This document shows positions 1 to 64,000 of a DNA stretch of 64,000 nt, in pieces (position 1 is the first letter of the stretch; each line of letters begins with the position of its first letter). The stretch is from Pyrinomonadaceae bacterium (GTDB lineage: Bacteria; Acidobacteriota; Blastocatellia; Pyrinomonadales; Pyrinomonadaceae). The stretch lies in assembly GCA_035273325.1 (NCBI GenBank), contig DATEPF010000236.1:254-64253 (forward strand), written 5' to 3'. A program made the translations under genes and the position numbers. The notes beneath the pieces were generated by a model. The model did no database searches. It had not been told where the DNA came from and worked only from the letters and a program-made list of their open reading frames with translations.

Positions 1-1
1 G

Positions 2-2266
2 TTCACCATTACGGGAACGCGCTTCATTGATTATGGCAACCGCGCGTTTTTCGGAAAGACTCCCTGGTCCGCGCCATATTCATGGATCATGGTTGGCGGA
101 GCGGCAACGATTGATAGCGCATCGGCATGGCGTGAAATTGTGATTCGGGATGTGTTTCTCGATGAAGGCGCATTCGTCGGCTTAAGTCTGCGGCCCGATC
201 TCTTTCCCCCGAGCGGACCCATCGATTTGTTCTTTGTCTCGGGTCTTCGCATGAATGTGACCAACTTGGGCTCCTATGGACACTATCTCCTTCAGGCCCG
301 CCGGTTGTTCATTGAAGACTCGCATTACGGCTGGAGCCACAACTCGAGCGGCGCAATGCACATCGCTTCATCCGGCGAAGTGATTCTGGACCAACTGGAG
401 TGTGTCGATGACGCCTACCGAATTTCTGCTGATAGCGAAACCGGAAAACTAACGGTCATCAACTCGATCTACCAGGAGTTGGATTCAGATGCGCAGATTA
501 CTAATGTTCTGAATACCAGTCCCGGCGACGATCCGGTTGAGATCGTGCGTCAACAATTTCTCACCTCAACAAGTCAGGAGCCCGAGCCGGCAGCGCTCTT
601 TTACTGGACCAGTCTGCTGCTCAATTGTGGAACAGATGTTCAGTGCCAGCAGCAAACCCGCGGCGCTTTGGCCACGTTTTTGGGTGATCAACCGGAGACA
701 AGATTCACGATCTCGGGGCATGTGCGGGAAAGCGACGGCACAAGCGTGGCCGGAGCAACCGTGACGTTGAACAATTTGGTCTCAGTTCAAACCGACAGCA
801 ACGGCTTCTATTCGTTTGCGAACCTGCCTACGAGCGGGAGTTATACAGTGGCCGTGGCCAGAAACAATTATACATTCACGCCGGCGAGCCAGGTCATTAC
901 TACTCCGATCAGCAATCACGTCCTGGAATTTACCGGAGTGATGCGCACCTTCGTACTCGAGGGCTATTTGATTCATCAGAATGGTTGGCAGGGAATCCCA
1001 AATATAAATGTAACGCTAACGGGACCTGCGATCAGCGCAGTAACTTCTGACAGTAGCGGTCTATTCAGGTTCGACCAAGTTCGGGCCGAGGGCACGCACG
1101 TTGTCACACCAGAGAGTCCATTTTTTTCCTTCCAACCCCAGAGCGTTACGTACAATGGCCTAGGTCAGAATACGCGTACCCCTAACATTGTCGGCACACG
1201 TATCAAGTATACGATCAGCGGCGCCACGGGACTTCCCGGCACATTGTTGAATCTCAGCGGCGATGCGTCGGCTACGGTTACCAGCGGCGCGGATGGTAAT
1301 TACTCTTTCCTGGTAGACGCCGGTTTAAACTACACGATAATCGCCAGCAAACAGCACTACACTTTTTCACCGGCCATCCGGGTATTTCAGGCAATTAGCG
1401 GCAATCGAACCGGCGAAAATTTTGCGCCCACACTTAACACCCACACAATCGGCGGCAACGCCGGCATAAGCGGAATAACGATTACTCTCAGCGGGAGCGC
1501 GAGCGCCTCAACAATATCGGGCGCGAATGGAGCTTATAGTTTTACTGTGAATGCCGGAGGTAATTACACGGTTACGCCGTCGAAGACGCACTATACCTTC
1601 ACGCCCGCTAGTCAATCGATTATAGACTTGAGCGGGAACGTTACCTTCAACTTCACCCCGGTGCTGAACAAGCACACGATCAGTGGCAACGCCGGCATGA
1701 GCGGAGTAACGATTACTCTCAGCGGGAGCGCTAACGCGAGTACGATTACGGATTCGGGTGGTGCTTATTCACACACGGTTGATGCTGGTGGGAACTACAC
1801 TTTGACGGCCACCAAGGACAATTACGCATTCTCGCCGGCCAGCTATTCATTCACCAACGTCTTTGAAAATATCCCGTTGGTGAATTTCTCGGGCAAGCCG
1901 GTTCCAATGCTCCTAACCGAACCCAATTCTACGAAGGCCATTGCGCTGGACTCAGCGACCTGGATCGGTGAGCCATTTTCACTTTCCGGAAATCATCTGA
2001 GCCCCGACGGGCTTACACGGGTCATGGTCTTTGCCGGCAATATCGATCTTCCTGCTGGCTTACCAATCATTGCGCAGGCCCAAGATTCACAACAGCGCAT
2101 CACCCCGCTTATCGTTGAGTACGCCGGGATGGTGCCGGGCACTAACGGGTTGACTCAGATTAACGTCAAATTGCCGAGTGAGCTCAGTGGTAACGACCGG
2201 GTTTGGCTTAGCGTGATTGTGAATGGCGTGCCCAGCAACCAAGCTTTGATCCTGCTTAAACCCTGA
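2..2266 (+). CDS. Large secreted/surface repeat protein, 5' end off the window: DUF4214-like segment, about 6 CarboxypepD_reg/Cna-B-like beta-sandwich repeats, TIGR03437 (Solibacter-type) C-terminal domain
   Basis: Frame 2 is open from nt 2, with no stop before the listed Met at 89, so the gene starts upstream. Repeats are of the form 'ISGHVRESDGTSVAGATVTL..TDSNGFYSFANLPTSGSYTV..NYTFTP'. 'EPEPAALFYWTSLLLNCG' is DUF4214-like. The tail 'PLIVEYAGMVPGTNGLTQINVKLPSEL..VWLSVIVNGVPSNQALI' resembles TIGR03437. Confidence 0.7.
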   Translation, partial: FTITGTRFIDYGNRAFFGKTPWSAPYSWIMVGGAATIDSASAWREIVIRDVFLDEGAFVGLSLRPDLFPPSGPIDLFFVSGLRMNVTNLGSYGHYLLQARRLFIEDSHYGWSHNSSGAMHIASSGEVILDQLECVDDAYRISADSETGKLTVINSIYQELDSDAQITNVLNTSPGDDPVEIVRQQFLTSTSQEPEPAALFYWTSLLLNCGTDVQCQQQTRGALATFLGDQPETRFTISGHVRESDGTSVAGATVTLNNLVSVQTDSNGFYSFANLPTSGSYTVAVARNNYTFTPASQVITTPISNHVLEFTGVMRTFVLEGYLIHQNGWQGIPNINVTLTGPAISAVTSDSSGLFRFDQVRAEGTHVVTPESPFFSFQPQSVTYNGLGQNTRTPNIVGTRIKYTISGATGLPGTLLNLSGDASATVTSGADGNYSFLVDAGLNYTIIASKQHYTFSPAIRVFQAISGNRTGENFAPTLNTHTIGGNAGISGITITLSGSASASTISGANGAYSFTVNAGGNYTVTPSKTHYTFTPASQSIIDLSGNVTFNFTPVLNKHTISGNAGMSGVTITLSGSANASTITDSGGAYSHTVDAGGNYTLTATKDNYAFSPASYSFTNVFENIPLVNFSGKPVPMLLTEPNSTKAIALDSATWIGEPFSLSGNHLSPDGLTRVMVFAGNIDLPAGLPIIAQAQDSQQRITPLIVEYAGMVPGTNGLTQINVKLPSELSGNDRVWLSVIVNGVPSNQALILLKP
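1427..1888 (+). repeat. Tandem in-frame duplication (2 x 231 bp, 77 aa each) inside the surface protein
   Basis: Unit A (1427-1657) encodes 'PTLNTHTIGGNAGISGITITLSGSASASTISGANGAYSFTVNAGGNYTVTPSKTHYTFTPAS'. Unit B (1658-1888) encodes 'PVLNKHTISGNAGMSGVTITLSGSANASTITDSGGAYSHTVDAGGNYTLTATKDNYAFSPAS'. At the DNA level 'ggcaacgccggcat.agcgga.taacgattactctcagcgggagcgc' is nearly identical in both units. Confidence 0.85.
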
Positions 2267-2540
2267 ATTCGTCAAGGTTGCTTCACGCTTATATTAAGGA
2301 TGGGTGGGCCGCCGAATGGAGTCAACCGCGCGCGTCGGATCCTCGCACCGTCACGCCAACAACACCGGTGACTACAAACTGATAACGTTCGCGCGGAAGG
2401 CGCACGTTTGTCCGCCAGAGTGAGGGCGGCAACTCAGTGACTTTCTATCACGGCGTAGCATAAATTTGAACCGCTTAGAGCAGTCTCTTTACCTCTCGCA
2501 CGCAGCGCACTTATTCCGTGACCTTGTTTGTGACCGCTAG

Positions 2541-2909
2541 AACCGCACCCTGTCGGCCTATACCTCGAACACCTACGCCGATAACCTCGCGCTGGCAGAC
2601 CGCACGCTCGGCAAGCTGCGGCGCGAGATGGAGGCTGCGGACCTTTGGGACGATACCGTCATCGTCACCTCTGATCACTGGTGGCGCACGCCGTCTGACG
2701 GCCACATTGACCAGTGCGTCCCCTTCATCGTCAAAGTTCCGGGCCAACGGGAAGGGTCGTCTTACGCGACAGCCTTCAACACTGTGGTAACGCGCGCGCT
2801 AATCCTCGCCTTGTTGCGCGGGGAAGTGACAGACCCGCCGGGTCTCGTGCGTTGGCTGGGTCAGAACCGCTCTGATGCGCAGCCCCTCGGCGGACTCACT
2901 GTGCGTTAA
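2541..2909 (+). pseudogene. C-terminal remnant of a sulfatase / alkaline-phosphatase-superfamily gene (LTA-synthase / phosphoethanolamine-transferase-like)
   Basis: The frame opens right after a TAG at 2538-2540 and reads 'NRTLSAYTSNTYADNLALADRTLGKLRREMEAADLWDDTVIVTSDHWWR..VPFIVKVPGQ'. The pattern Y..D..lG.l...l...g.wDdT.iv.tSDH is the conserved C-terminal sulfatase-fold signature. The N-terminal catalytic half is absent, and 2267-2540 has no ORF. Confidence 0.6.
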
Positions 2910-2976
2910 GGGAAATTGGGATGAATTGCAGCAGGCGCTAAACGTTCCGCGCAATAGGAGTCTTTGACGCGGCAAA

Positions 2977-4041
2977 TTAACGAGAGGGCATCGCCGCGGC
3001 GGCGCCGAGCAGCTTGAAGTTTCCCCCTTCTTTAATCGACTCCTGTGCAGCTTCGAGAATTCTAACCACGCGCAAACCTGCTTCGCCGTCAGTCAGAGGC
3101 TTACGATGACTGCGAATTGAATCGAGAAACTCCGCGACGACATGACGTAAGGCTTCGGTTGAGTCGATTTTTGGCGCCCACACGTCGCCGGTGCGATAAC
3201 TCACCAGCGTTTGATAGTCGGCTTCGCGATCGCCAACGCGGTTCGCCGTCACACCTTTGTCGTAAACGCGCACCTTCTCAGTCGGTTCAATGTCGTCGTA
3301 GAGAATCATTTTGCGCGCGCCGGCGATCAAGGTGCGGCGAATCTTCACCGGCGCCAGCCAGTTGAAATGAAAGTGCGCGATGAAGTCGTCCGCGAACTTC
3401 ATAACCAGATAAGCGATATTTTCGATGCCCGGCTCGATGTGACAACTGCCGAGCGCGCTGACGCCGATCGGTTGCCGGTCGATTAAATAGTCCATGATTG
3501 AAAGATCGTGTGGGGCGAGGTCCCAGAGCACGTTGATGTCGCGCTGAAACAATCCCAGATTGATGCGCACCGAATCGAAGTAGAGCAACTCGCCGAATTC
3601 ACCGCTGTTGAGAATCTCTTTCATCTTGCGCACGGCGCCGGTGTACACGAACGTGTGATCGACCATCAACGTCAGCTGCTTCCGTTCCGCCAGTTCGATC
3701 AATGCTTCGGCTTCGCCCACGGTGGCAGTCAGAGGTTTTTCGACCAGTACATGTTTGCCGGCAAGCAGAGCTTCTTTCGCGATTTGGTAATGCGTGGCGA
3801 CCGGTGTGACGATGGCCACCGCGTCCAGCTCAGAATCAGCGAACAGGATTCGATAGTCGGTGGTCGTGCGTGCGGCAGGGTAGCGCCGGCCCATTGCTGC
3901 AACCCGGCTCTCGTCTGTGTCACAAATCCAAACTAGCTGCGCTGCCTCATTCTCGGCAAAGTTGCGCAGCAGATTCGGGCCCCAATATCCACAGCCAATC
4001 ACGCCGACAGTCGTCATTCGTTCGGAGAGGATAGCGGTCAT
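2977..4041 (-). CDS. Gfo/Idh/MocA-family NAD-dependent sugar-nucleotide dehydrogenase (WbpB/WlbA-like 3-dehydrogenase candidate)
   Basis: Rossmann N-terminus 'VGVIGCGYWGPNLLRNF' and 'HVLVEKPLTATVGEAEAL' (EKP motif). It shares an operon with a DegT aminotransferase and an LbH acetyltransferase. Confidence 0.75.
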   Translation of the reverse strand: MTAILSERMTTVGVIGCGYWGPNLLRNFAENEAAQLVWICDTDESRVAAMGRRYPAARTTTDYRILFADSELDAVAIVTPVATHYQIAKEALLAGKHVLVEKPLTATVGEAEALIELAERKQLTLMVDHTFVYTGAVRKMKEILNSGEFGELLYFDSVRINLGLFQRDINVLWDLAPHDLSIMDYLIDRQPIGVSALGSCHIEPGIENIAYLVMKFADDFIAHFHFNWLAPVKIRRTLIAGARKMILYDDIEPTEKVRVYDKGVTANRVGDREADYQTLVSYRTGDVWAPKIDSTEALRHVVAEFLDSIRSHRKPLTDGEAGLRVVRILEAAQESIKEGGNFKLLGAAAAMPSR

Positions 4042-4102
4042 TGGAACAAAAGTGAAAAACGCCTACTGGTGCAGTTGGTTGTCTGTTGGAATGATTGCAC
4101 GG

Positions 4103-4864
4103 TTAGTCGCCCATTTTCTTACAGACGTAGAATCGTTCCGGCTGAAAAGCGTAACGCCGGTATTCTTCTTCAGCGAGCCTGAAGTTCATCGCCTGCACGA
4201 TTAACCCGGCTTGCGCAAGCCGCTCCTCAAAGTCGTCGCCGTACATACGCCAGTGTCCAGACTGCAAAGGATCAGGATAACCATACTCGCTTGTCGTGGT
4301 TCCGAGCTTCATCGGTACTGACACAATCAATTCACCCGATCCAGGACGTAGAACTCGATGCAGTTCTCGAATCGCCGCGCGGTCATCCTTTATGTGTTCA
4401 AGAACATGGTGACACCACACAAGGTCGATTGAACTCGATTCAACCGGCAATTCCTTAACGTCCGCGAGAATCTCTATGCCGCGCGACGCTCTTATATCGA
4501 TCCCATAAACCTTCAGATGCGCCGCCTTCTCCCAGACGGGGGCTAAGGCCTTCTCGGGCGCGAAGATTAAAGCCACGCCACTTTTTTGTTCCAACTCAAA
4601 CTCGCGTGCCAGCCAAAGAGATAAGTAGCGGTGCCTGGGGTGGCTCTCGCACTGTGGGCACACAACGTTGCGACCGGAATAGCCGACCTCGATATAGTCA
4701 TGAAAATGCCTTCCTCGCCATCCGCAACAGGGACACACTACTTTCGCGGGCAGTAGTTTGTTGCCAAACTCTACCCGAACGCGGGACATGACCACCCGTC
4801 CCAGCAGTCTCGTGGTAACCACGACTCCGTGATCGTTGAGCTGCTGACTAACCCAGCCTAACAT
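4103..4864 (-). CDS. Class I SAM-dependent methyltransferase with N-terminal Cys4 zinc-ribbon
   Basis: 'VVCPCCGWRG..VVCPQCESHP' gives two CxxC pairs. 'IDLVWCHHVLEHIKDDRAAIRELHRVLRPGSGELIVSVP' is a typical Methyltransf_11-type core. Confidence 0.7.
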   Translation of the reverse strand: MLGWVSQQLNDHGVVVTTRLLGRVVMSRVRVEFGNKLLPAKVVCPCCGWRGRHFHDYIEVGYSGRNVVCPQCESHPRHRYLSLWLAREFELEQKSGVALIFAPEKALAPVWEKAAHLKVYGIDIRASRGIEILADVKELPVESSSIDLVWCHHVLEHIKDDRAAIRELHRVLRPGSGELIVSVPMKLGTTTSEYGYPDPLQSGHWRMYGDDFEERLAQAGLIVQAMNFRLAEEEYRRYAFQPERFYVCKKMGD

Positions 4865-5043
4865 CGCAAGTTGTTAATCGCGCCAGACCAAACACTAACG
4901 CTTCAACTTATTAGGTCGAGCGCCTGGCGTCACCAAGTCCAACCGATTTTTCAAGAATTTGCCGCAAAGCGAAGTAAGAGCGATCCAACTTAATCATAAC
5001 TTACCCTGTAAGTTCTTATTGCGAGGATCGCATTGTGACCTTT

Positions 5044-6192
5044 TTAGATTTGAGCGGCGACATGTCCCTGTTGCTCATGGCTCAGCTCAGGAAACATTGG
5101 CAGCGACAAAACCCTTTCGGAGAGTTGCTCAGTCGCCGGTAGGTCACCAGGTTTATAGCCGAGCAATCCGTAAGCAGGCTGCAGATGAATTGGAATTGGA
5201 TAGTGCACGCCCGTTTGAATGCCGGCGGCAGCCAGTCGCTTCTGCAACTCGTCACGATTATCCGATTGCACAGCGTAAACGTGGTAGACGTGGCGCGCGT
5301 AATCCATCTCACCCGGCAAAACCAGACCGGAATCTTTCAATAATTCGTTGTACGCCGCAGCGTGGGCGCGACGCTGGTTGTTCCAGTCATCCAAGTGAGG
5401 GAGTTTCACGTTGAGCACGGCCGCCTGAATCTCTTCCATGCGAAAGTTGTAGCCAACAATCGCATGCGCGTATTTGCTGGTTGAGCCGTGATCACGCAGC
5501 AGGCGCAATCTCGTCGCCAGATCTTCATCGTTGGTAACGATGGCGCCGCCTTCGCCATATGTGCCAAGGTTCTTGCTCGGATAAAAACTGAAGCAGCCCG
5601 CGTGACCCAACGGCCCAACGCGCTTGCCTTTGTATTCCGCGCCGTGCGCCTGGGCCGCGTCTTCGATGATTTGCAGGTTGTGTTGTTCGGCAACCGCCAA
5701 AATCGGATTGAGGTCTGCCGTCTGACCGTAAAGATGCACGGGAATGATCGCGCGTGTGCGCGGCGTGATTGCCTTCTCGATCGCGGAAGCCGTAACAGTG
5801 TAAGAGATTGGATCGATGTCTACGAAGACCGGCGTCGCGCCCAAAACGGAAACAGCTTCAGCCGTCGCAAAGAAAGTAAACGACGGCACAATCACTTCGT
5901 CGTCCCTGCCAATGCCGCACGCCATAAGCGCCAGCTGCAGCGCCGCGGTGCCGTTGTTGACGCCGACGCAGAAACGCGCACCGAGATACTCCGCGAAAGC
6001 TTTCTCGAACGCGGCCACTTCAAAGCCCATGACGAAAGCCGTGTTTTCAACGACACGTGCGATCGCCATGTCCACTTCGGCTTTTATCGATTGGTACTGC
6101 GCTTTGAGATCGACGAAGGGGACCGATTGATTTCGTATTTCGGATTTCGAATTGCGATTTTGGTCTGAACTTGCTGCGAATGGTTGTGACAT
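5044..6192 (-). CDS. DegT/DnrJ/EryC1/StrS-family PLP-dependent sugar aminotransferase
   Basis: 'VPFVDLKAQYQSIKAEVD', 'NGTAALQLAL', and 'CFSFYPSKNLGTYGEGGAIVTND' carrying the PLP-lysine motif. Confidence 0.9.
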   Translation of the reverse strand: MSQPFAASSDQNRNSKSEIRNQSVPFVDLKAQYQSIKAEVDMAIARVVENTAFVMGFEVAAFEKAFAEYLGARFCVGVNNGTAALQLALMACGIGRDDEVIVPSFTFFATAEAVSVLGATPVFVDIDPISYTVTASAIEKAITPRTRAIIPVHLYGQTADLNPILAVAEQHNLQIIEDAAQAHGAEYKGKRVGPLGHAGCFSFYPSKNLGTYGEGGAIVTNDEDLATRLRLLRDHGSTSKYAHAIVGYNFRMEEIQAAVLNVKLPHLDDWNNQRRAHAAAYNELLKDSGLVLPGEMDYARHVYHVYAVQSDNRDELQKRLAAAGIQTGVHYPIPIHLQPAYGLLGYKPGDLPATEQLSERVLSLPMFPELSHEQQGHVAAQI

Positions 6193-6213
6193 AGTTGGAT
6201 GTAGTAAAGGGTT

Positions 6214-6708
6214 TCAATCCGAATTTCGCAGACCACAATTCGCAATTATTCTCGCCGGATTGCCGGCCACGGTTGCTCCCGCGGGAACATCTTTCGTGAC
6301 GACGGCCCCGGCGCCGACGATGGCGCCCTGGCCAATTGTGACTCCGCACAAGATGGTAGCATTGCTGCCGATGCTGGCCTTCAATCGCACCATCGTTGGC
6401 ACTACTTTCCAGTCACTTTCAGTTTGTAAGGCGCCGGTTTCACTTGTTGCGCGCGGATACTTGTCGTTGATGAAAACCACACCATGACCGATGAAGACTT
6501 CGTCTTCGAGATGGACACCTTCGCAGATAAAACTGTGGCTGGAGATTTTACAATTGCGCCCAACGTGCGCGCCTTTCTGAATCTCAACAAACGATCCGAT
6601 GGACGTACCATCGCCGATTTCGCAGCCGTAGAGATTTACGAAATGATGAATTTTTACGTCGCGCCCGAGCTTAACGTCAGGAGCGATCACACAGAATTGA
6701 CCCGGCAT
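6214..6708 (-). CDS. Left-handed beta-helix (hexapeptide) sugar N-acetyltransferase (WbpD/WlbB-like)
   Basis: Hexapeptide repeats '[42 protein letters not shown]'. It is adjacent to the aminotransferase. Confidence 0.8.
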
Positions 6709-6760
6709 GAATCCGAAAGCCTGGCAGAGATATGGGGTAACTCAAGGCGCGTTGCCGCGC

Positions 6761-9142
6761 TCATCCCGAAGCTGCGCCAGCGCTTTCCTTACCTCCGTCG
6801 TCGCCGTAATCCTCGTGCGATTGATAATAGGAGGAGTAGTAGCCCGCGGCGTAATAATAATCTGGTGACTCAACCTTGACATTGTTGAGAACCACTCCAA
6901 AAATTCGCGCCCCTACATCTGTCAACTGCTGTCGCGCCCGCCGGACTACTGCGCGAGAGCTGCGGCCGCCATGGACGACGAGAATGACGCCATCAACAAA
7001 GGTGGAAATTATGGAGGCGTCTGTGAAGGAGATCACAGGCGGAGAGTCAACTACGATGTGCGCGAACCTCCCGGATAACGAGGCGAGTAAATCGCGCATT
7101 TTGTCCGAGCCGAGCAGTTCAGCAGGGTTTGGCGGTATCGGACCCGAGGTAAGCAGCTTTAAGTTTGGCGCCTTGTCGTACGTTTGCAGCACGTCATCAA
7201 GCGCAAATTCCCCCGACAAGTAGTTTGTCAGTCCGCGGGTGTTCGACAGGTTAAAGTTTGAGTGAAGCCGCGGCCGGCGCAAATCGCAATCTATGATTAG
7301 AACTTCAGCGCCGGTCTGGGACAACGTGATTGCAGTGTTTATGGCTGTAGTTGTCTTCCCTTCGGAAGGCTGGCTTGAAGTAACCAGAATTGTCTTTGGC
7401 GGCGAACCGGCGGACGAGAGCAGCAGCGACGTTCGCAGGTGGCGGTAGGCTTCTGAAACTGGTGACCGAACGTCACCCATCATCGCGAGTGCGGTCGAAT
7501 CACCCGGGCTGGTTGCTGGAGTCGACCCGGCGCCCAGTCTTGGCTTTTCCTTACCGGCGGAGGGAATCATTGCCAGAGCGGGTAGATTAAGGTAGTGGTC
7601 TATATCGTTAAGTGATTTGATCGAATCATCGAGAAAATCGAGCAAGAACGCCAATCCAACTCCCGCCACTAACGAAAGTAAAAAGGCCAATACGATATTG
7701 CGCATCCGCTGCGGCCCGATAGGCGTCTGGGGCAACCGACTGCGAGTCGCCACCGAAACATTGGTGCCGGTGTCGCGGGCGGTCGCACCCAAATCGCGCT
7801 GTTTTTGCAGCAGCGTATTTAGATACTGCTCGTCGGTTTCCAGGTCTTGAGTCATGGCGGCCAGATCGATCTCGGCCTTTGTCTGGTTCGTAGTCTTCCC
7901 GTGCTGTCTCTCGTAAGCGGCAACCAAACTTCTTTCGGTGGCCTCAGCGGCTTCGTAACGCTTCTTCATTGAAGCCAGAACCTGCTCCGGAGCTTTAACC
8001 AGGTCAGCTTCGGTCGCCTTTATTTGCGCGTCAATTTTTTTCACTTCCGGCCATTCCGGAGTGTAGAGCTGGAGCAAAGCATCCCTTGTCTCTTTCAAGT
8101 CGCTAAGCTTTTCTCGCAGCTTTCCAATCAGTGCGTCTTTTTGAACCTCGGGATTGGTAAGCGGGTCGTCGGTGAGCCGGGCTGCCTCATACTCAGCCTT
8201 TAGCGTTCGGCGCATGTTTTCGGCGGCCAACAATTGCGAGCCATAGGTGCGCTCTTTTTCCGACTCGAGGTTGATTGCCGTAGGCGTGAGCGGCAAACCA
8301 TTTTGCTTGGCATAATTAAACCGCGCGTCTCGTTGGGTCTTAACTTTTTCCTGGTACTTGGCTATTGCCTGGGCCAGGGAAATCTCCGCTTTGCTTGTTC
8401 CAATTTCCTGCCGCTCAAGATTGTTCTGGACAAAAACGTCGCCGAAGGTGTTGACGATCGCCTGGGCCAGATGCGGGTTGGTATGCTCATAGTAAAGCGT
8501 GACGAGATTGGTTTTCCCAATAGTTACAACGTCCAAGTTCGCTATAAGTGCGTCCTCGTAGGCCTCAAGCTTCCTAAGATCCTCGGCAGAAAGCTGCTTC
8601 TCCTTCATTTCGTTTTCGCCGACGGGTTGTGGGTTGGGATTACCACCCTGAGGCTCTGCGACCTTTTTCTCACCGGAAAAGATTCGCTTCAGCGATGGGA
8701 AGACGCCGGTCTCAGCATGACCACTCAGAAAAGCAGGATTGTTTGGCAGATCCAGCGTCAGGGCCACCTGGCGGGCCAGCGAGGGGTTCTGGAGTAACTG
8801 TATTTGCGTCCCCCAAAAGTTGGGGTCGGTTTGATTGAAGACGAGCGCTCCAGTTTGGAGAACGCTTGCCGGCCTTGGTTCGACGCGAATCGTGGCGATG
8901 CCCTGATAGATCGAGGGTTCGCGATAAGCCTGAATCGCCACCAGCGAAGTAACCACCAGGACCATACTCAGGATAAGCCACTTACGCTTTAGTACTACGA
9001 AAAGGTATTCCCGAAAAGTAGTCTCGGGCCGGCTGCCGTAGCCGGCATATTTTCCGAATGGTTTTCCCCGTGTGATTTCAGCGAGAGGAGTGTCTAAATC
9101 GCGTTGGGGACGCATTGGGAGTAACCGTTCATCTTGCATCAT
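6761..9142 (-). CDS. wzc: Wzc/GumC-type polysaccharide co-polymerase fused to a BY-kinase (CpsD/CapB P-loop) with a Tyr-rich tail
   Basis: N-terminal TM segment, a long coiled-coil periplasmic region, and a second TM segment 'IVLAFLLSLVAGVGLAFLL'. P-loop 'VTSSQPSEGKTTTAINTA' and 'VLIIDCDLRRP'. C-terminal 'PDYYYAAGYYSSYYQSHEDY'. Confidence 0.85.
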   Translation of the reverse strand: MMQDERLLPMRPQRDLDTPLAEITRGKPFGKYAGYGSRPETTFREYLFVVLKRKWLILSMVLVVTSLVAIQAYREPSIYQGIATIRVEPRPASVLQTGALVFNQTDPNFWGTQIQLLQNPSLARQVALTLDLPNNPAFLSGHAETGVFPSLKRIFSGEKKVAEPQGGNPNPQPVGENEMKEKQLSAEDLRKLEAYEDALIANLDVVTIGKTNLVTLYYEHTNPHLAQAIVNTFGDVFVQNNLERQEIGTSKAEISLAQAIAKYQEKVKTQRDARFNYAKQNGLPLTPTAINLESEKERTYGSQLLAAENMRRTLKAEYEAARLTDDPLTNPEVQKDALIGKLREKLSDLKETRDALLQLYTPEWPEVKKIDAQIKATEADLVKAPEQVLASMKKRYEAAEATERSLVAAYERQHGKTTNQTKAEIDLAAMTQDLETDEQYLNTLLQKQRDLGATARDTGTNVSVATRSRLPQTPIGPQRMRNIVLAFLLSLVAGVGLAFLLDFLDDSIKSLNDIDHYLNLPALAMIPSAGKEKPRLGAGSTPATSPGDSTALAMMGDVRSPVSEAYRHLRTSLLLSSAGSPPKTILVTSSQPSEGKTTTAINTAITLSQTGAEVLIIDCDLRRPRLHSNFNLSNTRGLTNYLSGEFALDDVLQTYDKAPNLKLLTSGPIPPNPAELLGSDKMRDLLASLSGRFAHIVVDSPPVISFTDASIISTFVDGVILVVHGGRSSRAVVRRARQQLTDVGARIFGVVLNNVKVESPDYYYAAGYYSSYYQSHEDYGDDGGKESAGAASG

Positions 9143-9192
9143 AATTTCAGAAACCTATCTCTTGAGTTCTAGCGCTTCGGCACAGAGTTGAC

Positions 9193-9220
9193 ATGATACC
9201 AGACCGCGGCTCTCAGGCAA
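9193..9220 (-). promoter_or_regulatory. Candidate sigma70-like promoter for the wzc operon (TTGCCT-N16-TATCAT on the minus strand)
   Basis: Plus-strand 'atgata' at 9193-9198 and 'aggcaa' at 9215-9220 give, on the minus strand, TTGCCT, a 16-nt spacer, then TATCAT. This lies about 50 nt upstream of the wzc ATG at 9142. Confidence 0.25.
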
Positions 9221-9304
9221 GCCGATACCAGACATTCGGCAGTATAATTGGCGCGCATGGCAAGGCCCGGCGAACGCATCCCGTGAAATTACCCCGACGG
9301 GTAT

Positions 9305-10156
9305 CTAAGCAGATTGTAAGGAAATAAAGTGGCGCAAGGCCGCTCGCCAATCAGGTAAGGGCGCCAGCCCAATTGCCTCCGATAACAGGCATTTTAGTCG
9401 CGAGTTCCGCGGCCGGGCGGCCGGCCTGTTCAACTCGGCCAGCGTGGTGGATTTCAACCGGGCAGGATCGACTCCGCCAATCTCCAATGCGGTGCGAGCG
9501 AAGGTTTCAAAGCTGACGCCGTCTCCCGCGTTCACGACGTGATAGATCCCCGGCAAGTCGAGCTTGGCGAGTTCGCGAAGCCGCGCGGCGAGGTCGGTTG
9601 CGTAAGTCGGCGTGCCGGTCATGTCTGAAATAGCTTTCAAATGCTCTCCACGATGAGCATTATCTAGGACCGTGCTGAGAAAGTTTGTCCCACCGCTGCC
9701 GAAAATGTATCCGCTGCGAATGACAATCGTGCGTGCGTAAGCATTTTGAGCGCGACGTTCGCCTTCAAATTTGAAACGGCCATACATGCTGATCGGATTT
9801 GGGTGATCGCGTTGCGTATAGAAGCCCTCCTTAGTGCCATCGAAAACGTAATCAGTTGAAATCGTGATCAGCAGAGCATCGATATCGCGACAGGTCGAAG
9901 CGAGCAGTTGAGGACCGAGCGCGTTGGCGCGCTCTGCACGATCGGGATCGGATTCGCATCCGTCAACGTCGGTCCACGCCGCGCAGTTGAAGACAACCTC
10001 GGGCTTGAGGCCGCCCAGCCGGCTCTTCACCGCCGCCGCGTCGGTGATGTCAAGCGCGCTATGATCGAATGCGTGCACCTCATCGCCTTGTGCGGCGCAA
10101 TGTGTGTTGACCGCGCGGCCCAAAAGGCCTCCTGCGCCTGTAACGGCGACCTTCAA
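9305..10156 (-). CDS. rfbD: dTDP-4-dehydrorhamnose reductase
   Basis: 'MKVAVTGAGGLLGRAV' and 'ISTDYVFDGTKEGFYTQRD'. There is a 4-nt start/stop overlap with the upstream rfbB. Confidence 0.85.
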   Translation of the reverse strand: MKVAVTGAGGLLGRAVNTHCAAQGDEVHAFDHSALDITDAAAVKSRLGGLKPEVVFNCAAWTDVDGCESDPDRAERANALGPQLLASTCRDIDALLITISTDYVFDGTKEGFYTQRDHPNPISMYGRFKFEGERRAQNAYARTIVIRSGYIFGSGGTNFLSTVLDNAHRGEHLKAISDMTGTPTYATDLAARLRELAKLDLPGIYHVVNAGDGVSFETFARTALEIGGVDPARLKSTTLAELNRPAARPRNSRLKCLLSEAIGLAPLPDWRAALRHFISLQSA

Positions 10157-11178
10157 CTTGCCGTTGCCTCCCTTCCATACTGCCGCGCGTAATACTCGCG
10201 GTAGGCCCCGCTTCGCACGCGTTCAATCCACGCGGTGTTGTCGCGATACCACTCGATCGTTTTGCGCAGGCCGCTCTCCCACGTCTCGCGCGGGCGCCAA
10301 CCAAGCTCGCTTTCAATCAGGGAAGGATCGATGGCGTAACGGCGATCGTGGCCCGGGCGATCCTTTACAAACTGAATGAGCGAACGCGGTTTGCTGAGCG
10401 CGTCCAAAACGCTGTGCACCACATCGATGTTGCGTTGTTCATTGCGCGCGCCAATGTTGTAAGTTCCGCCGGAACGACCACGCTGCAGCAGCAGCAGGAT
10501 CGCGCGGCAGTGATCGTCCACGTAAATCCAATCGCGTACGTTCAGTCCGTCACCGTAAACAGGAATTGGTTCATCGTGAAACGCGTTCGCGAGCATTAGC
10601 GGCAGGAACTTTTCCGGAAACTGCCGCGGGCCATAGTTGTTCCCGCAACGCGTGATTACTGTATCCAGACCAAATGTGTGATTGGCCGCACGCACCAGGT
10701 GTTCGGCCGACGCCTTCGAAGCCGCGTACGGACTGTTTGGCTCAAAAGGCGAAGCTTCAGTGAAATAGGCGCTCTCGTTTTCGGGCAAGCTGCCCATGAC
10801 TTCGTCAGTGGAAACCTGAATAAAGCGTCGGACGTCGCGTTCGCGGGCGGCATCGAGCAGCACCTGGGTTCCGAGCACGTTGGTCTGAATGAATTCGTGC
10901 GCTGAGTGAATGCTGCGATCAACGTGCGATTCCGCGGCGAAATTTACAATCGCTTCAACGCCATCTTTGAGAGCCGTGAGCACCGCGTCCCGATCGCAGA
11001 TGTCTCCCTTGATGAACTCGTGTCGGGCGTTGTCCACCCCGTCAAGGTTCTCAAGGTTCCCCGCGTAGGTCAGCGCGTCGAAGTCGATGACTTCACAGGA
11101 CGGCAGTTGGTCAAGAACAAGCCGCACGAATGCCGAGCCGATGAAGCCGGCGCCGCCAGTAACAAAAAGCTTCTTCAA
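10153..11178 (-). CDS. rfbB: dTDP-glucose 4,6-dehydratase (TTG start)
   Basis: 'KKLFVTGGAGFIGSAFVR', 'VSTDEVMGSL', 'YAASKASAEHLVRA', 'NNYGPRQFPEKFLP'. Confidence 0.9.
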   Translation of the reverse strand: MKKLFVTGGAGFIGSAFVRLVLDQLPSCEVIDFDALTYAGNLENLDGVDNARHEFIKGDICDRDAVLTALKDGVEAIVNFAAESHVDRSIHSAHEFIQTNVLGTQVLLDAARERDVRRFIQVSTDEVMGSLPENESAYFTEASPFEPNSPYAASKASAEHLVRAANHTFGLDTVITRCGNNYGPRQFPEKFLPLMLANAFHDEPIPVYGDGLNVRDWIYVDDHCRAILLLLQRGRSGGTYNIGARNEQRNIDVVHSVLDALSKPRSLIQFVKDRPGHDRRYAIDPSLIESELGWRPRETWESGLRKTIEWYRDNTAWIERVRSGAYREYYARQYGREATAS

Positions 11179-11424
11179 ACCGTTTTGAGTCGTGATTTGC
11201 GAACACCTCCCAGCAGCGTCGAAGGGCTGAAGTCGTGCGTGATAGTAACATTGACCGAAGTGCCAGCGCTTGCTGACCGCCAGCCAAAATGAGTTCTTTT
11301 TTCCGATTCGCGCTCCAATGCTGGGGTCTTTACGCGGTGTAATTGCTTTGCAATTTCTTCACCGGCACGTTAACTTGACCTGCCGTAAATTGATTTCCAG
11401 CCACCTGACTCGGCAAACCCAAAC

Positions 11425-11895
11425 ATGGCAGAAACTCTCGGAACACTCGCGGATAAACTGACGACGGTGCAACTCAAGCTTTGGCACACCGACGATCCTG
11501 AACGCACCCGCAGCCTGGAATTACAGCAGAAGCAACTTCAGGACGAGATCAATGAGTTCGTCACAGCCGCGCTCGCCGGTGAAATTACAATCGAAAAGCT
11601 CACCTTCGCCGCGAATAAGGTTTACAAGAAGGACGGCAACGCGGTTCCCGAGTTTCACGGAACGATCGGCGAGATGTTCGCGCAGCTGGCCGCGGTTGAT
11701 TGCCGTCTCTGGCACGTGCAAGAAAAAGTGTACGAATTCGAGCAGGTGCCGATGGACCAAAAGGATGAACTGATCAAACAGCTCGCAATTGTGAATCTTG
11801 AGCGAAATCAGTGCATCGATCGGCTCGACGAGGAATTCCGTAAATTTATCGAGACTTTCGCATCAATGAACGGGAAACCTAGCAGCAATACATGA
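11425..11895 (+). CDS. Small cytoplasmic protein of unknown function, DUF4254-like, with an internal duplication
   Basis: There are two 'LWH' units: 'LADKLTTVQLKLWHTDD' and 'FAQLAAVDCRLWHVQEK'. 'VNLERNQCIDRLDEEF' resembles the LWHxED / N..RN..IE.iD pattern I recall for DUF4254. No signal peptide or TM segment. Confidence 0.45.
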   Translation: MAETLGTLADKLTTVQLKLWHTDDPERTRSLELQQKQLQDEINEFVTAALAGEITIEKLTFAANKVYKKDGNAVPEFHGTIGEMFAQLAAVDCRLWHVQEKVYEFEQVPMDQKDELIKQLAIVNLERNQCIDRLDEEFRKFIETFASMNGKPSSNT

Positions 11896-12066
11896 GGTAG
11901 CTCCGCCAGTTGATAAAATTGCTAGCCACCGCTTCTCAAATCTTTTAACGGTTAGGAAAAAGTTAAATTAACGGCTTCCGCAAACGAGCTTATCAAGGCG
12001 CGTCTACTCACGGCGCATCAATACCATCGAATTGCGGCATCACCGCAACATTTTTGCAAAAAAGAC

Positions 12067-12095
12067 TTGACGGACTTTCTGATTCCTACTAGAGT
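12067..12095 (+). promoter_or_regulatory. Sigma70-like promoter TTGACG-N17-TAGAGT upstream of the HYR/DUF11 protein
   Basis: TTGACG at 12067-12072, a 17-nt spacer, TAGAGT at 12090-12095. It belongs to a four-member motif family (see findings). Confidence 0.45.
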
Positions 12096-12234
12096 ATCGC
12101 GCCTTAGTCCTGAGCATCGCTAGAGTCCCCGTCAGCTCTACCGGCCTAGATGACAAGAGAACGAATTTTCTCAGACGCAGCATTTCGTTTTGAAACATCA
12201 TTTTCGTAATCGAACCCGAGGAGATATAGACGTC

Positions 12235-15027
12235 ATGAAGACATCTCGCCGCCGATCTACCAGCCGTTTCAACTATGTAATCTTATTTGGGATCTTTCTT
12301 ATTGCTGTCGTAGGCATGGCGCTACCAGCGGTGCATTCGAGCTCGCCCGCAGCACCTTCTGCCGGCAACAAAGCGAGCCCTCGAGTTCCCGGTTATGTTA
12401 ATTGGCTGTCAGCAATGGCTCCTGCTGCTCTGGCGGGCGAGACCATTGAGATCTTCGCGGCGGACTGTACGACACCGAAGACCGCATTTGCTGCGGGAGA
12501 GACGATTTGCGCGAAAACTGATGGAGTCGATCTCACCACCGTACCGAATAATTACTATGTGAATTGGCACCACCCCGATAACAGCACGACCAACGGCGGC
12601 ACCATAACGACGAATCCCCAATACAGTCTTTTCTCGATTCCCACGAGCGGCAGCTACCTTGGAACATGGAAAGCAAACATAGGAAGAGTGACGCCTGCTG
12701 AGAGTTCAATAATCGGCAACCCGCCCACTTTCACCGTGAGTGCGGAGCAGACGATAGCGACTTTCGCCCACGATGGGCTAGCGTGCACTAATACCCCCAA
12801 GACAAATTTTGTCGTCGGCGAGACCGTGTGCGCGCGAAGCGTGGGAATCGATCCACAGTTCAATCGGCAGTTTGCCTGGGTGGACGCGGAAAGCGTAACA
12901 AGAGAGTTCACGCCGATCACCACGGACCCAGCGACGGATGACTACGCCCTGCTCCTGACCGAAACCTCTATCGGCACTTGGAAGGCGAATGTCGTTTCGA
13001 GCAGAGGCACGATTGTGGTAGGAACACGCTTCACCGTGTCAGCGCTAACGCCAAGTGTCGATCTGTCGATCGGCAAGGGGCTGAGCAGCGGCGACATCAA
13101 AGCCGGGGAGCCCACGACCTTCACGATTTCAGTTTTCAGTCGCGGCCCCAACGACGCTCAGAACGTAGTAATTACCGATCCAACTCCGGCCAACGCGACA
13201 TTTGTTTCGGCAACCCAAACCGTGGGGTCAGGTTTCTCTTGCACCGGCACTACGACCGTAACGTGCACCGCCACGGCCATGAAAGCCGGAGACCGTGCGG
13301 TGTTTGAGCTCGTTTACACCGCGGGCACGGCGGGCCAAACCATAACCAATACCGCGACGGTCCAAAGCGACACTGCAGAAGCGGTGTCCGGCAAAGATTC
13401 GGACGGCGACACCATCGATGATGCAAGCGAAGATAACACCGCGACCGCCGGCCCATATACGATTGGGCAGAGCGGCGGCGGCGGCGGCGATTGCGACCTC
13501 ACCTGTCCCACGAACGTTACTGCGACCGCCAATACCACTGAGGGCGGAGAGCGAGGGGCGCACGTTAATTATGCTCCCGCCCAAAGCACTGGCACCTGTG
13601 GGCCGATTACCTATTCGCACGAGTCAGGCGCGTTCTTCCCAGTCGGTGATACGGCGGTAACCGCCACTTCTGGCGAGGCAAGCTGCGCCTTCACCGTAAG
13701 AGTTGAGGAGCCAGGTAACGCCACAATCAGTTGTCCGGCGAATCAGACGGCTGATGCCGACAGTAGCTGCGAAGCGCCAGTGAATGTTGGAACGCCAACC
13801 GCCACCGGCGACAATGTAACGTTCTTTGCCACACGTAGCGATGGCAAGCCGATGTACACGTGTGACGCGAACGGTAATTGTACGCGCAACGCTTCTGATG
13901 ACCCGTTCCCGGCTGGTACCACAGTGATTACCTGGTTCGCGTATTCGCACGACGCACCGGGTCCGTATACGACGCCGGGCAACGCTAATCCAGACGCCGA
14001 GGCTGAGACCTTCGAAGAGCAACACCGGACCGGCAGTGCCAGCTGCACGCAGACGGTCACAGTAAGAGACGTGACGCCCCCAGTCATCGGAGCGGAAAGT
14101 TCAACCGTTTCCGCTGACGAGAACTGCTCAGCCGTAATTCCGGACTACAGCAGCCTGGTCACGGACAATTGCGCTTGTGCGAGTTCTGACACGTCCGAAA
14201 GATGCGAGGACAACCCGCATATCATCTACACTCAAACGCCGGCTGCCGGCACGGTGGTTGGACCTGGAGCACACACCGTCCACATCGAGGCAAGCGACGG
14301 CTCGGAATTCAACAATGGCGCCACCAAGGATGTGGTCTTCACGGTTGAGGACACGACCGCTCCTGTGATTGATTGCCCTGACAACATCGAGACGACCACC
14401 GATCCAGGTGTGTGTTCCGCCGTTGTCGATCCGGGAACAGCGACGGCCACTGACAACTGCGATACCAGCGTAGCCATAACCGGAACTCGCAGTGACAATC
14501 AGGCTCTCAATGCTCCTTATCCGAAGGGAACGACCACGATTACGTGGAGGGCCACTGACGACGAGGGCAATTATTCCGAGTGCACGCAGACGGTGACGGT
14601 GGCAGACGACGAGGCGCCAGTCATTACCTTCAATGGCGTGACGCCTTCAATGTGGCCGCCTAATCACGACTATCGCAACTTCACTACGGCCAACTTCATT
14701 TCGAGCGTGAGTGATAACTGTGACTCGCTCAGCGTCAACGATGTGAAGATCACCAAGGTGACGAGTGATGAGGCCGAGGAAAGTCTCACGTTCGGTGATG
14801 GCCTTACTTTTAACGACATGGTGATCGCTGCTGATTGCAAGTCCGTTCAGTTGCGTGCCGAGCGCGTTAACAGCGGCAACGGGCGCGTCTACACAATTCA
14901 CTTCAAGGTTGTAGATTCGTCAGGCAACGTTACCACCGGCACGGCCAAGGTCCACTCACCCAAGAACCAGAATAATGGGACTGTGGATGACGGGCCGGTC
15001 TACACAGTGACCAGCAGTTGTCCGTAA
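12235..15027 (+). CDS. Giant secreted/anchored surface protein: signal anchor, 2 N-terminal 'GTWKAN' repeats, DUF11 domain, multiple HYR domains
   Basis: ATG 12235 follows GAGGAG at about 12218; the ORF-track TTG at 12190 is less likely. 'FNYVILFGIFLIAVVGMALPAV' is a TM/signal segment. DUF11-like: 'DLSIGKGLSSGDIKAGEPTTFTISV..GPNDAQNVVITDP'. HYR-like: 'DCPDNIETTTDPGVCSAVVDPGTATATDNCD..GTTTITWRATDDEGNYSECTQTVTVAD'. Confidence 0.8.
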   Translation: MKTSRRRSTSRFNYVILFGIFLIAVVGMALPAVHSSSPAAPSAGNKASPRVPGYVNWLSAMAPAALAGETIEIFAADCTTPKTAFAAGETICAKTDGVDLTTVPNNYYVNWHHPDNSTTNGGTITTNPQYSLFSIPTSGSYLGTWKANIGRVTPAESSIIGNPPTFTVSAEQTIATFAHDGLACTNTPKTNFVVGETVCARSVGIDPQFNRQFAWVDAESVTREFTPITTDPATDDYALLLTETSIGTWKANVVSSRGTIVVGTRFTVSALTPSVDLSIGKGLSSGDIKAGEPTTFTISVFSRGPNDAQNVVITDPTPANATFVSATQTVGSGFSCTGTTTVTCTATAMKAGDRAVFELVYTAGTAGQTITNTATVQSDTAEAVSGKDSDGDTIDDASEDNTATAGPYTIGQSGGGGGDCDLTCPTNVTATANTTEGGERGAHVNYAPAQSTGTCGPITYSHESGAFFPVGDTAVTATSGEASCAFTVRVEEPGNATISCPANQTADADSSCEAPVNVGTPTATGDNVTFFATRSDGKPMYTCDANGNCTRNASDDPFPAGTTVITWFAYSHDAPGPYTTPGNANPDAEAETFEEQHRTGSASCTQTVTVRDVTPPVIGAESSTVSADENCSAVIPDYSSLVTDNCACASSDTSERCEDNPHIIYTQTPAAGTVVGPGAHTVHIEASDGSEFNNGATKDVVFTVEDTTAPVIDCPDNIETTTDPGVCSAVVDPGTATATDNCDTSVAITGTRSDNQALNAPYPKGTTTITWRATDDEGNYSECTQTVTVADDEAPVITFNGVTPSMWPPNHDYRNFTTANFISSVSDNCDSLSVNDVKITKVTSDEAEESLTFGDGLTFNDMVIAADCKSVQLRAERVNSGNGRVYTIHFKVVDSSGNVTTGTAKVHSPKNQNNGTVDDGPVYTVTSSCP

Positions 15028-15099
15028 GTGGTCGCGACATTACCAGGCGGGCGTAACGCGCGCCCGCCTGCTTTAACCATCGTCTTAGAGGGAGGCAAT

Positions 15100-15477
15100 A
15101 TGAAAAACTCACGCAGCAAACGCAATTTTTATCGCTTGGCAATTCTTTCGCTGTCTCTATTCGCTTTGGCCGCGATCTCGAGTGCCAGGACGCCAATGGC
15201 AACCTCAGTTAACATTGTGAATAACTCAAGCAAGGAAATTCGCAGTGTGTACCTTTCCCACGTTAATGTTGACGATTGGTCTGGTAACCAACTGAGCAGC
15301 GGCGCAATTATCGCGCCGGGACAGTCATACAGTCTGAGCAACATCGCGTGTGATCAGCAACAGGTAAAGGTTATTGGCGAGGATCAGGACGGGTGCTTTG
15401 TGTCGACAATAGTTAACTGCGGCGACAATGCCACCTGGACCGTGACTAACGCGGCGGCACGTGACTGTGGAGATTAG
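15100..15477 (+). CDS. Small secreted Cys-containing protein, unknown function
   Basis: ATG 15100 is preceded by GAGGGAGG. Signal peptide 'LAILSLSLFALAAISSARTP'. The mature part has 4 Cys. No family recognised. Confidence 0.6.
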   Translation: MKNSRSKRNFYRLAILSLSLFALAAISSARTPMATSVNIVNNSSKEIRSVYLSHVNVDDWSGNQLSSGAIIAPGQSYSLSNIACDQQQVKVIGEDQDGCFVSTIVNCGDNATWTVTNAAARDCGD

Positions 15478-15640
15478 GTTTTTGCAAACTTTTCGATTTA
15501 CAAGCATTCAATCAAGAGGCTTGATGAAATCATTTCTCGGCAACAACTTGGGAAACCTCGGCGCAGCGGTGACCGGAACTGATCCGCGTTCTACTGGCGG
15601 CCATCCCCAACTTTCAACTTGAAACAAAAGGAGACTCCAA

Positions 15641-16600
15641 ATGAACAAGTTTCGGTTCACAATTAAGCTTTTCGTAATCGCGACCTTCCTGCTCGCGTTT
15701 GCTTCTATTGCTCAGGCGCAGGCAACCCGCACCTGGGTATCGGGCGTCGGCGACGACGTCAACCCCTGCAGCCGCACCGCGCCCTGCAAAACCTACGCTG
15801 GTGCTATCTCTAAGACCGCTACCAACGGCGAAATCAGCACGCTCGATCCAGGTGGTTTCGGCGCGGTGACGATTACAAAGGGAATGACGATCGATGGCAC
15901 TACCGGTCAGGGCTTCGGATCCATTCTCGCTTCTGGTACTACTGGCGTGATTGTTAACGACACGACAAATAACGGTGTCGTTACCCTGCGGAACCTGTCC
16001 ATAAACGGGGCAAGCACGACCGCAGGAAGCGGCATCAGGTTCCTCGCGGGCAAAGCGCTGATTGTCGAGAACTGTGACATTTTTGGGTTTACCGGCACAC
16101 CCACCACCTCCGTAGTCGGCGTGGGTATAAGCGTCAATCTCACGTCGGGTCCGAGGAACGTGTACATTAAAGACACGAACATCACCAATTGCACGGGTGG
16201 CGTTAGGGTCACGACGTCGACCAGTTTCGTCACCGTGTTTATGGACAATGTGAACATTGACGCCACGGGTAACCAGGTTGTCTCAACTATTGGCGTCGAA
16301 CTTGCGGCTGGAGGATTCGCCGTTATGCGCGATTCAGTCATCTCGCGTTTCCAGACGGGCATTAGCAACACCGGCGGCTCCAACTCCGGAGCCACCCTTA
16401 TTGGCACAACGCTCTTTAGCAACGTCACGGGGCTCAACGCAGGCGCGAGCACAGCGCGTTCTTCGATGTCTTCGTACCTCAGCAATACCACCGGCGTCTT
16501 GCTGTCCGGCGGGGCGTTTAATTCCGGTTGTGACAACTTCTTTAACGGCAACACAGCCGACATTAGCGGAGGAGCCATAACCAACAACTGCGTTAAGTAA
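15641..16600 (+). CDS. Secreted right-handed parallel beta-helix repeat protein
   Basis: RBS AAGGAG lies 7 nt upstream. Signal peptide 'FVIATFLLAFASIAQAQA'. It has the conserved head 'TRTWVSGVGDDVNPCSRTAPCKTYAGAISKT' and repetitive G/N/T-rich beta-helix turns. Confidence 0.7.
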   Translation: MNKFRFTIKLFVIATFLLAFASIAQAQATRTWVSGVGDDVNPCSRTAPCKTYAGAISKTATNGEISTLDPGGFGAVTITKGMTIDGTTGQGFGSILASGTTGVIVNDTTNNGVVTLRNLSINGASTTAGSGIRFLAGKALIVENCDIFGFTGTPTTSVVGVGISVNLTSGPRNVYIKDTNITNCTGGVRVTTSTSFVTVFMDNVNIDATGNQVVSTIGVELAAGGFAVMRDSVISRFQTGISNTGGSNSGATLIGTTLFSNVTGLNAGASTARSSMSSYLSNTTGVLLSGGAFNSGCDNFFNGNTADISGGAITNNCVK

Positions 16601-16655
16601 CTCGTCGGCCACTCTGAGTAGGCTTGCGACAATCCGCCGTAGCGCGGTTAACCTG

Positions 16656-16716
16656 TATCGCCCGCGGGCGCGTCAGTCTCTTTCCTTGATGACTGACGCA
16701 CCGCGGGCGATTTTTA
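16656..16716 (+). terminator. Rho-independent terminator after the beta-helix gene
   Basis: Left arm 'atcgcccgcgggcgcgtcagtc' (16656-16677) pairs with 'gactgacgcaccgcgggcgat' (16690-16710) with one bulge, followed by 'ttttatc'. Confidence 0.75.
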
Positions 16717-16815
16717 TCTTCAAGTAGGATTTCCCCACCTGAACCACCAGCGCGCAGACGCCAGTCTTAAGCAAATCAGGCTGCCGCAGCTTTGCGGTAT
16801 TTCAACGTAGAGTTG

Positions 16816-17820
16816 TCAGACTATTTCTCTTGTCTCGGTCGGCTGGGCCGTCAGCAAATCGGCGCTAATCACCTGGGCATATTTCTTATAAAGAACAGGA
16901 ACACCGCGAACCGTCGGGTAGTACAGCGAGGACTTCACGGAATAATGTCCACCTGGAAAGGCCTGCAACTCGCCGCGCGATACAGGGCAAATCACCCGAG
17001 GATCGTTGCTGACACCCTCCTGGGTCTTTTCCAAAATGAATACGCCTGTATGGTTGTAGGGCGTGCCGTGGTTTCGGCAAACAAACGGTGGATGAAGCCG
17101 CACTCCCGGGAGATTGCGCACGAACGGGTAGATTCCCCGGACGTAATCCGACGCTCTCATTCGCAGTTTTTCGAGCAGCGACGCGCGCTGATAAAAGGGC
17201 TCGAACAGGACAACGTGCTTTCGGCTGACACGAATCATCTCGGTAATGGCATCTCTGAAAATGGTCGGCATCTGCTCCAGCGCGTGGTGGCTCACGACCA
17301 GGTCGAAGGAATTGTCCGGGAACGGAATGGCTGTGCCATCCGCCTGCACGACCGTGACCGGCATCTGTCGTGACTGAGCGAAACGTAGTCCGTGAAGAAG
17401 GCGATTTAACGTAATGTCGAGACCATAGAGATCGAGCGATGGCCCAAATTTATCGTAGACACTATGCATGAATGTCAGTTCACCGGCACCGACCTCCAAA
17501 ACGGATCGAAACTGTAGTTGCCCGAGAATGTCATTGCGCTCAGCGTAACAACGGCCGATCACCTCGCGCATAGAGAACTTGCGGACTTCGTCGTCAATGA
17601 TCGCGAATTTTTCGATATCGCGCGTGTGAACATAATCGATGGTACTTCCTGCGAACCAGGAATACTCGTTCTCGGATACGTCACGATCGCGTCGCTCACC
17701 GGTACCGCGCAAGTGGGCCAATCCATTGAGAATGATATTTGCCCGCATCTCAGCAAGGGTGCCAGGCGCAATCCTCATCAGCCGATACAGCCTTCCTCTA
17801 ATCCAATTCTTCGATCTCAT
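16816..17820 (-). CDS. Class I SAM-dependent methyltransferase with a C-terminal Trm112-like tail
   Basis: 'VLEVGAGELTF', 'LYGLDIT', 'FDLVVSHHALEQMP'. C-terminal 'VICPVSRGELQ..YYPTVRGVPVLY'. I prefer ATG 17820 because GAGGA lies about 10 nt upstream; the ORF-track TTG at 17850 is possible. Confidence 0.7.
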   Translation of the reverse strand: MRSKNWIRGRLYRLMRIAPGTLAEMRANIILNGLAHLRGTGERRDRDVSENEYSWFAGSTIDYVHTRDIEKFAIIDDEVRKFSMREVIGRCYAERNDILGQLQFRSVLEVGAGELTFMHSVYDKFGPSLDLYGLDITLNRLLHGLRFAQSRQMPVTVVQADGTAIPFPDNSFDLVVSHHALEQMPTIFRDAITEMIRVSRKHVVLFEPFYQRASLLEKLRMRASDYVRGIYPFVRNLPGVRLHPPFVCRNHGTPYNHTGVFILEKTQEGVSNDPRVICPVSRGELQAFPGGHYSVKSSLYYPTVRGVPVLYKKYAQVISADLLTAQPTETREIV

Positions 17821-18055
17821 CTTCTTTCCATCCTCTCTGGAGTTGCGCAATTCTGCTTGAAATGAGCACCAATGTAAAAAGCGGTCTTTTGCTAATTTGG
17901 ATTCTTATTCATGTCCATGTGAACTCCACCGCGCTGACCGTCGCGAGGCGGACTTGGCGTGAGACTAATCCCATCGAAGCCGGTGGTTTCACGGAAAGAC
18001 GCGAAGGCGTAAAGCATCGCGAAGGCAAATCAGGACTTTACTTGGTTGCGAGGGT

Positions 18056-18084
18056 TTGACCCCGCGACTTCGCGACACTAGACT
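18056..18084 (+). promoter_or_regulatory. Sigma70-like promoter TTGACC-N17-TAGACT upstream of wzm-1
   Basis: TTGACC at 18056-18061, a 17-nt spacer, TAGACT at 18079-18084. The ORF-track 'start' at 18056 is the TTG of this -35 box. Confidence 0.45.
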
Positions 18085-18172
18085 GACTTTTTATCAATAT
18101 CGCCTCGCCCCGCCGGTTACATCCCGGTCAATCGAGGCCACGCCAAATCTTTGCCAGCTTTCGCGATTCCGA

Positions 18173-19069
18173 ATGAGCACCCAAAGCAATCGCCTATCGA
18201 TAGATTCAGCCACAACAACCGCAACAGCGCAGGTAGCTGACGAATCGCGACGCCGGCCTTTCGTGATTATCGAGGCTAGCCGCGGGTGGCGCGCGATCAA
18301 TCTTCGAGAACTCTGGGTCTATCGCGAACTGCTTTACTTGCTCATTTGGCGAGACATTAAGGTGCGCTACAAGCAGACATTGCTGGGTGTTGCGTGGGTG
18401 GTCCTTCAGCCGGTCTTGACTACGCTCGTTTTCACAATCTTCCTCGGTGTTCTGCTACGCGTTCCGACCAATGGTCCGCCGTATCTGTTGTTCGTTTACA
18501 GCGGCCTGCTAATGTGGATCTTTTTCAGCTCTGCTGTTACCACCAGCAGTATCAGCCTTGTGAGCAATGCGCAATTGCTGACGAAAGTTTACTTTCCCCG
18601 GTCGTTGCTGCCTGTGGCAGCAGTCTCGGCCCGATTGTTGGATTTCGCGATCGGTTTTGTGATTCTGATTCTGCTGATGTTTTATTACGGCGTTCGCCCG
18701 ACGTCGAGCATTTTCCTCTTGCCGGTGCTGATTGCTCTGATGACCCTGCTGACGCTGGCGGTCGGCATGATTGCGTCAGCTTTAAACGTAAAGTACCGGG
18801 ACGTCGGTGTGTTGATTCCAGTGCTGCTGCATTTGTGGATGTACGCCTCTCCGGTCGTGTATCCGGCGAGTTTGGTGCCCGGCCGCTGGCGTCAACTTTA
18901 CGAACTCAATCCCATGGCTGGTCTAATCGGTGGGTTTCGAACTGCCGTTTTAGGCGGCCCGATCAATTGGTCGTCCCTGGCCGTCTCCGCTGCGGTCGTT
19001 GTTGGTCTGGTGATTATCGCGTCGATCCAATTCAGACGCATGGAAAACCAGTTTGCCGACGTCATCTGA
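18173..19069 (+). CDS. wzm: ABC-2 type polysaccharide export permease (copy 1)
   Basis: 'LRELWVYRELLYLLIWRDIKVRYKQTLLGVAWVVLQP', six predicted TM segments, and 'LNVKYRDVG'. ATG 18173 lies downstream of the predicted promoter. Confidence 0.85.
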   Translation: MSTQSNRLSIDSATTTATAQVADESRRRPFVIIEASRGWRAINLRELWVYRELLYLLIWRDIKVRYKQTLLGVAWVVLQPVLTTLVFTIFLGVLLRVPTNGPPYLLFVYSGLLMWIFFSSAVTTSSISLVSNAQLLTKVYFPRSLLPVAAVSARLLDFAIGFVILILLMFYYGVRPTSSIFLLPVLIALMTLLTLAVGMIASALNVKYRDVGVLIPVLLHLWMYASPVVYPASLVPGRWRQLYELNPMAGLIGGFRTAVLGGPINWSSLAVSAAVVVGLVIIASIQFRRMENQFADVI

Positions 19070-20343
19070 TGCGTAACCCGATGATTAAGATCGAGAGTGT
19101 CTCCAAGCAATACCGGCTTGGCACAAACCAGCTGGCCTATCAAACCTTGCGCGACCGTCTCGCCGACTTCACCAGCTTTCGACTCAATCGCCGGGGCAAC
19201 GGAAACGGAAATGGGAATGACAACACCATCTGGGCGTTACGTGACATCAACTTTGAAGTTGCCAAAGGTGAAGTGTTGGGAATTATCGGCCGCAATGGCG
19301 CCGGAAAATCTACCTTACTGAAAATTCTTTCGCGTATTACTGAACCGACTACAGGCCGGATCGAATTGTACGGCCGAGTGGGCAGCCTGCTGGAAGTAGG
19401 AACCGGTTTTCACCCGGAACTGACCGGCCGCGAAAACATCTTCCTGAACGGCGTCATCATGGGAATGAAGCGCCGCGAGTTGGCTCGAAAATTCGATGAG
19501 ATTGTGGCGTTTGCAGAGATTAGCAAATTCATCGACACGCCGGTGAAGCGTTATAGCAGCGGAATGTACGTCCGTTTGGCCTTTGCGGTGGCCGCGCATT
19601 TAGAACCTGAGATTTTGATCGTTGATGAGGTGCTGGCGGTCGGTGATGACCTGTTCCAAAAAAAGTGCCTGGGCAAAATGGCGACAATTGCGGGAGAAGG
19701 AAGGACCGTCATCTTCGTGTCACACAATATGCCCGCGGTAACCAATCTCTGTCCCCGAGCGATTCTGCTGGATCAGGGCGGCGTGGTTCGCGATGGTAAC
19801 TCAGCAGATGTCACGAGTTACTACCTGAGTTCCGGAGGGGCGAGCGACGCGGACCGTGAGTGGAACGACATCTCGACGGCGCCCGGCGATGAAATTGTCC
19901 GCCTTCGGCGAGTCTCTGTCGTGGACGAAAATGGGGACGTCTGTCCGTCGATCGACATTCGTAAGAAAGTAGGAATTCGACTCGAGTATGAAATCCTGCA
20001 CGATGGTCGCGTGCTGCTTCCCGGCTTCAGTATTACGACCGAGGCGGGCCAACTCGCGTTTTACGCCGGTGACTCGGAGCCGGATTGGCAGAATTCTCCA
20101 CGTCCGAAAGGTCGATACGTCAGTACCGGCTGGATACCGGGTAACTTCCTAAATGCAGGAACCATGATTGTCGGTGTTACAGTCAGCCAGCCTCGCCCTA
20201 CACATAAGCACGTGCATGAACAAGGGGTGTTGTCGTTTCAAGTAATTGACCGAATGGGGCCGGGTACCGCCCGCGGTAACTATCCGGGCCGCCATTTCGC
20301 AGGTGCGGTCAGACCGCTGTTGCAGTGGAAAACGGATTCCTGA
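19069..20343 (+). CDS. wzt: ABC polysaccharide export ATPase with a C-terminal (Wzt_C-like) extension (copy 1)
   Basis: TGATG overlap with wzm. Walker A 'GRNGAGKSTLL', signature 'YSSGMYVRLAF', Walker B 'ILIVDEVLAVGD'. A beta-rich extension of about 170 aa follows the NBD. Confidence 0.85.
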   Translation: MRNPMIKIESVSKQYRLGTNQLAYQTLRDRLADFTSFRLNRRGNGNGNGNDNTIWALRDINFEVAKGEVLGIIGRNGAGKSTLLKILSRITEPTTGRIELYGRVGSLLEVGTGFHPELTGRENIFLNGVIMGMKRRELARKFDEIVAFAEISKFIDTPVKRYSSGMYVRLAFAVAAHLEPEILIVDEVLAVGDDLFQKKCLGKMATIAGEGRTVIFVSHNMPAVTNLCPRAILLDQGGVVRDGNSADVTSYYLSSGGASDADREWNDISTAPGDEIVRLRRVSVVDENGDVCPSIDIRKKVGIRLEYEILHDGRVLLPGFSITTEAGQLAFYAGDSEPDWQNSPRPKGRYVSTGWIPGNFLNAGTMIVGVTVSQPRPTHKHVHEQGVLSFQVIDRMGPGTARGNYPGRHFAGAVRPLLQWKTDS

Positions 20344-20497
20344 CGCGAAAAAGAAGGGAGTACGGAACGGTGTAAGATGCCGGAGTATTTTGATGGGCGT
20401 CTTCGAACTTGAAGCTTGATCGCATCGCTCCTTGGTTCGCAATGATACTATCTCGTTTGTCGTTCTATCATTCTCAAAAATATCCGAAGGTTGGTAT

Positions 20498-21268
20498 ATG
20501 AAGGCAGTGATTCTAGCCGGAGGCTTGGGCACACGTCTGGCGGAAGAAACCGAAGTGAAGCCCAAACCCACCGTCGAGATCGGGGGCTATCCAATCCTCT
20601 GGCATATCATGAAACACTATGCTCACTATGGGATTGGAGAGTTCTTCATCGCGCTGGGTTACAGGGGAGAAGTCATTAAGCGGTACTTCCTTGACTATTA
20701 CACTTGCAACGGCAACCTGACGATCGATTTTTCAAACGGCGAAGTCATAACCAGAAAGAAAGATTGCGAGGACTGGATTGTGCACCTCGAAGATACGGGT
20801 GAGGACACTAACACAGGCGGGCGCGTCAAACGTCTGGAGCCGTATCTTAAGGACGGAACGTTCATGGTCACGTACGGCGACGGCGTCTGCAACGTCGATC
20901 TTAAAAAACTGGCTGAGTTTCACAAAGCACACGGACGGATTGCGACAATTACCGCCGTCCGGCCACCGGCCCGCTTCGGTGGTCTGATCTTTGACGGAGA
21001 CGTCGTGAAGGAATTCACCGAAAAGCCGCAAATCGGTGAGGGCTGGATCAATGGTGGGTTCCTGGTTTTTGAGCCGGCTGTTTTTGAATATTTAGCCGGC
21101 GACGACAGCAGTCTGGAAGCCGACGCGTTGGAACGATTGGCGGCCGCGGGACAACTCGCAGCTTATCGCCACGAAGATTTTTGGCAGTGCATGGATACGC
21201 TTCGCGACAAGCGATTTCTTGAATCTCTTTGGCAGCAGAAACAGGCCCCTTGGAAAGTATGGCAATAG
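20498..21268 (+). CDS. rfbF: Glucose-1-phosphate cytidylyltransferase
   Basis: '[64 protein letters not shown]' and '[14 protein letters not shown]'. Confidence 0.9.
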
Positions 21269-22260
21269 AATTTTGGCGCGACCGGCCCACGTTTGTGACA
21301 GGCGCCACGGGTCTCGTGGGCGGCTGGCTGGTCAAGAATCTTATCGCCGCCGGGGCGGATGTTGTTTGCCTGGTGCGCGACTGGGTACCACAGTCTGAAT
21401 TCTCGCGCACGGGCCTTTCCGAAAAAGTAAAAGTCGTCCGCGGCGACGTGCAGGATCAGGCGCTGCTTGAGCGCGTGTTGGGCGAGTACGAAGTCGACAC
21501 GGTCATTCATCTCGCCGCACAGACACTCGTACCCATCGCGAATCGGAATCCGGCGTCAACCTTTGCGTCGAACATCGGGGGCACGTGGTCATTGCTGGAG
21601 GCGAGCCGTCGCAGCCCGCTGGTGAAGCAAATTGTACTGGCTTCGTCGGATAAGGCGTATGGCGATCATGACCGGTTGCCTTATACGGAAGACGCGCCGC
21701 TGCAGGGACGACACCCGTACGACGTAAGCAAGTCATGCGCGGATCTGATCGCCCAGTCATATGCCACCACCTTTGGTCTGCCGGTGGTCATCACTCGTTG
21801 TGGAAACTTCTTCGGCGGCGGCGATCTGAACTGGAATCGTCTGATTCCGGGCACCATTCGATCTATTTTGCGCGGGCAGCGGCCGGTGATTCGGTCAGAC
21901 GGCCAACACATCCGGGATTACTTCTATGTCGAAGACGGCGCGGCTGTTTACATGCTTCTGGCTGAGAAGCTCGCCGCCAATCCAGACCTGAAAGGGCAGG
22001 CGTTTAATTTTTCGAACGAGACTCAGGTAACAGTTCTTGAAATTGTCCAGAAATTACTTTCCCAGATGAATTCCGATTTGGAACCTGACATCCGTGACGA
22101 AGCGGCCAATGAAATCCGACATCAGTATCTCAGCGCAAGCAAGGCCCGCAAATACTTCAACTGGACGCCACGATTTTCTCTCGACGAAGGATTACAGGAA
22201 ACAATCAAGTGGTACAAAGCACTTTTGGAAGAGCCTCTTGATAAATCCGCCGCAAGATGA
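21259..22260 (+). CDS. rfbG: CDP-glucose 4,6-dehydratase
   Basis: '[24 protein letters not shown]' and '[13 protein letters not shown]' (YxxxK). It overlaps the rfbF stop by 10 nt. Confidence 0.75.
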
Positions 22261-23489
22261 ATACGCCTCAAGTCCGCTGTCGCTCGTGTGACCAGCCCAA
22301 CCTTACGCCCATCCTTTCGCTCGGTGAGACTCCGTTGGCAAATGCGCTGCTGAGTCGCGAGCAACTTAAAGACATCGAGGAAAAGTTTCCCCTTGAGCTC
22401 GTGCTATGTCTCAACTGCTCGCTGGTACAAATCACTGAGACGGTGCCGCCCGAAAAGCTCTTTCGCGAGTATTTTTATCTGTCCTCTTTTTCCGAAACTC
22501 TGCTGCGGCATTCAAAGGAAAATGTAGAGCAACTAATTCTTTGGCGGCGGCTGGGTCCGGACAGTTTGGTGATTGAGATCGCGAGTAACGATGGCTACCT
22601 GCTTCAGTACTATAAACAGGCGGGGGTCGCGGTACTGGGCATTGAACCGGCGCGGAACATTGCCGTCACCGCTGAAGAACGCGGTATCCCGACCTTGTGT
22701 GAGTTCTTCGATAACCAGTTGGCCGAGAATTTGAAAGCGCAGGGAAAAAGCGCAGACGTCCTTCACGCGAATAATGTCCTGGCGCACGTGAGCGACCTAA
22801 ACGGTTTCGTGCGCGGAGTGCGTGCTCTGCTGAAAGAATCCGGCATGGCGGTGATCGAGGTGCCTTACGTCAAGGACATGATCGATCGGCGCGAGTTCGA
22901 CACCATCTACCACGAGCACCTCTGCTATTTTTCGCTGACGGCGCTGCAACATCTCTTTCAGCGACACGGCCTCTCAATCGCCGACGTGAAGCGACTGCCG
23001 ATTCACGGTGGCACGTTGCGGATCTTCGCGGTGCACGAGAGCGCCGCCGAACGCGAATCGGGAAATGTCGCCGCAATGTTGGCTGACGAAGTTGCCTGGG
23101 CGAGCGACCGCGCCTTTTATCTCGGCTTTGGCCAGAAAGTCGAATCATTGCGCCAGGATCTTTTGAGTTTGATAAATCGACTGAAGAGTGATGACAAGCG
23201 AATTGCGGTCTATGGTGCGTCTGCTAAAGGCACGACGTTAATGAGTTATTTCGGACTGAACCGCGCGCATCTCGACTTTGTCGTCGATCGAAGCACAGTG
23301 AAGCAAGGCCGCTACACGCCGGGCACGCATCTGCCAATTCACGCGCCCGATGTGTTGCTGAAAGAGATGCCGGATTACGTTCTGCTGCTGACCTGGAATT
23401 TCGCCGACGAGATTCTCGAGCAACAGGTGGAATACCGAAAGTTGGGGGGACGTTTTATTATTCCAATCCCCGAAGTGAAAATTGTCTGA
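22257..23489 (+). CDS. Sugar-nucleotide C-methyltransferase (zinc-ribbon + SAM-MTase + C-methyltransferase C-terminal domain; TylC3/NovU-like architecture)
   Basis: '[34 protein letters not shown]', '[12 protein letters not shown]', '[20 protein letters not shown]'. Confidence 0.8.
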
Positions 23490-23507
23490 TGAGCCACGGC
23501 TGTCGAT

Positions 23508-24035
23508 ATGCTCTTTGTTGAAACGAAATTAGAAGGCGCCTATCTGGTTCAGTTGGAGCCGTTCGAAGATGAGCGCGGATTTTTCGCTTTGAGCTGGTCT
23601 GAGAAGGAGTTTGCCGCACGCGGGCTCGAGTCGCGCCTTGCCGAGTGCAATGTTTCCTTTAATCGGAAAAAGGGAACGCTCCGAGGCATGCATTATCAGG
23701 AGGCGCCGCATGGCCAGGTTAAGTTAGTGCGCTGCACGAGAGGCGCGATTTTTGACGTCATAATTGATCTTCGGGCATCATCACCCACCTTCAAACAATG
23801 GGTGGGCGCTGAGCTCTCGGCGGAAAACCGTCACGCGCTGTACATACCGAGGGACTTCGCTCATGGATTTCAAACGCTGACGGACGATTCAGAAATCCTC
23901 TACCAAGTGTCGGATCCTTTTGTGCCTGCGAGTGGCCGGGGCGTTCGTTGGAACGATCCGGCATTTGGGATCACCTGGCCCGATAGTGACCGCCTCATGT
24001 CCCAGAGGGATAACGAGTATCCCGATTTCCATTGA
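23508..24035 (+). CDS. RmlC-like cupin, NDP-4-keto-6-deoxyhexose 3,5- (or 3- or 5-) epimerase
   Basis: 'FEDERGFFALSW', 'NVSFNRKKGTLRGMHYQ', 'KLVRCTRGAIFDVIIDLR', 'FAHGFQTL'. Confidence 0.85.
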   Translation: MLFVETKLEGAYLVQLEPFEDERGFFALSWSEKEFAARGLESRLAECNVSFNRKKGTLRGMHYQEAPHGQVKLVRCTRGAIFDVIIDLRASSPTFKQWVGAELSAENRHALYIPRDFAHGFQTLTDDSEILYQVSDPFVPASGRGVRWNDPAFGITWPDSDRLMSQRDNEYPDFH

Positions 24036-24049
24036 GAGGCGTTTTTGCG

Positions 24050-25126
24050 ATGAGCTCAGAAATCGTTTTCGATAGCGCCGGCGTGTCAGAAGCATTGGCC
24101 GCGGCGGGCAAGGACGAAGATCTCCGGACGACGTTCTTCGAGGCTTTGCGGCGCGCGGAGGCGGCTTCCGCAGATCCCGCCGTTTTTCGAGAGCAGGTCC
24201 GATGGCCGTTGATACTTGCGTCGTTAAGCGCGGCCAGGACTCACAGAATTCAAATGGGAAACGGTTTGATTTTTGAAGTGGGTGCGGACAGCCGCATTGA
24301 GCGCGCGTTGCTGTTGAGCAGTGAAGAACATCCGGATCACGTGTGGGAGCCGCAAACCACAAAATTGCTTACGGCGCTGGCCCGCGAAACGTCGAATGTC
24401 ATCGTGGGCGGCGCCTACATAGGCGATCAGGTGCTGTTTCTTGCGCGCGCAACGGCCGAACGCAAACCGCCGGGCGTGATTCATGCTTTCGAGCCTATGA
24501 AAACTTCGTTTGATCGTCTGGTTAGCAATCTGAGCCTCAACCACATTACGAATGTTGTGTCTAAGCGCCTGGGACTCTGGGACGAGCCGGCGGTGGCGCT
24601 CGCGATCGAGGGTCACCTCGGCCTGGCTTCTTCCAAACCGGTCGCCGAAAGCGGCAGCGCTGATGAACGAATCGAATCGACCTCGATCGATGAGTATGCG
24701 CGCTCGCAGCAGCTTCCGTCCGTCGGCCTCATCATGTTGGACACGGAAGGCGGCGAAGAGAAAGCGCTGCTCGGAGCGCGCGCGACAATCGAGGAGCACA
24801 AACCGAACATTGTTGTGGAAGTGCACCGGAATTTTGTCGACTGGACAGACGGTTTGGAGCACACTTCGTTAATCCGGTTCTTAACGTCGCGCGGGTATTC
24901 GGCTTTCGCCATCCGCGATTTCCACGATAACTATCCGATGGCCGGCCGGCCAATTGAGATCGTGCCGGTGGATCGAGTGTATCTGGAAGGACCACCGCAC
25001 GGATTTAACGTACTCGCCACTGCGGATGGCGATTTGATCACCAGGCACGGGTTACGAATCGTCGAGGACGTCAGTCCGAAGTTGCTGCTTCACAAAGACC
25101 CGGCCCTCCATCATCCCAAGTTTTGA
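24050..25126 (+). CDS. FkbM-family methyltransferase with an N-terminal extension
   Basis: 'VGGAYIGDQVLFLA', 'IHAFEPMKTSFDRLVSNL', 'LIMLDTEGGEEKALLGA'. ATG 24050 is preferred; TTG 24032 is possible. Confidence 0.7.
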   Translation: MSSEIVFDSAGVSEALAAAGKDEDLRTTFFEALRRAEAASADPAVFREQVRWPLILASLSAARTHRIQMGNGLIFEVGADSRIERALLLSSEEHPDHVWEPQTTKLLTALARETSNVIVGGAYIGDQVLFLARATAERKPPGVIHAFEPMKTSFDRLVSNLSLNHITNVVSKRLGLWDEPAVALAIEGHLGLASSKPVAESGSADERIESTSIDEYARSQQLPSVGLIMLDTEGGEEKALLGARATIEEHKPNIVVEVHRNFVDWTDGLEHTSLIRFLTSRGYSAFAIRDFHDNYPMAGRPIEIVPVDRVYLEGPPHGFNVLATADGDLITRHGLRIVEDVSPKLLLHKDPALHHPKF

Positions 25127-25136
25127 GCTTCAATCA

Positions 25137-25958
25137 ATGATTACCGTTCTCGGCGCTTCTGGATTTATCGGATCTCACCTGGTCAGGCGACTGACCGAGC
25201 TGGGAATTCGCCACGACGCGCCGTCTCGGGATGAAAACCGGCCGCGCCAGAACTGCGGACATATAATTTACTGCATCGGATTAACGGCTGACTTCCGATC
25301 TCGTCCCTTTGACACCGTGCAGGCGCATGTCTGTAAACTGATGCAGGTTTTAAGAGATTGGGAGTTTGATTCGCTTCTATACCTGTCTTCGACTCGTTTA
25401 TATGGAAATGAGCTGACGACGGCCAACGAGGAAGATGGGTTTCGATTCAACCCATCGAATCCCAGCGATTTATACAATCTGTCAAAGGCGATGGGAGAAT
25501 CGATCACGCTTTCGTGCGGCCGGAAAACACGCGTGGCCAGATTGTCTAATATTTATGGTGAGGATTTGAACTCAGATAACTTTCTGCCGTCGGTTATCGG
25601 CGAAGCGCTGGCCAAACGTAAGGTAGTGCTGCGCACGACAGGTGACTCAGCGAAGGACTATCTAAGCATCAGCGTCGCGGTACAAGGCCTAATCGACATC
25701 GCGACGCGAGGCAGGGAACGTATTTATAATCTGGCCAGCGGCGTGAATGTTTCAAACGGGGAGCTGGTTCAGGAGTTGAGCAGCCTCACCGGCTGCGAGG
25801 TTGAATTCCTTCCGGACGCGAAAACAATTAACTTTCCAGTGATCGATATCAGCCGCATGCAAACGGAATTTGGTTTTCAACCGTCCGATGTGCTTAGCGA
25901 CCTGGAAGAGCTTGTAAATTTCTATCGGCAACACGGAGGCTCAGGTGATCTCAATTGA
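25137..25958 (+). CDS. NAD(P)-dependent SDR epimerase/reductase (candidate NDP-4-ketohexose reductase)
   Basis: 'MITVLGASGFIGSHLVRRL' and 'YNLSK' (YxxxK). Confidence 0.7.
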   Translation: MITVLGASGFIGSHLVRRLTELGIRHDAPSRDENRPRQNCGHIIYCIGLTADFRSRPFDTVQAHVCKLMQVLRDWEFDSLLYLSSTRLYGNELTTANEEDGFRFNPSNPSDLYNLSKAMGESITLSCGRKTRVARLSNIYGEDLNSDNFLPSVIGEALAKRKVVLRTTGDSAKDYLSISVAVQGLIDIATRGRERIYNLASGVNVSNGELVQELSSLTGCEVEFLPDAKTINFPVIDISRMQTEFGFQPSDVLSDLEELVNFYRQHGGSGDLN

Positions 25959-26709
25959 TCTCGAACAGGGCCTGGTTACGGTCGAAGAAAACGGGAGCCG
26001 TCTTCAGCACGCGATTGGCAGCGCCGAAGCGTTCGAGGTGCTGTCGAACGCGTGGCTTCGAAGCGGCTGGGACAACAAGCATGTCTATAGTTTCACCTGG
26101 TTCGGCCGGCCAATAATCCAATTGCCGGAAGACATGGTGCGGTTGCAGGAAGTTATCTACGCGCTCAAACCCGACGTAATTATTGAGACGGGCATCGCGC
26201 ACGGCGGGTCTTTAGTTTTTTATGCAAGCCTTTGCAAGGCCATGGGGCGAGGGCGCGTCGTGGGCATCGACATCGAAATCCGGCCGCACAACCGCCAGGC
26301 TATTGAAGAGCACCCGCTGTTCCCGCTGATCACATTGATCGAAGGCAGCTCGATAGATCCAGAAGTTGTAAGTCGCGTCCGGGCGCAAATACGGCCCGGC
26401 GAGACCGTGCTGGTGTTGTTGGATTCATGCCACACCAAGCAGCATGTTCTGGATGAGTTAAATGCCTACGCGCCGCTGGTGACGGCGGGCTCATATATCG
26501 TGGCGATGGATGGCATCATGGAACAGGTCTCCGGCGCGCCGCGCACGGAAGCGAATTGGACATGGAACAATCCCCGAGCGGCAGCGCTCGAGTTCGTGGC
26601 GGCCCATCCGGAATTTGTGATTGACGACCCGCAATTCAAGTTTAATGAAGGTAATATCTCAAAAGCGGTGACCTATTGGCCCAGCGGTTACATTAAACGC
26701 GTCGGTTGA
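25945..26709 (+). CDS. CmcI / cephalosporin-hydroxylase-family methyltransferase (sugar O-methyltransferase candidate)
   Basis: 'WFGRPIIQLPEDMVRLQEVIYALKPDVIIETGIAHGGSLVFYASL'. GTG start with GGAGG 5 nt upstream. Confidence 0.75.
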   Translation: MISIDLEQGLVTVEENGSRLQHAIGSAEAFEVLSNAWLRSGWDNKHVYSFTWFGRPIIQLPEDMVRLQEVIYALKPDVIIETGIAHGGSLVFYASLCKAMGRGRVVGIDIEIRPHNRQAIEEHPLFPLITLIEGSSIDPEVVSRVRAQIRPGETVLVLLDSCHTKQHVLDELNAYAPLVTAGSYIVAMDGIMEQVSGAPRTEANWTWNNPRAAALEFVAAHPEFVIDDPQFKFNEGNISKAVTYWPSGYIKRVG

Positions 26710-26721
26710 TAATCCGACAGA

Positions 26722-27678
26722 GTGCGACGAACAGTTTTGGAAGAAACACCACTAGTGAGCATAGGTTTGCCGGTCTATAACGGCGAACGATATTTGCGCC
26801 GGGCCCTTGACTGTTTGCTGGCCCAGGACTATCCCCATTTTGAGTTGCTAATTTCCGACAACGCTTCCACCGATCAGACCAGGCAGATCTGTGAAGAGTA
26901 CGGCGCCAGGGATGCGCGGATAAACTTCAAGGTCAACCAATCAAACGCCGGCATCATTGCCAATTTCCAACTCGTGCTCGATCGCGCGCGCGGCAAGTAC
27001 TTTATGTGGGCTGCGCATGACGATACGTGGGACAGGAGATTCGTGGGCGTGATGGTCCACGAGCTGGAAACTCATCCCGGCGCCGCCGTAGCCATGAGCG
27101 GCGTGGAACGCGTCCATGAAAACGGCACGCCGCACGACGTAGTGCGACACGCAGACCGCACAAATCCAAACCGTATGAACATGTTGCAGCTGGCGTTGGC
27201 GCTCGCTGAGGGCAGCCCGCATCATTTGTTCATCTATGGTTTGTTCCGCACCGAGTTCTTGCGACAGGCGTTTCACAATTTTCCGCGGGTGATCGCGGCG
27301 GACCGCTTAATGATGATTCAGGCAGCGCTGAGCGCTCGATTCCGCTATGTCGATGCGGTCCTGCACACGCGATACATCAACGAAGAGCCGATTCCGGTGC
27401 GTTACCAAAATGACGAGTTCGGCCAGGCTTGGCACGATCGACATCGGCACCTCAAGAAAGATTTGGCTCTTGGACCATATCTCTTCCGATCGCGGATGAT
27501 TCCGTGGCAACGCAAGTTTTGGATTCCGCTGATCGTTATCTGGCCGCTGTTGAAGCGGCTCTACCATGGCCGTTATCGATTTTTATGTTGGCTTGCGGGA
27601 AAGATCATGGGTCGCGGTGGCCGGCGAAAGAATATAGCTCGTTATCTCAGACGTTTAGTTCATATGGGTTCCAGATAG
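26722..27678 (+). CDS. Family 2 glycosyltransferase
   Basis: 'VSIGLPVYNGERYLRRALDCLLAQDYPHFELLISDNASTDQT' and 'AHDD'. Confidence 0.8.
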   Translation: MRRTVLEETPLVSIGLPVYNGERYLRRALDCLLAQDYPHFELLISDNASTDQTRQICEEYGARDARINFKVNQSNAGIIANFQLVLDRARGKYFMWAAHDDTWDRRFVGVMVHELETHPGAAVAMSGVERVHENGTPHDVVRHADRTNPNRMNMLQLALALAEGSPHHLFIYGLFRTEFLRQAFHNFPRVIAADRLMMIQAALSARFRYVDAVLHTRYINEEPIPVRYQNDEFGQAWHDRHRHLKKDLALGPYLFRSRMIPWQRKFWIPLIVIWPLLKRLYHGRYRFLCWLAGKIMGRGGRRKNIARYLRRLVHMGSR

Positions 27679-27687
27679 GGAGATCCG

Positions 27688-28746
27688 ATGGAGCGCGCGT
27701 TACAAATCGAATCAACGCTAATCAACGATGCCGGCGACTGCTATGTGATAGCTGAAATTGGCCACAACCATCAGGGGAATATTGAAACCGCGAAGGAGTT
27801 GTTTCGCGCGGCCAAAGAATCCGGCGCGAACGCGGTTAAATTGCAGAAGCGAGACAATCGCTTATTGTACACGCGCGAGATGTTCAATAAGCCGTACGAG
27901 AACGAGAACAGTTTCGGGGCGACGTACGGTGAGCACCGTGAGTTCCTGGAGTTCGGCAAGGAAGAGTATCAGGAGCTACAAAAGTTCGCGGCGGAACTGG
28001 GGTTAGCTTTTTTTGCGACGGCTTTTGATTTTCACAGCGCCGATTTTCTGGCTGAGTTGAACACGCCCGCATTCAAGATTGCTTCCGGAGATTTGCGAAA
28101 CATTCCGTTGCTGAAGCATGTCGCGGGCTATCAAAAACCAGTGATCGTCAGCACAGGCGGAGGTACGATTGACGACGTGCAGCGTGCCTACGACTCGTTC
28201 ATGCCCATTAATCCGCAACTGGCCATCCTGCAATGCACCGCCGGTTACCCATGTGCCTTCGAGGAAATGAATCTGCGCGTCATCTCAACGTTTCGCGAGC
28301 GCTTTCCCGATATCGTGATAGGTTTGTCATCCCATGACAGCGGTATTGCCATGGCCGTCGCCGCGTATATTTTGGGCGCGCGGATTGTGGAAAAACATTT
28401 TACCCTCAATCGCGCAATGAAGGGCACCGATCATGCCTTCTCGCTCGAGCGTGGAGGCTTGCGACGCGTGGTCCGGGATTTGAAACGCGCTCGCGTGGCC
28501 TTAGGAGACGGGGTAAAAAGAACGTACCCGAGCGAAGTCGCGCCGTTGTTGAAGATGGGAAAGAAACTCGTGGCGGCGTCAGATCTGCCCGCGAATCATG
28601 TCATCCGGCGCGAGGACGTCGCGATCAAGTCGCCAAGCGACGGCCTTCCGCCCTTCGAATTGGATCACGTCGTCGGCAAAGTGACCCGAAGGGCGTTGAA
28701 AGAAGACGAGAACATTAATTTCGAAGACGTGGACGGTAACAGTTGA
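27688..28746 (+). CDS. NeuB-family PEP-condensing ulosonic (nonulosonic) acid synthase with C-terminal SAF domain
   Basis: 'CYVIAEIGHNHQGNIETAKELFRAAKESGANAVKLQKR', 'AFKIASGDLRNIPLL', 'PVIVSTGG', 'VEKHFTLNRAMKGTDHAFSL'. RBS AGGGAG. Confidence 0.85.
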   Translation: MERALQIESTLINDAGDCYVIAEIGHNHQGNIETAKELFRAAKESGANAVKLQKRDNRLLYTREMFNKPYENENSFGATYGEHREFLEFGKEEYQELQKFAAELGLAFFATAFDFHSADFLAELNTPAFKIASGDLRNIPLLKHVAGYQKPVIVSTGGGTIDDVQRAYDSFMPINPQLAILQCTAGYPCAFEEMNLRVISTFRERFPDIVIGLSSHDSGIAMAVAAYILGARIVEKHFTLNRAMKGTDHAFSLERGGLRRVVRDLKRARVALGDGVKRTYPSEVAPLLKMGKKLVAASDLPANHVIRREDVAIKSPSDGLPPFELDHVVGKVTRRALKEDENINFEDVDGNS

Positions 28747-29267
28747 CCGATAACCCTCGCGTGCTTGACGCTGCATCGCTAGCCAGGATCATTCGCACCA
28801 TCCGGCTGATCGCTTTTGATTTTGACGGCGTGTTCACAGACAACTCGGTTTACGTCTTTGAGGACGGTCGCGAGGCTGTCAGGTGTACGCGTAGTGACGG
28901 CATGGGCCTGGCGAAGCTTACCGGGCTGGGGATCGCCACCGTCGTCATCTCAACGGAACCGAACCCCGTAGTCTCCGCGCGCAGTCGCAAACTTAAGATC
29001 GATTGCATTCAGGATTGTGCGGACAAACGCGCGGCCATCGATCAAGTTGCCGGCAACCTGGGTCTCACGCTTGAGCAGGTTGCGTTCGTGGGAAACGACA
29101 TAAACGATCTGCCCTGTCTAACGGCCGTCGGCCTTCCGATCGTTGTCGGCGACGCTCATCCTGACGTTGTGCAGTGGGCTGCATATCAAACGAAGAAGTT
29201 TGGTGGCTACGGCGCGGTGCGGGAAGTGTGCGATTTGTTTGAAGCTGCACTACGGGGCGAGAGTTAG
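28743..29267 (+). CDS. HAD-IIIA KdsC-type ulosonate-phosphate phosphatase (TTG start, 4-nt overlap)
   Basis: 'IRLIAFDFDGVFTDNSVYV..GREAVRCTRSDGMGL', 'VAFVGNDINDLPCLTAVGLPIVVGDAHP'. Confidence 0.8.
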   Translation: MTDNPRVLDAASLARIIRTIRLIAFDFDGVFTDNSVYVFEDGREAVRCTRSDGMGLAKLTGLGIATVVISTEPNPVVSARSRKLKIDCIQDCADKRAAIDQVAGNLGLTLEQVAFVGNDINDLPCLTAVGLPIVVGDAHPDVVQWAAYQTKKFGGYGAVREVCDLFEAALRGES

Positions 29268-30068
29268 ATGCTGAAGAACCTCTTCGACGTTGAAAACAAG
29301 ATAGTGATCGTCACCGGCGGTTGGGGGCAACTCGGCCGCGAGTTTACCAGTGCACTAAGCGCTCGCGGCGCGCGCGTAGCAGTATTCGACATCGTAGCCG
29401 GCGAGACACCTGATTTCGAGTTTGGAGAGCGGATTCTTTCGATCGAGGCTGACGTAACGAGCCGAGATTCGATCGAAGCAGGACTGAAACAAGTTACCTC
29501 AGCGTGGGGCGTGCCGCACGCGCTCATCAACAACGCCGGCCTCGATTCACCGCCAAACGCTCCCATCGAAGAAACAGGTCCCTTTGAGTCTTACCCCGAG
29601 AGTTCGTGGGACAAAGTTATGGAAGTGAACTCAAAGGGCGTCTTTCTATGTTGTCAGGTTATCGGCGGCGCGATGGCAAACGCCGGCCGCGGTTCGATTG
29701 TGAATATCAACTCGATCTACGGATTGATATCACCGGACCAGCGCATTTATGAGTATCGACGCACTCAAGGCGATCACTTCTTTAAACCGGTGGCCTATGC
29801 CGCTTCGAAATCTTCGTTGCTTAATTTGACTCGTTATTTGGCCACCTACTGGGCCGCAAAAAACGTTCGGGTCAACAGTTTGACGCTGGCTGGCGTCTTT
29901 AACAATCAAGATTCCCAGTTCCTTAAAAGCTATACTTCGCGCGTTCCACTCGGCCGAATGGCCGAACCCGGGGATTACGCAGGAGCGATTATTTTTATGG
30001 TCTCGGAGGCCTCGTCCTACATGACGGGTGCAAACATGGTGATTGACGGCGGTTGGACGGCGTGGTGA
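29268..30068 (+). CDS. Short-chain dehydrogenase/reductase
   Basis: 'KIVIVTGGWGQLGREF', 'NNAG', 'YAASKSSLLNLTRYLA'. The start abuts the previous stop. Confidence 0.85.
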   Translation: MLKNLFDVENKIVIVTGGWGQLGREFTSALSARGARVAVFDIVAGETPDFEFGERILSIEADVTSRDSIEAGLKQVTSAWGVPHALINNAGLDSPPNAPIEETGPFESYPESSWDKVMEVNSKGVFLCCQVIGGAMANAGRGSIVNINSIYGLISPDQRIYEYRRTQGDHFFKPVAYAASKSSLLNLTRYLATYWAAKNVRVNSLTLAGVFNNQDSQFLKSYTSRVPLGRMAEPGDYAGAIIFMVSEASSYMTGANMVIDGGWTAW

Positions 30069-30074
30069 AGCGTG

Positions 30075-31553
30075 ATGAGCTTGAGAACCCTTTTAGTGCC
30101 GGCGGAAATTCTGAATTGGATCGAGGGAGAGGAGCACGCGGCGATCTCAGGTGAGTTGTTCGACAAGCTCAACCCTGCCGACGGCACGTTACTGACCCGA
30201 AGCGCGCGCTCGCGAGGTGAAGACGTGCAGCATGCGGTGGCGGCCGCGAAAGCCGCGCAACCGGCATGGGCCGCCATACCGCCGGTAAAACGCGGTGAAT
30301 TGCTACTGGATATCGCGATGTCGTTGAAAGCGCAGCGCGAACCCATGGCCCGGATCGTCGCGGCCGAGACGGGCAAGTCCTATCGCGATGCTCTCGGCGA
30401 AACTGACGGCGCGGTGGCCCAGGGTGTTTTCATGGCGGGTGAGGGTCAGAGGCTTTACGGTCGCACGACGACTTCGGCGGTGCCGCACAAGCATGCAATG
30501 ACTATTCGGCAGCCGATGGGTGTAGCCGGATTAATCATCGCGGCCAACACGCCGATCGCCAATGTCGCTTGGAAGGTTTTCCCGGCTTTGATCTGCGGCA
30601 ACGCCGTAGTTCTGAAGGCGGCTGAAGACACTCCGGCAACGGCGTGGGCATTCAGCAGGATTGCCCACGACGCCGGCTTGCCGGCCGGTGTTTTAAACGT
30701 AATAAATGGGTTCGGCGAGGAAGCGGGCGAACCGCTGGTGCAACATCCGGATGTAAGCGTTATCAGCTTTACCGGTTCAACTGCTGCCGGCCGGCGCATC
30801 GCTGTCGAAGCCGGCAGGCGGCTGGCAAAGATTTCCCTGGAGCTGGGCGGCAAAAACGCTTTAGTCGTTTGTGATGACGCCGATCTGAACAACGCGCTGA
30901 AGTGGATTCTGTTGTCCGCCTTCAGCAACGCCGGACAACGCTGCGCTTCAGGAAGCCGCATTATCATTTTCGATCAAATTTACGAACAGGTTCGTCAGAT
31001 GCTTATCGAAGGATGCGAGAAACTGCGCGTCGGCACGGGCGATGATGCTGATTTCGGACCGGTCATCAACGAGAAGCAATTGCAAAATATGTTGGCTGCC
31101 ATCGAGCGAGCCCGCGATGCGGGGGCCACCGTCTTGACGGGTGGACACAGACTGACAACTGATGAGCATCGGAGTGGTTACTATTTGGCGCCGACTTTGA
31201 TTGAAAACGCCGCGCCTCAAGCCGAGATTTCCGTCAACGAATTGTTTGGACCGGTTGCTTGTCTTTATCGGGTAAAGAATTTCGCCGAAGGTCTGAGGCT
31301 GGTAAACGATTCGCCTTACGGGCTGACGGCGTGTATTCATACGCGTAACTTACATCGGGCAGTTGAGTTTACGCAGAAGGTCCAGAGCGGCGTGGCGGTC
31401 GTGAATGCGGGAACCTACGGAAGCGAGCCTCACATGCCCTTCGGTGGCCTTAAGCAATCTGGAAACGGCTCACGAGAGCCGGGGACCGAAGCGCTCGACA
31501 TTTATTCAAATCTGAAGGACGTCTACATAAGCGTTGAGCCGGAACAGGTTTAG
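30075..31553 (+). CDS. NAD(P)-dependent aldehyde dehydrogenase
   Basis: 'VISFTGSTAAGRRI', 'ELGGKNALVVCDDADL', 'FSNAGQRCASGSRIII', 'PFGGLKQSGNG'. Confidence 0.9.
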   Translation: MSLRTLLVPAEILNWIEGEEHAAISGELFDKLNPADGTLLTRSARSRGEDVQHAVAAAKAAQPAWAAIPPVKRGELLLDIAMSLKAQREPMARIVAAETGKSYRDALGETDGAVAQGVFMAGEGQRLYGRTTTSAVPHKHAMTIRQPMGVAGLIIAANTPIANVAWKVFPALICGNAVVLKAAEDTPATAWAFSRIAHDAGLPAGVLNVINGFGEEAGEPLVQHPDVSVISFTGSTAAGRRIAVEAGRRLAKISLELGGKNALVVCDDADLNNALKWILLSAFSNAGQRCASGSRIIIFDQIYEQVRQMLIEGCEKLRVGTGDDADFGPVINEKQLQNMLAAIERARDAGATVLTGGHRLTTDEHRSGYYLAPTLIENAAPQAEISVNELFGPVACLYRVKNFAEGLRLVNDSPYGLTACIHTRNLHRAVEFTQKVQSGVAVVNAGTYGSEPHMPFGGLKQSGNGSREPGTEALDIYSNLKDVYISVEPEQV

Positions 31554-31562
31554 GTAAACTTT

Positions 31563-32327
31563 TTGGAAGGCGACTCAGGAATTCCAAGTGTGATTGCTTT
31601 GATCCCCGCACGCTCGGGTTCAAAGCGTGTCCAACAGAAAAATGTGCGTGTCCTTGGCGATCATCCTGTGATTGCCTATACGATCGCCGCCGCCCAGGAA
31701 AGCGGAATCTTCGCGAAAGTACTGGTCTCTACTGATTCTGAAGAATATGCGGCAATCGCGCGACATTACGGAGCGGACGTCCCCTTCCTGCGGCCGCCTG
31801 AGGTTTCCGGCGATCTTTCCCCGGACATCGAATGGGTTGACTTCACATTGAACAAGCTTCGTGAACAAGGCTCTAAATTTGGCTGTTTCAGCATTCTGCG
31901 ACCAACCAGTCCGTTCAGACAGGCGGCTACCATTCGGCGCGCGTGGAACCAATTTCTCAGCGACGAGGCAGTGGATTCACTGCGGGCGGTCGAGAAATGC
32001 AAGCAGCACCCCGGCAAGATGTGGGTCGTGCGGCAAAACAGAATGACTCCCTTGCTGCCGTTAACACCAGCCGAGATCCCCTGGCATAGCAGACAGTACC
32101 AATCGCTCCCCGAGATTTTTGTACAAAACGCCAGCCTGGAGATCGCTTGGTCCCGAGTCGTCTTCGAAAGTCGTTCGATTTCCGGCACGGTACTCATGCC
32201 GTTTTTTACTGAAGGTTACGAAGGATTCGACATCAACGATCCAATCGATTGGCAACGCGCTCAGGACCTGGTTGAAAGTGGCGACGCCCATTTGCCTCAC
32301 GTCTTTCAATCTCGGTATCCTGCTTAA
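31563..32327 (+). CDS. CMP-ulosonic acid synthetase (acylneuraminate cytidylyltransferase family)
   Basis: 'IALIPARSGSKRVQQKNVRVLGDHPVIAYTI' and 'ILRPTSPFR'. The start is TTG 31563 or GTG 31590. Confidence 0.8.
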   Translation: MEGDSGIPSVIALIPARSGSKRVQQKNVRVLGDHPVIAYTIAAAQESGIFAKVLVSTDSEEYAAIARHYGADVPFLRPPEVSGDLSPDIEWVDFTLNKLREQGSKFGCFSILRPTSPFRQAATIRRAWNQFLSDEAVDSLRAVEKCKQHPGKMWVVRQNRMTPLLPLTPAEIPWHSRQYQSLPEIFVQNASLEIAWSRVVFESRSISGTVLMPFFTEGYEGFDINDPIDWQRAQDLVESGDAHLPHVFQSRYPA

Positions 32328-32338
32328 TTCAAAAACTG

Positions 32339-34255
32339 ATGGTCAATATTTCGCTCATACCCCTCGATGAGTTCCGGCGAGTTCGCGCCGCTACGGCGCC
32401 GCGTGAGAGAGCACTCGCCTTGTTGGCTGATATGTGTCGCGCCAATACCATTGCTTCAGTCAAACGTGCAGGCTCAGGTCATCTTGGTTCGAGTTTTAGT
32501 TCGCTCGATATTGTTACTTTGCTCTATTACCAGGAAATGGATATGAGCGCCATCGGCGCGCGCGATCCTAATCGCGACATCTACTTTTCTTCCAAAGGCC
32601 ACGACGTGCCGGGCCAGTATGCAGTTCTGTTCGCGTGCGGCATTCTCCCGAAGGAACAGTTTGTGCGGCTCCGCCGCTTGGGCGGCACCTACGGCCATCC
32701 GGACGTGACGACTCCCGGCATTGAAGCAAACACAGGGTCGCTCGGCATGGGTATCAGCAAAGGAAAAGGCTTTGCGTTTGGCAAACGCGCGCGCGGCTGG
32801 GCGGGCCGAGTCTTTGTGATGACCGGGGACGGCGAGTTGCAGGAAGGCCAGATTTACGAATCGCTTCAAAGCGCAGTCACCCAGAACCTAACGAATCTCA
32901 CGGTCATCGTCGATCACAATAAAGTGCAATCGGATCAGCAGGTCAGCCAAATCAGCGACCTCGGAGATCTGGAAGCGAAATTCCGAGCTTTTGGTTGGCA
33001 CGTGGCGCGTTGTTGCGGTCACGACTTTTCTGCGTTGTCGAGGGTCTTTGATGAGTTTCGGACCATCAACGATAAGCCAAAGATCCTCATCGCCGACACG
33101 ATCAAAGGCCGTGGAGTTTCGTTCATGGAGCATCCACAGGCACTGAAGGCCGACGGTGGTTTTTACCGGTGGCACGCAGGAGCGCCGGACGACGAGTCGT
33201 TCGTTGCCGGATACGAAGAGATCGTGAGCCGGATCAATAACAATTTACTGGAATTAGATCTGGCGCCGCTGAAGCTTGAGGAGTATCCCACGGAGGCCAG
33301 AGTCGACAGCAGTGTCTCTACTGAGTATGTGGTCGATGCGTACGGCGAAGCCCTGGCTGACGTCGCTAAAGAACACGAGAATCTGATCGTGCTGGATGCA
33401 GACCTGACGGCCGACTGCCGTTTGAAAAGATTCAAAGCTGAATATCCCGAGCGATTCATCCAGAACGGAATTGCCGAACAGGACATGGTTTCGATGGCCG
33501 GCGGATTGGCCCTGGCGGGCTTTCTGCCCGTCGTCAACACCTTCGCATCGTTTCTGTCCGCCCGCGCGAACGAGCAAATTTACAATAACGGTTGCGAGCG
33601 AACTCGGATCATCTATGTGAACCATTATGGCGGCTTGATCCCGGCGGGGCCGGGGCAGTCTCACCAAAGTATTCGCGACATATCATTACTCGGTTCGCTC
33701 CCAAACTTCGTGATCGTCCAGCCTGGCAATGCGGCCGAAACGCGTATGGCAGTCGAATATGGAGTTGCGAAATGCGAGGGCAATTTTGTCCTGCGTTTGG
33801 CAATTGGACCGTCGCCGAGAATTATTGAATTGCCCGACGGCTATCGATTGACACTCGGCCGCGGCGTTGCATTAACGGAAGGTGACGATGCAGTGTGCTT
33901 TGCCTATGGGCCGGTGATGTTGAATGAAGCGTTGATTGCGGCTGAGACCTTACGTGCGCGCGGGTTCCGTTTGAAAGTTGTGAACATGCCGTGGCTAAAT
34001 CGCGTTGACGAGCAGTGGCTGACCGAAACGGTCGAGCCTTCGCCCGCAATTTATGTCCTGGATGATCACGCCCCGGTCGGAGGGCTGGGCGACACGTTGT
34101 TGAATCAACTCATGCGAGCGAATCTGATCCAGAGCCGAACGTTCAAGAAGTTCGCAGTTAAAGGATATCCAGCGTGCGGAACGCCGCGCGAGGTTCTGGA
34201 CTTTCACGGGCTCAGCGGTCAGTCGCTGGCGGCGCAAATCCTGGGGACGCATTAG
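32339..34255 (+). CDS. Transketolase-family ThDP enzyme (N- and C-terminal halves fused in one 638-aa protein)
   Basis: 'GSGHLGSSFSSLDIVTLLYY', 'SKGHDVPGQYAVL', 'TGSLGMGISKG', 'VMTGDGELQEGQIYESL'. The C-terminal half has 'FIQNGIAEQDMVSMAGGLAL' and 'GPGQSHQSIRDISLL'. Confidence 0.85.
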   Translation: MVNISLIPLDEFRRVRAATAPRERALALLADMCRANTIASVKRAGSGHLGSSFSSLDIVTLLYYQEMDMSAIGARDPNRDIYFSSKGHDVPGQYAVLFACGILPKEQFVRLRRLGGTYGHPDVTTPGIEANTGSLGMGISKGKGFAFGKRARGWAGRVFVMTGDGELQEGQIYESLQSAVTQNLTNLTVIVDHNKVQSDQQVSQISDLGDLEAKFRAFGWHVARCCGHDFSALSRVFDEFRTINDKPKILIADTIKGRGVSFMEHPQALKADGGFYRWHAGAPDDESFVAGYEEIVSRINNNLLELDLAPLKLEEYPTEARVDSSVSTEYVVDAYGEALADVAKEHENLIVLDADLTADCRLKRFKAEYPERFIQNGIAEQDMVSMAGGLALAGFLPVVNTFASFLSARANEQIYNNGCERTRIIYVNHYGGLIPAGPGQSHQSIRDISLLGSLPNFVIVQPGNAAETRMAVEYGVAKCEGNFVLRLAIGPSPRIIELPDGYRLTLGRGVALTEGDDAVCFAYGPVMLNEALIAAETLRARGFRLKVVNMPWLNRVDEQWLTETVEPSPAIYVLDDHAPVGGLGDTLLNQLMRANLIQSRTFKKFAVKGYPACGTPREVLDFHGLSGQSLAAQILGTH

Positions 34256-34259
34256 CATT

Positions 34260-35978
34260 ATGAGATCACTGCCGCGAAGGGTGTGGCATCGCCTGAATCC
34301 AAAACGCCGGCCCGAGGATCCATATCCGAAGTGGGAAAGACTTTTGCGCGCCGACAGCCGGCTTTGGAGCGAAGCGGTTCAGAATGCGAAGAATGGTCCG
34401 CGCATTCTGATCGCCACGAGCGCAGGCGGTTTTCGCCCGGGCGCAATCGTCGAGAGCACGCTCGCGGCCGCGCTGACGCTTCGCGGCGCGAACGTTGAGA
34501 TCCTGCTTTGCGACGAAGTGCTTCCGGCATGCATCCAGTCATTGGTTACGCAATCGGATGCGCGCGAGCAGTCGTCCCAACCGGCCGCGGACAGGCAGCA
34601 GAAGAAGCTTTGCGCCGGCTGCTTCGCCCCGGGCCACGCGATGTACCAATCGCTTGGGCTACCAGTTCATCGCTACAGTCAGTTCATTTCAACAGAAGAA
34701 CGCGCGGCGGCCCGGGCTCTTGCTTCAACGCATCCGCGAAACAAGATTAGCGATTACAGTCTTGACGGCATTGCGGTCGGCGAGCATGCGCTCGCCGGCG
34801 CACTGCGGTTCTTTGCGAGCGGCAACCTGAATGCTGAGCCGAACGCTGAGCCGATCCTGCGCCGGTACTTCGAAGCCTCACTTCTGACGACGTACGCGAC
34901 CCGGCGTTTGCTGGCGACGACTGATTACGACGCGGCCTGTTTCCATCACGGGATTTATGTTCCACAGGGACTGATTGGCGAAGTCGCGCGCGCGAAGAGT
35001 GTTCGCGTCGTCAACTGGAACCCGGCTTACCGGAAACAGTGTTTCATCTTTAGTCATCACGATACTTATCACCACACGCTGCTCGACGAGCCGATCAGTC
35101 ACTGGGAAAACATCGAATGGAATAACGCGATGGAAGATGAGTTAATGGACTATTTGAAGAGCCGTTGGCGCGGCACGCAGGATTGGATTTGGTTTCACGA
35201 AAAGCCGGAGGAAGATCTCGCGACCATTGCTGCCGAACTGGGCGTGGATTTCAGTCGGCCGTGCATTGGCATGCTGACCAATGTCATGTGGGACGCGCAA
35301 CTGCACTATCGAGCAAATGCGTTCCCCAATATGCTGGAATGGGTAATCCAAACCATCAGGTACTTTATCGGACGGCCGGAACTTCAACTGCTGATTCGCG
35401 TCCACCCGGCCGAAATTCGCGGTAATTTGCCTTCGCGTCAGCCGCTCGTCGCGGAAATTCAGCGGGCATTTCCTCACCTCCCAAGAAATGTTATCGTGAT
35501 CCCGCCGGAGAGCCAGGTGAGCACGTACGCAGCAATGGCGCAGTGCGATTCTGTAATCATCTACGGCACAAAAACCGGAGTCGAACTCGCCAGCATGGGA
35601 ATTCCTACGATCGTCGCCGGCGAGGCTTGGATTCGGAACAAAGGCATTACCAACGATGCCGCAACAGCCGAACAGTATTTTGGATTGCTGGATCAGTTGC
35701 CGGGCGAGACTCGGATGAGTGCCTGTGAAACTGAGCGCGCGCGCAAATATGCCTATCATTTCTTTTTTCGGCGCATGATTCCCTTGTCATTCATGGAGGA
35801 AAGCAAAGGAGGAGCTCCGTTCCGCCTTAACCTGCAAAGCATCACCGAGCTCTTGCCGGGCCGCGAGCCAGGCCTCGACGTGATTTGCAATGGCATCCTA
35901 AACGGAAGTGAGTTCATTTATCCGGCGGAACATGGCGGAAAACTAAGCGCTTCTGAAGTGATGTACGCGCATTCCTAG
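34260..35978 (+). CDS. Large GT-B-like transferase, tentatively Capsule_synth (KpsC/KpsS-like) family; candidate ulosonic-acid transferase
   Basis: 'LLIRVHPAEIRG' (HP motif) and 'DSVIIYGTKTGVELASMGIPTIVAGEAWIRNKGIT' resemble the C-terminal half of KpsS/KpsC-type proteins. It lies 5 nt after the transketolase. The assignment is from memory of motifs only. Confidence 0.4.
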   Translation: MRSLPRRVWHRLNPKRRPEDPYPKWERLLRADSRLWSEAVQNAKNGPRILIATSAGGFRPGAIVESTLAAALTLRGANVEILLCDEVLPACIQSLVTQSDAREQSSQPAADRQQKKLCAGCFAPGHAMYQSLGLPVHRYSQFISTEERAAARALASTHPRNKISDYSLDGIAVGEHALAGALRFFASGNLNAEPNAEPILRRYFEASLLTTYATRRLLATTDYDAACFHHGIYVPQGLIGEVARAKSVRVVNWNPAYRKQCFIFSHHDTYHHTLLDEPISHWENIEWNNAMEDELMDYLKSRWRGTQDWIWFHEKPEEDLATIAAELGVDFSRPCIGMLTNVMWDAQLHYRANAFPNMLEWVIQTIRYFIGRPELQLLIRVHPAEIRGNLPSRQPLVAEIQRAFPHLPRNVIVIPPESQVSTYAAMAQCDSVIIYGTKTGVELASMGIPTIVAGEAWIRNKGITNDAATAEQYFGLLDQLPGETRMSACETERARKYAYHFFFRRMIPLSFMEESKGGAPFRLNLQSITELLPGREPGLDVICNGILNGSEFIYPAEHGGKLSASEVMYAHS

Positions 35979-36012
35979 TTTACCGGCAGTTACTGACTCT
36001 TCACGCTAAGGC

Positions 36013-36942
36013 ATGTTCCTGTTTCACCCAATCAAATCGAGTAAGGCAATCCTCAGGTCGTTCGATTTCCGCTTGCAACGTATCGAGTGGCGCCTGGAGT
36101 CCGTTCAAGAAGCGCTCGGAAGGATCGAGTTGCGACACCTGAGTGCGCGAGACAGTAACAACCTGACTGACCACCAGTTTCGCGTGTTTTCGCAATGGGG
36201 CGAGGACGGAATGATTCAATTCTTGTTGAGACACGTAGCCCCTGAGAACAAGGTATTCGTCGAATTCGGAGCGGATGCCTACAACTATGAATCAAACACG
36301 CGCTTTCTGCTGACCAATGACAATTGGAGAGGCTTGATAATCGATAGCAGTGAGCGCGCCATTGCAGAGTTAAAGAGAAGTCGTGCCTGGGAGCTGCATG
36401 ATCTGACGGCAGTTCAGGCTTTCATCACCAGAGAAAACATTAACGAACTCCTGACACAACACGGAATCAACGGCGAAATCGGTCTGCTCTCGATTGATAT
36501 CGATGGAAATGATTATTGGGTTTGGCAGGCCATCAATGTGATACAACCGGTAATCGTGATCGCTGAATACAATCACCGCTTTGGCCCGGATCGGGCCGTA
36601 ACTATTCCATACGACGAAAAATTTGATCGTAAGGAAGCACATCCGTCCAAACTTTATTTTGGCGCCTCGTTGCAAGCTCTCTGTCAGCTTGGCAAAGCGA
36701 AAGGTTACGCATTTGTCGGATGTAACGGAGTGAACGCGTTCTTTGTGCGCGCCGACAAAAGACCGCAGGTGCTTAAGGAGCTGACCCCTGCGGAAGGATT
36801 TGTTCAGGGCAAATTCGGCGAGCCGTTCCCGCGAAACGGTCAAACAGTCAAACTTAGCCCGGAAGAGGAATCCGCGTTCCTTCAAAGTTTGGATCTGCCG
36901 TTGGTGGATGTATCAAACCAGGAATTCAAAAAGCCAAACTGA
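36013..36942 (+). CDS. Hypothetical protein, FkbM-like SAM-MTase-fold candidate
   Basis: 'FSQWGEDGMIQFLLRHVAPENKVFVEFGADAYNYESNTRFLL..WRGLIID' resembles the sQ.GED...........fvefGA......SNT motif of small FkbM-like proteins. Confidence 0.35.
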   Translation: MFLFHPIKSSKAILRSFDFRLQRIEWRLESVQEALGRIELRHLSARDSNNLTDHQFRVFSQWGEDGMIQFLLRHVAPENKVFVEFGADAYNYESNTRFLLTNDNWRGLIIDSSERAIAELKRSRAWELHDLTAVQAFITRENINELLTQHGINGEIGLLSIDIDGNDYWVWQAINVIQPVIVIAEYNHRFGPDRAVTIPYDEKFDRKEAHPSKLYFGASLQALCQLGKAKGYAFVGCNGVNAFFVRADKRPQVLKELTPAEGFVQGKFGEPFPRNGQTVKLSPEEESAFLQSLDLPLVDVSNQEFKKPN

Positions 36943-37146
36943 ACGCACTATGATTCGATTGGACAAGATAGCGCCCATCTTGCGTCACCCGCGCCATTCA
37001 GTCAAAAGTTGGTAGCTCTGCCGGACGACGAGCGCACGGACTGTCGCCGCGTCGCGGGCAGGAATCGCAGCGAAGGCCGAAGTACATCAGGCGCTGCCTG
37101 TTTGCTGAGCGGGTTTTCGGCGCGCTGGCGGACACAAAGAAGTGAG

Positions 37147-38415
37147 ATGAAGATTGCGGTCTGGTACAACTTACCGAGCGGGGGCGCGAAGCGCGCACTG
37201 TACAACCACGTGCGCGGACTCACCGCGCGCGGCCACACGGTCGAGGCGTGGTGCCCGCCGACAGCGGATCGAAGTTACCTGCCGCTAAGCGACCTCGTGC
37301 GCGAGCACGTAGTCCCCGCGACAGCGCGGCGGGCCGCTTCGCCCTACTCGCCTTCGAATCTCCTGCGCCTGCGCACCGTCAACATGCTCTGGCTCGAACA
37401 GAATGAGGACTACGCACGCGTGTGCGCCGAGGAGATCAACCGCCGCGACTTCGACCTGCTCTTCGCCAATACCTCGCTTGAGATCGCCGTCAGTTCAATC
37501 GGACGCCATGTGCATGCTCCCAGCGTGCTCTACCTCCAGGAGCCATCACGCTGGCTCTACGAGGCGCAACCGGAGTTGGCATGGGCGGCGCCGCCCCCCA
37601 ACGGCAGGGCGTTTTGGACGCCGCGCGGAATTAAAAACTTCCTGCACGACACGGTGCGCGTGCACGGCTTCCGGGTGCAGGCGCGAGAGGAATGGCTGAA
37701 CGCGCGGGGCTTCGATACCATGCTCGTTAACTCTCTCTTCAGCCGCGAGAGCGTCCTGCGCACTTACGGTGTGGACGCAAAGGTCTGCTACCTCGGCGTT
37801 GACAACAGCAAGTTCGTCAACCTCCACCTGCCGCGTGAGAATTTTGTCGTGGGCATCGGGGCCATCACGCCGCGCAAGAACGTGCGGCTGGTGATCGAGT
37901 CGCTGGCGCTCGTCGGCGAGCCCCAGCGCCCGCGCCTCGTGTGGATCGGTGACGTTTCCAGGCCGGAACATCTTGAGGAACTGAAGGAACTGGCGCGTGC
38001 GCTCAGGGTCGATTTCGTCGCGGAGGTCGGGATCACGGACGACGCACTGATCGATTACCTGAACCGCGCCGCGTTGATGGTCTACACGCCGCGGCTTGAG
38101 CCTTTCGGTTACGCGCCGTTGGAGGCGAACGCCTGTGGGCTGGCGGTTGTCGGCGTGGCCGAGGGCGGGCTGAAGGAGACGGTGGTGGACGGCGTGAACG
38201 GCCTGCTTGTCGAGCACGACGACCCTCACCAAATCGCCGCTGCGGTCGAACACCTTTTGCGGAACCGCGACATCGCGGCGCGACTCGGCGAAAACGGCGA
38301 GCGGCTGGTGGCCGAGCGCTGGACGGTCGGCGCGGCGGCAGAGCGCCTCGAAGGTCGCTTGATGGAAACGCTCCAGGAGGTTAGGGCCCGGCGGGGTAGC
38401 ACAAAGGAAGTCTAG
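37147..38415 (+). CDS. GT4-family (GT-B, Glycos_transf_1) glycosyltransferase on a GC-rich island
   Basis: 'MKIAVWYNLPSGGAKRALYNHVRGL' and 'YTPRLEPFGYAPLEANACGLAVVGVAEGGLKETVVDGVNGLLVE' (EX7E). The 46 codons upstream of 37147 in the ORF track look non-coding. Confidence 0.8.
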   Translation: MKIAVWYNLPSGGAKRALYNHVRGLTARGHTVEAWCPPTADRSYLPLSDLVREHVVPATARRAASPYSPSNLLRLRTVNMLWLEQNEDYARVCAEEINRRDFDLLFANTSLEIAVSSIGRHVHAPSVLYLQEPSRWLYEAQPELAWAAPPPNGRAFWTPRGIKNFLHDTVRVHGFRVQAREEWLNARGFDTMLVNSLFSRESVLRTYGVDAKVCYLGVDNSKFVNLHLPRENFVVGIGAITPRKNVRLVIESLALVGEPQRPRLVWIGDVSRPEHLEELKELARALRVDFVAEVGITDDALIDYLNRAALMVYTPRLEPFGYAPLEANACGLAVVGVAEGGLKETVVDGVNGLLVEHDDPHQIAAAVEHLLRNRDIAARLGENGERLVAERWTVGAAAERLEGRLMETLQEVRARRGSTKEV

Positions 38416-38513
38416 AGGCGAAGGGGTGCGGTCGAACGGCCGCTGTTCGAGGGGTGAGCGGCGGCTTGAATTCTTAACGGCCTAGGCTCTGCGGTAGTGT
38501 TGGGGAAGTCGAA

Positions 38514-39467
38514 GTGGCGGTCAAATTATCTTTTGTCATCGCAAACTGGAACGGCGGCGATCTGCTAAAGCGGTGTCTCGCGAGTATCGAAAATTATCCG
38601 CCGGCTATTCCCTGGGAGATCATCGTCGTGGACAATGCTTCGACCGATGGCAGCTGCGAATGGCTTCGATCGTTAGCGGAAAACAAATCGCCCAAAGGAA
38701 TTCCGCTCCGCTTGATTGAGAATGACGAGAATGTCGGATTCGGGAAAGCTAATAATCAGGCTTTTGCGGCGAGTAAAAGTGACTTCCTGTTTCTGCTCAA
38801 CGCCGATGCGGAACTCACTGCCGGCGCGTGCGACACACTGATTGAGACGCTTTCGTCCAGCGATCAAATTGGAGCTTGCGGTCCGCGGTTATTGAATTCT
38901 GACGGTTCTTTGCAACCCAGTGTCTGGCGGAATCCGCCCACCGCGCGGGAAATTATTGTTGGCAGCCTGGGCTTATGGAAGCTAATCCCGCGGCGTTTGC
39001 GCGGGGAACTTTTGCTCGGTGGTCATTGGGATCATGCCGCGCGCCGGGTGGTCCCACTGCTGTTTGGCGCGGCTATCCTGGCCAGGCGAAAAATGATCGA
39101 CGAGGTCGGTGGCTTTGACGAACGATTTCACATGTACAGCGAAGACCGGGAATGGTGTTTTAGGATTGTGCGTGCCGGGTGGCAACTGGTGTTCGATCCA
39201 GCGGCCTCGGTCGTGCATCACGGGGCCCAATTTTCGTTACAGCGCTGGACCAGCATGGAGAAACTGCGGGTGCAAATTCAATCGAACTTTCAATATAATC
39301 GATACTGCCTGTCGCGGGGACAAAGCATCGCTTGCCTGCGGGCCACCTGTTTCGTCTCATTTATCCAAAAGACCTGGTACAAACTTCGGGGCCGCCCGGC
39401 TGAAGCCACGCAAATTATTTGGGAGCTGAATAGGGCCGAATTAAAGCGGACTCTTGCCGGCAATTAA
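38514..39467 (+). CDS. Family 2 glycosyltransferase (GTG start)
   Basis: 'LSFVIANWNGGDLLKRCLASI..EIIVVDNASTDGS', 'NVGFGKANN', 'MYSEDREWCFR'. Confidence 0.8.
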   Translation: MAVKLSFVIANWNGGDLLKRCLASIENYPPAIPWEIIVVDNASTDGSCEWLRSLAENKSPKGIPLRLIENDENVGFGKANNQAFAASKSDFLFLLNADAELTAGACDTLIETLSSSDQIGACGPRLLNSDGSLQPSVWRNPPTAREIIVGSLGLWKLIPRRLRGELLLGGHWDHAARRVVPLLFGAAILARRKMIDEVGGFDERFHMYSEDREWCFRIVRAGWQLVFDPAASVVHHGAQFSLQRWTSMEKLRVQIQSNFQYNRYCLSRGQSIACLRATCFVSFIQKTWYKLRGRPAEATQIIWELNRAELKRTLAGN

Positions 39468-39547
39468 GCGCCGTTGGTACCAATTTATTAATCAGGTGTG
39501 CTTATAATGGCGGCTGACTTTGAAGGCTTGCGCGGTTCGATGATGTG

Positions 39548-40579
<1,032 letters not shown>

Positions 40580-40614
40580 CGAAAATCAAAGATTAAAGTT
40601 TAGGACTGAAGTAC

Positions 40615-41574
40615 GTGACGTTTCCTTATCGAAGGGTGGTAGTGACGGGCGGGGCAGGTTTTCTCGGCCGCTTCATCGTTAGCAAGTTGCGAAACTACGG
40701 TGACGTAGAGGTCAGCGTGCCGCGCAGCAGTGAATACAATCTGACCGAGACAGCGGACGTCACGCGGTTGCTTTCGCAAACGCAACCCGACCTGGTAATC
40801 CACCTGGCCGCGGTGGTGGGCGGAATCGGCGCCAACCAGAAAAATCCCGGAAAGTTCTTTTACGAGAACTTGATGATGGGAACCCAGCTCATCGAACAGT
40901 CGCGTCTGCACGGCGTGAAGAAGTTCGTGGCCCTGGGCACCGTTTGCGCTTATCCAAAATTCACACCCACACCTTTCCGTGAAGACGATCTTTGGAATGG
41001 CTACCCCGAAGAGACCAACGCTCCTTACGGGTTAGCCAAAAAAATGATGCTCGTGCAAGCACAAAGTTATCGTCAACAGTACGGCTTCAACACGATCTTC
41101 CTTTTGCCGGCAAACCTATACGGGCCCGGCGATAACTTCGACCTGGAAAACTCACACGTCATTCCAGCGCTGATCCGCAAGTGCATTGAGGCCCGGGATC
41201 AGGGCCTGCCTTTCATCGAAGCGTGGGGCACCGGAAATGCTTCGCGCGAGTTTCTTTACGTCGACGACTGTGCTCGGGGAATCCTGCTGGCTGCCGCAAC
41301 CTACGATGAAAGCGAACCGGTGAATATCGGAACTGGAAACGAGATCAAAATTTCTGAACTGGTTGAAACGATCGCCCGCCTCTGTCGCTATGAGGGCGAA
41401 ATCCGTTGGCGCCATGATAAACCGGATGGTCAGCCCCGCCGTCGCCTTGACGTCTCTCGCGCATTTGAAAAGTTCGGATTCCAGGCGACGGCCTCCCTGG
41501 AAGAGGGCTTGCAACAGACAATCGATTGGTACGAAAAGAATGCTTTGGCCTCAACTGCGGCGGCTGAAGGATAG
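40615..41574 (+). CDS. fcl: GDP-L-fucose synthase (GDP-4-keto-6-deoxymannose 3,5-epimerase/4-reductase)
   Basis: '[15 protein letters not shown]', '[11 protein letters not shown]', '[23 protein letters not shown]'. It directly follows gmd. Confidence 0.85.
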
Positions 41575-41598
41575 AAATAGTATTTCCTGAAATATCGT

Positions 41599-42480
41599 AT
41601 GCCGCCAAAACTCAGTATCATCACTCCCTCATTCAACCAGGCTCAATATCTCGAACAAACGATTCGTTCTGTTCTCGATCAAAACTACGAGCCTCTCGAG
41701 TACATCATCATCGATGGCGGAAGCACCGATGGAAGTGTGGACATAATAAAGAAGTACGAGGATCGTTTGGCTGGTTGGGTGAGCGAACCGGATCGGGGAC
41801 AATCGCATGCGATCAACAAGGGATTGCAACGAGCGACCGGCGACATCGTCGCCTTTCTAAATTCGGACGACTTGTACTTGCCCGGTGCTTTTGCGGCCGT
41901 CGAGCGTTACTTTCGCGAACATCCGGGAGTCGAATGGATTTGTGGCGACACGCTGATGTTTGGTGACGGAAAGGAAGATGAGGTCATTAACGCCCAGGTG
42001 CCAAAAACGGCGGCTGACTGTTTATGCTGGGCCTATCTCGCACCGCAGCCGGGCATGTTCTGGAAACGCGAGCTTTTGCGAGATGGTTTCGCGGAACGTT
42101 GGCGTTATTGTTTCGACCACGAGCTGTATGTGCGCTTGCTGCTGGAAGGTCGGCGTTGCGAGCATCTTGACTTCACGCTTGCTGCTTACCGCCTGCACGC
42201 TGCGAGTAAAACCGTGGCCGAAGCCGCGCTGTTTGATCGCGAGTTTGATGAAATCGTGGACATCTACGAGAAACAACTCCGCAATCCAGGGCGGCGCTGG
42301 TGCGCGGCGACCAGACATATGCGGGGCTCTTTTGCGGCCAGCAACTCAGGAAATCGTGGCGCTGCCCTCGGCAGTTTGTTGCGCGCCGCACTTATTCATC
42401 CTGAGGGCCTGTTCCATCGGCCGTTCTGGGGCTGCCTGCACCGAATCGTCTCGCCGCATTCCTCGAAGACAGCGAGCTAA
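41599..42480 (+). CDS. Family 2 glycosyltransferase
   Basis: 'KLSIITPSFNQAQYLEQTIRSVLDQNYEPLEYIIIDGGSTDGS' and 'LNSDDLYLPGA'. Confidence 0.8.
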   Translation: MPPKLSIITPSFNQAQYLEQTIRSVLDQNYEPLEYIIIDGGSTDGSVDIIKKYEDRLAGWVSEPDRGQSHAINKGLQRATGDIVAFLNSDDLYLPGAFAAVERYFREHPGVEWICGDTLMFGDGKEDEVINAQVPKTAADCLCWAYLAPQPGMFWKRELLRDGFAERWRYCFDHELYVRLLLEGRRCEHLDFTLAAYRLHAASKTVAEAALFDREFDEIVDIYEKQLRNPGRRWCAATRHMRGSFAASNSGNRGAALGSLLRAALIHPEGLFHRPFWGCLHRIVSPHSSKTAS

Positions 42481-42587
42481 CGGATCTTTCAACTGACCTG
42501 ACGCAGAACCATATGTGTGAAAGTTCTGATGGATTACAACTCAAAGCAGAACGCTTTGAGAGCTAAAGCTGGCAGCGGCTAACATAC

Positions 42588-42617
42588 TTGACGCTTTATC
42601 ACGCGTATCGCTAGACT
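42588..42617 (+). promoter_or_regulatory. Sigma70-like promoter TTGACG-N18-TAGACT upstream of wzm-2
   Basis: TTGACG at 42588-42593, an 18-nt spacer, TAGACT at 42612-42617. Confidence 0.4.
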
Positions 42618-42637
42618 GAAGCCCTCCGGTTTCTTCT

Positions 42638-43597
42638 GTGCAAGTATCGAAGCTAAGTTCGAAGGTCGAAACATCTTTTGAAAACCGGATCGCCCAGAGT
42701 ACCGACCAGAGCACCCATACCATCAAAACCACCTCAGACAATCAGGCTTCAAACAGCTTTGCCGATACCTTGCCCGAACAGCCGCTGGTCAAAATCGCGC
42801 CGGGCAAGTCAGGCAGTGCGCTTCGCGTCCGGGATTTGTGGGCCTACCGGGAACTTCTTTTTTTCCTGACCTGGCGCGACGTCAAAGTTCGGTACAAACA
42901 AACCAGCCTCGGAGCCGCGTGGGCAATTCTTCAGCCGCTGCTGACCATGCTGACCTTCACGCTGCTGTTTGGGAAGCTGGCTGGAATTCAGTCAGGCGAC
43001 ATTCCCTATCCGTTGTTTTCTTACGCCGGGTTACTTATCTGGACTTTCTTTGCAAATGCGATCACCAACAGTGGCAATAGCCTGGTTAGTAGCGCAAACC
43101 TGATCACGAAGGTCTATTTTCCGCGATTAATTATTCCCGCGGCGGCGGTAATTGCGGGTCTCGTGGATCTGGCGATTGCACTGATAGTGCTGGTTCCGCT
43201 CATGATTTATTACCGGGTAAGCGTCGGCTTCGGCCTGGTAATGATTCCCTTGCTGGTGGTGATTTGCTCATTACTGGCGCTTGGCATCGGCATGTGGTTG
43301 TCCGCGCTGAACGTAAAATATCGCGACATTCGTTACGCCATACCTTTCCTGATTCAGCTTTGGATGTTTGCGTCGCCGGTTATTTATCCCGCGAGCTTAT
43401 TGCCAGAGAAGTGGCGCTGGATCCTGTTATTGAATCCACTTACCGGCATTATCGTTAATTTTCGGATTGCTCTGTTCGGCGGTCAGAGTTTTGAATGGAA
43501 CTCGCTCGGAGTTTCAGCGGTGGTGACGATCTTCATTCTGTTTTATTCTGCGTATTCGTTCCGGCGCATGGAAAGACATTTTGCCGATATCGTCTAG
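42638..43597 (+). CDS. wzm: ABC-2 type polysaccharide export permease (copy 2; GTG start uncertain)
   Basis: 'VRDLWAYRELLFFLTWRDVKVRYKQTSLGAAWAILQP' and 'LNVKYRDIR'. It aligns with copy 1 along its whole TM core. An in-frame TTG further downstream ('TLPEQP') is an alternative start. Confidence 0.8.
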   Translation: MQVSKLSSKVETSFENRIAQSTDQSTHTIKTTSDNQASNSFADTLPEQPLVKIAPGKSGSALRVRDLWAYRELLFFLTWRDVKVRYKQTSLGAAWAILQPLLTMLTFTLLFGKLAGIQSGDIPYPLFSYAGLLIWTFFANAITNSGNSLVSSANLITKVYFPRLIIPAAAVIAGLVDLAIALIVLVPLMIYYRVSVGFGLVMIPLLVVICSLLALGIGMWLSALNVKYRDIRYAIPFLIQLWMFASPVIYPASLLPEKWRWILLLNPLTGIIVNFRIALFGGQSFEWNSLGVSAVVTIFILFYSAYSFRRMERHFADIV

Positions 43598-43607
43598 GGG
43601 TTTTCAA

Positions 43608-44891
43608 TTGCGACCAATCATCAAAGTCGAGAATCTGAGCAAGCAATACCGCCTCGGCACGCGCGATTCAGCCTATACCACGCTGCGCGAAACTCTGGTT
43701 GCGAGAGCCCGCGCGCCATTCAGCCGTCGCAACGGCCATTCCGAGCAGACCATCTGGGCGCTTCGCGACGTTTCCTTTGAAGTTAAACCCGGCGAAGTTG
43801 TCGGGATCATCGGCCGCAACGGCGCCGGCAAGTCGACCCTGCTCAAAATTCTTTCGCGTATTACCGAGCCCACCGCAGGTTGCATCGATCTCTACGGTCG
43901 GGTCGGCAGTCTATTGGAAGTGGGCACTGGTTTCCATCCGGAGCTGTCCGGGCGCGAGAACATCTTCCTGAATGGGTCGATTCTGGGAATGAGCCACCAG
44001 GAAATTCAAAGCCGGTTCGATGAGATTGTCGCGTTCGCCGAAGTCGAGCAGTTTCTCGATACGCCCGTCAAGCGCTACAGCAGCGGGATGTACGTGCGAC
44101 TGGCTTTCGCGGTGGCGGCTCATTTGCAGCCGGAGATCCTGGTGGTGGACGAGGTGCTGGCGGTTGGTGACGCGCAATTCCAAAGGAAATGTCTCGGCAA
44201 GATGGGGCAGGTTGCGCGCGAGGGTCGCACGGTGCTTTTTGTAAGTCATAACATGACGGCGATTCAGAGTCTTTGCCGCCGGGCGGTTTGGCTGGATGAC
44301 GGACGAGTTTGTGCGGATGCAGATGCGGGTCAGGTAGTAGCCGATTATCTTCAGCGTTCTTTCTCGGCGTTGGGCCAACAGAACTGGGATGAAATTGAAA
44401 GCGCTCCGGGCAACGACAAGGTGCGAATACGCAGCGCGCGCGTGCGGGTGGAAGAGGGAGCGCCGGATGGTCGAATTACAGTTCACACACCACTCAACCT
44501 CGAGTTTGAGTACTGGAACCTGGTGCCTGACACTTGTTTGAACCTAAGCCTGGTCCTGCACAACGAAGAAGGCGTGCTGGTGCTGAACACCGGGCCAGTC
44601 AAAGAGCCGGTCTGGCATGGCCGGCCCTTCCCGGCCGGTCTATTTCGCAGCGTCTGCCGTATCCCCGGGGATCTTCTAAATGACTCTCCGTACCGGGTAA
44701 CGCTCTATGTGATCAAGGACCAGAGTACGGCGGTGTTTGTTTACCCGGATATTCTTATGTTCGAGGTGTGCGACACGGCTGAACGCGCGGGGTGGTACGG
44801 AAAATGGCCCGGCGTGGTCCGTCCCGATTTTGAGTGGACGACTGAGCAGGCGGCGACCTCGGAATCACAACACCTAAGTAACGGCCGTTAA
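43608..44891 (+). CDS. wzt: ABC polysaccharide export ATPase with a divergent C-terminal (Wzt_C-like) extension (copy 2)
   Basis: TTG 43608 is preceded by AGGGG at 7 nt; the ORF-track TTG 43581 is the alternative. 'GRNGAGKSTLL', 'YSSGMYVRLAF', 'ILVVDEVLAVGD'. The C-terminal 170 aa or so are alignable with copy 1 in layout only. Confidence 0.8.
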   Translation: MRPIIKVENLSKQYRLGTRDSAYTTLRETLVARARAPFSRRNGHSEQTIWALRDVSFEVKPGEVVGIIGRNGAGKSTLLKILSRITEPTAGCIDLYGRVGSLLEVGTGFHPELSGRENIFLNGSILGMSHQEIQSRFDEIVAFAEVEQFLDTPVKRYSSGMYVRLAFAVAAHLQPEILVVDEVLAVGDAQFQRKCLGKMGQVAREGRTVLFVSHNMTAIQSLCRRAVWLDDGRVCADADAGQVVADYLQRSFSALGQQNWDEIESAPGNDKVRIRSARVRVEEGAPDGRITVHTPLNLEFEYWNLVPDTCLNLSLVLHNEEGVLVLNTGPVKEPVWHGRPFPAGLFRSVCRIPGDLLNDSPYRVTLYVIKDQSTAVFVYPDILMFEVCDTAERAGWYGKWPGVVRPDFEWTTEQAATSESQHLSNGR

Positions 44892-44908
44892 TCGAACCGA
44901 AAAGTGAG

Positions 44909-45676
44909 ATGAGTACGCTGGCAAGGCTAAGCACAAGTGCGCGATATCGAATTCGAACCCTGGGCCGGAGAGTAGGGACGCCGGCATTGAGTTCGTTCTC
45001 CGAAGGAGTGCGCGAGGCGCTTTCAAATGTCGCGAGTGAACTCAGGATTTCGCGGATCGTTAGAAAATCTCAAAGCCAATTCCGGCAGTGGCAAGGCCAG
45101 CACAACCTCAAGCTGAACCTCGGTTGTGGCGGCGACCTGAAACCGGGCTGGCTCAATGTAGATCTTTGGTTGGATTCGGCGGATCCCAGGCCTGAAGGGT
45201 CTGAGGCCATCTTTATTAATTACGATTTGCGTCGTGAAATTCCGCTGGACGCCGGCTCGTGCGAGATAATTTATTCGTCTCACTTCTTTGAGCACCTGGA
45301 CTACAAAGTCGGGCTCCGCCAGTTGCGTGAATGTTACCGGCTGCTCAAACCCAAAGGGACCTTCCGAATTTCGCTGCCGGATTTTAAAGGCGCTTGCCGG
45401 GCCTATCTCAACAATGACGCTGAGTATTTCAGTTTGGTCGACACCGATGTCTTTCTTCCGGAAGTCGAGCCGGGAACTCTGACGCTGATTGATTATATTA
45501 ATTTTGCTGCTTACCACTCAGGCGAGCACAAACGCATGTACGACGAAGAAAAAGTAATCTTATTGCTGCAGAAAATCGGATTTAGCTCGGTGACGGTATC
45601 TTCATACGAAAGTACGATAGATCCGCCATCACCGCTGCGCACCGACTATTCTTTTTACGTGCAGGCTACAAAATGA
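44909..45676 (+). CDS. Class I SAM-dependent methyltransferase
   Basis: 'LKLNLGCGGDLKPGWLNVDL' and 'IIYSSHFFEHLDYKVGLRQLRECYRLLKPKGTFRISLPD'. Confidence 0.75.
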   Translation: MSTLARLSTSARYRIRTLGRRVGTPALSSFSEGVREALSNVASELRISRIVRKSQSQFRQWQGQHNLKLNLGCGGDLKPGWLNVDLWLDSADPRPEGSEAIFINYDLRREIPLDAGSCEIIYSSHFFEHLDYKVGLRQLRECYRLLKPKGTFRISLPDFKGACRAYLNNDAEYFSLVDTDVFLPEVEPGTLTLIDYINFAAYHSGEHKRMYDEEKVILLLQKIGFSSVTVSSYESTIDPPSPLRTDYSFYVQATK

Positions 45677-45696
45677 TCGTTGCGGCCGGGCACGAA

Positions 45697-46656
45697 TCAA
45701 TTTCCATTGCTACCCTTTTTTAGAATCGCCCTGACGTAATTCCGCGAAGCCGCGGCGAAACGCCGGGGGCGCAATACCTCCATCGGCGCCGTTCTGATCA
45801 CCTGACCCATGAGTCGCCGGGCGTTCGCAGTATCCGCCGATCGAACCGCCTCGTGATACTGATCAAGATAAGCGCGCGCCGCAACCGAGAATACCTGGGC
45901 CACATGGTCCCGGCCTTCGCGAAAAGCCAGCCGGCACTCAGGACATCGCGCAAAGAGATGGGGTTTTTGCGCCATTAGCGTTTCGCGCATTCGCCGCGCC
46001 AGCGAATCCTTATTGGCGCAAAACTGGTACGCGGTAACGCGGTACTCGGTGAGGTATTCATCAACCACAGTCATCGAGTACCTGCGAGTTATTCGGAACC
46101 AGTCCGACCAGTCACCACACGAGGTATTGCTGGGTGGGCCATCGTCGATGAGGGCGCGGCGCAGGATCAGGGCCGACGACGGACAGTATGGATTGGAACG
46201 TAACAAGTGATGCAACGCATCGTGTGAATTGTATTGTCGCATTTCGCCGGTAGCCGCCGGCGCACCGGTTGGGTCCAATGGGTTGCCGTGGTCATCGATG
46301 TTGCGATACTTCGTAAAAACAACTCCGGTTTCGGGAAAAGTTTTCACGGCTTCGCATTGCCGTTTGAGTTTCGCCGGAAGCCAGCGGTCGTCGTGATCCA
46401 ACACCGCAATCCAATCGCCTTGGGACTCGTTGATTGACTGCCATCTCGCGCCGATGCCGGCGGTGCCGTCGTTCTCGCGATAAAAATATCGCACGCGCTC
46501 GCCGAATGAACGGCAGACTTGCGCAGTGTCGTCAGTCGACCCATCATCCACCACCACGATCTCGTACGGCGGCAAGGTCTGCGCCAGCACGCTCTCGATT
46601 GCTTCGCGCAGATAGTCGGCCGCATTGTAAGCCGCGATGGCTACACTGATTTTCAT
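45697..46656 (-). CDS. Family 2 glycosyltransferase
   Basis: 'MKISVAIAAYNAADYLREAIESVLAQTLPPYEIVVVDDGSTDDT' and 'LDHDDRWLPAKL'. Confidence 0.85.
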   Translation of the reverse strand: MKISVAIAAYNAADYLREAIESVLAQTLPPYEIVVVDDGSTDDTAQVCRSFGERVRYFYRENDGTAGIGARWQSINESQGDWIAVLDHDDRWLPAKLKRQCEAVKTFPETGVVFTKYRNIDDHGNPLDPTGAPAATGEMRQYNSHDALHHLLRSNPYCPSSALILRRALIDDGPPSNTSCGDWSDWFRITRRYSMTVVDEYLTEYRVTAYQFCANKDSLARRMRETLMAQKPHLFARCPECRLAFREGRDHVAQVFSVAARAYLDQYHEAVRSADTANARRLMGQVIRTAPMEVLRPRRFAAASRNYVRAILKKGSNGN

Positions 46657-47346
46657 TTAACGAACCTTTACGCGATCATTCAGAGTCAGCCAATCGGGTG
46701 CCGGCACTTTTAACTCGATCGCTTCAGGAAAATCCAGATCGGGAGAGAATTCGCCGTCCGTAAAAGTAGCGCGCTCAACCTTAACCCGGCCGTCATTAAC
46801 CCTTAAACGGCCATCCTCGATCCATTTCATAACCTGCAAAAGCGAGCGGCACTGTTGCTCAAAAATCCGGTGTCGCGTAAACGCGATTGGTCTGGTCTGA
46901 TCGACGCGGCACACTGTCTGTTGGATGATTTTGCCCTCGTCCATATTCTCGTCGATTAGATGAATGGTGCTGCCCACATAATGCACACCATAGGCAATGG
47001 CGTCGTCAAATCCATGCAGTCCTTTGAACGCCGGCAGCAAAGAGGGGTGCAGATTGATAATTCGATCCTGATATTCGTTGAGGATTTCACCCACGAACAG
47101 CTTGCTGTAGAACGAGATCGCATAATCGATTGTGTGTTGTTTCAAATAATCGAGCACCAGCCCTGAGAACTTTGCTTTGTCTGGTTCCGGGATTATTACG
47201 GTTTTGGCCCCGTGCGCCGTGGCTTTCGGGATGGCTGCGCATTCGCGATCCGACACCACGGAATGAATGCGGGTCTTGAAAAAGTCATTATAGAGAAGCT
47301 GGTTTACCACCGAGCCCCCGGTCGAAATCACGATTACAAATCTCAT
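46657..47346 (-). CDS. PurN-like formyltransferase (candidate sugar N-formyltransferase) with a C-terminal extension
   Basis: 'MRFVIVISTGGS', 'INLHPSLLPAFKGLHG', 'GSTIHLIDENMDEGKII'. The stop abuts the start of the downstream GT2 gene. ATG 47346 is preferred over TTG 47373. Confidence 0.7.
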   Translation of the reverse strand: MRFVIVISTGGSVVNQLLYNDFFKTRIHSVVSDRECAAIPKATAHGAKTVIIPEPDKAKFSGLVLDYLKQHTIDYAISFYSKLFVGEILNEYQDRIINLHPSLLPAFKGLHGFDDAIAYGVHYVGSTIHLIDENMDEGKIIQQTVCRVDQTRPIAFTRHRIFEQQCRSLLQVMKWIEDGRLRVNDGRVKVERATFTDGEFSPDLDFPEAIELKVPAPDWLTLNDRVKVR

Positions 47347-47360
47347 ATGCGTGCGATCGA

Positions 47361-47389
47361 AGTATAGCCACAACAGGGCGCTGTCCCAA
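47361..47389 (-). promoter_or_regulatory. Candidate minus-strand promoter TTGGGA-N17-TATACT for the formyltransferase-GT2 operon
   Basis: Plus-strand 'agtata' at 47361-47366 and 'tcccaa' at 47384-47389. It sits back-to-back, with a 1-nt gap between -35 boxes, with the plus-strand promoter at 47391. Confidence 0.3.
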
Positions 47390-47390
47390 C

Positions 47391-47419
47391 TTGCGAAAGC
47401 CGTGCGTTCTGATTAGAGT
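47391..47419 (+). promoter_or_regulatory. Sigma70-like promoter TTGCGA-N17-TAGAGT upstream of the WbqC-like gene
   Basis: TTGCGA at 47391-47396, a 17-nt spacer, TAGAGT at 47414-47419. Confidence 0.4.
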
Positions 47420-47468
47420 AACCTCAATTCACCTTCGCATGACCGTTGTCTCCGCCTGCCAAGCATAG

Positions 47469-48227
47469 ATGAAGCTCGGAATGAACCAGCCATACTTTTT
47501 CCCCTATCTTGGCTTCTACCAGTTGGTTTCGGCCGTTGACCGGTTCATCATTTACGACAACCTGAATTACATCCAGTACGGATGGATAAATCGCAATCGG
47601 TTCCTGGTGGTCCGTGGCGAGCCTACCTACTTCAACGCGGTCACCGAAAACAGCAGCCCTAACCGAAAGATTTGCGACATCAAGCTTTCCGCGAAGAGCA
47701 ATTGGCGGCGAAAGTTGCTGCATACTTTTTTCCTCAACTACAGGAAAAGTCCATTCTTCGACGAGACCTACGCCTTAATTGAGCCAATCATTCGCAACGA
47801 GACTGATTCCTTGTCCGAAATGGCCGCGCAATCCGTTGTCGAGGTATGCAGGCACCTGCGTGTAGAAACTGAAATTGTCGAGAATCCTATTTACCAGGAG
47901 CTGGAAAGTTTGCTCGCAAAAGAAAATCTTGCCGAGGCGTTCCCTGCCATTAGGCTGGCGCAACCTGAGCGCAAAGTGTACCGAGTGATCGCGGTCTGTC
48001 AGCTGATGCACGCTGATCGCTTTGTGAATGCCATCGGCGGCCAGGAGCTTTACGATAAAAACGAGTTCAAGGCCAACGGCATTGAACTCAGCTTTCTGCG
48101 TTCGCACGGCGAGCCCTATCAACAATCGACCACCGCCTATCATCCCGGGCTTTCGATCATCGACGTCTTGATGAATTGCGGCAGAGAAGGCACTATTGAG
48201 AAACTGAAAAACTACGAATTGATTTGA
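47469..48227 (+). CDS. WbqC-like family protein
   Basis: 'MKLGMNQPYFFPYLGFYQLVSAVDRFIIYDNLNYIQYGWINRNRF' is the characteristic WbqC-family N-terminus. Confidence 0.85.
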   Translation: MKLGMNQPYFFPYLGFYQLVSAVDRFIIYDNLNYIQYGWINRNRFLVVRGEPTYFNAVTENSSPNRKICDIKLSAKSNWRRKLLHTFFLNYRKSPFFDETYALIEPIIRNETDSLSEMAAQSVVEVCRHLRVETEIVENPIYQELESLLAKENLAEAFPAIRLAQPERKVYRVIAVCQLMHADRFVNAIGGQELYDKNEFKANGIELSFLRSHGEPYQQSTTAYHPGLSIIDVLMNCGREGTIEKLKNYELI

Positions 48228-48229
48228 GA

Positions 48230-49441
48230 ATGACGTCTGAATTAAGAGACCTGGCAATCTTTGGCGGTACGCCCGCGTTTACCGAAAAGCTTTACGTGGG
48301 GCGCCCCAACATTGGCGATCGCGAGCTTCTGTTTAAGTTGCTGGGCGAGGCCCTGGATCGCCGTTGGCTGACCAATGGTGGGCCAATCGTGCAGGAATTC
48401 GAGCGGCGGCTGGCAGATTTTCTGGGAGTGAAGCACTGCATCGCTATCTGCAACGCCACGATCGCCCTGGAAATCGCGATCCGGGCCCTGGGCCTCACCG
48501 GTGAAGTGATCGTACCCTCATTCACTTTCGTCGCCACGGCGCATTGTTTGCAGTGGCTTGGACTAAAACCGGTATTTTGCGACGTCGATCCGGAGACGCA
48601 CAACATCGATGCGGAACAGATTGAAAGGCTGATCACGCCGCAGACGAGCGGCATCCTACCGGTGCATTTATGGGGCCGGCCTTGTTCCGTTGAACGGTTG
48701 GCCGAGATCGCGGATCGCCACCAGCTGGCGCTGATATTTGACGCCGCGCACGCCTTCGGATGCTCGCATAAAGGTCGCATGATTGGATCGTTTGGCGATG
48801 TGGAAGTGTTCAGCTTTCACGCCACGAAGTTTTTCAATAGCTTCGAAGGAGGCGCGGCCACTACCGACGACGACGATCTGGCTGAGAAGATGCGCTTAAT
48901 GCGAAATTTTGGATTCGCGGGATACGATGAAGTGAACTCAGTCGGTACCAACGGGAAGATGGCTGAAGTCTCGGCCGCGATGGGCCTGTCGTCGCTCGCT
49001 AGTTTGGAAGAATTCATTGCCACCAATAAACTCAATTACGAGTCCTATCGAAGCAATCTTTCGGGCGTGCCGGCTGTCGAAGTGATTGATTACAACGAAG
49101 CCGAGCGAAATAACTTTCAATACATCGTGTTACAGATAGCCGCCGATCAGGATGGCGTGACCCGGGATGAATTGCTTGCCGCTTTGTGGGCAGAAAACGT
49201 GATCGCTCGCCGCTATTTTTATCCCGGCTGTCATCGGATGGAACCATATCGCAGCGAACGCTCTTACCAGCTTCCGGCTACTGAAGAACTGGCCCAACGG
49301 CTTTTGCTGCTGCCTAACGGAACGGCCGTCGGCGATTCGGACATCAAGAGAATCTGCCAGGTCGTCCGCCTGATAATGTCGCATCCGCGCGAGGTGAAAG
49401 AGAGACTGTCGTCTGCAAATGTCGCACGCAAGTCGGCCTGA
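48230..49441 (+). CDS. DegT/DnrJ/EryC1/StrS-family sugar aminotransferase (second copy)
   Basis: 'NATIALEIAIRALGL', 'VIVPSFTFVATAHCL', 'FSFHATKFFNSFEGGAATTDD'. Confidence 0.85.
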   Translation: MTSELRDLAIFGGTPAFTEKLYVGRPNIGDRELLFKLLGEALDRRWLTNGGPIVQEFERRLADFLGVKHCIAICNATIALEIAIRALGLTGEVIVPSFTFVATAHCLQWLGLKPVFCDVDPETHNIDAEQIERLITPQTSGILPVHLWGRPCSVERLAEIADRHQLALIFDAAHAFGCSHKGRMIGSFGDVEVFSFHATKFFNSFEGGAATTDDDDLAEKMRLMRNFGFAGYDEVNSVGTNGKMAEVSAAMGLSSLASLEEFIATNKLNYESYRSNLSGVPAVEVIDYNEAERNNFQYIVLQIAADQDGVTRDELLAALWAENVIARRYFYPGCHRMEPYRSERSYQLPATEELAQRLLLLPNGTAVGDSDIKRICQVVRLIMSHPREVKERLSSANVARKSA

Positions 49442-49492
49442 GGTCGCGACGAAAAAGACTACAAGGGGCAGCCACATTCAAGCACTAATAGC

Positions 49493-50410
49493 ATGAACAT
49501 CTCACGCAGCATCAGTTATCGCTTAGGCGAGATTCAAAAACGCACGGCCTTCGCCTTAAATGCCGCGAGCGAGTATTTAAAGTTCCGTTCTCACCGTAAT
49601 GGAAGCCGGCCAAAGATTTCGGCAGTTGTCGTTGCTCGTAATGACGATTACATGCCGGATTTTGCAGATCGATTGCGCGCCACGATTGACTGGAACATTC
49701 GCTACCTGGTCGACGAAGTTGTGCTGGTGGAATGGAACCCTCCGCCGGATCGCGAGTTGCTGGCGCACGATTTAACGCGGCGATTCAGTTGTCTTCGCGC
49801 GTATGTCGTGCCGCCGGAGATTCACGCCGAAACCTGCGAAAACGAAAATGTCGCCTTGCTTGAATATCACGCTAAAAACGTCGGTATCCGTCGCGCGACC
49901 TCTCCGTGGATAATCGCTACCAATGCTGATGCAGCGCTCGGGTTCGATCTCGTTAATACAATACTGAACGCGAAGCTTTCGCCAGAGGTGGCCTGGACGG
50001 CTCAACGAATAGATATACCCTGGCGCGAGCGCCGGCAAAAGAGTATAGGCCTCGGCAGCGCCTTACGTTATGTGCGGGCCAACCCCTACCAGGAGCTTGG
50101 GACAGGCGAATTCATTCTTGCCAGTCGGGAACTTTGGAACAAAATACGCGGATACGACGAGAAGATGGTGCGCCATCGTTTCGGTTGTGATGTGCGCGGC
50201 GCTGCGCAAATGCAATTCCTTGGCGCTACTATTCGCAAGGCCGGGATCATGCTGCACTTCGCCCACCCGACGTCTTGCACTGAAAATATTCAGCCCCATC
50301 ATGGCGAAATGGCGACACTGGAAGGAATTCCTTATCACAACGACGACGATTGGGGCATGCGTCAACGTCGAGAGATTAAGATTGCCGAGCGCGTGTGGGA
50401 GTTGAGATAA
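49493..50410 (+). CDS. Hypothetical protein, GT-A (family 2-like) glycosyltransferase candidate
   Basis: 'ISAVVVARNDDYMPDF', 'IIATNADAALG', and 'GEFILASRELWNKIRGYDEKM', which resembles the GT2/GT7-C tail motif f..sre.f..igGfDe. Confidence 0.4.
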   Translation: MNISRSISYRLGEIQKRTAFALNAASEYLKFRSHRNGSRPKISAVVVARNDDYMPDFADRLRATIDWNIRYLVDEVVLVEWNPPPDRELLAHDLTRRFSCLRAYVVPPEIHAETCENENVALLEYHAKNVGIRRATSPWIIATNADAALGFDLVNTILNAKLSPEVAWTAQRIDIPWRERRQKSIGLGSALRYVRANPYQELGTGEFILASRELWNKIRGYDEKMVRHRFGCDVRGAAQMQFLGATIRKAGIMLHFAHPTSCTENIQPHHGEMATLEGIPYHNDDDWGMRQRREIKIAERVWELR

Positions 50411-50417
50411 GATCAAA

Positions 50418-51221
50418 ATGAGAGAACTTGTACTTGGCGGTGAAGGATTAATTGGGTCGACGCTGGTTGACGCGTTGAGTCGCCGGGGTCATCAGGTAAC
50501 TTCGCTGGATTTGAAGAGTGGTTGCGATGTCCGGCACGTTGACCAGCAGCCCTTTGTTGATGCCGATCGGGTTTGGTTTCTTGCCTGGGACACGGGCGGG
50601 GCCAAGTACATCGAAGCGGTCGATCAGCAGCACGAACAATACAAACACAACAGCGAGTTATGCCTGCGCGTCTTTGAGATGCTGTCGCGGACCCGCAAAC
50701 CATTTTTGTTCATCAGTTCACAATTAGCCGGCCTGCCCAACGCTTATGGGACGACCAAAGCGCTGGGTGCAAGCTGGGCACGGCAGCTTGGCGGCAAAGT
50801 GGCGCGGTTGTGGAACGTTTACGGTTGGGAGGAACCGACGGTTCGCAGTCACGTCGTCACCGATCTCGTCTTGTCTGGCCTGAAAGGCCGCGTTACTTGT
50901 ATGACGGATGGCGGGGAACATCGGCGGTTTCTTTACAAGACTGATTGCGTTGAAGCGCTGATGCAATTATTTGATAGTAGTGACCAGCAGACGGCGGAAA
51001 TCGCAGCTGAGGACTGGGTTACCATTCGCTTGATAGGAGAGGAAATTGCGCGTCAATTGAACGTGCCTGCCAAATTCGGCGAGGTAAAGGGTTCGGAATG
51101 CCTAATCGATCCGCTCGAAACTCTTCCAAATTGGAAGCCACGTGTGTCGCTACCGCAGGGAATCTCGCAGGTAATTGAAGACGCGCGCGTCCATCTGAAC
51201 AAACAAAGCGTCGCCGTCTAA
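50418..51221 (+). CDS. NAD-dependent epimerase/dehydratase-family (extended SDR) protein
   Basis: 'MRELVLGGEGLIGSTLVDAL' and 'YGTTK' (YxxxK). Confidence 0.65.
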   Translation: MRELVLGGEGLIGSTLVDALSRRGHQVTSLDLKSGCDVRHVDQQPFVDADRVWFLAWDTGGAKYIEAVDQQHEQYKHNSELCLRVFEMLSRTRKPFLFISSQLAGLPNAYGTTKALGASWARQLGGKVARLWNVYGWEEPTVRSHVVTDLVLSGLKGRVTCMTDGGEHRRFLYKTDCVEALMQLFDSSDQQTAEIAAEDWVTIRLIGEEIARQLNVPAKFGEVKGSECLIDPLETLPNWKPRVSLPQGISQVIEDARVHLNKQSVAV

Positions 51222-51283
51222 GTTGTCAACGGTGATCCAAAATGTCGTGCCGATTGCCACCACCCTGGCCGGGATAGTTACTG

Positions 51284-53209
51284 ATGTGCGGAATTGCAGG
51301 CATAGTTAGCTCCGGTCCGATTGGGCCCCGCGATCTCGCAGCGCTGGGCGCGATGAACGATGGTTTGCGCCATCGCGGCCCCGACGGCGAGGGGCACTTC
51401 AAAAATGATCACGTCGCGCTGGCCATGCGACGGCTGAGCATCATCGATCTCGCCAGCGGTTGGCAGCCTCTCTACAACGAAGACCGATCTTTGGCGCTCG
51501 TCGCCAACGGCGAGATCTACAACTATGTCGAGTTGCGGGAACAACTCAAAGATCGTGGCCACCGGCTCGCTACCGAGGGCGACATCGAAACAATTCTCCA
51601 TCTGTATGAAGAGCATGGGCTGGATTGTGTTCAGCACCTGCGCGGAATGTTTGCGTTCGCTTTATGGGACAGCCGGCGGCGACGGCTCGTATTGGCGCGC
51701 GATCGCATGGGAGAAAAACCGCTTTATCTTTACGAACAGAACGGCAGTCTCATTTTTGCTTCTGAGATGAAAGCCCTGCTTCGCTCGGGGATTGTCCCGT
51801 TCGAGCTCGATCCAACCGCGGTCAATCTCTACTTTCATTACCAATACGTGCCTGAGCCGATGACGCCACTGAAGGGCGTGCGCAAACTTGATGCTGCCTC
51901 ACTGTTGGTAATCGACGTGGAACCCTGGAAGATCGAGGAACGCCGCTATTGGCGCATGGAAGATGCCCCGCCTTTGGAAGGCGATCCGGCCAAGCTGATT
52001 CGCGAACAACTCGAAACGGTTAGCGAGATTGTGATTCGCTCGGATGTTCCGGTTGGCGTTGCGTTAAGTGGAGGGTTGGACTCGAGTGCCATTGCCGCAC
52101 TGGCGGCCCGCAGTTATCCGGGGACCATGCACGCGTTCAGCGTTGGTTATCCAGGGCGGCCTGCATATGACGAGCGCGCCGATGCACTCGCCCTGGCTGA
52201 TCACCTTAACTTACCGTTTCACGATGTTGAATTAACTACCGACGACATCGTTGCCCACTTTCCCGAGTTGGTATATTGGCAAGACGACCCCATCGCTGAC
52301 ATCGCCGGCTTTGGGTATTACTCCGTCATGAAGTTGGCCCGCGAGCATAGCGTGCCCGTGGTTTTGCAGGGTCAGGGCGGGGACGAATTATTCTGGGGCT
52401 ACAGTTGGGTGAGCGACGCCGCTCGCCAATCAGCTCGCAAGGCTGCAGCACGAGGCGCGCTAAAACACTTCCTTCAGTATTTGAGTTTGGATCTGCCGCG
52501 GGGATTCTCGCGTCTTGATCTCGGAGAATGGGCGCATAGCCTGGGCGGCCTTAAGCCAGGTTGGCAAAACCTGAAGCGCGACCGCCGAACCCCCGCCGAT
52601 CAGTTAGTCTTTCATGATCTGGTTTCCGACTTCCATGACGCCGGGCAAGAGCTAAGCGCGCTTTATACGCCATCGTTCGTGAAGCAGCTAAATGGATCAA
52701 ATGCTGCGAAGCCTTTTACCCTTGAACGTCCGTGGCCTGACATTGATGTGACCCTGACAAAACTGATCTGCGAGACCTACCTTCGCGAAAACGGAATTGC
52801 GCAGGGAGACCGTCTCGGCATGGCATCGTCGATTGAGTTGCGTCTGCCACTGGTTGATTATCAGCTGGTGGAAACCGTGATCGGTTTGCGCAAATTCCAG
52901 ACCGATCGCGACCAGCCGCCGAAAGCTTGGTTTAAAGAGGCGCTGAGGGACGTGGTGCCGGAATGGGTAATTCAAAGGCCGAAACGCGGCTTCAACCCCC
53001 CGGTGCGCGAATGGCAAAGCGGTCTCCTGGCCGCCTACGGGGACACGATGCTCGACGGTTCTCTGGTGCAGCACAATATTCTGACTCCCAAGAGCGCGCG
53101 ACAGCTCGCCGCCGATCCAACTCCGCCGGATAATATTGCCCCCATTTCGTTCAAGGCCCTGGTGCTGGAGCAATGGTGCCGGCGCATGGGTGAGGCTTGT
53201 CCGGCCTGA
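51284..53209 (+). CDS. asnB: Asparagine synthase (glutamine-hydrolysing)-family amidotransferase, copy 1
   Basis: 'MCGIAGIV' (Ntn Cys2), 'RRLSIIDL', 'NGEIYNY', 'VALSGGLDSSAIAALA' (PP-loop). Confidence 0.85.
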   Translation: MCGIAGIVSSGPIGPRDLAALGAMNDGLRHRGPDGEGHFKNDHVALAMRRLSIIDLASGWQPLYNEDRSLALVANGEIYNYVELREQLKDRGHRLATEGDIETILHLYEEHGLDCVQHLRGMFAFALWDSRRRRLVLARDRMGEKPLYLYEQNGSLIFASEMKALLRSGIVPFELDPTAVNLYFHYQYVPEPMTPLKGVRKLDAASLLVIDVEPWKIEERRYWRMEDAPPLEGDPAKLIREQLETVSEIVIRSDVPVGVALSGGLDSSAIAALAARSYPGTMHAFSVGYPGRPAYDERADALALADHLNLPFHDVELTTDDIVAHFPELVYWQDDPIADIAGFGYYSVMKLAREHSVPVVLQGQGGDELFWGYSWVSDAARQSARKAAARGALKHFLQYLSLDLPRGFSRLDLGEWAHSLGGLKPGWQNLKRDRRTPADQLVFHDLVSDFHDAGQELSALYTPSFVKQLNGSNAAKPFTLERPWPDIDVTLTKLICETYLRENGIAQGDRLGMASSIELRLPLVDYQLVETVIGLRKFQTDRDQPPKAWFKEALRDVVPEWVIQRPKRGFNPPVREWQSGLLAAYGDTMLDGSLVQHNILTPKSARQLAADPTPPDNIAPISFKALVLEQWCRRMGEACPA

Positions 53210-53271
53210 CGGTAAGGATCCATGCACATTAGCCATGGCCGGGAGAGCCCTGGTGGAGAGTGACGCGCTAA

Positions 53272-54522
53272 TTGCGGTTTCAAAGAATCACAACCAACTA
53301 TCCGGTCTATTGGCGTCAATTCTACGCCGATAAACCAGGCCTGGAAGCCCAGCCTTTCGAAGTTCAGCACGCAACGCTCATGCACAATGCTGTGGCTTGG
53401 GCTGACTTCTGGTCCCACGCGCTCGGCAAACTCGGCTATGAAACTAACGAAGTGATCTCGAACGTCGAGCCGCTGCAACGGGCTTGGGCGCGCGAAAATG
53501 ATCTCACCTGGGATCAGTCGGATTGGCTCGCGCAGATTACGACGGCGCAAATCAAGAAATTCAAGCCGGATGTGTTGTTCGTCAATGACTACGTGACCTA
53601 CACAGCCGCTTACCTCAGCCGAGTTCGGTTCGAATGTCCTTCTATCCGTATCATCCTGGGCTGGTGCGGCGCGCCCTACAGCGATCCTTCGGTCTTCAGC
53701 CAGTATGATGTCGTGCTTTCGAGTGTTCCGGAGCTGGTCCAGGATTTTCGCGCGCAGGGGCACGTTTGCTTTCAAATTGATCATGCTTTCGACCCGCGCA
53801 TTCTGGAAAGGCTCGACCTCAATGCTTCGCCCACCACTGACTTTGCTTTCGTTGGTTCAATTACCAAGAAGAATAATTTTCATCGCGAGCGCGAAGAACA
53901 ATTGCTGGAGTTGATTCGAAAGACGGATTTGCAAATCTGGGCAGCGGTTGGGCATCCTTCCCTATCGGAGCGCAGCCGCATACGTCTAAAGCAAATTGCC
54001 TATGATGTGGTCCACGCGGGGCACGACATCCGGGTGCTGGCGCCGTTGATGAAGGCGGCGCCGTTTGCCCGAAAAGTGACTCACTGGGAAGCGCGCCCGG
54101 CGCTTCCGCAGGCGGTTGACGCAGCGATTGAACGACGGGCCCACGCACCGCTCTTCGGTCTGCCGATGTTCCAACAGCTTCGTCAGAGCAAGGTGTTGCT
54201 CAATACGCACATTGAAATCTCGTCGTCGCACGCTTCAAACATGCGGCTTTACGAAGCGACCGGCGTGGGCAGTTGTTTGTTGACAGATTGGAAAGGTAAT
54301 CTCAGCGAACTTTTCGAACCGGATCGAGAGATCCTCGCCTACCGCAGCGTTGACGAAGCTATAGAGAAACTGCGTTACATTCTGGATCATGAAAGTGAGC
54401 GACGAGCCATCGCCAATGCCGGGCAGACGCGCACGCTGCGAGATCATACGTTTGATCGCCGCGCCGAACAGTTAGACGAACTGCTGCACCAAGAGCTGCG
54501 CCTGACCACGGCCTCCGTTTGA
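53272..54522 (+). CDS. CgeB-like glycosyltransferase (DUF3880-type N-terminus + Glyco_trans_1_2 C-terminus), TTG start
   Basis: 'LNTHIEISSSHASNMRLYEATGVGSCLLTDWKGNLSELFEPDREILAYRSVDEAIEKLRYIL..ERRAIANAGQTRTLRDHTF'. Confidence 0.6.
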   Translation: MRFQRITTNYPVYWRQFYADKPGLEAQPFEVQHATLMHNAVAWADFWSHALGKLGYETNEVISNVEPLQRAWARENDLTWDQSDWLAQITTAQIKKFKPDVLFVNDYVTYTAAYLSRVRFECPSIRIILGWCGAPYSDPSVFSQYDVVLSSVPELVQDFRAQGHVCFQIDHAFDPRILERLDLNASPTTDFAFVGSITKKNNFHREREEQLLELIRKTDLQIWAAVGHPSLSERSRIRLKQIAYDVVHAGHDIRVLAPLMKAAPFARKVTHWEARPALPQAVDAAIERRAHAPLFGLPMFQQLRQSKVLLNTHIEISSSHASNMRLYEATGVGSCLLTDWKGNLSELFEPDREILAYRSVDEAIEKLRYILDHESERRAIANAGQTRTLRDHTFDRRAEQLDELLHQELRLTTASV

Positions 54523-54640
54523 AGGTGCATAGGGATAAGTTAAGATTGCTGGTTTAAAGAACCGAAGATAATTGCAGTTGGACCGGAGTATTCGGGGCAC
54601 GAACCCCACCAAAACGGTTTTAGGAAACACTGAGACTTAA

Positions 54641-55297
54641 ATGATGTCACTTGTCGAACGAGCGAAACGTCGTTTGGACGAAACAGAGTTATTGAGGAAG
54701 GTCCGGCCTTACACTTTATTAACCTCTGAGAAGCTTCGCAGTCTGAAACGCCTGGCCCGGTTAATCAACGAAACCGGCATCGCAGGGGATTTTGTTGAGT
54801 GTGGCACTTACAAAGGGGGCAGCGGGGGCGTGCTCTCTTCTGAGATCGCCCAGAGACACTTATGGCTTTATGACAGTTTTCAGGGCATGCCTGACGTGCA
54901 GGAAATTGACGGCAAGGATGCGAAAGAAGCCGTCGGAGCATGCCGCGCCGAAGAAGCGAATGTAATAGAAATTCTCTCCGCCTTAAGCGTACCAAAGACT
55001 CAATATACAATTCGCAAGGGGTATTTCGATCAAACCTTCCAGCAGCCTTTACCGGAAAAAGTGGCGCTGCTGCATTGCGACGCAGACTGGTACGATTCAG
55101 TGACGCTGGTGCTGGAAACGTTCTATCCGCGGATTCCTAAAGGAGGTTGCATCGTCCTTGATGACTTTGGCTGGTGGGAAGGGACGCGCATTGCTTTTTA
55201 CGATTTCTGTTTTAAGTATGGAGAAAAGCCTCTGCTCGAACGGGTCGGCACCGACCAGGCTTACTGGATTAAGGGGAAAGAGCACTGGCGAGGTTAG
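54641..55297 (+). CDS. TylF / macrocin-O-methyltransferase-family sugar O-methyltransferase
   Basis: 'GDFVECGTYKGGSG', 'LYDSFQGMP', 'LHCDADWYDSVTLVLETFYPRIPKGGCIVLDDF'. Confidence 0.8.
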   Translation: MMSLVERAKRRLDETELLRKVRPYTLLTSEKLRSLKRLARLINETGIAGDFVECGTYKGGSGGVLSSEIAQRHLWLYDSFQGMPDVQEIDGKDAKEAVGACRAEEANVIEILSALSVPKTQYTIRKGYFDQTFQQPLPEKVALLHCDADWYDSVTLVLETFYPRIPKGGCIVLDDFGWWEGTRIAFYDFCFKYGEKPLLERVGTDQAYWIKGKEHWRG

Positions 55298-55397
55298 TTG
55301 TCGCCGGCGCAACTCGCTCGGAACGTTCGTACTCTGAACTGCGTCGGACCACGCTGACAACCTCAATCTGCAGCTGAACGTCTTCGCTTTTTCGCAC

Positions 55398-56252
55398 ATG
55401 AAATCCTACCTAAATCTTGGCTGCGGCGAGCGTTTTCATCCCTCCTGGACGAATATCGATTTTACAAGCTCCGGACCCGATGTTGTTGTCTGGGACCTGC
55501 GAGATGGCATTCCTTTCCCGGACAATACGGCGCAGGTCGTTTATCATTCGCACATACTCGAGCACTTTTCTCGCGAGAATGCGCGTACCTTCTTGCGCGA
55601 ATGTCGCCGTGTGCTCGAACCTGGGGGCATCATCCGGGTCGTAGTTCCTGACCTGGAAAGTCTCGTCTTGACCTACCAGCGAGCGCTCGACCGCGCGGCC
55701 GCGGGAGATGAGCAGTGGGGTCACAATTATGAATACGTGATGCTCGAACTTTACGACCAGACAGTGCGAGAGCGTCCAGGTGGCGAGCTGGGTGACTATC
55801 TGCAGCAACCGAAAATCCCTAATTTGGAGTTCGTGCTTGAGCAGGGTGGCATTGATGCGCAGATGATAATTGATGAAGCACGGCGGGCCGCATCTGCTGC
55901 TGGTGCACCGGCCGGGGCTGCGGCGACAAACACCCTCACCCGTTTACCGCGTCGCCTTTATGGGTTTTTGCGGCGGACGGGGTTTGGTCGAGAGGCTCTG
56001 CTGCGTTTTATACTGGGAGCCGAGTATGACGCTTTGCGTGTTGGGCGTTTTCGTCTCAGGGGCGAGCCGCACCTTTGGATGTATGATCGCTATTCGCTTT
56101 TAAGGTTGTTGCGCGAGGTGGGGTTCGAGGGCCCGCAATTACTCGGTCCCTCCCAGAGTCAGATTCCGAACTGGACTGAGTTTCATCTCGACACCGAACC
56201 TGACGGCGCGATCTACAAACCTTTTTCGCTTTACGCGGAAGCGCGGAAGTAA
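55398..56252 (+). CDS. Class I SAM-dependent methyltransferase
   Basis: 'YLNLGCGERFHPSWTNIDF' and 'VVYHSHILEHFSRENARTFLRECRRVLEPGGIIRVVVPD'. Confidence 0.75.
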   Translation: MKSYLNLGCGERFHPSWTNIDFTSSGPDVVVWDLRDGIPFPDNTAQVVYHSHILEHFSRENARTFLRECRRVLEPGGIIRVVVPDLESLVLTYQRALDRAAAGDEQWGHNYEYVMLELYDQTVRERPGGELGDYLQQPKIPNLEFVLEQGGIDAQMIIDEARRAASAAGAPAGAAATNTLTRLPRRLYGFLRRTGFGREALLRFILGAEYDALRVGRFRLRGEPHLWMYDRYSLLRLLREVGFEGPQLLGPSQSQIPNWTEFHLDTEPDGAIYKPFSLYAEARK

Positions 56253-56304
56253 GCAAGCAGACAAGGCAGGCAGCGCGAGAAATTTGTCTCGCTAATAGAG
56301 ATTT

Positions 56305-58269
56305 ATGTGCGGCATCGCAGGCATTGCGGGACAACAACACGAATCCTGGCTCACCGGGATGAATTCTCTTCTCGTGCACCGTGGACCGGACGATTGCGGA
56401 GAGTATCGCGATCCCGAAGCACAAACAGCCCTCGCAATGCGGCGGCTGAGCATTCTGGATCTGGCCAGCGGTCACCAGCCGATGGCCAATGCTGATGAAA
56501 CCGTCTGGATCGTCTTCAACGGCGAAATCTTCAATTCCCCCGAGATCCGCCGGCGCCTCATTGCCGCCGGCAAGTGTTTTAAAACCGCAAACTCGGATAC
56601 CGAGATACTGCTCCACCTCTACGAAGATAGAGACTATGCGATGCTGGATGAGCTTAACGGTATGTTTGCGTTTGTCATCTACGATAAAAAGCGCAAGCGG
56701 CTGTTTGGAGCGCGCGACCGCATCGGCATTAAGCCGCTGTATTACTTTAACCAGCCGGGGCTGTTTGCCTTTGCCTCGGAACTAAAGAGCTTACTTACTC
56801 TGCCGGTTAGCCGCGACCTGGACTTCCAAAGCCTTTATCACTACATGACGCTGTTATTCGTGCCGGGTGAACGGACGATTTTCAGCGGCGTTAAGCGGAT
56901 ACCGCCAGGGCATTACTTCACCTTTGATCTAGCGTCTCGCCAACTATCAACACGCCGGTACTGGCAACTCAAGACGGATCGGATCGAGGAAAATCGGCCG
57001 CCCGAAGAATGGCCTGCAATTGTTCGACATGAACTGCGCGAGGCCGTGCGGCGCTGGACCTTAAGCGATGTTCCGGTGGGCTGCTCGCTCTCGGGCGGCT
57101 TGGACTCTTCGGCGGTCGTCGGTTTGCTGAGCGAGCTGGGCCATGGTCCCATCAAAACATATTCGCTCGGTTTTGCTTCTGAGGATGAAGCAGCGTGGAA
57201 CGAACTGGACCTCGCGAGAAAAGTATCTGAACGATTTGAGACGGATCATCAGGAAGTCATTCTTCGGCCGGACGAGCTTTTGGATGATTTGGTGTCGATG
57301 GTTTGGCACCTGGATGAACCGTACGGTGGCGGTCTGCCATCCTGGTATGTTTTTCGGATGATGAGCAAGGAAGTAAAGGTCGGACTCACGGGAACCGGAG
57401 GTGACGAGCTATTCGGCAATTACGGTAAGTTCTCGCCGTTTGAAAACAGTCCCGTACTGCGAATGGCGAACGCTCACCCGGGTCTGGCGCGGTTGGGGGC
57501 AAAGCTGCCCACATTCATGTGGTCGGGGTGGTCCAGTTTGGTCGACGCAGTGCCAACTGCTCTTGTGTCCTCTCAAAAGAAGAACCGCCTCGCGCAGATG
57601 AGCGACATCTGCCGGGCGCCTTTCGGAAGCCATTACTATGCAAATCAGGTTTACCTGAGCGACAACCTGAAACAGGCTTCAGTGTTCAACGGCCGTTTTT
57701 CCGAGGTGGAAGAGACGGCTTTGTACTTACAGCGTTTATTCGCCGAGGCGAACACAAGCAGCGTTCGCGACGCGGTGGCCTACGTTGACTTTCAAACTCA
57801 ATTACCCGAAGAATTTCTGATGATGACCGATCGATTCTCGATGGCGCATTCACTTGAAGGACGCGTGCCGTTTCTCGATCACGAGTTTGTCGAAACGGTC
57901 TTTCGCATTCCGGCCTCAATTCGCACCCGCCCTGGTGATTTGAAATACCTTTTGAAAGCCGCAGTGGGAGATCTCCTACCGAAGGAATTACTGGGCGCGC
58001 CGAAGAAAGGGTTCGTGATTCCGATCACGTTATGGCTGCGTAATCAGTTACGCCCGCTTGCACAACGCTTGTTATCGGCTGAGCGCTTAGAGCAACAAGG
58101 GATCTTTCGTCCGTCTTTTTATGCTGCTTATGTTACGCCACACCTCGAAGGTCGCGCGGATTACACCTGGCAGGTTTGGTCGGCTTTGATGTTTCAACTG
58201 TGGCATTCGGTATTTGTAGAACAACGTGGTGTGGAAAGGCCCACTTATTCGTGGCGTGACTTAATGTGA
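56305..58269 (+). CDS. asnB: Asparagine synthase (glutamine-hydrolysing)-family amidotransferase, copy 2
   Basis: 'MCGIAGIAG', 'RRLSILDL', 'NGEIFNS', 'CSLSGGLDSSAVVGLL'. Confidence 0.85.
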   Translation: MCGIAGIAGQQHESWLTGMNSLLVHRGPDDCGEYRDPEAQTALAMRRLSILDLASGHQPMANADETVWIVFNGEIFNSPEIRRRLIAAGKCFKTANSDTEILLHLYEDRDYAMLDELNGMFAFVIYDKKRKRLFGARDRIGIKPLYYFNQPGLFAFASELKSLLTLPVSRDLDFQSLYHYMTLLFVPGERTIFSGVKRIPPGHYFTFDLASRQLSTRRYWQLKTDRIEENRPPEEWPAIVRHELREAVRRWTLSDVPVGCSLSGGLDSSAVVGLLSELGHGPIKTYSLGFASEDEAAWNELDLARKVSERFETDHQEVILRPDELLDDLVSMVWHLDEPYGGGLPSWYVFRMMSKEVKVGLTGTGGDELFGNYGKFSPFENSPVLRMANAHPGLARLGAKLPTFMWSGWSSLVDAVPTALVSSQKKNRLAQMSDICRAPFGSHYYANQVYLSDNLKQASVFNGRFSEVEETALYLQRLFAEANTSSVRDAVAYVDFQTQLPEEFLMMTDRFSMAHSLEGRVPFLDHEFVETVFRIPASIRTRPGDLKYLLKAAVGDLLPKELLGAPKKGFVIPITLWLRNQLRPLAQRLLSAERLEQQGIFRPSFYAAYVTPHLEGRADYTWQVWSALMFQLWHSVFVEQRGVERPTYSWRDLM

Positions 58270-59048
58270 CAATCGTGAGTGTTACAAACTCAAAAACCAG
58301 TGGGCAGATGACGACTCAAATGGAGCCGCATGAACTCGTGTGGACGCCGGAAAAGGCGGAAGCGTTCTGGAACTATTTTTCATCAGACCCAAAATTTGCG
58401 CAGCAGTACTTCAGTAACCATTCGGGCGACCTGCTTTTGGAATATTTGGCGACACTGGTTAAGTTCGAAGGGGATATTCTCGATTATGGCTGCGGCCGCG
58501 GTTATCTTGTCGGCCACTTGCTGCGGCGCGGCATCGCGTGTCAGGCGCTTGATTTTTCGTCAGCAAGTATCAATCACGTTCGGGACCAATTCGACACTCA
58601 TCCACTTTTTCGTGGCGCTACGGTCGCAACTGAGGTGCCGACTCCTCTGCTTGAAAAGAGTATGGACCTGGTTTTGAGCGTAGAGATGGTCGAGCATCTT
58701 TTCGATCAGCATCTCTCGCCGACCTTCACTGAGTTTCACCGGCTCTTACGGCCCGGCGGAACTTTAATTGTGACTACTCCAAATGAAGAGGATCTGGAGG
58801 CTCTTCGGGTCCTTTGCCCTGACTGTGGTGCTTACTTTCATCAGTATCAACATTTGCGCAGGTGGTCCGCCGATACTTTGCGCGAAGCCCTGGAGTCGCA
58901 TGGCTTCCAGACCATTACTTGCCACGCAACCTTGATCGCGCCCAGGGGAAAGACTCATCGCGTCCGCCAGTTCCTCCGTCAATTGCGGCGACTACCGGAA
59001 CCGCCGCGACCGCACCTCATTTATATTGGCCGGAGCATCGGTTCATGA
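58266..59048 (+). CDS. Class I SAM-dependent methyltransferase (GTG start, 4-nt overlap)
   Basis: 'ILDYGCGRGYLVGHLL', 'LVLSVEMVEHLFDQHL', 'LLRPGGTLIVTTPN'. C-terminal 'CPDCGAYFH'. Confidence 0.75.
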   Translation: MTIVSVTNSKTSGQMTTQMEPHELVWTPEKAEAFWNYFSSDPKFAQQYFSNHSGDLLLEYLATLVKFEGDILDYGCGRGYLVGHLLRRGIACQALDFSSASINHVRDQFDTHPLFRGATVATEVPTPLLEKSMDLVLSVEMVEHLFDQHLSPTFTEFHRLLRPGGTLIVTTPNEEDLEALRVLCPDCGAYFHQYQHLRRWSADTLREALESHGFQTITCHATLIAPRGKTHRVRQFLRQLRRLPEPPRPHLIYIGRSIGS

Positions 59049-60037
59049 GGCCGCAATCCCTGGAGCGACTGGTTGATCCCGGTACTGGCGCGCTCCTAGA
59101 AATCAAAAGCATAGTCGCCGAAGAACATTCGGAGATTAAGACCGGCGAGTTAGTGGCGACAGATTCGGGGAAGTTATATCCCATCAAACACTTTATTCCG
59201 CGTTTCGTTCCCGACGACAACTACACGGCGAGTTTCGGTGAACAATGGAACCGCTATCGTCGCACCCAGTTGGACCGGTTCAACGGTACGACTTTGAGTC
59301 GTGATCGGCTTTTCGAAGGGACAGGTTGGAGCCATGCTGAATTGATTGGACAACGCGTTCTGGAAGTAGGCTGCGGCGCAGGGCGCTTTACCCAGGTGCT
59401 GCTGGACGCCGGGGCTGACCTGTGCTCTCTCGATTACAGCTCGGCGGTCGATGCCTGCTGGTTGAATAATGGGCCGAACGAGCGTCTTACATTGGTTCAG
59501 GCCGACCTCTATCAAATTCCATTTCAGAGAGGCTTCTTTGACAAAGTTTTCTGCTATGGGGTTTTACAGCATACCCCTGATGTGAAAGCCGCCTTTATGT
59601 CCCTGATTCCGTTTCTTAAGCCAGGCGGCAAACTCGCGGTCGATTTATATCGAAAATCTCCCTGGATTACTCGCTGGACTTCGAAGTATTGGTACCGGCC
59701 GATTACCAAGAGAATGTCACGCGACCTGCTGCGACGGCTGGTTGAATGGTACGTCCCGCGTTGGATACCGATTGACAACGCCCTGCAAAAAGTTCGCGTC
59801 CTACGTTATGCGGTTCCGGCAATCGTACCCTGCTGGAACTACACTGGCATGTTGCCTCTTACGCCGGAGCAAATTGAGGGTTGGGCTATCCTGGATACAT
59901 TCGACGCGCTTTCCCCAAAATACGATTCACCTCAAACTGAAGCGACCCTCGCCGCTTGGTGCGAAGAGGCTGGCCTCGAGCACGTTCAGATCCGCGCCGC
60001 GGGAAATGGACTTATTTGCACTGCCCGGAAGCCCTGA
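59045..60037 (+). CDS. Class I SAM-dependent methyltransferase with a degenerate N-terminal Trm112-like segment
   Basis: ATGA overlap with the previous stop. 'GKLYPIKHFIPRFV', 'VLEVGCGAGRFTQVLL', 'FCYGVLQHTPDVKAAFMSLIPFLKPGGKLAVDLY'. The 61-codon upstream extension in the ORF track overlaps the previous gene and is rejected. Confidence 0.75.
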   Translation: MRPQSLERLVDPGTGALLEIKSIVAEEHSEIKTGELVATDSGKLYPIKHFIPRFVPDDNYTASFGEQWNRYRRTQLDRFNGTTLSRDRLFEGTGWSHAELIGQRVLEVGCGAGRFTQVLLDAGADLCSLDYSSAVDACWLNNGPNERLTLVQADLYQIPFQRGFFDKVFCYGVLQHTPDVKAAFMSLIPFLKPGGKLAVDLYRKSPWITRWTSKYWYRPITKRMSRDLLRRLVEWYVPRWIPIDNALQKVRVLRYAVPAIVPCWNYTGMLPLTPEQIEGWAILDTFDALSPKYDSPQTEATLAAWCEEAGLEHVQIRAAGNGLICTARKP

Positions 60038-60048
60038 AGTTTTCCCAA

Positions 60049-61326
60049 ATGCCTCAAAGCACGTCAACATTAAATAGACGGGTTGCCGACCCGGCCAATC
60101 TAAGCGTGCTGCACATTAGCACCGCCGATAATGTGGGCGGCTCAGGGCGGTCGGCGTATCGGGTGCACACCGGACTAAGACACCTGGGGGCGCGCTCACG
60201 AATGCTGGTTGGTCAGAAGGTTACTGCGGATCCGGACGTCCGATTGATTGCCGGACCCGGTTTTCAGGCGGCGGATCGATTTTTTGATCGGGTGCTGGGA
60301 CGGCTGAGTCTGCAATACCTTTTTTATCCTTCTTCGTTTTACCTTCCGCGCCATCAATGGTTCAAAGAAGCTGATGTAGTTCAGCTATACAACACACACG
60401 GTAACTACTTCAGTCATACGGCGTTGCCGATGATCAGCCATAGGCGTCCGGTGGTGTGGCGATTGTCCGACATGTGGCCGATGACTGGCCACTGCGCTTA
60501 TTCGTTTGACTGCGAACGGTGGCAGACAGGATGCGGTTCGTGTCCGATTCTGTCGGATCCACCGGAATTGTATCGTGACACCACCGCGACCTTATGGCGG
60601 ATTAAAAAATGGATCTATGCGCGTTCAAATCTGACGATTGTCGCGCCTTCCAGGTGGATTGCCGAGCTGGCCGCCAAGAGCCCGCTCCTGAGTCGATTTG
60701 ACGTACAGGTAATCCCCAACGGCCTTGATACAAAGATCTTTGCTCCGGGTCCCCGCGAAGATGCGCGTCGATCTCTCCAGATAGGCCAGGCCGAACGAGT
60801 AATCATGTTTAGTGCCCAGCTAATTACCGATCGCCGAAAAGGCGGCCACTTTATTCGTGCAGCGATAGAGCGGCTTGCGGCATCTGAAGGTAATCTGACG
60901 GTTTTGATTGTCGGTAAAGGGGGAGAAGAAACGGATCTGCCGTCTTCGGTCCGTAAAAGGGTCATCGGCACTATCCGCGATGATCGAGAACTCGCAACGG
61001 CTTATTCCGCAGCTGACGTATTCGTGCTCCCGACGTTGGCTGAGAATCTCCCAAACGGCGTGCTCGAAAGTATGGCCTGTGGGACTCCGCCGGTTACCTT
61101 CGATGTCGGGGGATGCCGAGACGCGGTTCGTCATATGGAGACCGGTTACCTTGCGACTTATTCAGATCCCGATGACCTGACCGAGGGGATACGACTTTTG
61201 CTGAACGATGAAGAGTTGCGGCATCGTCTGGGCAGGCGGTGTCGTGAAGTGGCCACCTCGGAATACGAAACGGATCTGCAGGCGAAAAGATTTTTTTCCC
61301 TATATCAGGACATCCGGCGTAAATAG
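60049..61326 (+). CDS. GT4-family (GT-B) glycosyltransferase
   Basis: 'LHISTADNVGGSGRSAYRVHTGL' and 'VFVLPTLAENLPNGVLESMACGTPPVTFDVGG' (EX7E). Confidence 0.8.
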   Translation: MPQSTSTLNRRVADPANLSVLHISTADNVGGSGRSAYRVHTGLRHLGARSRMLVGQKVTADPDVRLIAGPGFQAADRFFDRVLGRLSLQYLFYPSSFYLPRHQWFKEADVVQLYNTHGNYFSHTALPMISHRRPVVWRLSDMWPMTGHCAYSFDCERWQTGCGSCPILSDPPELYRDTTATLWRIKKWIYARSNLTIVAPSRWIAELAAKSPLLSRFDVQVIPNGLDTKIFAPGPREDARRSLQIGQAERVIMFSAQLITDRRKGGHFIRAAIERLAASEGNLTVLIVGKGGEETDLPSSVRKRVIGTIRDDRELATAYSAADVFVLPTLAENLPNGVLESMACGTPPVTFDVGGCRDAVRHMETGYLATYSDPDDLTEGIRLLLNDEELRHRLGRRCREVATSEYETDLQAKRFFSLYQDIRRK

Positions 61327-61502
61327 ACGTCAATGGCCAACAGCTCATAAGGTTGAATCAGCCATCAGCACAGTTGGAGAAATGTATCGTTGGTCCAGCT
61401 TCAGAGTGCTGAAAAAGAGGAATCGGTTAGGCTAGCTCAAGTAAAGAAATTTCAACCATTGGCCATGGCGAACCGTCTCTTTTCCAAAAGGAGAATTGCT
61501 AA

Positions 61503-62429
61503 ATGAAGTTGATCGGAAAACAATTGAACCAAATCCTCGTCGTAATTGCTTTCCTGTTCTTGGCCCAGCCCGCGATTAGTCAAGAGTCTCCGAACGACAC
61601 GCGCGTTCCACCCGCTGCGAGCATTACAGATAGCGCGGGTGATGTGTGGAGTTTTGGCGTTGGTGGCGCTGTCTTGCGTAATAGTGTGGCCGTGGGAGGT
61701 GCGGGATCGGAGCTCCTCTACTGTAATCACATCGTGCATGCGTTTGGCACTGACTCCAACTGGTATCGGTGGGCGGGGAGTTGGACGCTGAACGGCACTG
61801 TTGACCCCTGCGCCAGCTTTGAGGAGTCGCCGCACCTTATCTACTTCGACCCCAATGGCAATACAGGCTTCGGTACGCAAACGCCAATCTTCAATGATGA
61901 TGGGGTAACAGGCGCAAATGTGGGTAAGTATTTCGCCGTCGATGGGGTAGTTCCTGGGGGCGCAGCATATATCGGCGTGGGCGGCAATGTGACCAACTTA
62001 AATGACCGCGTGGGCCAATACGCTTTCTACAACTGGGCGCAAGGAGGCGTTGATCATCGGACGGCGTTCATCCAGTCCGGCAACGACGGTGTGCTGGGCA
62101 GGGGTTATCTTGAACTTGCCACCTCACCGGATAACGTGAGTCCGCTGGTACGAATGCGGATTGGCTCGGATGGAACAGTTCGCATTGGCAACCCGTGGTT
62201 TACAGGCGGCACCGTGGGCGTGACGGCGCTCCCGGGGCAGTCACTTATCCAAACGTGGTTCAACAATGTCGGCGTGCCGGTCGCCAGCGTTCTGAACAAT
62301 GGTAAGTTGTACCTGCGCAGCGCAGGTGCGCCAATTATTCTGAAAGCTCCCAATGGAAAGTGCTTCGAGAAATCAATAGACAACGATGGTAACTGGGTAA
62401 CTGTGCCGGTTACACCTTGTCCACCATAA
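61503..62429 (+). CDS. Secreted protein of unknown function
   Basis: RBS AAGGAGA lies upstream. Signal peptide 'ILVVIAFLFLAQPAISQE'. It has recurring 'DPNGNTGFGTQTP' and 'GSDGTVRIGNPWF' segments. Confidence 0.6.
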   Translation: MKLIGKQLNQILVVIAFLFLAQPAISQESPNDTRVPPAASITDSAGDVWSFGVGGAVLRNSVAVGGAGSELLYCNHIVHAFGTDSNWYRWAGSWTLNGTVDPCASFEESPHLIYFDPNGNTGFGTQTPIFNDDGVTGANVGKYFAVDGVVPGGAAYIGVGGNVTNLNDRVGQYAFYNWAQGGVDHRTAFIQSGNDGVLGRGYLELATSPDNVSPLVRMRIGSDGTVRIGNPWFTGGTVGVTALPGQSLIQTWFNNVGVPVASVLNNGKLYLRSAGAPIILKAPNGKCFEKSIDNDGNWVTVPVTPCPP

Positions 62430-62520
62430 ACAAAAGCGAAAACCTACCTGTAATCGCACTAATTATTGCTTTGCGCAAGCCGGATTGACATTGCATTGAC
62501 GTCAATCACGCTTAAATAGA

Positions 62521-62559
62521 AATGCAGGTCCGATTGATGATCGGACCTGCATTGTTTTC
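62521..62559. terminator. Bidirectional rho-independent terminator between convergent genes
   Basis: A perfect 14-bp stem: 'aatgcaggtccgat' (62521-62534) pairs with 'atcggacctgcatt' (62540-62553), loop 'tgatg', followed by 'gttttcg'. An A-rich run precedes the stem on the plus strand. Confidence 0.8.
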
Positions 62560-62572
62560 GAGGCAAGTGCGG

Positions 62573-63532
62573 CTATTGGCACGGTGCTGCATCGGTGCAG
62601 ATCGTTGACGGGCCTATAATATTTCCGCCGTTGTTGAAGAACGAACTCACTTTGTAGAGAGTCAAAGCCGTGGCCGAAGGCAGATTGTTGTGAATGCCCG
62701 CGCCGAATGAGTAAGAAACGGTCGTGTTAACCAGCTTTGCGGTCGCCTGATTAAGTCGAATCCCAATCCCTTCACCAGGGTTAGGTGCGAGATTAGGAGC
62801 CCCTAATCGAAATCCCGTATTTACCACCTCGGAATTCAAGACAACTAGCCGGCTGCTACCGCCGGTTCTGATGCCGTAGTTGAGGTTGTTTTCCAGACGG
62901 CAGTCAACAACTTCCACGCCGGCGCCGCTGGTGTCAATGCCGACATTGTAGTTTCGTATTGTCAGGTTACGTAACGTGACCCGGCGATCGCCTTCGGAGG
63001 GCAGGTAAAATATGAATATTCCGGGGCCGGCTTGCCGCGCTGTGTTGCCACCTGCAGGATCGCCTTGAAACACGGCGTCGATTATTGCGTGCACACCTGG
63101 CGCCGCCTCCAACGTCACATGACCCGGGTTCGCCGCGCCAAAGGGGGGGACGATGTTGGCACGGCCGATGTAAACGGCTTCAGCGAATCGGCCCGAAGCA
63201 ACAATTCTGACGAGGCCGTTTTGGTTAGCCCCGGTGCCGGCCGCGGCGCCTGTGCCGGGACCGAGCGCGGCGTTGATGGTACCGAAAATTCTATCGGCGC
63301 CGTCGGTGTCTTCCGCAGTCCCAATGCGGCCGTCGCCGTCAAAGTCACCGCAAGTGCCGGACGCTACGAGAGTTGTTCCGGGCACCGGGCTGTCGCAGTT
63401 ACCCTCGACGAGTACGGGGTGATTCGCTTCCGCGGGTCGAGTCCCAAAAAAGCCAACGCCCAACACGAGGACGGCAATTAAAGAGAAAGCACCAAGTTTG
63501 GCAAGAGAGTGTGACGGTTGCTTGAGTTTCAT
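62573..63532 (-). CDS. Secreted right-handed parallel beta-helix repeat protein (second, divergent)
   Basis: RBS AGGAAGGA. Signal/anchor 'LGAFSLIAVLVLGVGFFG'. 'GDFDGDGRIGTAEDTDGADRIFGTINAAL', then beta-helix-like repeats 'VTLRNLTIRNYNVGIDTSGAGVEVVDCRLENNLNYGIRTGG'. Confidence 0.65.
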   Translation of the reverse strand: MKLKQPSHSLAKLGAFSLIAVLVLGVGFFGTRPAEANHPVLVEGNCDSPVPGTTLVASGTCGDFDGDGRIGTAEDTDGADRIFGTINAALGPGTGAAAGTGANQNGLVRIVASGRFAEAVYIGRANIVPPFGAANPGHVTLEAAPGVHAIIDAVFQGDPAGGNTARQAGPGIFIFYLPSEGDRRVTLRNLTIRNYNVGIDTSGAGVEVVDCRLENNLNYGIRTGGSSRLVVLNSEVVNTGFRLGAPNLAPNPGEGIGIRLNQATAKLVNTTVSYSFGAGIHNNLPSATALTLYKVSSFFNNGGNIIGPSTICTDAAPCQ

Positions 63533-64000
63533 TTATTTCCTTCCTGGTTCGTGCAGGGAATCTGGCACGGACACGCTCCCCTGCTGTGAACATGTCGTGG
63601 GGCGTTGGCCCGGATGTATCTGACTTCGTGGTGTTGAAAGCGAACCGCAAAACGCGAACACTGGTGAGGGAGACGGAGGGGTCTTCCCTGTGTCGCTAGC
63701 ATCTTTTAAGGGGGTATATGCTTGGCCTGCCTTATACCATGCACGGTGCGGTACCACAAGAGGTTTTTGAGAGTCTGGATCGGGTGTGTTTGGCTGATCC
63801 GGAATAGACTTATAGTATTCTCGCAATCCGTTTCCAGGTCGCGCAGTGGTCGGCCGTCGTATTCCGAAGAACTAATTAAGGAATTAAGGGCGAGCAAGAA
63901 TTCTTACAATAATGAACTTTAATGAACACCGAAAAAATCCACGACAAATGTCTTTTTTTCAAAGGCGGTGGATCATGGCGCTGCGATCAAAACGCTTCAC

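Follow-up and report, generated by a model that had tools for sequence, protein, structure and literature searches.

A predicted operon segment for a CDP-activated, methyl-branched and O-methylated 6-deoxyhexose next to wzm/wzt in an acidobacterium

The window analysed here is the whole 64,000-nucleotide stretch of DNA given above; its host is an uncultured soil acidobacterium. The region from 20498 to 27678 contains eight co-directional genes on the + strand, in the order rfbF, rfbG-like, C-methyltransferase, rmlC-like, FkbM, SDR, CmcI, and GT2, located directly after wzm and wzt (Table 1). ORF and profile analysis of the window bore out all of the gene coordinates proposed in an earlier sequence-only reading. 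The successive intergenic spacings are −40, −4, +18, −4, +10, −14, and +12 nt, so the earlier description of these eight genes, all on one strand, as a contiguous and tightly coupled set is correct.

Table 1. Exporter genes and sugar block genes in the window, with predicted roles
Feature	Position	Strand	Basis
wzm, ABC-2 type permease of glycan exporter, preceding the sugar block	18056..19069	+	PF01061 ABC2_membrane, 68.6 bits
wzt, exporter ATPase with Wzt_C-like C-terminal domain	19069..20343	+	PF00005 and weak PF14524 Wzt_C
rfbF/ddhA, glucose-1-phosphate cytidylyltransferase (step 1)	20498..21268	+	TIGR02623 equivalog
rfbG/ddhB-like CDP-glucose 4,6-dehydratase (step 2)	21229..22260	+	TIGR02622, PDB matches, motifs
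TylC3/TcaB9-type NDP-4-keto-hexose C-methyltransferase (step 3)	22257..23489	+	PF08421, PF13489, PF08484
RmlC-type epimerase (step 4)	23508..24035	+	TIGR01221, 179.8 bits, over 155.75 cut-off
FkbM-family SAM methyltransferase, putative 4-O-methyltransferase	24032..25126	+	PF05050, TIGR01444
Short (273 aa) RmlD-like extended SDR, putative 4-ketoreductase (step 5)	25137..25958	+	PF01370, PF04321
CmcI/rhamnosyl-O-methyltransferase family, putative 2-O-methyltransferase	25945..26709	+	PF04989, 250.6 bits
GT2 glycosyltransferase, candidate transferase for the CDP-sugar	26722..27678	+	PF00535, 91.9 bits

An ABC2_membrane gene is present at the equivalent wzm position in the relative L097. For wzt, the listed 649-aa ORF beginning at 18394 extends too far 5′; translation probably starts at ATG 19069 or 19081, and the residues from MRNPMIKIE onward can be aligned with the Wzt proteins (435 aa) of L097 and of the near relative L098. 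The match of the window Wzt to PF14524 (Wzt_C) scored 20.5 bits, under the 30.4-bit cut-off.

All enzymes of the block belong to the families listed in Table 1, and their catalytic motifs are intact. RfbF, starting at the ATG at 20498, scored 360.5 bits against TIGR02623 (cut-off 300.25). The best NCBIfam match of the rfbG-like product, which could alternatively start at ATG 21259, was TIGR02622 at 218.7 bits, under the trusted cut-off of 278.45; its best PDB matches were the Yersinia and Salmonella CDP-glucose dehydratases (1rkx, 1wvg), and it carries YxxxK and the S-D-K motif of CDP enzymes, not the T-D-E of dTDP enzymes. The C-methyltransferase matched MtmC (3e-91), TcaB9 (2e-78), and KijD1 in the PDB and retains all four zinc cysteines, along with residues corresponding to Y76, N177, H181, Y222, E224, and H225 of TcaB9. 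The catalytic His, Lys, Tyr, and Asp of the RmlC-like protein align with RmlC structures. The SDR contains GxxGxxG at residues 6-12, Ser84/85, and Y113xxxK117, and is 46% identical to a homologue on S. meliloti pSymB and 52% identical to one in a Pseudomonadales MAG, the CmcI homologue of which is 58% identical to that of the window. The probable true start of FkbM is ATG 24050. The GT2 protein has no transmembrane segment and ends in a basic, amphipathic C-terminus; a GT2 gene is also found next to CmcI in L097 (69%) and L098 (63%). Neither the window nor the assembly, which is 87% complete, yielded an RfbH/E1 equivalog (best match 151 bits, cut-off 423), in agreement with the earlier statement that DdhC/DdhD (E1/E3) are absent and that the block is not a 3,6-dideoxyhexose route.

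The gene set is real and the cassette common and widespread: rfbF lies beside the C-methyltransferase gene in 68 of 80 loci from more than ten phyla, and an rmlC homologue adjoins the C-methyltransferase gene in 67 of the 80. The order rfbF-rfbG-CMT-rmlC-FkbM-SDR-CmcI recurs in L097 and in L101, from another family of the class, and incomplete forms of it are found in L105 and L106. As the same order is found in relatives and in other phyla, this conserved arrangement is far beyond chance. A related operon type, rfbF-rfbG-CMT-rmlC-acyltransferase-SDR-CmcI, is present in the Pseudomonadales MAG and on S. meliloti pSymB, and the S. meliloti cassette has been annotated since at least 2013 (SMb21416-18; PMC4053727). 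What is new here is the alternation in the slot between rmlC and the short SDR gene. Each of the 12 loci that have the short SDR carries in this slot either FkbM (8) or a hexapeptide acyltransferase (4), never both and never neither, and both states are found among closely related Caulobacterales cassettes.

A different replacement was observed in L098, whose C-methyltransferase is 91.5% identical to that of the window. This locus carries a DegT aminotransferase, a methyltransferase, and a formyltransferase in place of FkbM and the SDR, its rmlC survives as a remnant interrupted by two frameshifts, and CmcI and GT2 are retained. The exchange of a reductive for an amino branch suggests that the product of the C-methyltransferase is a 4-keto sugar, which is either reduced or aminated. 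As CmcI is kept in reductive and amino variants alike, it would act at a position independent of C-4.

Overall, we consider, with a probability of about 0.6, that the block is one segment of an operon in a Wzm/Wzt (ABC-transporter-dependent) surface-glycan locus and provides a CDP-activated 6-deoxy-L-hexose that bears a methyl branch and O-methyl groups. In the proposed pathway, RfbF would form CDP-glucose from Glc-1-P and CTP, and the RfbG-like dehydratase would convert it to CDP-4-keto-6-deoxy-D-glucose, which would then undergo SAM-dependent C-methylation adjoining the keto group, most likely at C-3. C-5 epimerisation by the RmlC-like enzyme, 4-keto reduction by the short SDR, and O-methylation at O-2 (CmcI-type) and O-4 (FkbM-type) would follow, and the adjacent GT2 would transfer the sugar. 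The order of chemistry put forward previously, from 4,6-dehydration through C-methylation, epimerisation, and 4-reduction to O-methylation, holds at the family level, and the family assignments agree with the product class named there (a hexose that is CDP-linked, 6-deoxy, C-methylated, and O-methylated). As the product we predict CDP-6-deoxy-3-C-methyl-2,4-di-O-methyl-L-hexose in the talo or manno configuration, a rare type of sugar that would resemble vinelose and nogalose without being vinelose. Steps 1-3 are established on CDP substrates for the B. cereus homologues; for the window we infer the C-methylation site, that the epimerase works on C-5 alone, the stereochemical course of the reduction, where and when the two O-methyl groups are added, and the acceptor glycan.

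The sequence-only reading knew of no genes assigned to a CDP-linked C-methyl deoxysugar of this type. That statement is outdated: the Cyt-Deh-Cmt-Red operon of B. cereus ATCC 14579 leads to CDP-cereose/CDP-cillose, that is, CDP-3-C-methyl-6-deoxy-gulose/allose (Li et al. 2017, JBC 292:7636, via PMC7725333 and PMC9095892), and Q81B31 appears among the experimentally characterised C-methyltransferases in the PMC7725333 supplement. In both the B. cereus operon and the window the carrier is CDP, and the genes for a cytidylyltransferase, a CDP-glucose 4,6-dehydratase, and a C-methyltransferase of the TylC3 type come in this order, with an SDR reductase gene after them. The rfbF-rfbG-CMT order is also seen in a copy on a B. 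cereus plasmid. The window, however, has in addition an RmlC-type epimerase and two O-methyltransferases; its reductase is a different, short RmlD-like enzyme, and its C-methyltransferase, which shares 42.5% identity with the B. cereus plasmid homologue, belongs to the sister clade of the one that contains the B. cereus-type enzyme. The predicted product of the window is L-series and O-methylated, and its context is a Wzm/Wzt-exported polymer, whereas that in B. cereus is a spore glycoprotein.

The assignment of CmcI as the 2-O-methylase and FkbM as the 4-O-methylase is putative, the latter following from gene-slot logic and the 4-O-acyl ester of CDP-vinelose. Some CmcI-family enzymes, such as mycobacterial Rv2959c, methylate lipid-attached sugars, and O-methylation at the nucleotide level is therefore an assumption. 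One or both O-methyltransferases could instead act on the glycan after transfer, for example to form a cap that ends the chain and is recognised by the C-terminal domain of Wzt, as with WbdD in E. coli O8/O9a. Methylated caps are the usual terminators of ABC-transporter-dependent O-antigen pathways, the block lies directly 3′ of wzm/wzt, and the below-cut-off Wzt_C match and the use of lipid-linked rhamnose by some CmcI-family members are in keeping with such a role. We nevertheless consider it unlikely, as FkbM and CmcI lie within the sugar operon in overlapping or near-abutting frames and accompany the sugar genes even where wzt is missing (L131, pSymB, and the Caulobacterales loci), and as a single fixed slot is filled by either FkbM or an acyltransferase. 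In addition, CDP-vinelose was reportedly isolated already O-methylated, and the Wzt C-terminal domain is no more divergent in L098, with a different sugar, than in L097, with the same sugar.

The C-methyltransferase probably acts at C-3, judging from the B. cereus precedent. The PF08421/PF08484 family includes C-3 as well as C-5 methylases. In novobiocin biosynthesis NovU is a 5-C-methyltransferase and NovW a 3-epimerase, and a corresponding scheme for the window, C-methylation at C-5 with the RmlC-like enzyme as 3-epimerase, would yield a 5-C-methyl (noviose-type, gem-dimethyl) sugar. The 4-keto group is flanked by C-3 and C-5 alike, NovW is a good PDB match to the window epimerase (1.3e-32), and the clade of the window C-methyltransferase is separate from the B. 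cereus-type 3-C enzyme. On the other hand, the nearest solved homologues, MtmC, TcaB9, and KijD1, are all 3-C-methyltransferases, as is the sole characterised CDP-dependent member, and both clades share downstream rmlC, FkbM or LbH, SDR, and CmcI, which argues for the same chemistry. We thus attach little probability to a noviose-type product. With methylation at C-3, this carbon would be quaternary, and the RmlC-like enzyme could act only at C-5, giving the L-series.

The block RmlC is the only strong RmlC, and the only RmlC equivalog, in the assembly, and rmlB/rmlD at 9305-11178, 9-11 kb upstream, are without an rmlC of their own; the enzyme may therefore serve dTDP-rhamnose synthesis as well. 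That it belongs functionally to dTDP-L-rhamnose synthesis with rmlB/rmlD, leaving the branched sugar D-series like cereose and cillose, seems improbable. In L098 the replacement of the reductive branch goes with decay of the cassette rmlC, which is expected only if rmlC served the cassette; rmlC accompanies the C-methyltransferase gene across phyla; and genome G025 possesses a canonical RmlC (248 bits) plus a separate cassette copy (180 bits). These observations are set against a higher score of the window enzyme with dTDP RmlC structures (150 bits) than with WbcA, a CDP epimerase (102 bits), a 56%-identical rmlC adjoining rmlB-rmlD in the relative G017, a tree in which cassette and non-cassette RmlC copies are not separated, and the cassette of a relative, L106, that is without rmlC. 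As the assembly is 87% complete, rmlA and rmlC of the rhamnose pathway may simply be unassembled.

CDP-vinelose is said to have been described from Azotobacter vinelandii by Okuda, Suzuki and Suzuki (J Biol Chem, 1967/1968). Vinelose is 6-deoxy-3-C-methyl-2-O-methyl-L-talose and also occurs as the 4-O-(O-methylglycolyl) ester; we know of no genes tied experimentally to it. The window genes predict every one of the CDP carrier, the 6-deoxy group, the C-methyl branch, the L-series, and O-methylation, and the acylated form fits the seven-gene acyltransferase version in the Pseudomonadales MAG and on S. meliloti pSymB. Although all six enzyme types needed are present in the window and the acyltransferase-type operon is found in a Pseudomonadales MAG, it is very doubtful that the product is exactly CDP-vinelose, since the window carries an extra FkbM where those two operons carry the acyltransferase, vinelose needs no second O-methyltransferase, and the SDR sequence does not tell talo from manno. 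FkbM in the acyltransferase slot makes a further-methylated derivative, the 2,4-di-O-methyl sugar, likelier than vinelose.

The preferred CDP route also resembles the dTDP 3-C-methyl routes of actinomycete antibiotics, namely TylC3/EryBIII with TylK/EryBVII (mycarose), MtmC, TcaB9 (tetronitrose), KijD1, and nogalose, which is 6-deoxy-3-C-methyl-tri-O-methyl-L-mannose. The fold and catalytic residues of the C-methyltransferase match, and the 4-keto intermediate, C-methylation, 5-epimerisation, 4-reduction, and O-methylation are held in common. The window differs in its CDP carrier, the absence of 2-deoxygenation, O-methyltransferases of the CmcI and FkbM types, and its setting, a primary-metabolism surface glycan in Acidobacteriota. 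For virenose of Coxiella burnetii, a GDP-based route has been proposed (PMC3539893, PMC3204966), in which the 4,6-dehydratase, C-methyltransferase, and reductase chemistry is analogous but the carrier is GDP-mannose. Another contig of the host genome contains a GDP-type locus (L099) with a Gmd equivalog (500.7 bits), a C-methyltransferase, and a Gmd-like reductase; this C-methyltransferase is only 32% identical to that of the window.

The sequence-only reading had placed eight tightly coupled genes in the sugar block, and Pfam and NCBIfam searches bore this out, with the expected families on the + strand and successive spacings of -40, -4, +18, -4, +10, -14 and +12 nt. The cytidylyltransferase (RfbF/DdhA) passed the equivalog cut-off of TIGR02623 (360.5 bits against 300.25, with positions 1-255 of the 255-position profile covered). 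The dehydratase scored 218.7 bits against TIGR02622 (RfbG/DdhB), below the equivalog cut-off of 278.45; TIGR02622 was nonetheless its top NCBIfam family, followed by dTDP-glucose dehydratase at 182.8 bits. The dehydratase carries the CDP-type Ser-Asp-Lys and YxxxK motifs that mark the CDP-glucose dehydratases of Yersinia and Salmonella, and lacks the T-D-E seen in dTDP enzymes (in the alignment to 1rkx and 1wvg, 'SSDKAYG' corresponds to 'TSDKCYD' and 'YDVSK' to 'YSNSK'). The RmlC-like epimerase exceeded the cut-off of TIGR01221/PF00908 (179.8 bits against 155.75) and keeps the catalytic His, Lys, Tyr and Asp, as 'RGMHYQ', 'QVKLVRC', 'ILYQV' and the C-terminal 'RD' align with RmlC structures. 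By inspection, the short SDR (273 aa, extended type) has an RmlD-like shortened Rossmann fold with GxxGxxG and an intact triad (Ser84/85, Y113xxxK117). The other members are the C-methyltransferase (CMT, see below), a CmcI-family methyltransferase (250 bits in Pfam), an FkbM methyltransferase and a GT2. A PDB sequence search with FkbM and CmcI returned distant matches only (2py6, E = 0.007, and CmcI, 4e-7, respectively), which do not indicate the acceptor. Counts of promoters and terminators in a scan of 17800-36500 equalled those in shuffled sequence.

Locations of the features in the window and in the compared loci
Feature	Location	Strand	Remarks
DegT gene	5044-6192		
rmlD/rmlB equivalogs	9305-11178	-	neither rmlA nor rmlC beside them
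wzm	18056-19069	+	directly ahead of wzt and sugar block
wzt	start 19069 or 19081, end 20343	+	about 425 aa, Wzt_C-like tail; start by alignment to relatives
wzt-rfbF gap	20344-20497		154 nt
Sugar block	20498-27678	+	eight co-directional genes
Cytidylyltransferase-dehydratase-CMT	20498-23489	+	same order as on B. cereus plasmid pRML01
Second wzm/wzt pair	42638-44891		followed by methyltransferase, GT2, formyltransferase and WbqC-like genes
Radical-SAM gene, relative L097	L097:2744-3799		between wzt and rfbF
Radical-SAM gene, relative L098	L098:3510-4742		between wzt and rfbF
Amino module	L098:7786-11953		JGI soil metagenome contig
Second pSymB CMT locus	L011:10116-13206		S. meliloti 1021 pSymB, 692.7-695.8 kb
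Acyltransferase version	L131:1-5786		Pseudomonadales MAG GCA_032251455.1; seven genes
GDP-based C-methyl sugar locus, L099	G000:C126:1-14000		Wzt; Gmd; CMT; Gmd-like reductase; hexapeptide transferase; methyltransferase; GT2; NeuB/NeuC/NeuD/CMP-transferase nonulosonate set

The six enzyme types of the presumed vinelose route (putative cytidylyltransferase, 4,6-dehydratase, 3-C-methyltransferase, 5-epimerase, 4-ketoreductase and 2-O-methyltransferase) were thus all found in the window at the family level, and the pathway logic proposed earlier is sound. The exclusion of a CDP-3,6-dideoxyhexose route also stands, as no equivalog of the PMP-dependent 3-dehydrase E1 (RfbH/DdhC) was detected in the assembly, where the best NF011936 score of 151 bits fell short of the required 423; the DegT encoded in the window, at 174.7 bits, also lies below the E1 cut-off. 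The assembly is an 87% complete metagenome-assembled genome, and the names of homologues place it with Acidobacteriota of a Pyrinomonadaceae-like kind.

As a whole, the 64-kb window forms a single extended glycan region, which also contains rmlB/rmlD, a Wzc-like kinase, gmd/fcl-like genes and a number of GT2 and GT4 genes. The sugar block is followed by a NeuB/KdsC/ALDH/CMP-transferase/transketolase ulosonic-acid block. The relative's locus L097, whose CMT is 72% identical to that of the window, is syntenic from wzm through transketolase, which argues that the sugar block is part of an ABC-transporter-dependent surface glycan system. Given the second wzm/wzt pair, at least two ABC-exported glycans appear to be encoded in the region. 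A 649-aa 'wzt' ORF starting at 18394 and overlapping wzm was rejected as over-extended after alignment with relatives. The branched sugar as a cap recognised by the Wzt carbohydrate-binding domain was also considered but found no support, as the C-terminal half of Wzt is about equally diverged from L097, with the same sugar, and from L098, the amino variant described next. The radical-SAM gene found between wzt and rfbF in both of these relatives is replaced by a gap in the window.

In the near relative L098, rfbF, rfbG and CMT are 94%, 92% and 91.5% identical to those of the window. FkbM and the SDR give way there to three other genes, coding for a DegT-type aminotransferase, a methyltransferase of class I and a formyltransferase, while CmcI (84%) and GT2 (63%) are kept. 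This exchange suggests that the CMT product is a 4-keto sugar, which would then be reduced or aminated, and that the short SDR is the 4-ketoreductase. As CmcI is retained in the amino variant, its site would be independent of the chemistry at C-4, and most simply O-2. The sugar of L098 would be a 4-formamido-3-C-methyl-2-O-methyl sugar, similar to the kansosamine of mycobacteria, and the swap predicts serotype-like diversification inside one genus.

The assignment of the epimerase has a competitor, since the block RmlC may also serve dTDP-rhamnose synthesis. It is the sole strong RmlC in the 87% complete assembly, and the rmlD/rmlB equivalogs of the window have no rmlC of their own, which leaves two readings, a shared epimerase or a further rmlC in the 13% of the genome missing from the assembly. 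In the relative G017, a 56%-identical rmlC divergently adjoins rmlB-rmlD, and in an RmlC tree cassette and canonical copies are intermixed, with the window copy in no well-supported clade; telling the two kinds apart by phylogeny was accordingly abandoned. The relative G025, however, holds a canonical RmlC plus a separate cassette copy, and the cassette rmlC of L098 has decayed to a remnant with two frameshifts, and these two cases argue for a dedicated cassette epimerase.

The gene position between rmlC (or CMT) and the short SDR was occupied by either FkbM or a hexapeptide-repeat acyltransferase in all 12 short-SDR loci compared, being empty in none (0/12) and holding both in none (0/12). 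FkbM was found in eight loci (the window, L097, L101, L105, L106, L026, L027 and L049) and the acyltransferase in four (L131, L024, L032 and L016 on S. meliloti pSymB), and both states occurred within one tight Caulobacterales CMT clade. CDP-vinelose, described in the 1960s, also exists as a 4-O-(O-methylglycolyl) ester, and the acyltransferase version of the cassette fits, by analogy, acylated CDP-vinelose. Because FkbM sits in the same slot, it most likely methylates O-4. The extra FkbM thus argues for a second O-methyl group, so that the window product is probably vinelose-like, but not vinelose. With CmcI acting at O-2 and FkbM at O-4, the predicted product is CDP-6-deoxy-3-C-methyl-2,4-di-O-methyl-L-hexose. 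That the O-methyltransferases act after glycosyl transfer is unlikely, since their genes accompany those for the sugar even where wzt is absent, and the C-terminal domain of Wzt shows no co-variation with the type of sugar. Two variants from the same genus differ around the slot: L105 (G004:C15) carries an additional ORF for a class I methyltransferase in a stretch of about 800 nt between FkbM and SDR and is without CmcI, and L106 (G015:C161) has a gap of about 840 nt in the same place and no rmlC between CMT and FkbM.

Taken as a whole, the comparison points tentatively, with a probability of roughly 0.3, to the six-gene core of rfbF, rfbG, CMT, RmlC-like, short SDR and CmcI genes as the missing genetic basis of vinelose-type CDP sugars, with a programmable O-4 slot in which an acyltransferase would lead to acylated vinelose, as in Azotobacter, FkbM to a nogalose-like sugar with 2,4-di-O-methylation in this acidobacterium, and replacement of the entire reductive module by aminotransferase and formyltransferase genes to an N-formyl-kansosamine-like sugar in the sister strain. 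If so, acidobacteria vary a surface antigen by exchanging tailoring modules on one branched-sugar scaffold. The main value lies in the map of module swaps (FkbM or acyltransferase in the slot, reductase or aminotransferase at C-4), which makes the site of each tailoring step testable and is of use for glyco-engineering.

We know of no genes assigned to vinelose, and an assigned product would at last tie genes to CDP-vinelose. No Azotobacter-named locus was present among the 80 named loci listed in a scan with the S. meliloti SMb21418-type CMT, nor among the named matches to the window CMT, a Thiobacillus-clade CMT or the S. meliloti short SDR. The literature search found no paper naming vinelose, or treating Azotobacter together with CDP-glucose dehydratase. 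The nearest instance seen to the seven-gene acyltransferase operon expected for vinelose is L131, from an uncultured member of the Pseudomonadales. Ahead of that cassette lie two large genes of the TPR/GT41 (O-GlcNAc-transferase-like) type, whereas the window cassette is accompanied by Wzm/Wzt, so that delivery differs.

Antibiotics are the best-known source of branched methylated deoxysugars, and to our knowledge the genetics of these sugars in ordinary bacterial surface glycans is almost unexplored outside a four-gene operon of B. cereus. This operon, for CDP-cereose and CDP-cillose, was reportedly described by Li et al. in 2017. The earlier statement that a CDP-linked C-methyl sugar has no assigned genes is therefore outdated: the CDP-cereose/cillose pathway, starting from Glc-1-P, is handled as experimentally defined and was predicted in 81 of 12,939 genomes, and Q81B31 is counted among the characterised nucleotide-sugar C-methyltransferases (PMC7725333), and PMC9095892 refers to the operon paper likewise. 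The operon of the window is real and well conserved, and its novelty had been overstated. Its first three genes follow the order seen on a B. cereus plasmid. The CDP-cereose/cillose operon has four genes, with no epimerase and no O-methyltransferases, and D-series products; the window adds the RmlC-like epimerase, FkbM, CmcI and another, short SDR, and is thus a new version of an already known CDP-C-methyl-6-deoxyhexose synthesis.

The window CMT is 42.5% identical to the B. cereus plasmid copy and outside its clade. In a FastTree phylogeny of 100 sequences, a biased sample, it fell into a nine-member clade (support 97) with acidobacterial relatives and the second pSymB copy; the sister clade of 82 members (support 100) contained the B. 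cereus-type, SMb21418-type and cyanobacterial CMTs. The protein has three domains, the zinc-binding N-domain PF08421, a SAM methyltransferase domain and PF08484 (77.2, 63.7 and 184 bits, each above its cut-off). Aligned to TcaB9 and MtmC, it keeps the four zinc cysteines (CxxC...CxxC), and its 'YFY', 'NNVLAH' and 'IYHEH' match Y76, N177/H181 and Y222/E224/H225. As its top solved homologues are the 3-C-methyltransferases MtmC, TcaB9 and KijD1, we infer that it acts at C-3 of CDP-4-keto-6-deoxyhexose; methylation at C-5, giving a noviose-type product, is improbable, although this PF08421/PF08484-type family includes C-5 methylases as well.

Species-representative genomes were scanned with the SMb21418-type CMT, and 80 loci among the matches listed were kept and their neighbours within 10 kb recorded. 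These 80 loci came from Pseudomonadota, Cyanobacteriota, Bacteroidota, Planctomycetota, Verrucomicrobiota, Nitrospirota, Acidobacteriota and other phyla; rfbF lay near CMT in 68, an RmlC homologue in 67, a window-type rfbG in 50 and CmcI in 19. Among 31 relatives, a PF08484 gene was present in 11, five of which (G004, G009, G015, G019 and G025) had the window-type cassette. The cassette is therefore widespread, and the copy in the window is neither rare nor a source of a new enzyme family. Since bacteria of soil and water in many phyla commonly carry it, knowing its product would give a function to thousands of genes at present called 'class I SAM-dependent methyltransferase' or 'NAD-dependent epimerase'. 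In S. meliloti, the genes had been entered by 2013 as ddhA, ddhB and 'NDP-hexose 3-C-methyltransferase' (PMC4053727). The pSymB CMT nearest to that of the window (54% identical) belongs to L011, a locus distinct from the intact SMb21416-18 locus on pSymB; its rfbF homologue, upstream of CMT, is split in strain 1021, either by a frameshift or by a stop.

The genome of the window carries a second, GDP-based C-methyl sugar locus, L099, on another contig. Its CMT is 32% identical to that of the window, and its Gmd scored 500.7 bits against TIGR01472. The architecture parallels that of the window, with exporter, branched sugar, GT2 and ulosonic acid, and resembles the proposed virenose/evalose route.

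What the first reader, a model, noticed from the sequence alone, without database searches (positions are those of the whole stretch)
27688..35978. Non-canonical ulosonic-acid operon: NeuB-type synthase, KdsC-type phosphatase, SDR, ALDH, CMP-transferase, transketolase, Capsule_synth-like transferase
Seven genes are packed with 0-11 nt gaps or overlaps:
- 28743/28746: a 4-nt overlap.
- 29267/29268: abutting.
- 30068 to 30072/30075.
- 31553 to 31563.
- 32327 to 32339.
- 34255 to 34260.
A NeuB-family PEP condensing enzyme directly followed by a KdsC-type HAD phosphatase implies a phosphorylated aldose acceptor, which is the logic of Kdo-8-P and KDN-9-P routes such as the Bacteroides KDN pathway. 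A NeuA-type cytidylyltransferase would then make the CMP-sugar. None of the usual upstream enzymes is present: no NeuC 2-epimerase, no PseB/C/H/G, no LegB/C/H/G, no KdsD. In their place are an SDR, an aldehyde dehydrogenase and a full-length fused transketolase. Together these could build or remodel an unusual acceptor, by two-carbon ketol transfer to a sugar phosphate, redox tailoring, and oxidation of an aldehyde to a carboxylate. I know of no characterised Neu5Ac, Pse, Leg, Aci, Kdo or KDN gene set with this composition. This is my best candidate for an undescribed pathway in the window. A further inference is that its product is a chain-terminating cap read by one of the two Wzt C-terminal domains, as beta-Kdo is in Klebsiella O12.
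Basis: partly seen in the sequence, partly recalled or inferred. Interest (0 to 1): 0.75.

Follow-up and report, generated by a model that had tools for sequence, protein, structure and literature searches.

The report
Undescribed acidic-sugar pathway with odd transketolase
A tightly packed set of seven genes, conserved in at least a dozen bacterial phyla but never described, appears to build and attach a new sialic-acid/Kdo-like acidic sugar, using a transketolase-like enzyme that has lost the sugar-phosphate pocket of ordinary transketolases.

Summary
Seven same-strand genes at 27688-35978 have junctions of -4 to +11 nt. They encode a NeuB-type synthase, a KdsC-type phosphatase, an SDR, an ALDH, a CMP-transferase, a fused transketolase-like enzyme and a 572-aa protein whose model resembles KpsC beta-Kdo transferases.

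The block is a portable module. All six partner functions lie within 10 kb of the gene-7 homolog in 20 of 80 species genomes sampled, across about 12 phyla. It occurs in ABC-transporter, Wzx-flippase and Bac_transf contexts. Where the KdsC-type phosphatase is missing, another HAD hydrolase takes its place. No paper in the library describes this gene set.

New points:
- The transketolase belongs to a distinct clade. It keeps the ThDP and catalytic residues but has replaced every canonical phosphate/stereo-binding residue.
- The SDR's nearest solved relative is the search model used for ElaC, which does C8 redox on CMP-legionaminic acid.

Best mechanism (inferred, about 0.35):
- nonulosonate-9-P is dephosphorylated;
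- C8 is oxidised;
- a ThDP-dependent step removes C8-C9;
- the new C7 aldehyde is oxidised, giving a CMP-activated 3-deoxy-heptulosaric (Dha-type) acid.

The Wzt-cap idea cannot be judged.

The parts
27688..28746 (+). Gene 1: NeuB-family PEP-condensing ulosonate synthase (NeuB TIM barrel + SAF domain), outside the NeuB and PseI equivalog groups
   Evidence: - Pfam NeuB E 5e-75 plus SAF.
- TIGR03569 288 bits (cutoff 400) and PseI 223 bits (cutoff 340).
- Best solved relatives are SpsE, PseI and NmNeuB at 127-148 bits.
- The metal-binding His pair and the PEP residues are kept in 37-40 of 40 orthologs. NmNeuB R314 is Ser315 here, and N184 is Ala185.
28743..29267 (+). Gene 2: KdsC/YrbI-type HAD phosphatase (ulosonate-omega-phosphate phosphatase, inferred)
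   Evidence: - KdsC model 115 bits (cutoff 208); TIGR01670 101 bits (cutoff 107); KDN-9-P phosphatase 91 bits (cutoff 180).
- Motifs DFDGVFTD and GNDIND are present.
- In 15 loci it is replaced by a different HAD placed between the TK and gene 7.
29268..30068 (+). Gene 3: classical SDR of the 6UH2/ElaC-like group; proposed C8 (omega-1) dehydrogenase of the nonulosonate
   Evidence: - adh_short_C2 E 3.6e-41.
- Best solved relative is 6uh2 at 146 bits and 36% identity; all others score 98 bits or less.
- 6UH2 was the molecular-replacement model for ElaC, the CMP-8-keto-Leg5,7Ac2 C8 reductase (PMC13656337).
30072..31553 (+). Gene 4: NAD(P)+ aldehyde dehydrogenase (non-acylating); proposed to oxidise the new terminal aldehyde to a carboxylate
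   Evidence: - Aldedh E 1.1e-148.
- Best NCBIfam models are alpha-ketoglutarate semialdehyde DH (425 bits, cutoff 770) and 2,5-dioxovalerate DH (407 bits), both below cutoff.
- ELGGK and GQRC catalytic motifs are present.
31563..32327 (+). Gene 5: CMP-ulosonate synthetase (cytidylyltransferase) of the NeuA/PseF type
   Evidence: - CTP_transf_3 E 6.8e-19.
- PseF 133 bits (cutoff 206); KdsB models 39 bits or less.
- An alternative start at 31590 was used by the gene caller on the source contig.
32339..34255 (+). Gene 6: fused transketolase-like ThDP enzyme of a distinct clade that lacks the canonical sugar-phosphate pocket; proposed C7-C8 cleaving enzyme
   Evidence: - Transketolase_N, Transket_pyr and Transketolase_C domains. 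Best model PRK05899.2-5, 388 bits (cutoff 488).
- ThDP and catalytic residues are kept (H48, H88, H120, D164, N194, H279, E380).
- Human R318, S345, H416, D424 and R474 correspond to E329, D359, Y430, P438 and I489, family-wide.
- The signature marks a clade boundary at about 300 bits among 91 full-length representatives.
34260..35978 (+). Gene 7: GT-B-like glycosyltransferase related to retaining beta-Kdo transferases (KpsC/KpsS GT107, WbbB GT99); proposed transferase for the CMP-sugar
   Evidence: - No Pfam or NCBIfam family above threshold.
- AF2 model pLDDT 82. Foldseek top hit is KpsC 6mgb (E 8.6e-9, TMt 0.54); WbbB 8csb scores E 2.5e-5.
- R380-x-H-P-A-E385 and T437-K-x-G-x-E442 are invariant in 83 of 83 homologs.
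- 367 species genomes carry a homolog.
- A 26%-identical homolog in Legionella adelaidensis sits beside a CMP-NulO synthetase gene.
36013..36942 (+). Gene 8 (accessory, lineage-restricted): class I SAM-dependent methyltransferase, FkbM-like
   Evidence: - Weak Methyltransf_21 hit, E 0.018.
- AF2 pLDDT 79. Foldseek finds COMT-like O-methyltransferases at about E 1e-6.
- It follows gene 7 only in Pyrinomonadaceae and some cyanobacteria.

Best explanation
Genes 1-7 form a self-contained, horizontally mobile module. It makes a CMP-activated, oxidatively tailored 3-deoxy-2-ulosonic acid and transfers it to a polysaccharide. I hold this general claim at about 0.85.

The most likely route is inferred, not shown:
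1. The NeuB-type synthase condenses PEP with a hexose 6-phosphate to give a 3-deoxy-nonulosonate 9-phosphate. Man-6-P is the simplest guess, as in the KDN route.
2. The HAD phosphatase frees the 9-OH.
3. The ElaC-like SDR oxidises the penultimate carbon (C8). This creates an HOCH2-CO-CHOH terminus, which is a ketose-type donor.
4. The transketolase-like ThDP enzyme cleaves C7-C8, removing C8-C9 as a glycolaldehyde unit and leaving a C7 aldehyde. Its pocket no longer fits a phosphate.
5. The ALDH oxidises that aldehyde to a carboxylate. The product is a seven-carbon dicarboxylic sugar, a 3-deoxy-hept-2-ulosaric acid (Dha-type, stereochemistry unknown).
6. The cytidylyltransferase makes the CMP-sugar. 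By analogy with ElaABC, this step could come before step 3.
7. The KpsC-like gene 7 product transfers the sugar.

Gene 8 may methylate the sugar or the glycan in some lineages.
For: Shown:
- Module composition is conserved. All six partner functions lie within 10 kb of gene-7 homologs in 20 of 80 species genomes, most of the rest being cut by contig ends. It also appears on four metagenome contigs. At least three gene orders occur.
- The phosphatase is retained by non-orthologous displacement in 15 loci.
- The TK keeps its ThDP and catalytic residues but has lost all canonical phosphate/stereo residues. This signature defines a clade: 47 of 54 representatives at 300 bits or more have D359 and none of these has Arg at 489, against 0 of 37 below 300 bits.
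- The clade stays with NeuB, SDR and CMP-transferase genes down to 34-42% identity.
- The SDR's nearest solved relative is 6UH2, the search model for ElaC, a C8 ketoreductase of CMP-legionaminic acid. The next-best solved relatives include sorbitol and galactitol dehydrogenases, which from my own knowledge are penultimate-carbon polyol dehydrogenases.
- The ALDH's best models are 2-oxoacid semialdehyde dehydrogenases.
- Gene 7's fold is closest to CMP-beta-Kdo transferases.

Inferred:
- The scheme uses each of the three odd enzymes exactly once, in a chemically ordered way.
- It explains why a phosphatase is needed, since a TK donor needs a free terminal OH.
- It explains why the TK pocket is not built for phosphate.
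- It explains why a C9-type synthase is paired with a Kdo-type transferase.
- SDR-TK adjacency in L015 and L092 fits SDR-to-TK coupling.
Against: - No enzyme was assayed, and the regiochemistry of the SDR and the substrates of the TK and ALDH are not determined.
- SDR and ALDH scores are all below the curated cutoffs and only modestly favour the families cited.
- ElaC is described as a reductase acting on a CMP-sugar, not an oxidase.
- A transketolase normally needs an acceptor aldehyde for the C2 unit. None is evident, and the residue that sets acceptor stereochemistry (human D424) is Pro here.
- The ALDH might instead oxidise released glycolaldehyde.
- One variant (L089) shows no phosphatase nearby, and one array (L073) lacks the ALDH.
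- If the acceptor is Man-6-P, the product would be an L-arabino stereoisomer and not plant Dha (D-lyxo). This is my own stereochemical reasoning.
Confidence: 0.35

Rival explanations
1. Same-length ulosaric acid. The SDR oxidises the terminal CH2OH of the dephosphorylated ulosonic acid to an aldehyde, and the ALDH converts it to a carboxylate. This follows the logic of the Kdo8N pathway, where the terminal carbon of free Kdo is oxidised before CMP activation. The TK-like enzyme acts upstream or separately, for example by reshaping a non-phosphorylated precursor sugar.
For: - The gene order in the window reads synthase-phosphatase-SDR-ALDH-CMP-transferase, as this pathway would run.
- The ALDH is conserved throughout.
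- Terminal-carbon oxidation of a free ulosonic acid has a precedent in KdnB of Shewanella (from my own knowledge).
Against: - It leaves the strictly co-conserved TK without a defined role.
- If the acceptor is a sugar phosphate, which the phosphatase implies, a TK without a phosphate pocket is an odd supplier.
- The SDR's nearest relatives act on secondary (penultimate) carbons, not primary alcohols.
Confidence: 0.2
2. The transketolase, with the SDR and ALDH, builds or remodels an unusual phosphorylated aldose acceptor by ketol transfer. NeuB then condenses that acceptor with PEP, followed by the phosphatase and CMP activation.
For: - The TK is always present in the module.
- No conventional precursor genes (NeuC, Pse, Leg, KdsD) occur in the window.
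Against: - All canonical phosphate-binding residues of transketolase are replaced, one by an invariant Asp (D359, 42 of 42).
- Transketolase products are ketoses, whereas NeuB enzymes need an aldose, and no isomerase is conserved in the module.
- An ALDH acting on the acceptor would destroy the aldehyde that NeuB needs.
Confidence: 0.1
3. Carboligase reading. The SDR makes a keto or aldehyde group on the ulosonic acid, and the TK-like enzyme adds a C2 (or C1) unit to it. This extends or branches the chain. The SDR or ALDH then finishes the new group, giving a higher or branched acidic sugar.
For: - The TK has a DXS-like 'GQSHQ' segment in place of the TK 'GPTHQ' pattern (my reading of the alignments).
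- ElaC-type SDRs are ketoreductases, which would suit reduction after ligation.
- ThDP-dependent branching of sugars has a precedent in YerE (from my own knowledge).
Against: - It needs an unidentified donor.
- The TK and ALDH would compete for the same aldehyde.
- It does not explain why a free terminal OH, and so a phosphatase, is required.
- The protein is globally closer to transketolases (220 bits) than to DXS (about 112 bits).
Confidence: 0.12
4. The SDR, ALDH and TK are only passengers, for example making a non-sugar substituent or doing housekeeping work, and the sugar is an ordinary KDN-like nonulosonic acid.
For: All single-gene family scores are below the equivalog cutoffs, so none of the functions is pinned down.
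Against: - Co-occurrence holds across about 12 phyla, through rearrangements and in different export contexts.
- The TK clade is found with NeuB, SDR and CMP-transferase genes even at 34-42% identity.
Confidence: 0.05

Closest known systems
KDN pathway of Bacteroides thetaiotaomicron (KDN-9-P synthase, KDN-9-P phosphatase, CMP-KDN synthetase); pathway details from my own knowledge
   Same: A NeuB-family synthase sits directly next to a KdsC-type HAD phosphatase, with a NeuA-type cytidylyltransferase. This implies a phosphorylated hexose acceptor and a free ulosonic acid before CMP activation.
   Different: - The phosphatase scores only 91 bits against the KDN-9-P phosphatase model (cutoff 180).
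- Three further enzymes (SDR, ALDH, TK-like) and a KpsC-like transferase are strictly co-conserved. The KDN pathway has none of these.
ElaABC, C8 epimerisation of CMP-legionaminic acid in A. baumannii KL49 and V. vulnificus (PMC13656337)
   Same: The SDR belongs to the same 6UH2/ElaC-like group, which does redox chemistry at C8 of a nonulosonic acid. A CMP-transferase is part of the cassette.
   Different: - There is no ElaA-type Gfo/Idh/MocA oxidase.
- The SDR is paired with a ThDP enzyme and an ALDH, so the keto intermediate is probably consumed by C-C cleavage rather than reduced back.
Retaining beta-Kdo transferases KpsC/KpsS (GT107) and WbbB (GT99)
   Same: The predicted fold of gene 7 is closest to KpsC (E 8.6e-9), and WbbB also hits. 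An invariant HP-containing motif lies in the C-terminal Rossmann half. Some homologs reach PF05159.
   Different: - Only 14% identity.
- 572 aa with about 250 extra residues and four invariant Cys.
- Below the Pfam threshold.
- The donor is presumably not CMP-Kdo.
Canonical transketolase (EC 2.2.1.1), short human/split-chain type
   Same: Same three-domain fold. The ThDP, metal and catalytic His and Glu residues are conserved. Best solved relatives are human TK at 220 bits and the C. hydrogenoformans split TK.
   Different: The phosphate-binding and stereo-determining residues are replaced across the whole clade. The genomic context is always a NeuB/CMP-sugar module, not pentose-phosphate genes.
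Kdo8N pathway of Shewanella (KdnB oxidase + KdnA aminotransferase acting on free Kdo); from my own knowledge
   Same: The logic of tailoring the tail end of a free ulosonic acid through an aldehyde intermediate, between the phosphatase and CMP-activation steps.
   Different: Different enzyme families. Here the aldehyde is oxidised to an acid rather than transaminated, and a ThDP enzyme is involved.

Membership tests
NeuB family of PEP-condensing ulosonate synthases (PF03102) | NeuB TIM-barrel domain followed by a SAF (antifreeze-like) domain | tested here: met
   PF03102 E 5e-75 over residues 40-277; PF08666 E 3e-9 over residues 294-348.
NeuB family of PEP-condensing ulosonate synthases (PF03102) | Metal-binding His pair and PEP-binding Glu/Lys/Gln/Lys/Ser/Tyr (NmNeuB H215, H236, E25, K53, Q55, K129, S132, Y186) | tested here: met
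   Aligned to 1xuu. The equivalents H216, H237, E23, K51, Q53, K130, S133 and Y187 are conserved in 37-40 of 40 orthologs.
N-acetylneuraminate synthase (NeuB) or pseudaminate synthase (PseI) proper | Score above the NCBIfam equivalog cutoff, and Arg314 of the SAF domain (essential in NmNeuB; from my own knowledge) | tested here: not met
   TIGR03569 288 bits against 400; TIGR03586 223 bits against 340. R314 is Ser315 in 32 of 40 orthologs.
KdsC/YrbI-type (cap-less) HAD ulosonate-phosphate phosphatases | HAD motifs I-IV with the DxDGV(L/F)TD signature, and the family score | tested here: inconclusive
   The motifs are present. TIGR01670 scores 100.7 bits, just under its cutoff of 106.95. The KdsC equivalog scores 115 against 208, and KDN-9-P phosphatase 91 against 180.
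KDN biosynthesis cassette (synthase + phosphatase + CMP-synthetase only) | A three-enzyme pathway with no further tailoring | tested here: not met
   The SDR, ALDH and TK-like genes are co-conserved with the trio across phyla.
Transketolase, EC 2.2.1.1 | ThDP/metal-binding motif (GDG...N), cofactor-activating Glu and catalytic His residues | tested here: met
   H48, H88, H120, D164, N194, H279 and E380 are conserved in 39-42 of 42 orthologs.
Transketolase, EC 2.2.1.1 | Substrate phosphate-binding Arg/Ser/His/Arg and stereo-determining Asp (human R318, S345, H416, R474, D424; roles from my own knowledge of the TK structural literature) | tested here: not met
   These positions are E/Q329, D359 (42 of 42), Y/L430, I/S489 and P438 (41 of 41). 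A bona fide split TK keeps Ser, His, Asp and Arg at the four of these positions covered by that alignment. The clade boundary is shown. All NCBIfam TK models score below cutoff.
GT107/GT99 retaining beta-Kdo transferases (Pfam Capsule_synth for GT107) | GT-B-like fold similar to KpsC or WbbB | tested here: met
   Foldseek: 6mgb E 8.6e-9, TMt 0.54; 8fuw and 6mgc about E 6e-7 to 8e-7; 8csb (WbbB) E 2.5e-5.
GT107/GT99 retaining beta-Kdo transferases (Pfam Capsule_synth for GT107) | Sequence membership (PF05159 gathering score) and the HP / QxxxKD motifs (motifs recalled from memory) | tested here: inconclusive
   PF05159 scores 13.5 bits against 20, although 8 of the 120 top homologs carry it. 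An invariant RxHPAE motif is present. A QxxxKD equivalent was not established, and the catalytic Asp was not mapped.
ElaABC-type CMP-nonulosonate C8 epimerase cassette | ElaC-like SDR together with an ElaA-type Gfo/Idh/MocA oxidase | tested here: not met
   The SDR is 36% identical to 6UH2, the ElaC search model. No Gfo/Idh/MocA gene is present in the module or in the annotated part of the window.
CMP-ulosonate synthetases (CTP_transf_3) | Cytidylyltransferase domain; NeuA/PseF type rather than KdsB type | tested here: met
   PF02348 E 6.8e-19. PseF scores 133 bits (below the cutoff of 206), against 39 bits or less for KdsB models.

The most novel reading that the evidence does not exclude
The module is the first biosynthetic route to a CMP-activated 3-deoxy-hept-2-ulosaric acid, a Dha-type dicarboxylic sugar. 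It would be made by oxidative two-carbon shortening of a nonulosonic acid. In that route a transketolase-family enzyme performs a new reaction: ThDP-dependent cleavage of the 8-keto side chain of an unphosphorylated (or CMP-linked) ulosonic acid. Such sugars would then be widespread in the surface glycans of soil and aquatic bacteria from a dozen phyla.
Probability: 0.3. Interest if true: 0.85.

Novelty: new variant of a known kind. Interest (0 to 1): 0.72.

Why it matters
**A likely new sugar pathway.** CMP-activated ulosonic acids (sialic acids, Kdo, KDN, Leg, Pse) are key surface sugars, and each new pathway has opened new glycobiology. This module is conserved and mobile. It is present in cultured strains (Bradyrhizobium shewense ERR11, Moorena spp.) and in many uncultured soil and water lineages, yet it has no described product.

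**New enzymology.** If the proposed chemistry holds, it would add a new reaction type to the transketolase family. It would also give the first enzymatic route to, and nucleotide form of, a heptulosaric acid. For Dha of plant rhamnogalacturonan-II, both the biosynthesis and the activated donor are still listed as unknown (PMC12168206).

**Annotation value even if the route is wrong.** The D359/P438 transketolase-like clade and the KpsC-like gene-7 family are both mis-annotated or unannotated. The TK clade spans about 50 clusters at 50% identity, and the gene-7 family occurs in at least 367 species genomes. Both can now be flagged as markers of this pathway.

Tried and rejected
- **Literature.** Searches for the gene combination under several names found nothing relevant. 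The single hit, a C. butyricum paper, mentions transketolase only as a pentose-phosphate gene. A final multi-term search was badly designed and uninformative.
- **Is the product plant-type Dha?** I considered it. By Fischer-projection reasoning, shortening KDN would give the L-arabino isomer, not the D-lyxo isomer, so I claim only 'Dha-type'.
- **Rhizobial link.** Dha is reported in Rhizobiaceae LPS cores (Russa 1991, cited in PMC5713287). A protein search of 72,556 plasmids with gene 7 found no rhizobial replicon, only a 26%-identical Legionella homolog.
- **Do TK subtypes track the module variants?** I tested whether subtype I (E329, R361, H429, Y430, I489) and subtype II (Q329, G361, S429, L430, S489) follow the SDR and HAD variants. 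The correlation is only partial; L050, L061, L077, L084 and L080 are mixed. I draw no substrate inference from it.
- **Transcription signals.** The promoter/terminator scan showed no enrichment over shuffles. It is uninformative beyond being consistent with co-transcription.
- **ALDH against solved structures.** A search at E<=1e-100 returned nothing. I did not repeat it, to save capped searches.
- **Short contigs.** Two distant TK-clade look-ups landed on contigs of 2.6 kb; L091 gave no context at all.
- **Composition.** GC content is uniform (0.53-0.57) across the window, so there is no sign of recent insertion of the block.

Full report
**1. Observation**

The junctions are -4, 0, +3, +9, +11 and +4 nt.

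- Pfam and NCBIfam confirm the labels for genes 1-6: a NeuB+SAF synthase, a KdsC/YrbI-type HAD, a classical SDR, an aldehyde dehydrogenase, a CTP_transf_3 cytidylyltransferase (PseF-like rather than KdsB-like) and a three-domain fused transketolase.
- Every one scores below the curated equivalog cutoff of its best model. None is an ordinary NeuB, PseI, KdsC, KDN-9-P phosphatase, PseF or transketolase.
- The catalytic motifs of the HAD (DFDGVFTD, GNDIND) and the ALDH (ELGGK, GQRC) are intact.
- Gene 7 has no significant sequence family; Capsule_synth reaches only E 0.049. No solved structure is related to it by sequence.

The block lies in a long same-strand polysaccharide locus of about 18-46 kb. 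That locus holds two Wzm/Wzt pairs, many glycosyltransferases, a C-methylated deoxysugar cassette, GDP-mannose 4,6-dehydratase and N-formyl-aminosugar genes. No NeuC, Pse, Leg or KdsD-type precursor enzyme was found among the annotated ORFs.

GC content is uniform across the window. Promoter-like and terminator-like sites are not enriched.

The window matches an ENA metagenome contig. It also matches an NCBI MAG labelled Pyrinomonadaceae (Acidobacteriota), whose contig is 64,335 bp.

**2. The block is a conserved, portable module**

Close homologs of the synthase (73-97% identity) are abundant in metagenomes. Their neighbourhoods repeat NeuB-HAD-SDR-ALDH-CMP-transferase-TK-gene 7. This holds where the upstream genes differ and where four unrelated genes are interleaved (L003).

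Gene 7 defines a highly conserved family. Members are 56-67% identical across phyla, with 4246 hits. Relatives occur in 367 species-level genomes.

A tblastn tally over the 80 fetched genome loci gave these results:

| Partner functions within 10 kb of the gene-7 homolog | Loci |
|---|---|
| All six | 20 |
| Some (mostly cut by contig ends or the flank limit) | 34 |
| None (stand-alone gene-7 paralogs, often second copies in one genome) | 26 |

Complete or near-complete modules occur in these groups:
- Acidobacteriota (Pyrinomonadaceae, Thermoanaerobaculia, Aminicenantes)
- Chloroflexota
- Gemmatimonadota
- Nitrospirota
- Fibrobacterota
- Planctomycetota
- Gamma- and Alphaproteobacteria (Bradyrhizobium shewense ERR11, a cultured strain)
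- Deltaproteobacteria-type lineages
- Verrucomicrobiota
- Armatimonadota
- Elusimicrobiota
- Cyanobacteriota (Moorena, Cyanosarcina, Hydrococcus)

Export contexts differ. They are Wzm/Wzt here and in Bradyrhizobium, Wzx flippases in L003, L008 and L028, and a Bac_transf initiating transferase in L006.

There are at least three architectures:
- **A:** NeuB-HAD(KdsC)-SDR_A-ALDH-CMPt-TK-gene 7.
- **B:** NeuB-SDR_B-ALDH-CMPt-TK-HAD(other type)-gene 7.
- **C:** CMPt-gene 7-NeuB-HAD-SDR-ALDH-TK.

In architecture B the missing KdsC-type HAD is replaced by a PF00702/HAD_2-type hydrolase. It always sits between the TK and gene 7, in 15 loci. This non-orthologous displacement is strong evidence that a phosphatase step is intrinsic to the pathway.

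**3. Gene 7 is a KpsC-like transferase**

- An AlphaFold model built from 25 homologs is confident (pLDDT 82, pTM 0.84).
- Its best Foldseek matches are KpsC beta-Kdo transferases (6mgb E 8.6e-9, TMt 0.54; also 8fuw, 6mgc, 6mgd). WbbB in complex with CMP-beta-Kdo also hits, as do generic GT-B enzymes.
- An RxHPAE motif and a TKxGxE motif are invariant in 83 of 83 homologs. An HP motif is characteristic of CMP-sugar-using GT107/GT99 enzymes; I recall this from memory and did not test it.
- A 26%-identical homolog on a Legionella adelaidensis plasmid lies directly after an acylneuraminate cytidylyltransferase gene in an LPS locus.

Together these support a transferase that uses a CMP-ulosonic acid as donor.

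**4. The transketolase is not a canonical transketolase**

Gene 6 was aligned to human TK and to the bona fide split TK of C. hydrogenoformans.

Residues kept (39-42 of 42 module orthologs):
- the ThDP and metal motif (D164, N194);
- the cofactor-activating Glu (E380);
- the catalytic histidines (H48, H88, H120, H279).

Residues replaced are the five that bind the substrate phosphate or fix acceptor stereochemistry in transketolases. The roles assigned to them come from my knowledge of the TK structural literature.

| Human TK residue | Gene 6 family |
|---|---|
| R318 | E/Q329 |
| S345 | D359 (42 of 42) |
| H416 | Y/L430 |
| D424 | P438 (41 of 41) |
| R474 | I/S489 |

The split TK retains Ser, His, Asp and Arg at the four of these positions that its alignment covers.

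An exhaustive search of 1.84 billion representatives, followed by an alignment of the 91 full-length hits, shows a clean boundary:
- Of 54 representatives scoring 300 bits or more, 47 have D359. Of those, 43 also have P438 and none has Arg at 489.
- Of 37 representatives scoring below 300 bits, none has D359. Most show the canonical S...H...D...H/Q...R...R pattern.

Distant members of this clade are still embedded in the pathway:
- L089 (42% identity): NeuB-SDR-ALDH-TK-CMPt, with a bona fide PF05159 protein nearby.
- L092 (34% identity): NeuB and SDR adjacent.
- L090 (35% identity): a CMP-transferase fragment upstream.

Gene 6 therefore represents a distinct TK-like clade dedicated to this module. 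Its substrate is unlikely to be a sugar phosphate bound in the canonical way.

**5. Clues from the SDR, the ALDH and the synthase**

*SDR.* The best solved relative is 6uh2, at 146 bits and 36% identity; all others score 98 bits or less.
- 6UH2 was the molecular-replacement model for ElaC. ElaC is the SDR that reduces CMP-8-keto-Leg5,7Ac2 at C8 during 8-epi-legionaminic acid synthesis (PMC13656337).
- The variant-B SDR is also related to 6uh2, at 31% identity.
- The next-best solved relatives include sorbitol and galactitol dehydrogenases. These oxidise the penultimate carbon of a polyol chain to a 2-ketose (from my own knowledge).

*ALDH.* Its best models are alpha-ketoglutarate semialdehyde and 2,5-dioxovalerate dehydrogenases (425 and 407 bits, below cutoff). 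Those enzymes oxidise a terminal aldehyde on a 2-oxo acid.

*Synthase.* It keeps its metal and PEP ligands. It replaces NmNeuB Arg314, an essential SAF-domain residue (from my own knowledge), with Ser, and Asn184 with Ala. This is consistent with an acceptor other than ManNAc.

**6. Proposed mechanism (inferred)**

All characterised NeuB-family enzymes use six-carbon acceptors (from my own knowledge), so the primary product is probably a nonulosonate. The adjacent phosphatase implies a 9-phosphate.

After dephosphorylation, an ElaC-like SDR oxidising C8 would create an HOCH2-CO-CHOH terminus. That is precisely the donor motif a transketolase cleaves. It requires a free terminal hydroxyl, which explains the phosphatase. 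It carries no phosphate, which explains the remodelled pocket.

ThDP-dependent cleavage of C7-C8 would leave a C7 aldehyde, and the ALDH would oxidise it to a carboxylate. The product would be a 3-deoxy-hept-2-ulosaric acid of the Dha type. It would then be CMP-activated and transferred by the KpsC-like enzyme.

By analogy with ElaABC, CMP activation may instead come before the tailoring steps.

The scheme uses each odd enzyme once. It also reconciles a C9-type synthase with a Kdo-type transferase.

Its weak points:
- There is no assay evidence.
- SDR and ALDH family discrimination is only modest.
- The fate of the C2 unit is unknown.
- The ALDH could act on glycolaldehyde instead.
- Variants exist without a nearby phosphatase (L089) or without the ALDH in the array (L073).

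I put this route at about 0.35.

**7. Comparison with what is known, and novelty**

The module shares its first two steps and the CMP activation with the Bacteroides KDN pathway. It shares its SDR type with ElaABC, and its transferase fold with GT107/GT99. It fails the membership tests for each of these as a whole, and for canonical transketolase (see the membership table).

Full-text searches found no description of this gene set. Dha biosynthesis and its nucleotide donor are still listed as unknown in plants.

I classify the module as a new variant of a known kind, the CMP-ulosonic-acid pathways. It contains a probably new reaction for the transketolase family.

**8.

The undescribed-pathway claim and the functional linkage of all seven genes stand.
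- The proposed role of the transketolase on sugar phosphates does not stand.
- The Wzt-cap idea cannot be decided, and it is not a general property of the module.

Noticed in passing
window 18173-20343 and 42638-44891: Two separate Wzm/Wzt ABC-transporter pairs flank the locus. The first Wzt has only a weak Wzt_C hit (20.5 bits, cutoff 30.4). The second has a C-terminal extension of about 240 aa with no family.
   Followed up: partly
window 20432-26709: A cassette for a C-methylated, O-methylated deoxysugar lies directly upstream of the module. It holds a nucleotidyltransferase, a 4,6-dehydratase, a C-methyltransferase (Methyltransf_13/14), a 3,5-epimerase, an FkbM methyltransferase, a reductase and a CmcI-type O-methyltransferase. 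The same cassette accompanies the module in L004 but not in other relatives.
   Followed up: partly
window 39545-41574 and 46657-49441: GDP-mannose 4,6-dehydratase plus an epimerase/reductase, and a formyltransferase-WbqC-DegT aminotransferase set. Together they suggest an N-formylated 4-amino-6-deoxy sugar in the same glycan.
   Followed up: no
window 51284-53209: An asparagine-synthase-like glutamine amidotransferase (641 aa) lies within the glycan locus, possibly for amidating a carboxylate. That would be interesting if the module's sugar is a diacid.
   Followed up: no
window 12190-15027: A large DUF11/HYR-domain surface protein (945 aa) lies upstream of the locus. A similar CLIPPER/HYR protein sits upstream of the module on a related contig.
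   Followed up: no
window 34260-35978 (gene 7 residues 84-121): Four invariant cysteines (C84, C91, C118, C121) bracket a low-confidence loop (residues 95-116). This may be a Zn-binding insertion that KpsC lacks.
   Followed up: no
L027/L036 (same Anaerolineales contig), L084:19680-21401, L038 vs L074 (Moorena bouillonii): Genomes often carry two or more gene-7 paralogs. Some lie far from the module, which suggests several linkages or a polymer of the sugar.
   Followed up: partly
L089:13435-17833: A distant module variant has no nearby phosphatase. It lies beside a bona fide Capsule_synth protein and GmhA/PfkB/CTP_transf_like (heptose-pathway-like) genes, which raises the possibility of a different acceptor there.
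   Followed up: no
representatives P0305, P0326, P0339, P0343, P0345, P0355 and others: Another transketolase-like clade has Trp in place of the first catalytic His (H48). It otherwise carries the canonical S, D, R-R substrate residues. Its function is unknown.
   Followed up: no
L006:4680-5651 and L008:11870-12634: A GDSL/SGNH-type acylhydrolase-like gene is inserted in the module in L006 and lies next to it in L008. It may be an O-acetyl-handling enzyme.
   Followed up: no
L093 (Legionella adelaidensis plasmid NZ_LR134429) 428-4204: A 26%-identical gene-7 homolog, annotated as hypothetical, follows a CMP-NulO synthetase, an oxidoreductase and an acyltransferase. The family probably includes transferases for other nonulosonic acids.
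   Followed up: partly
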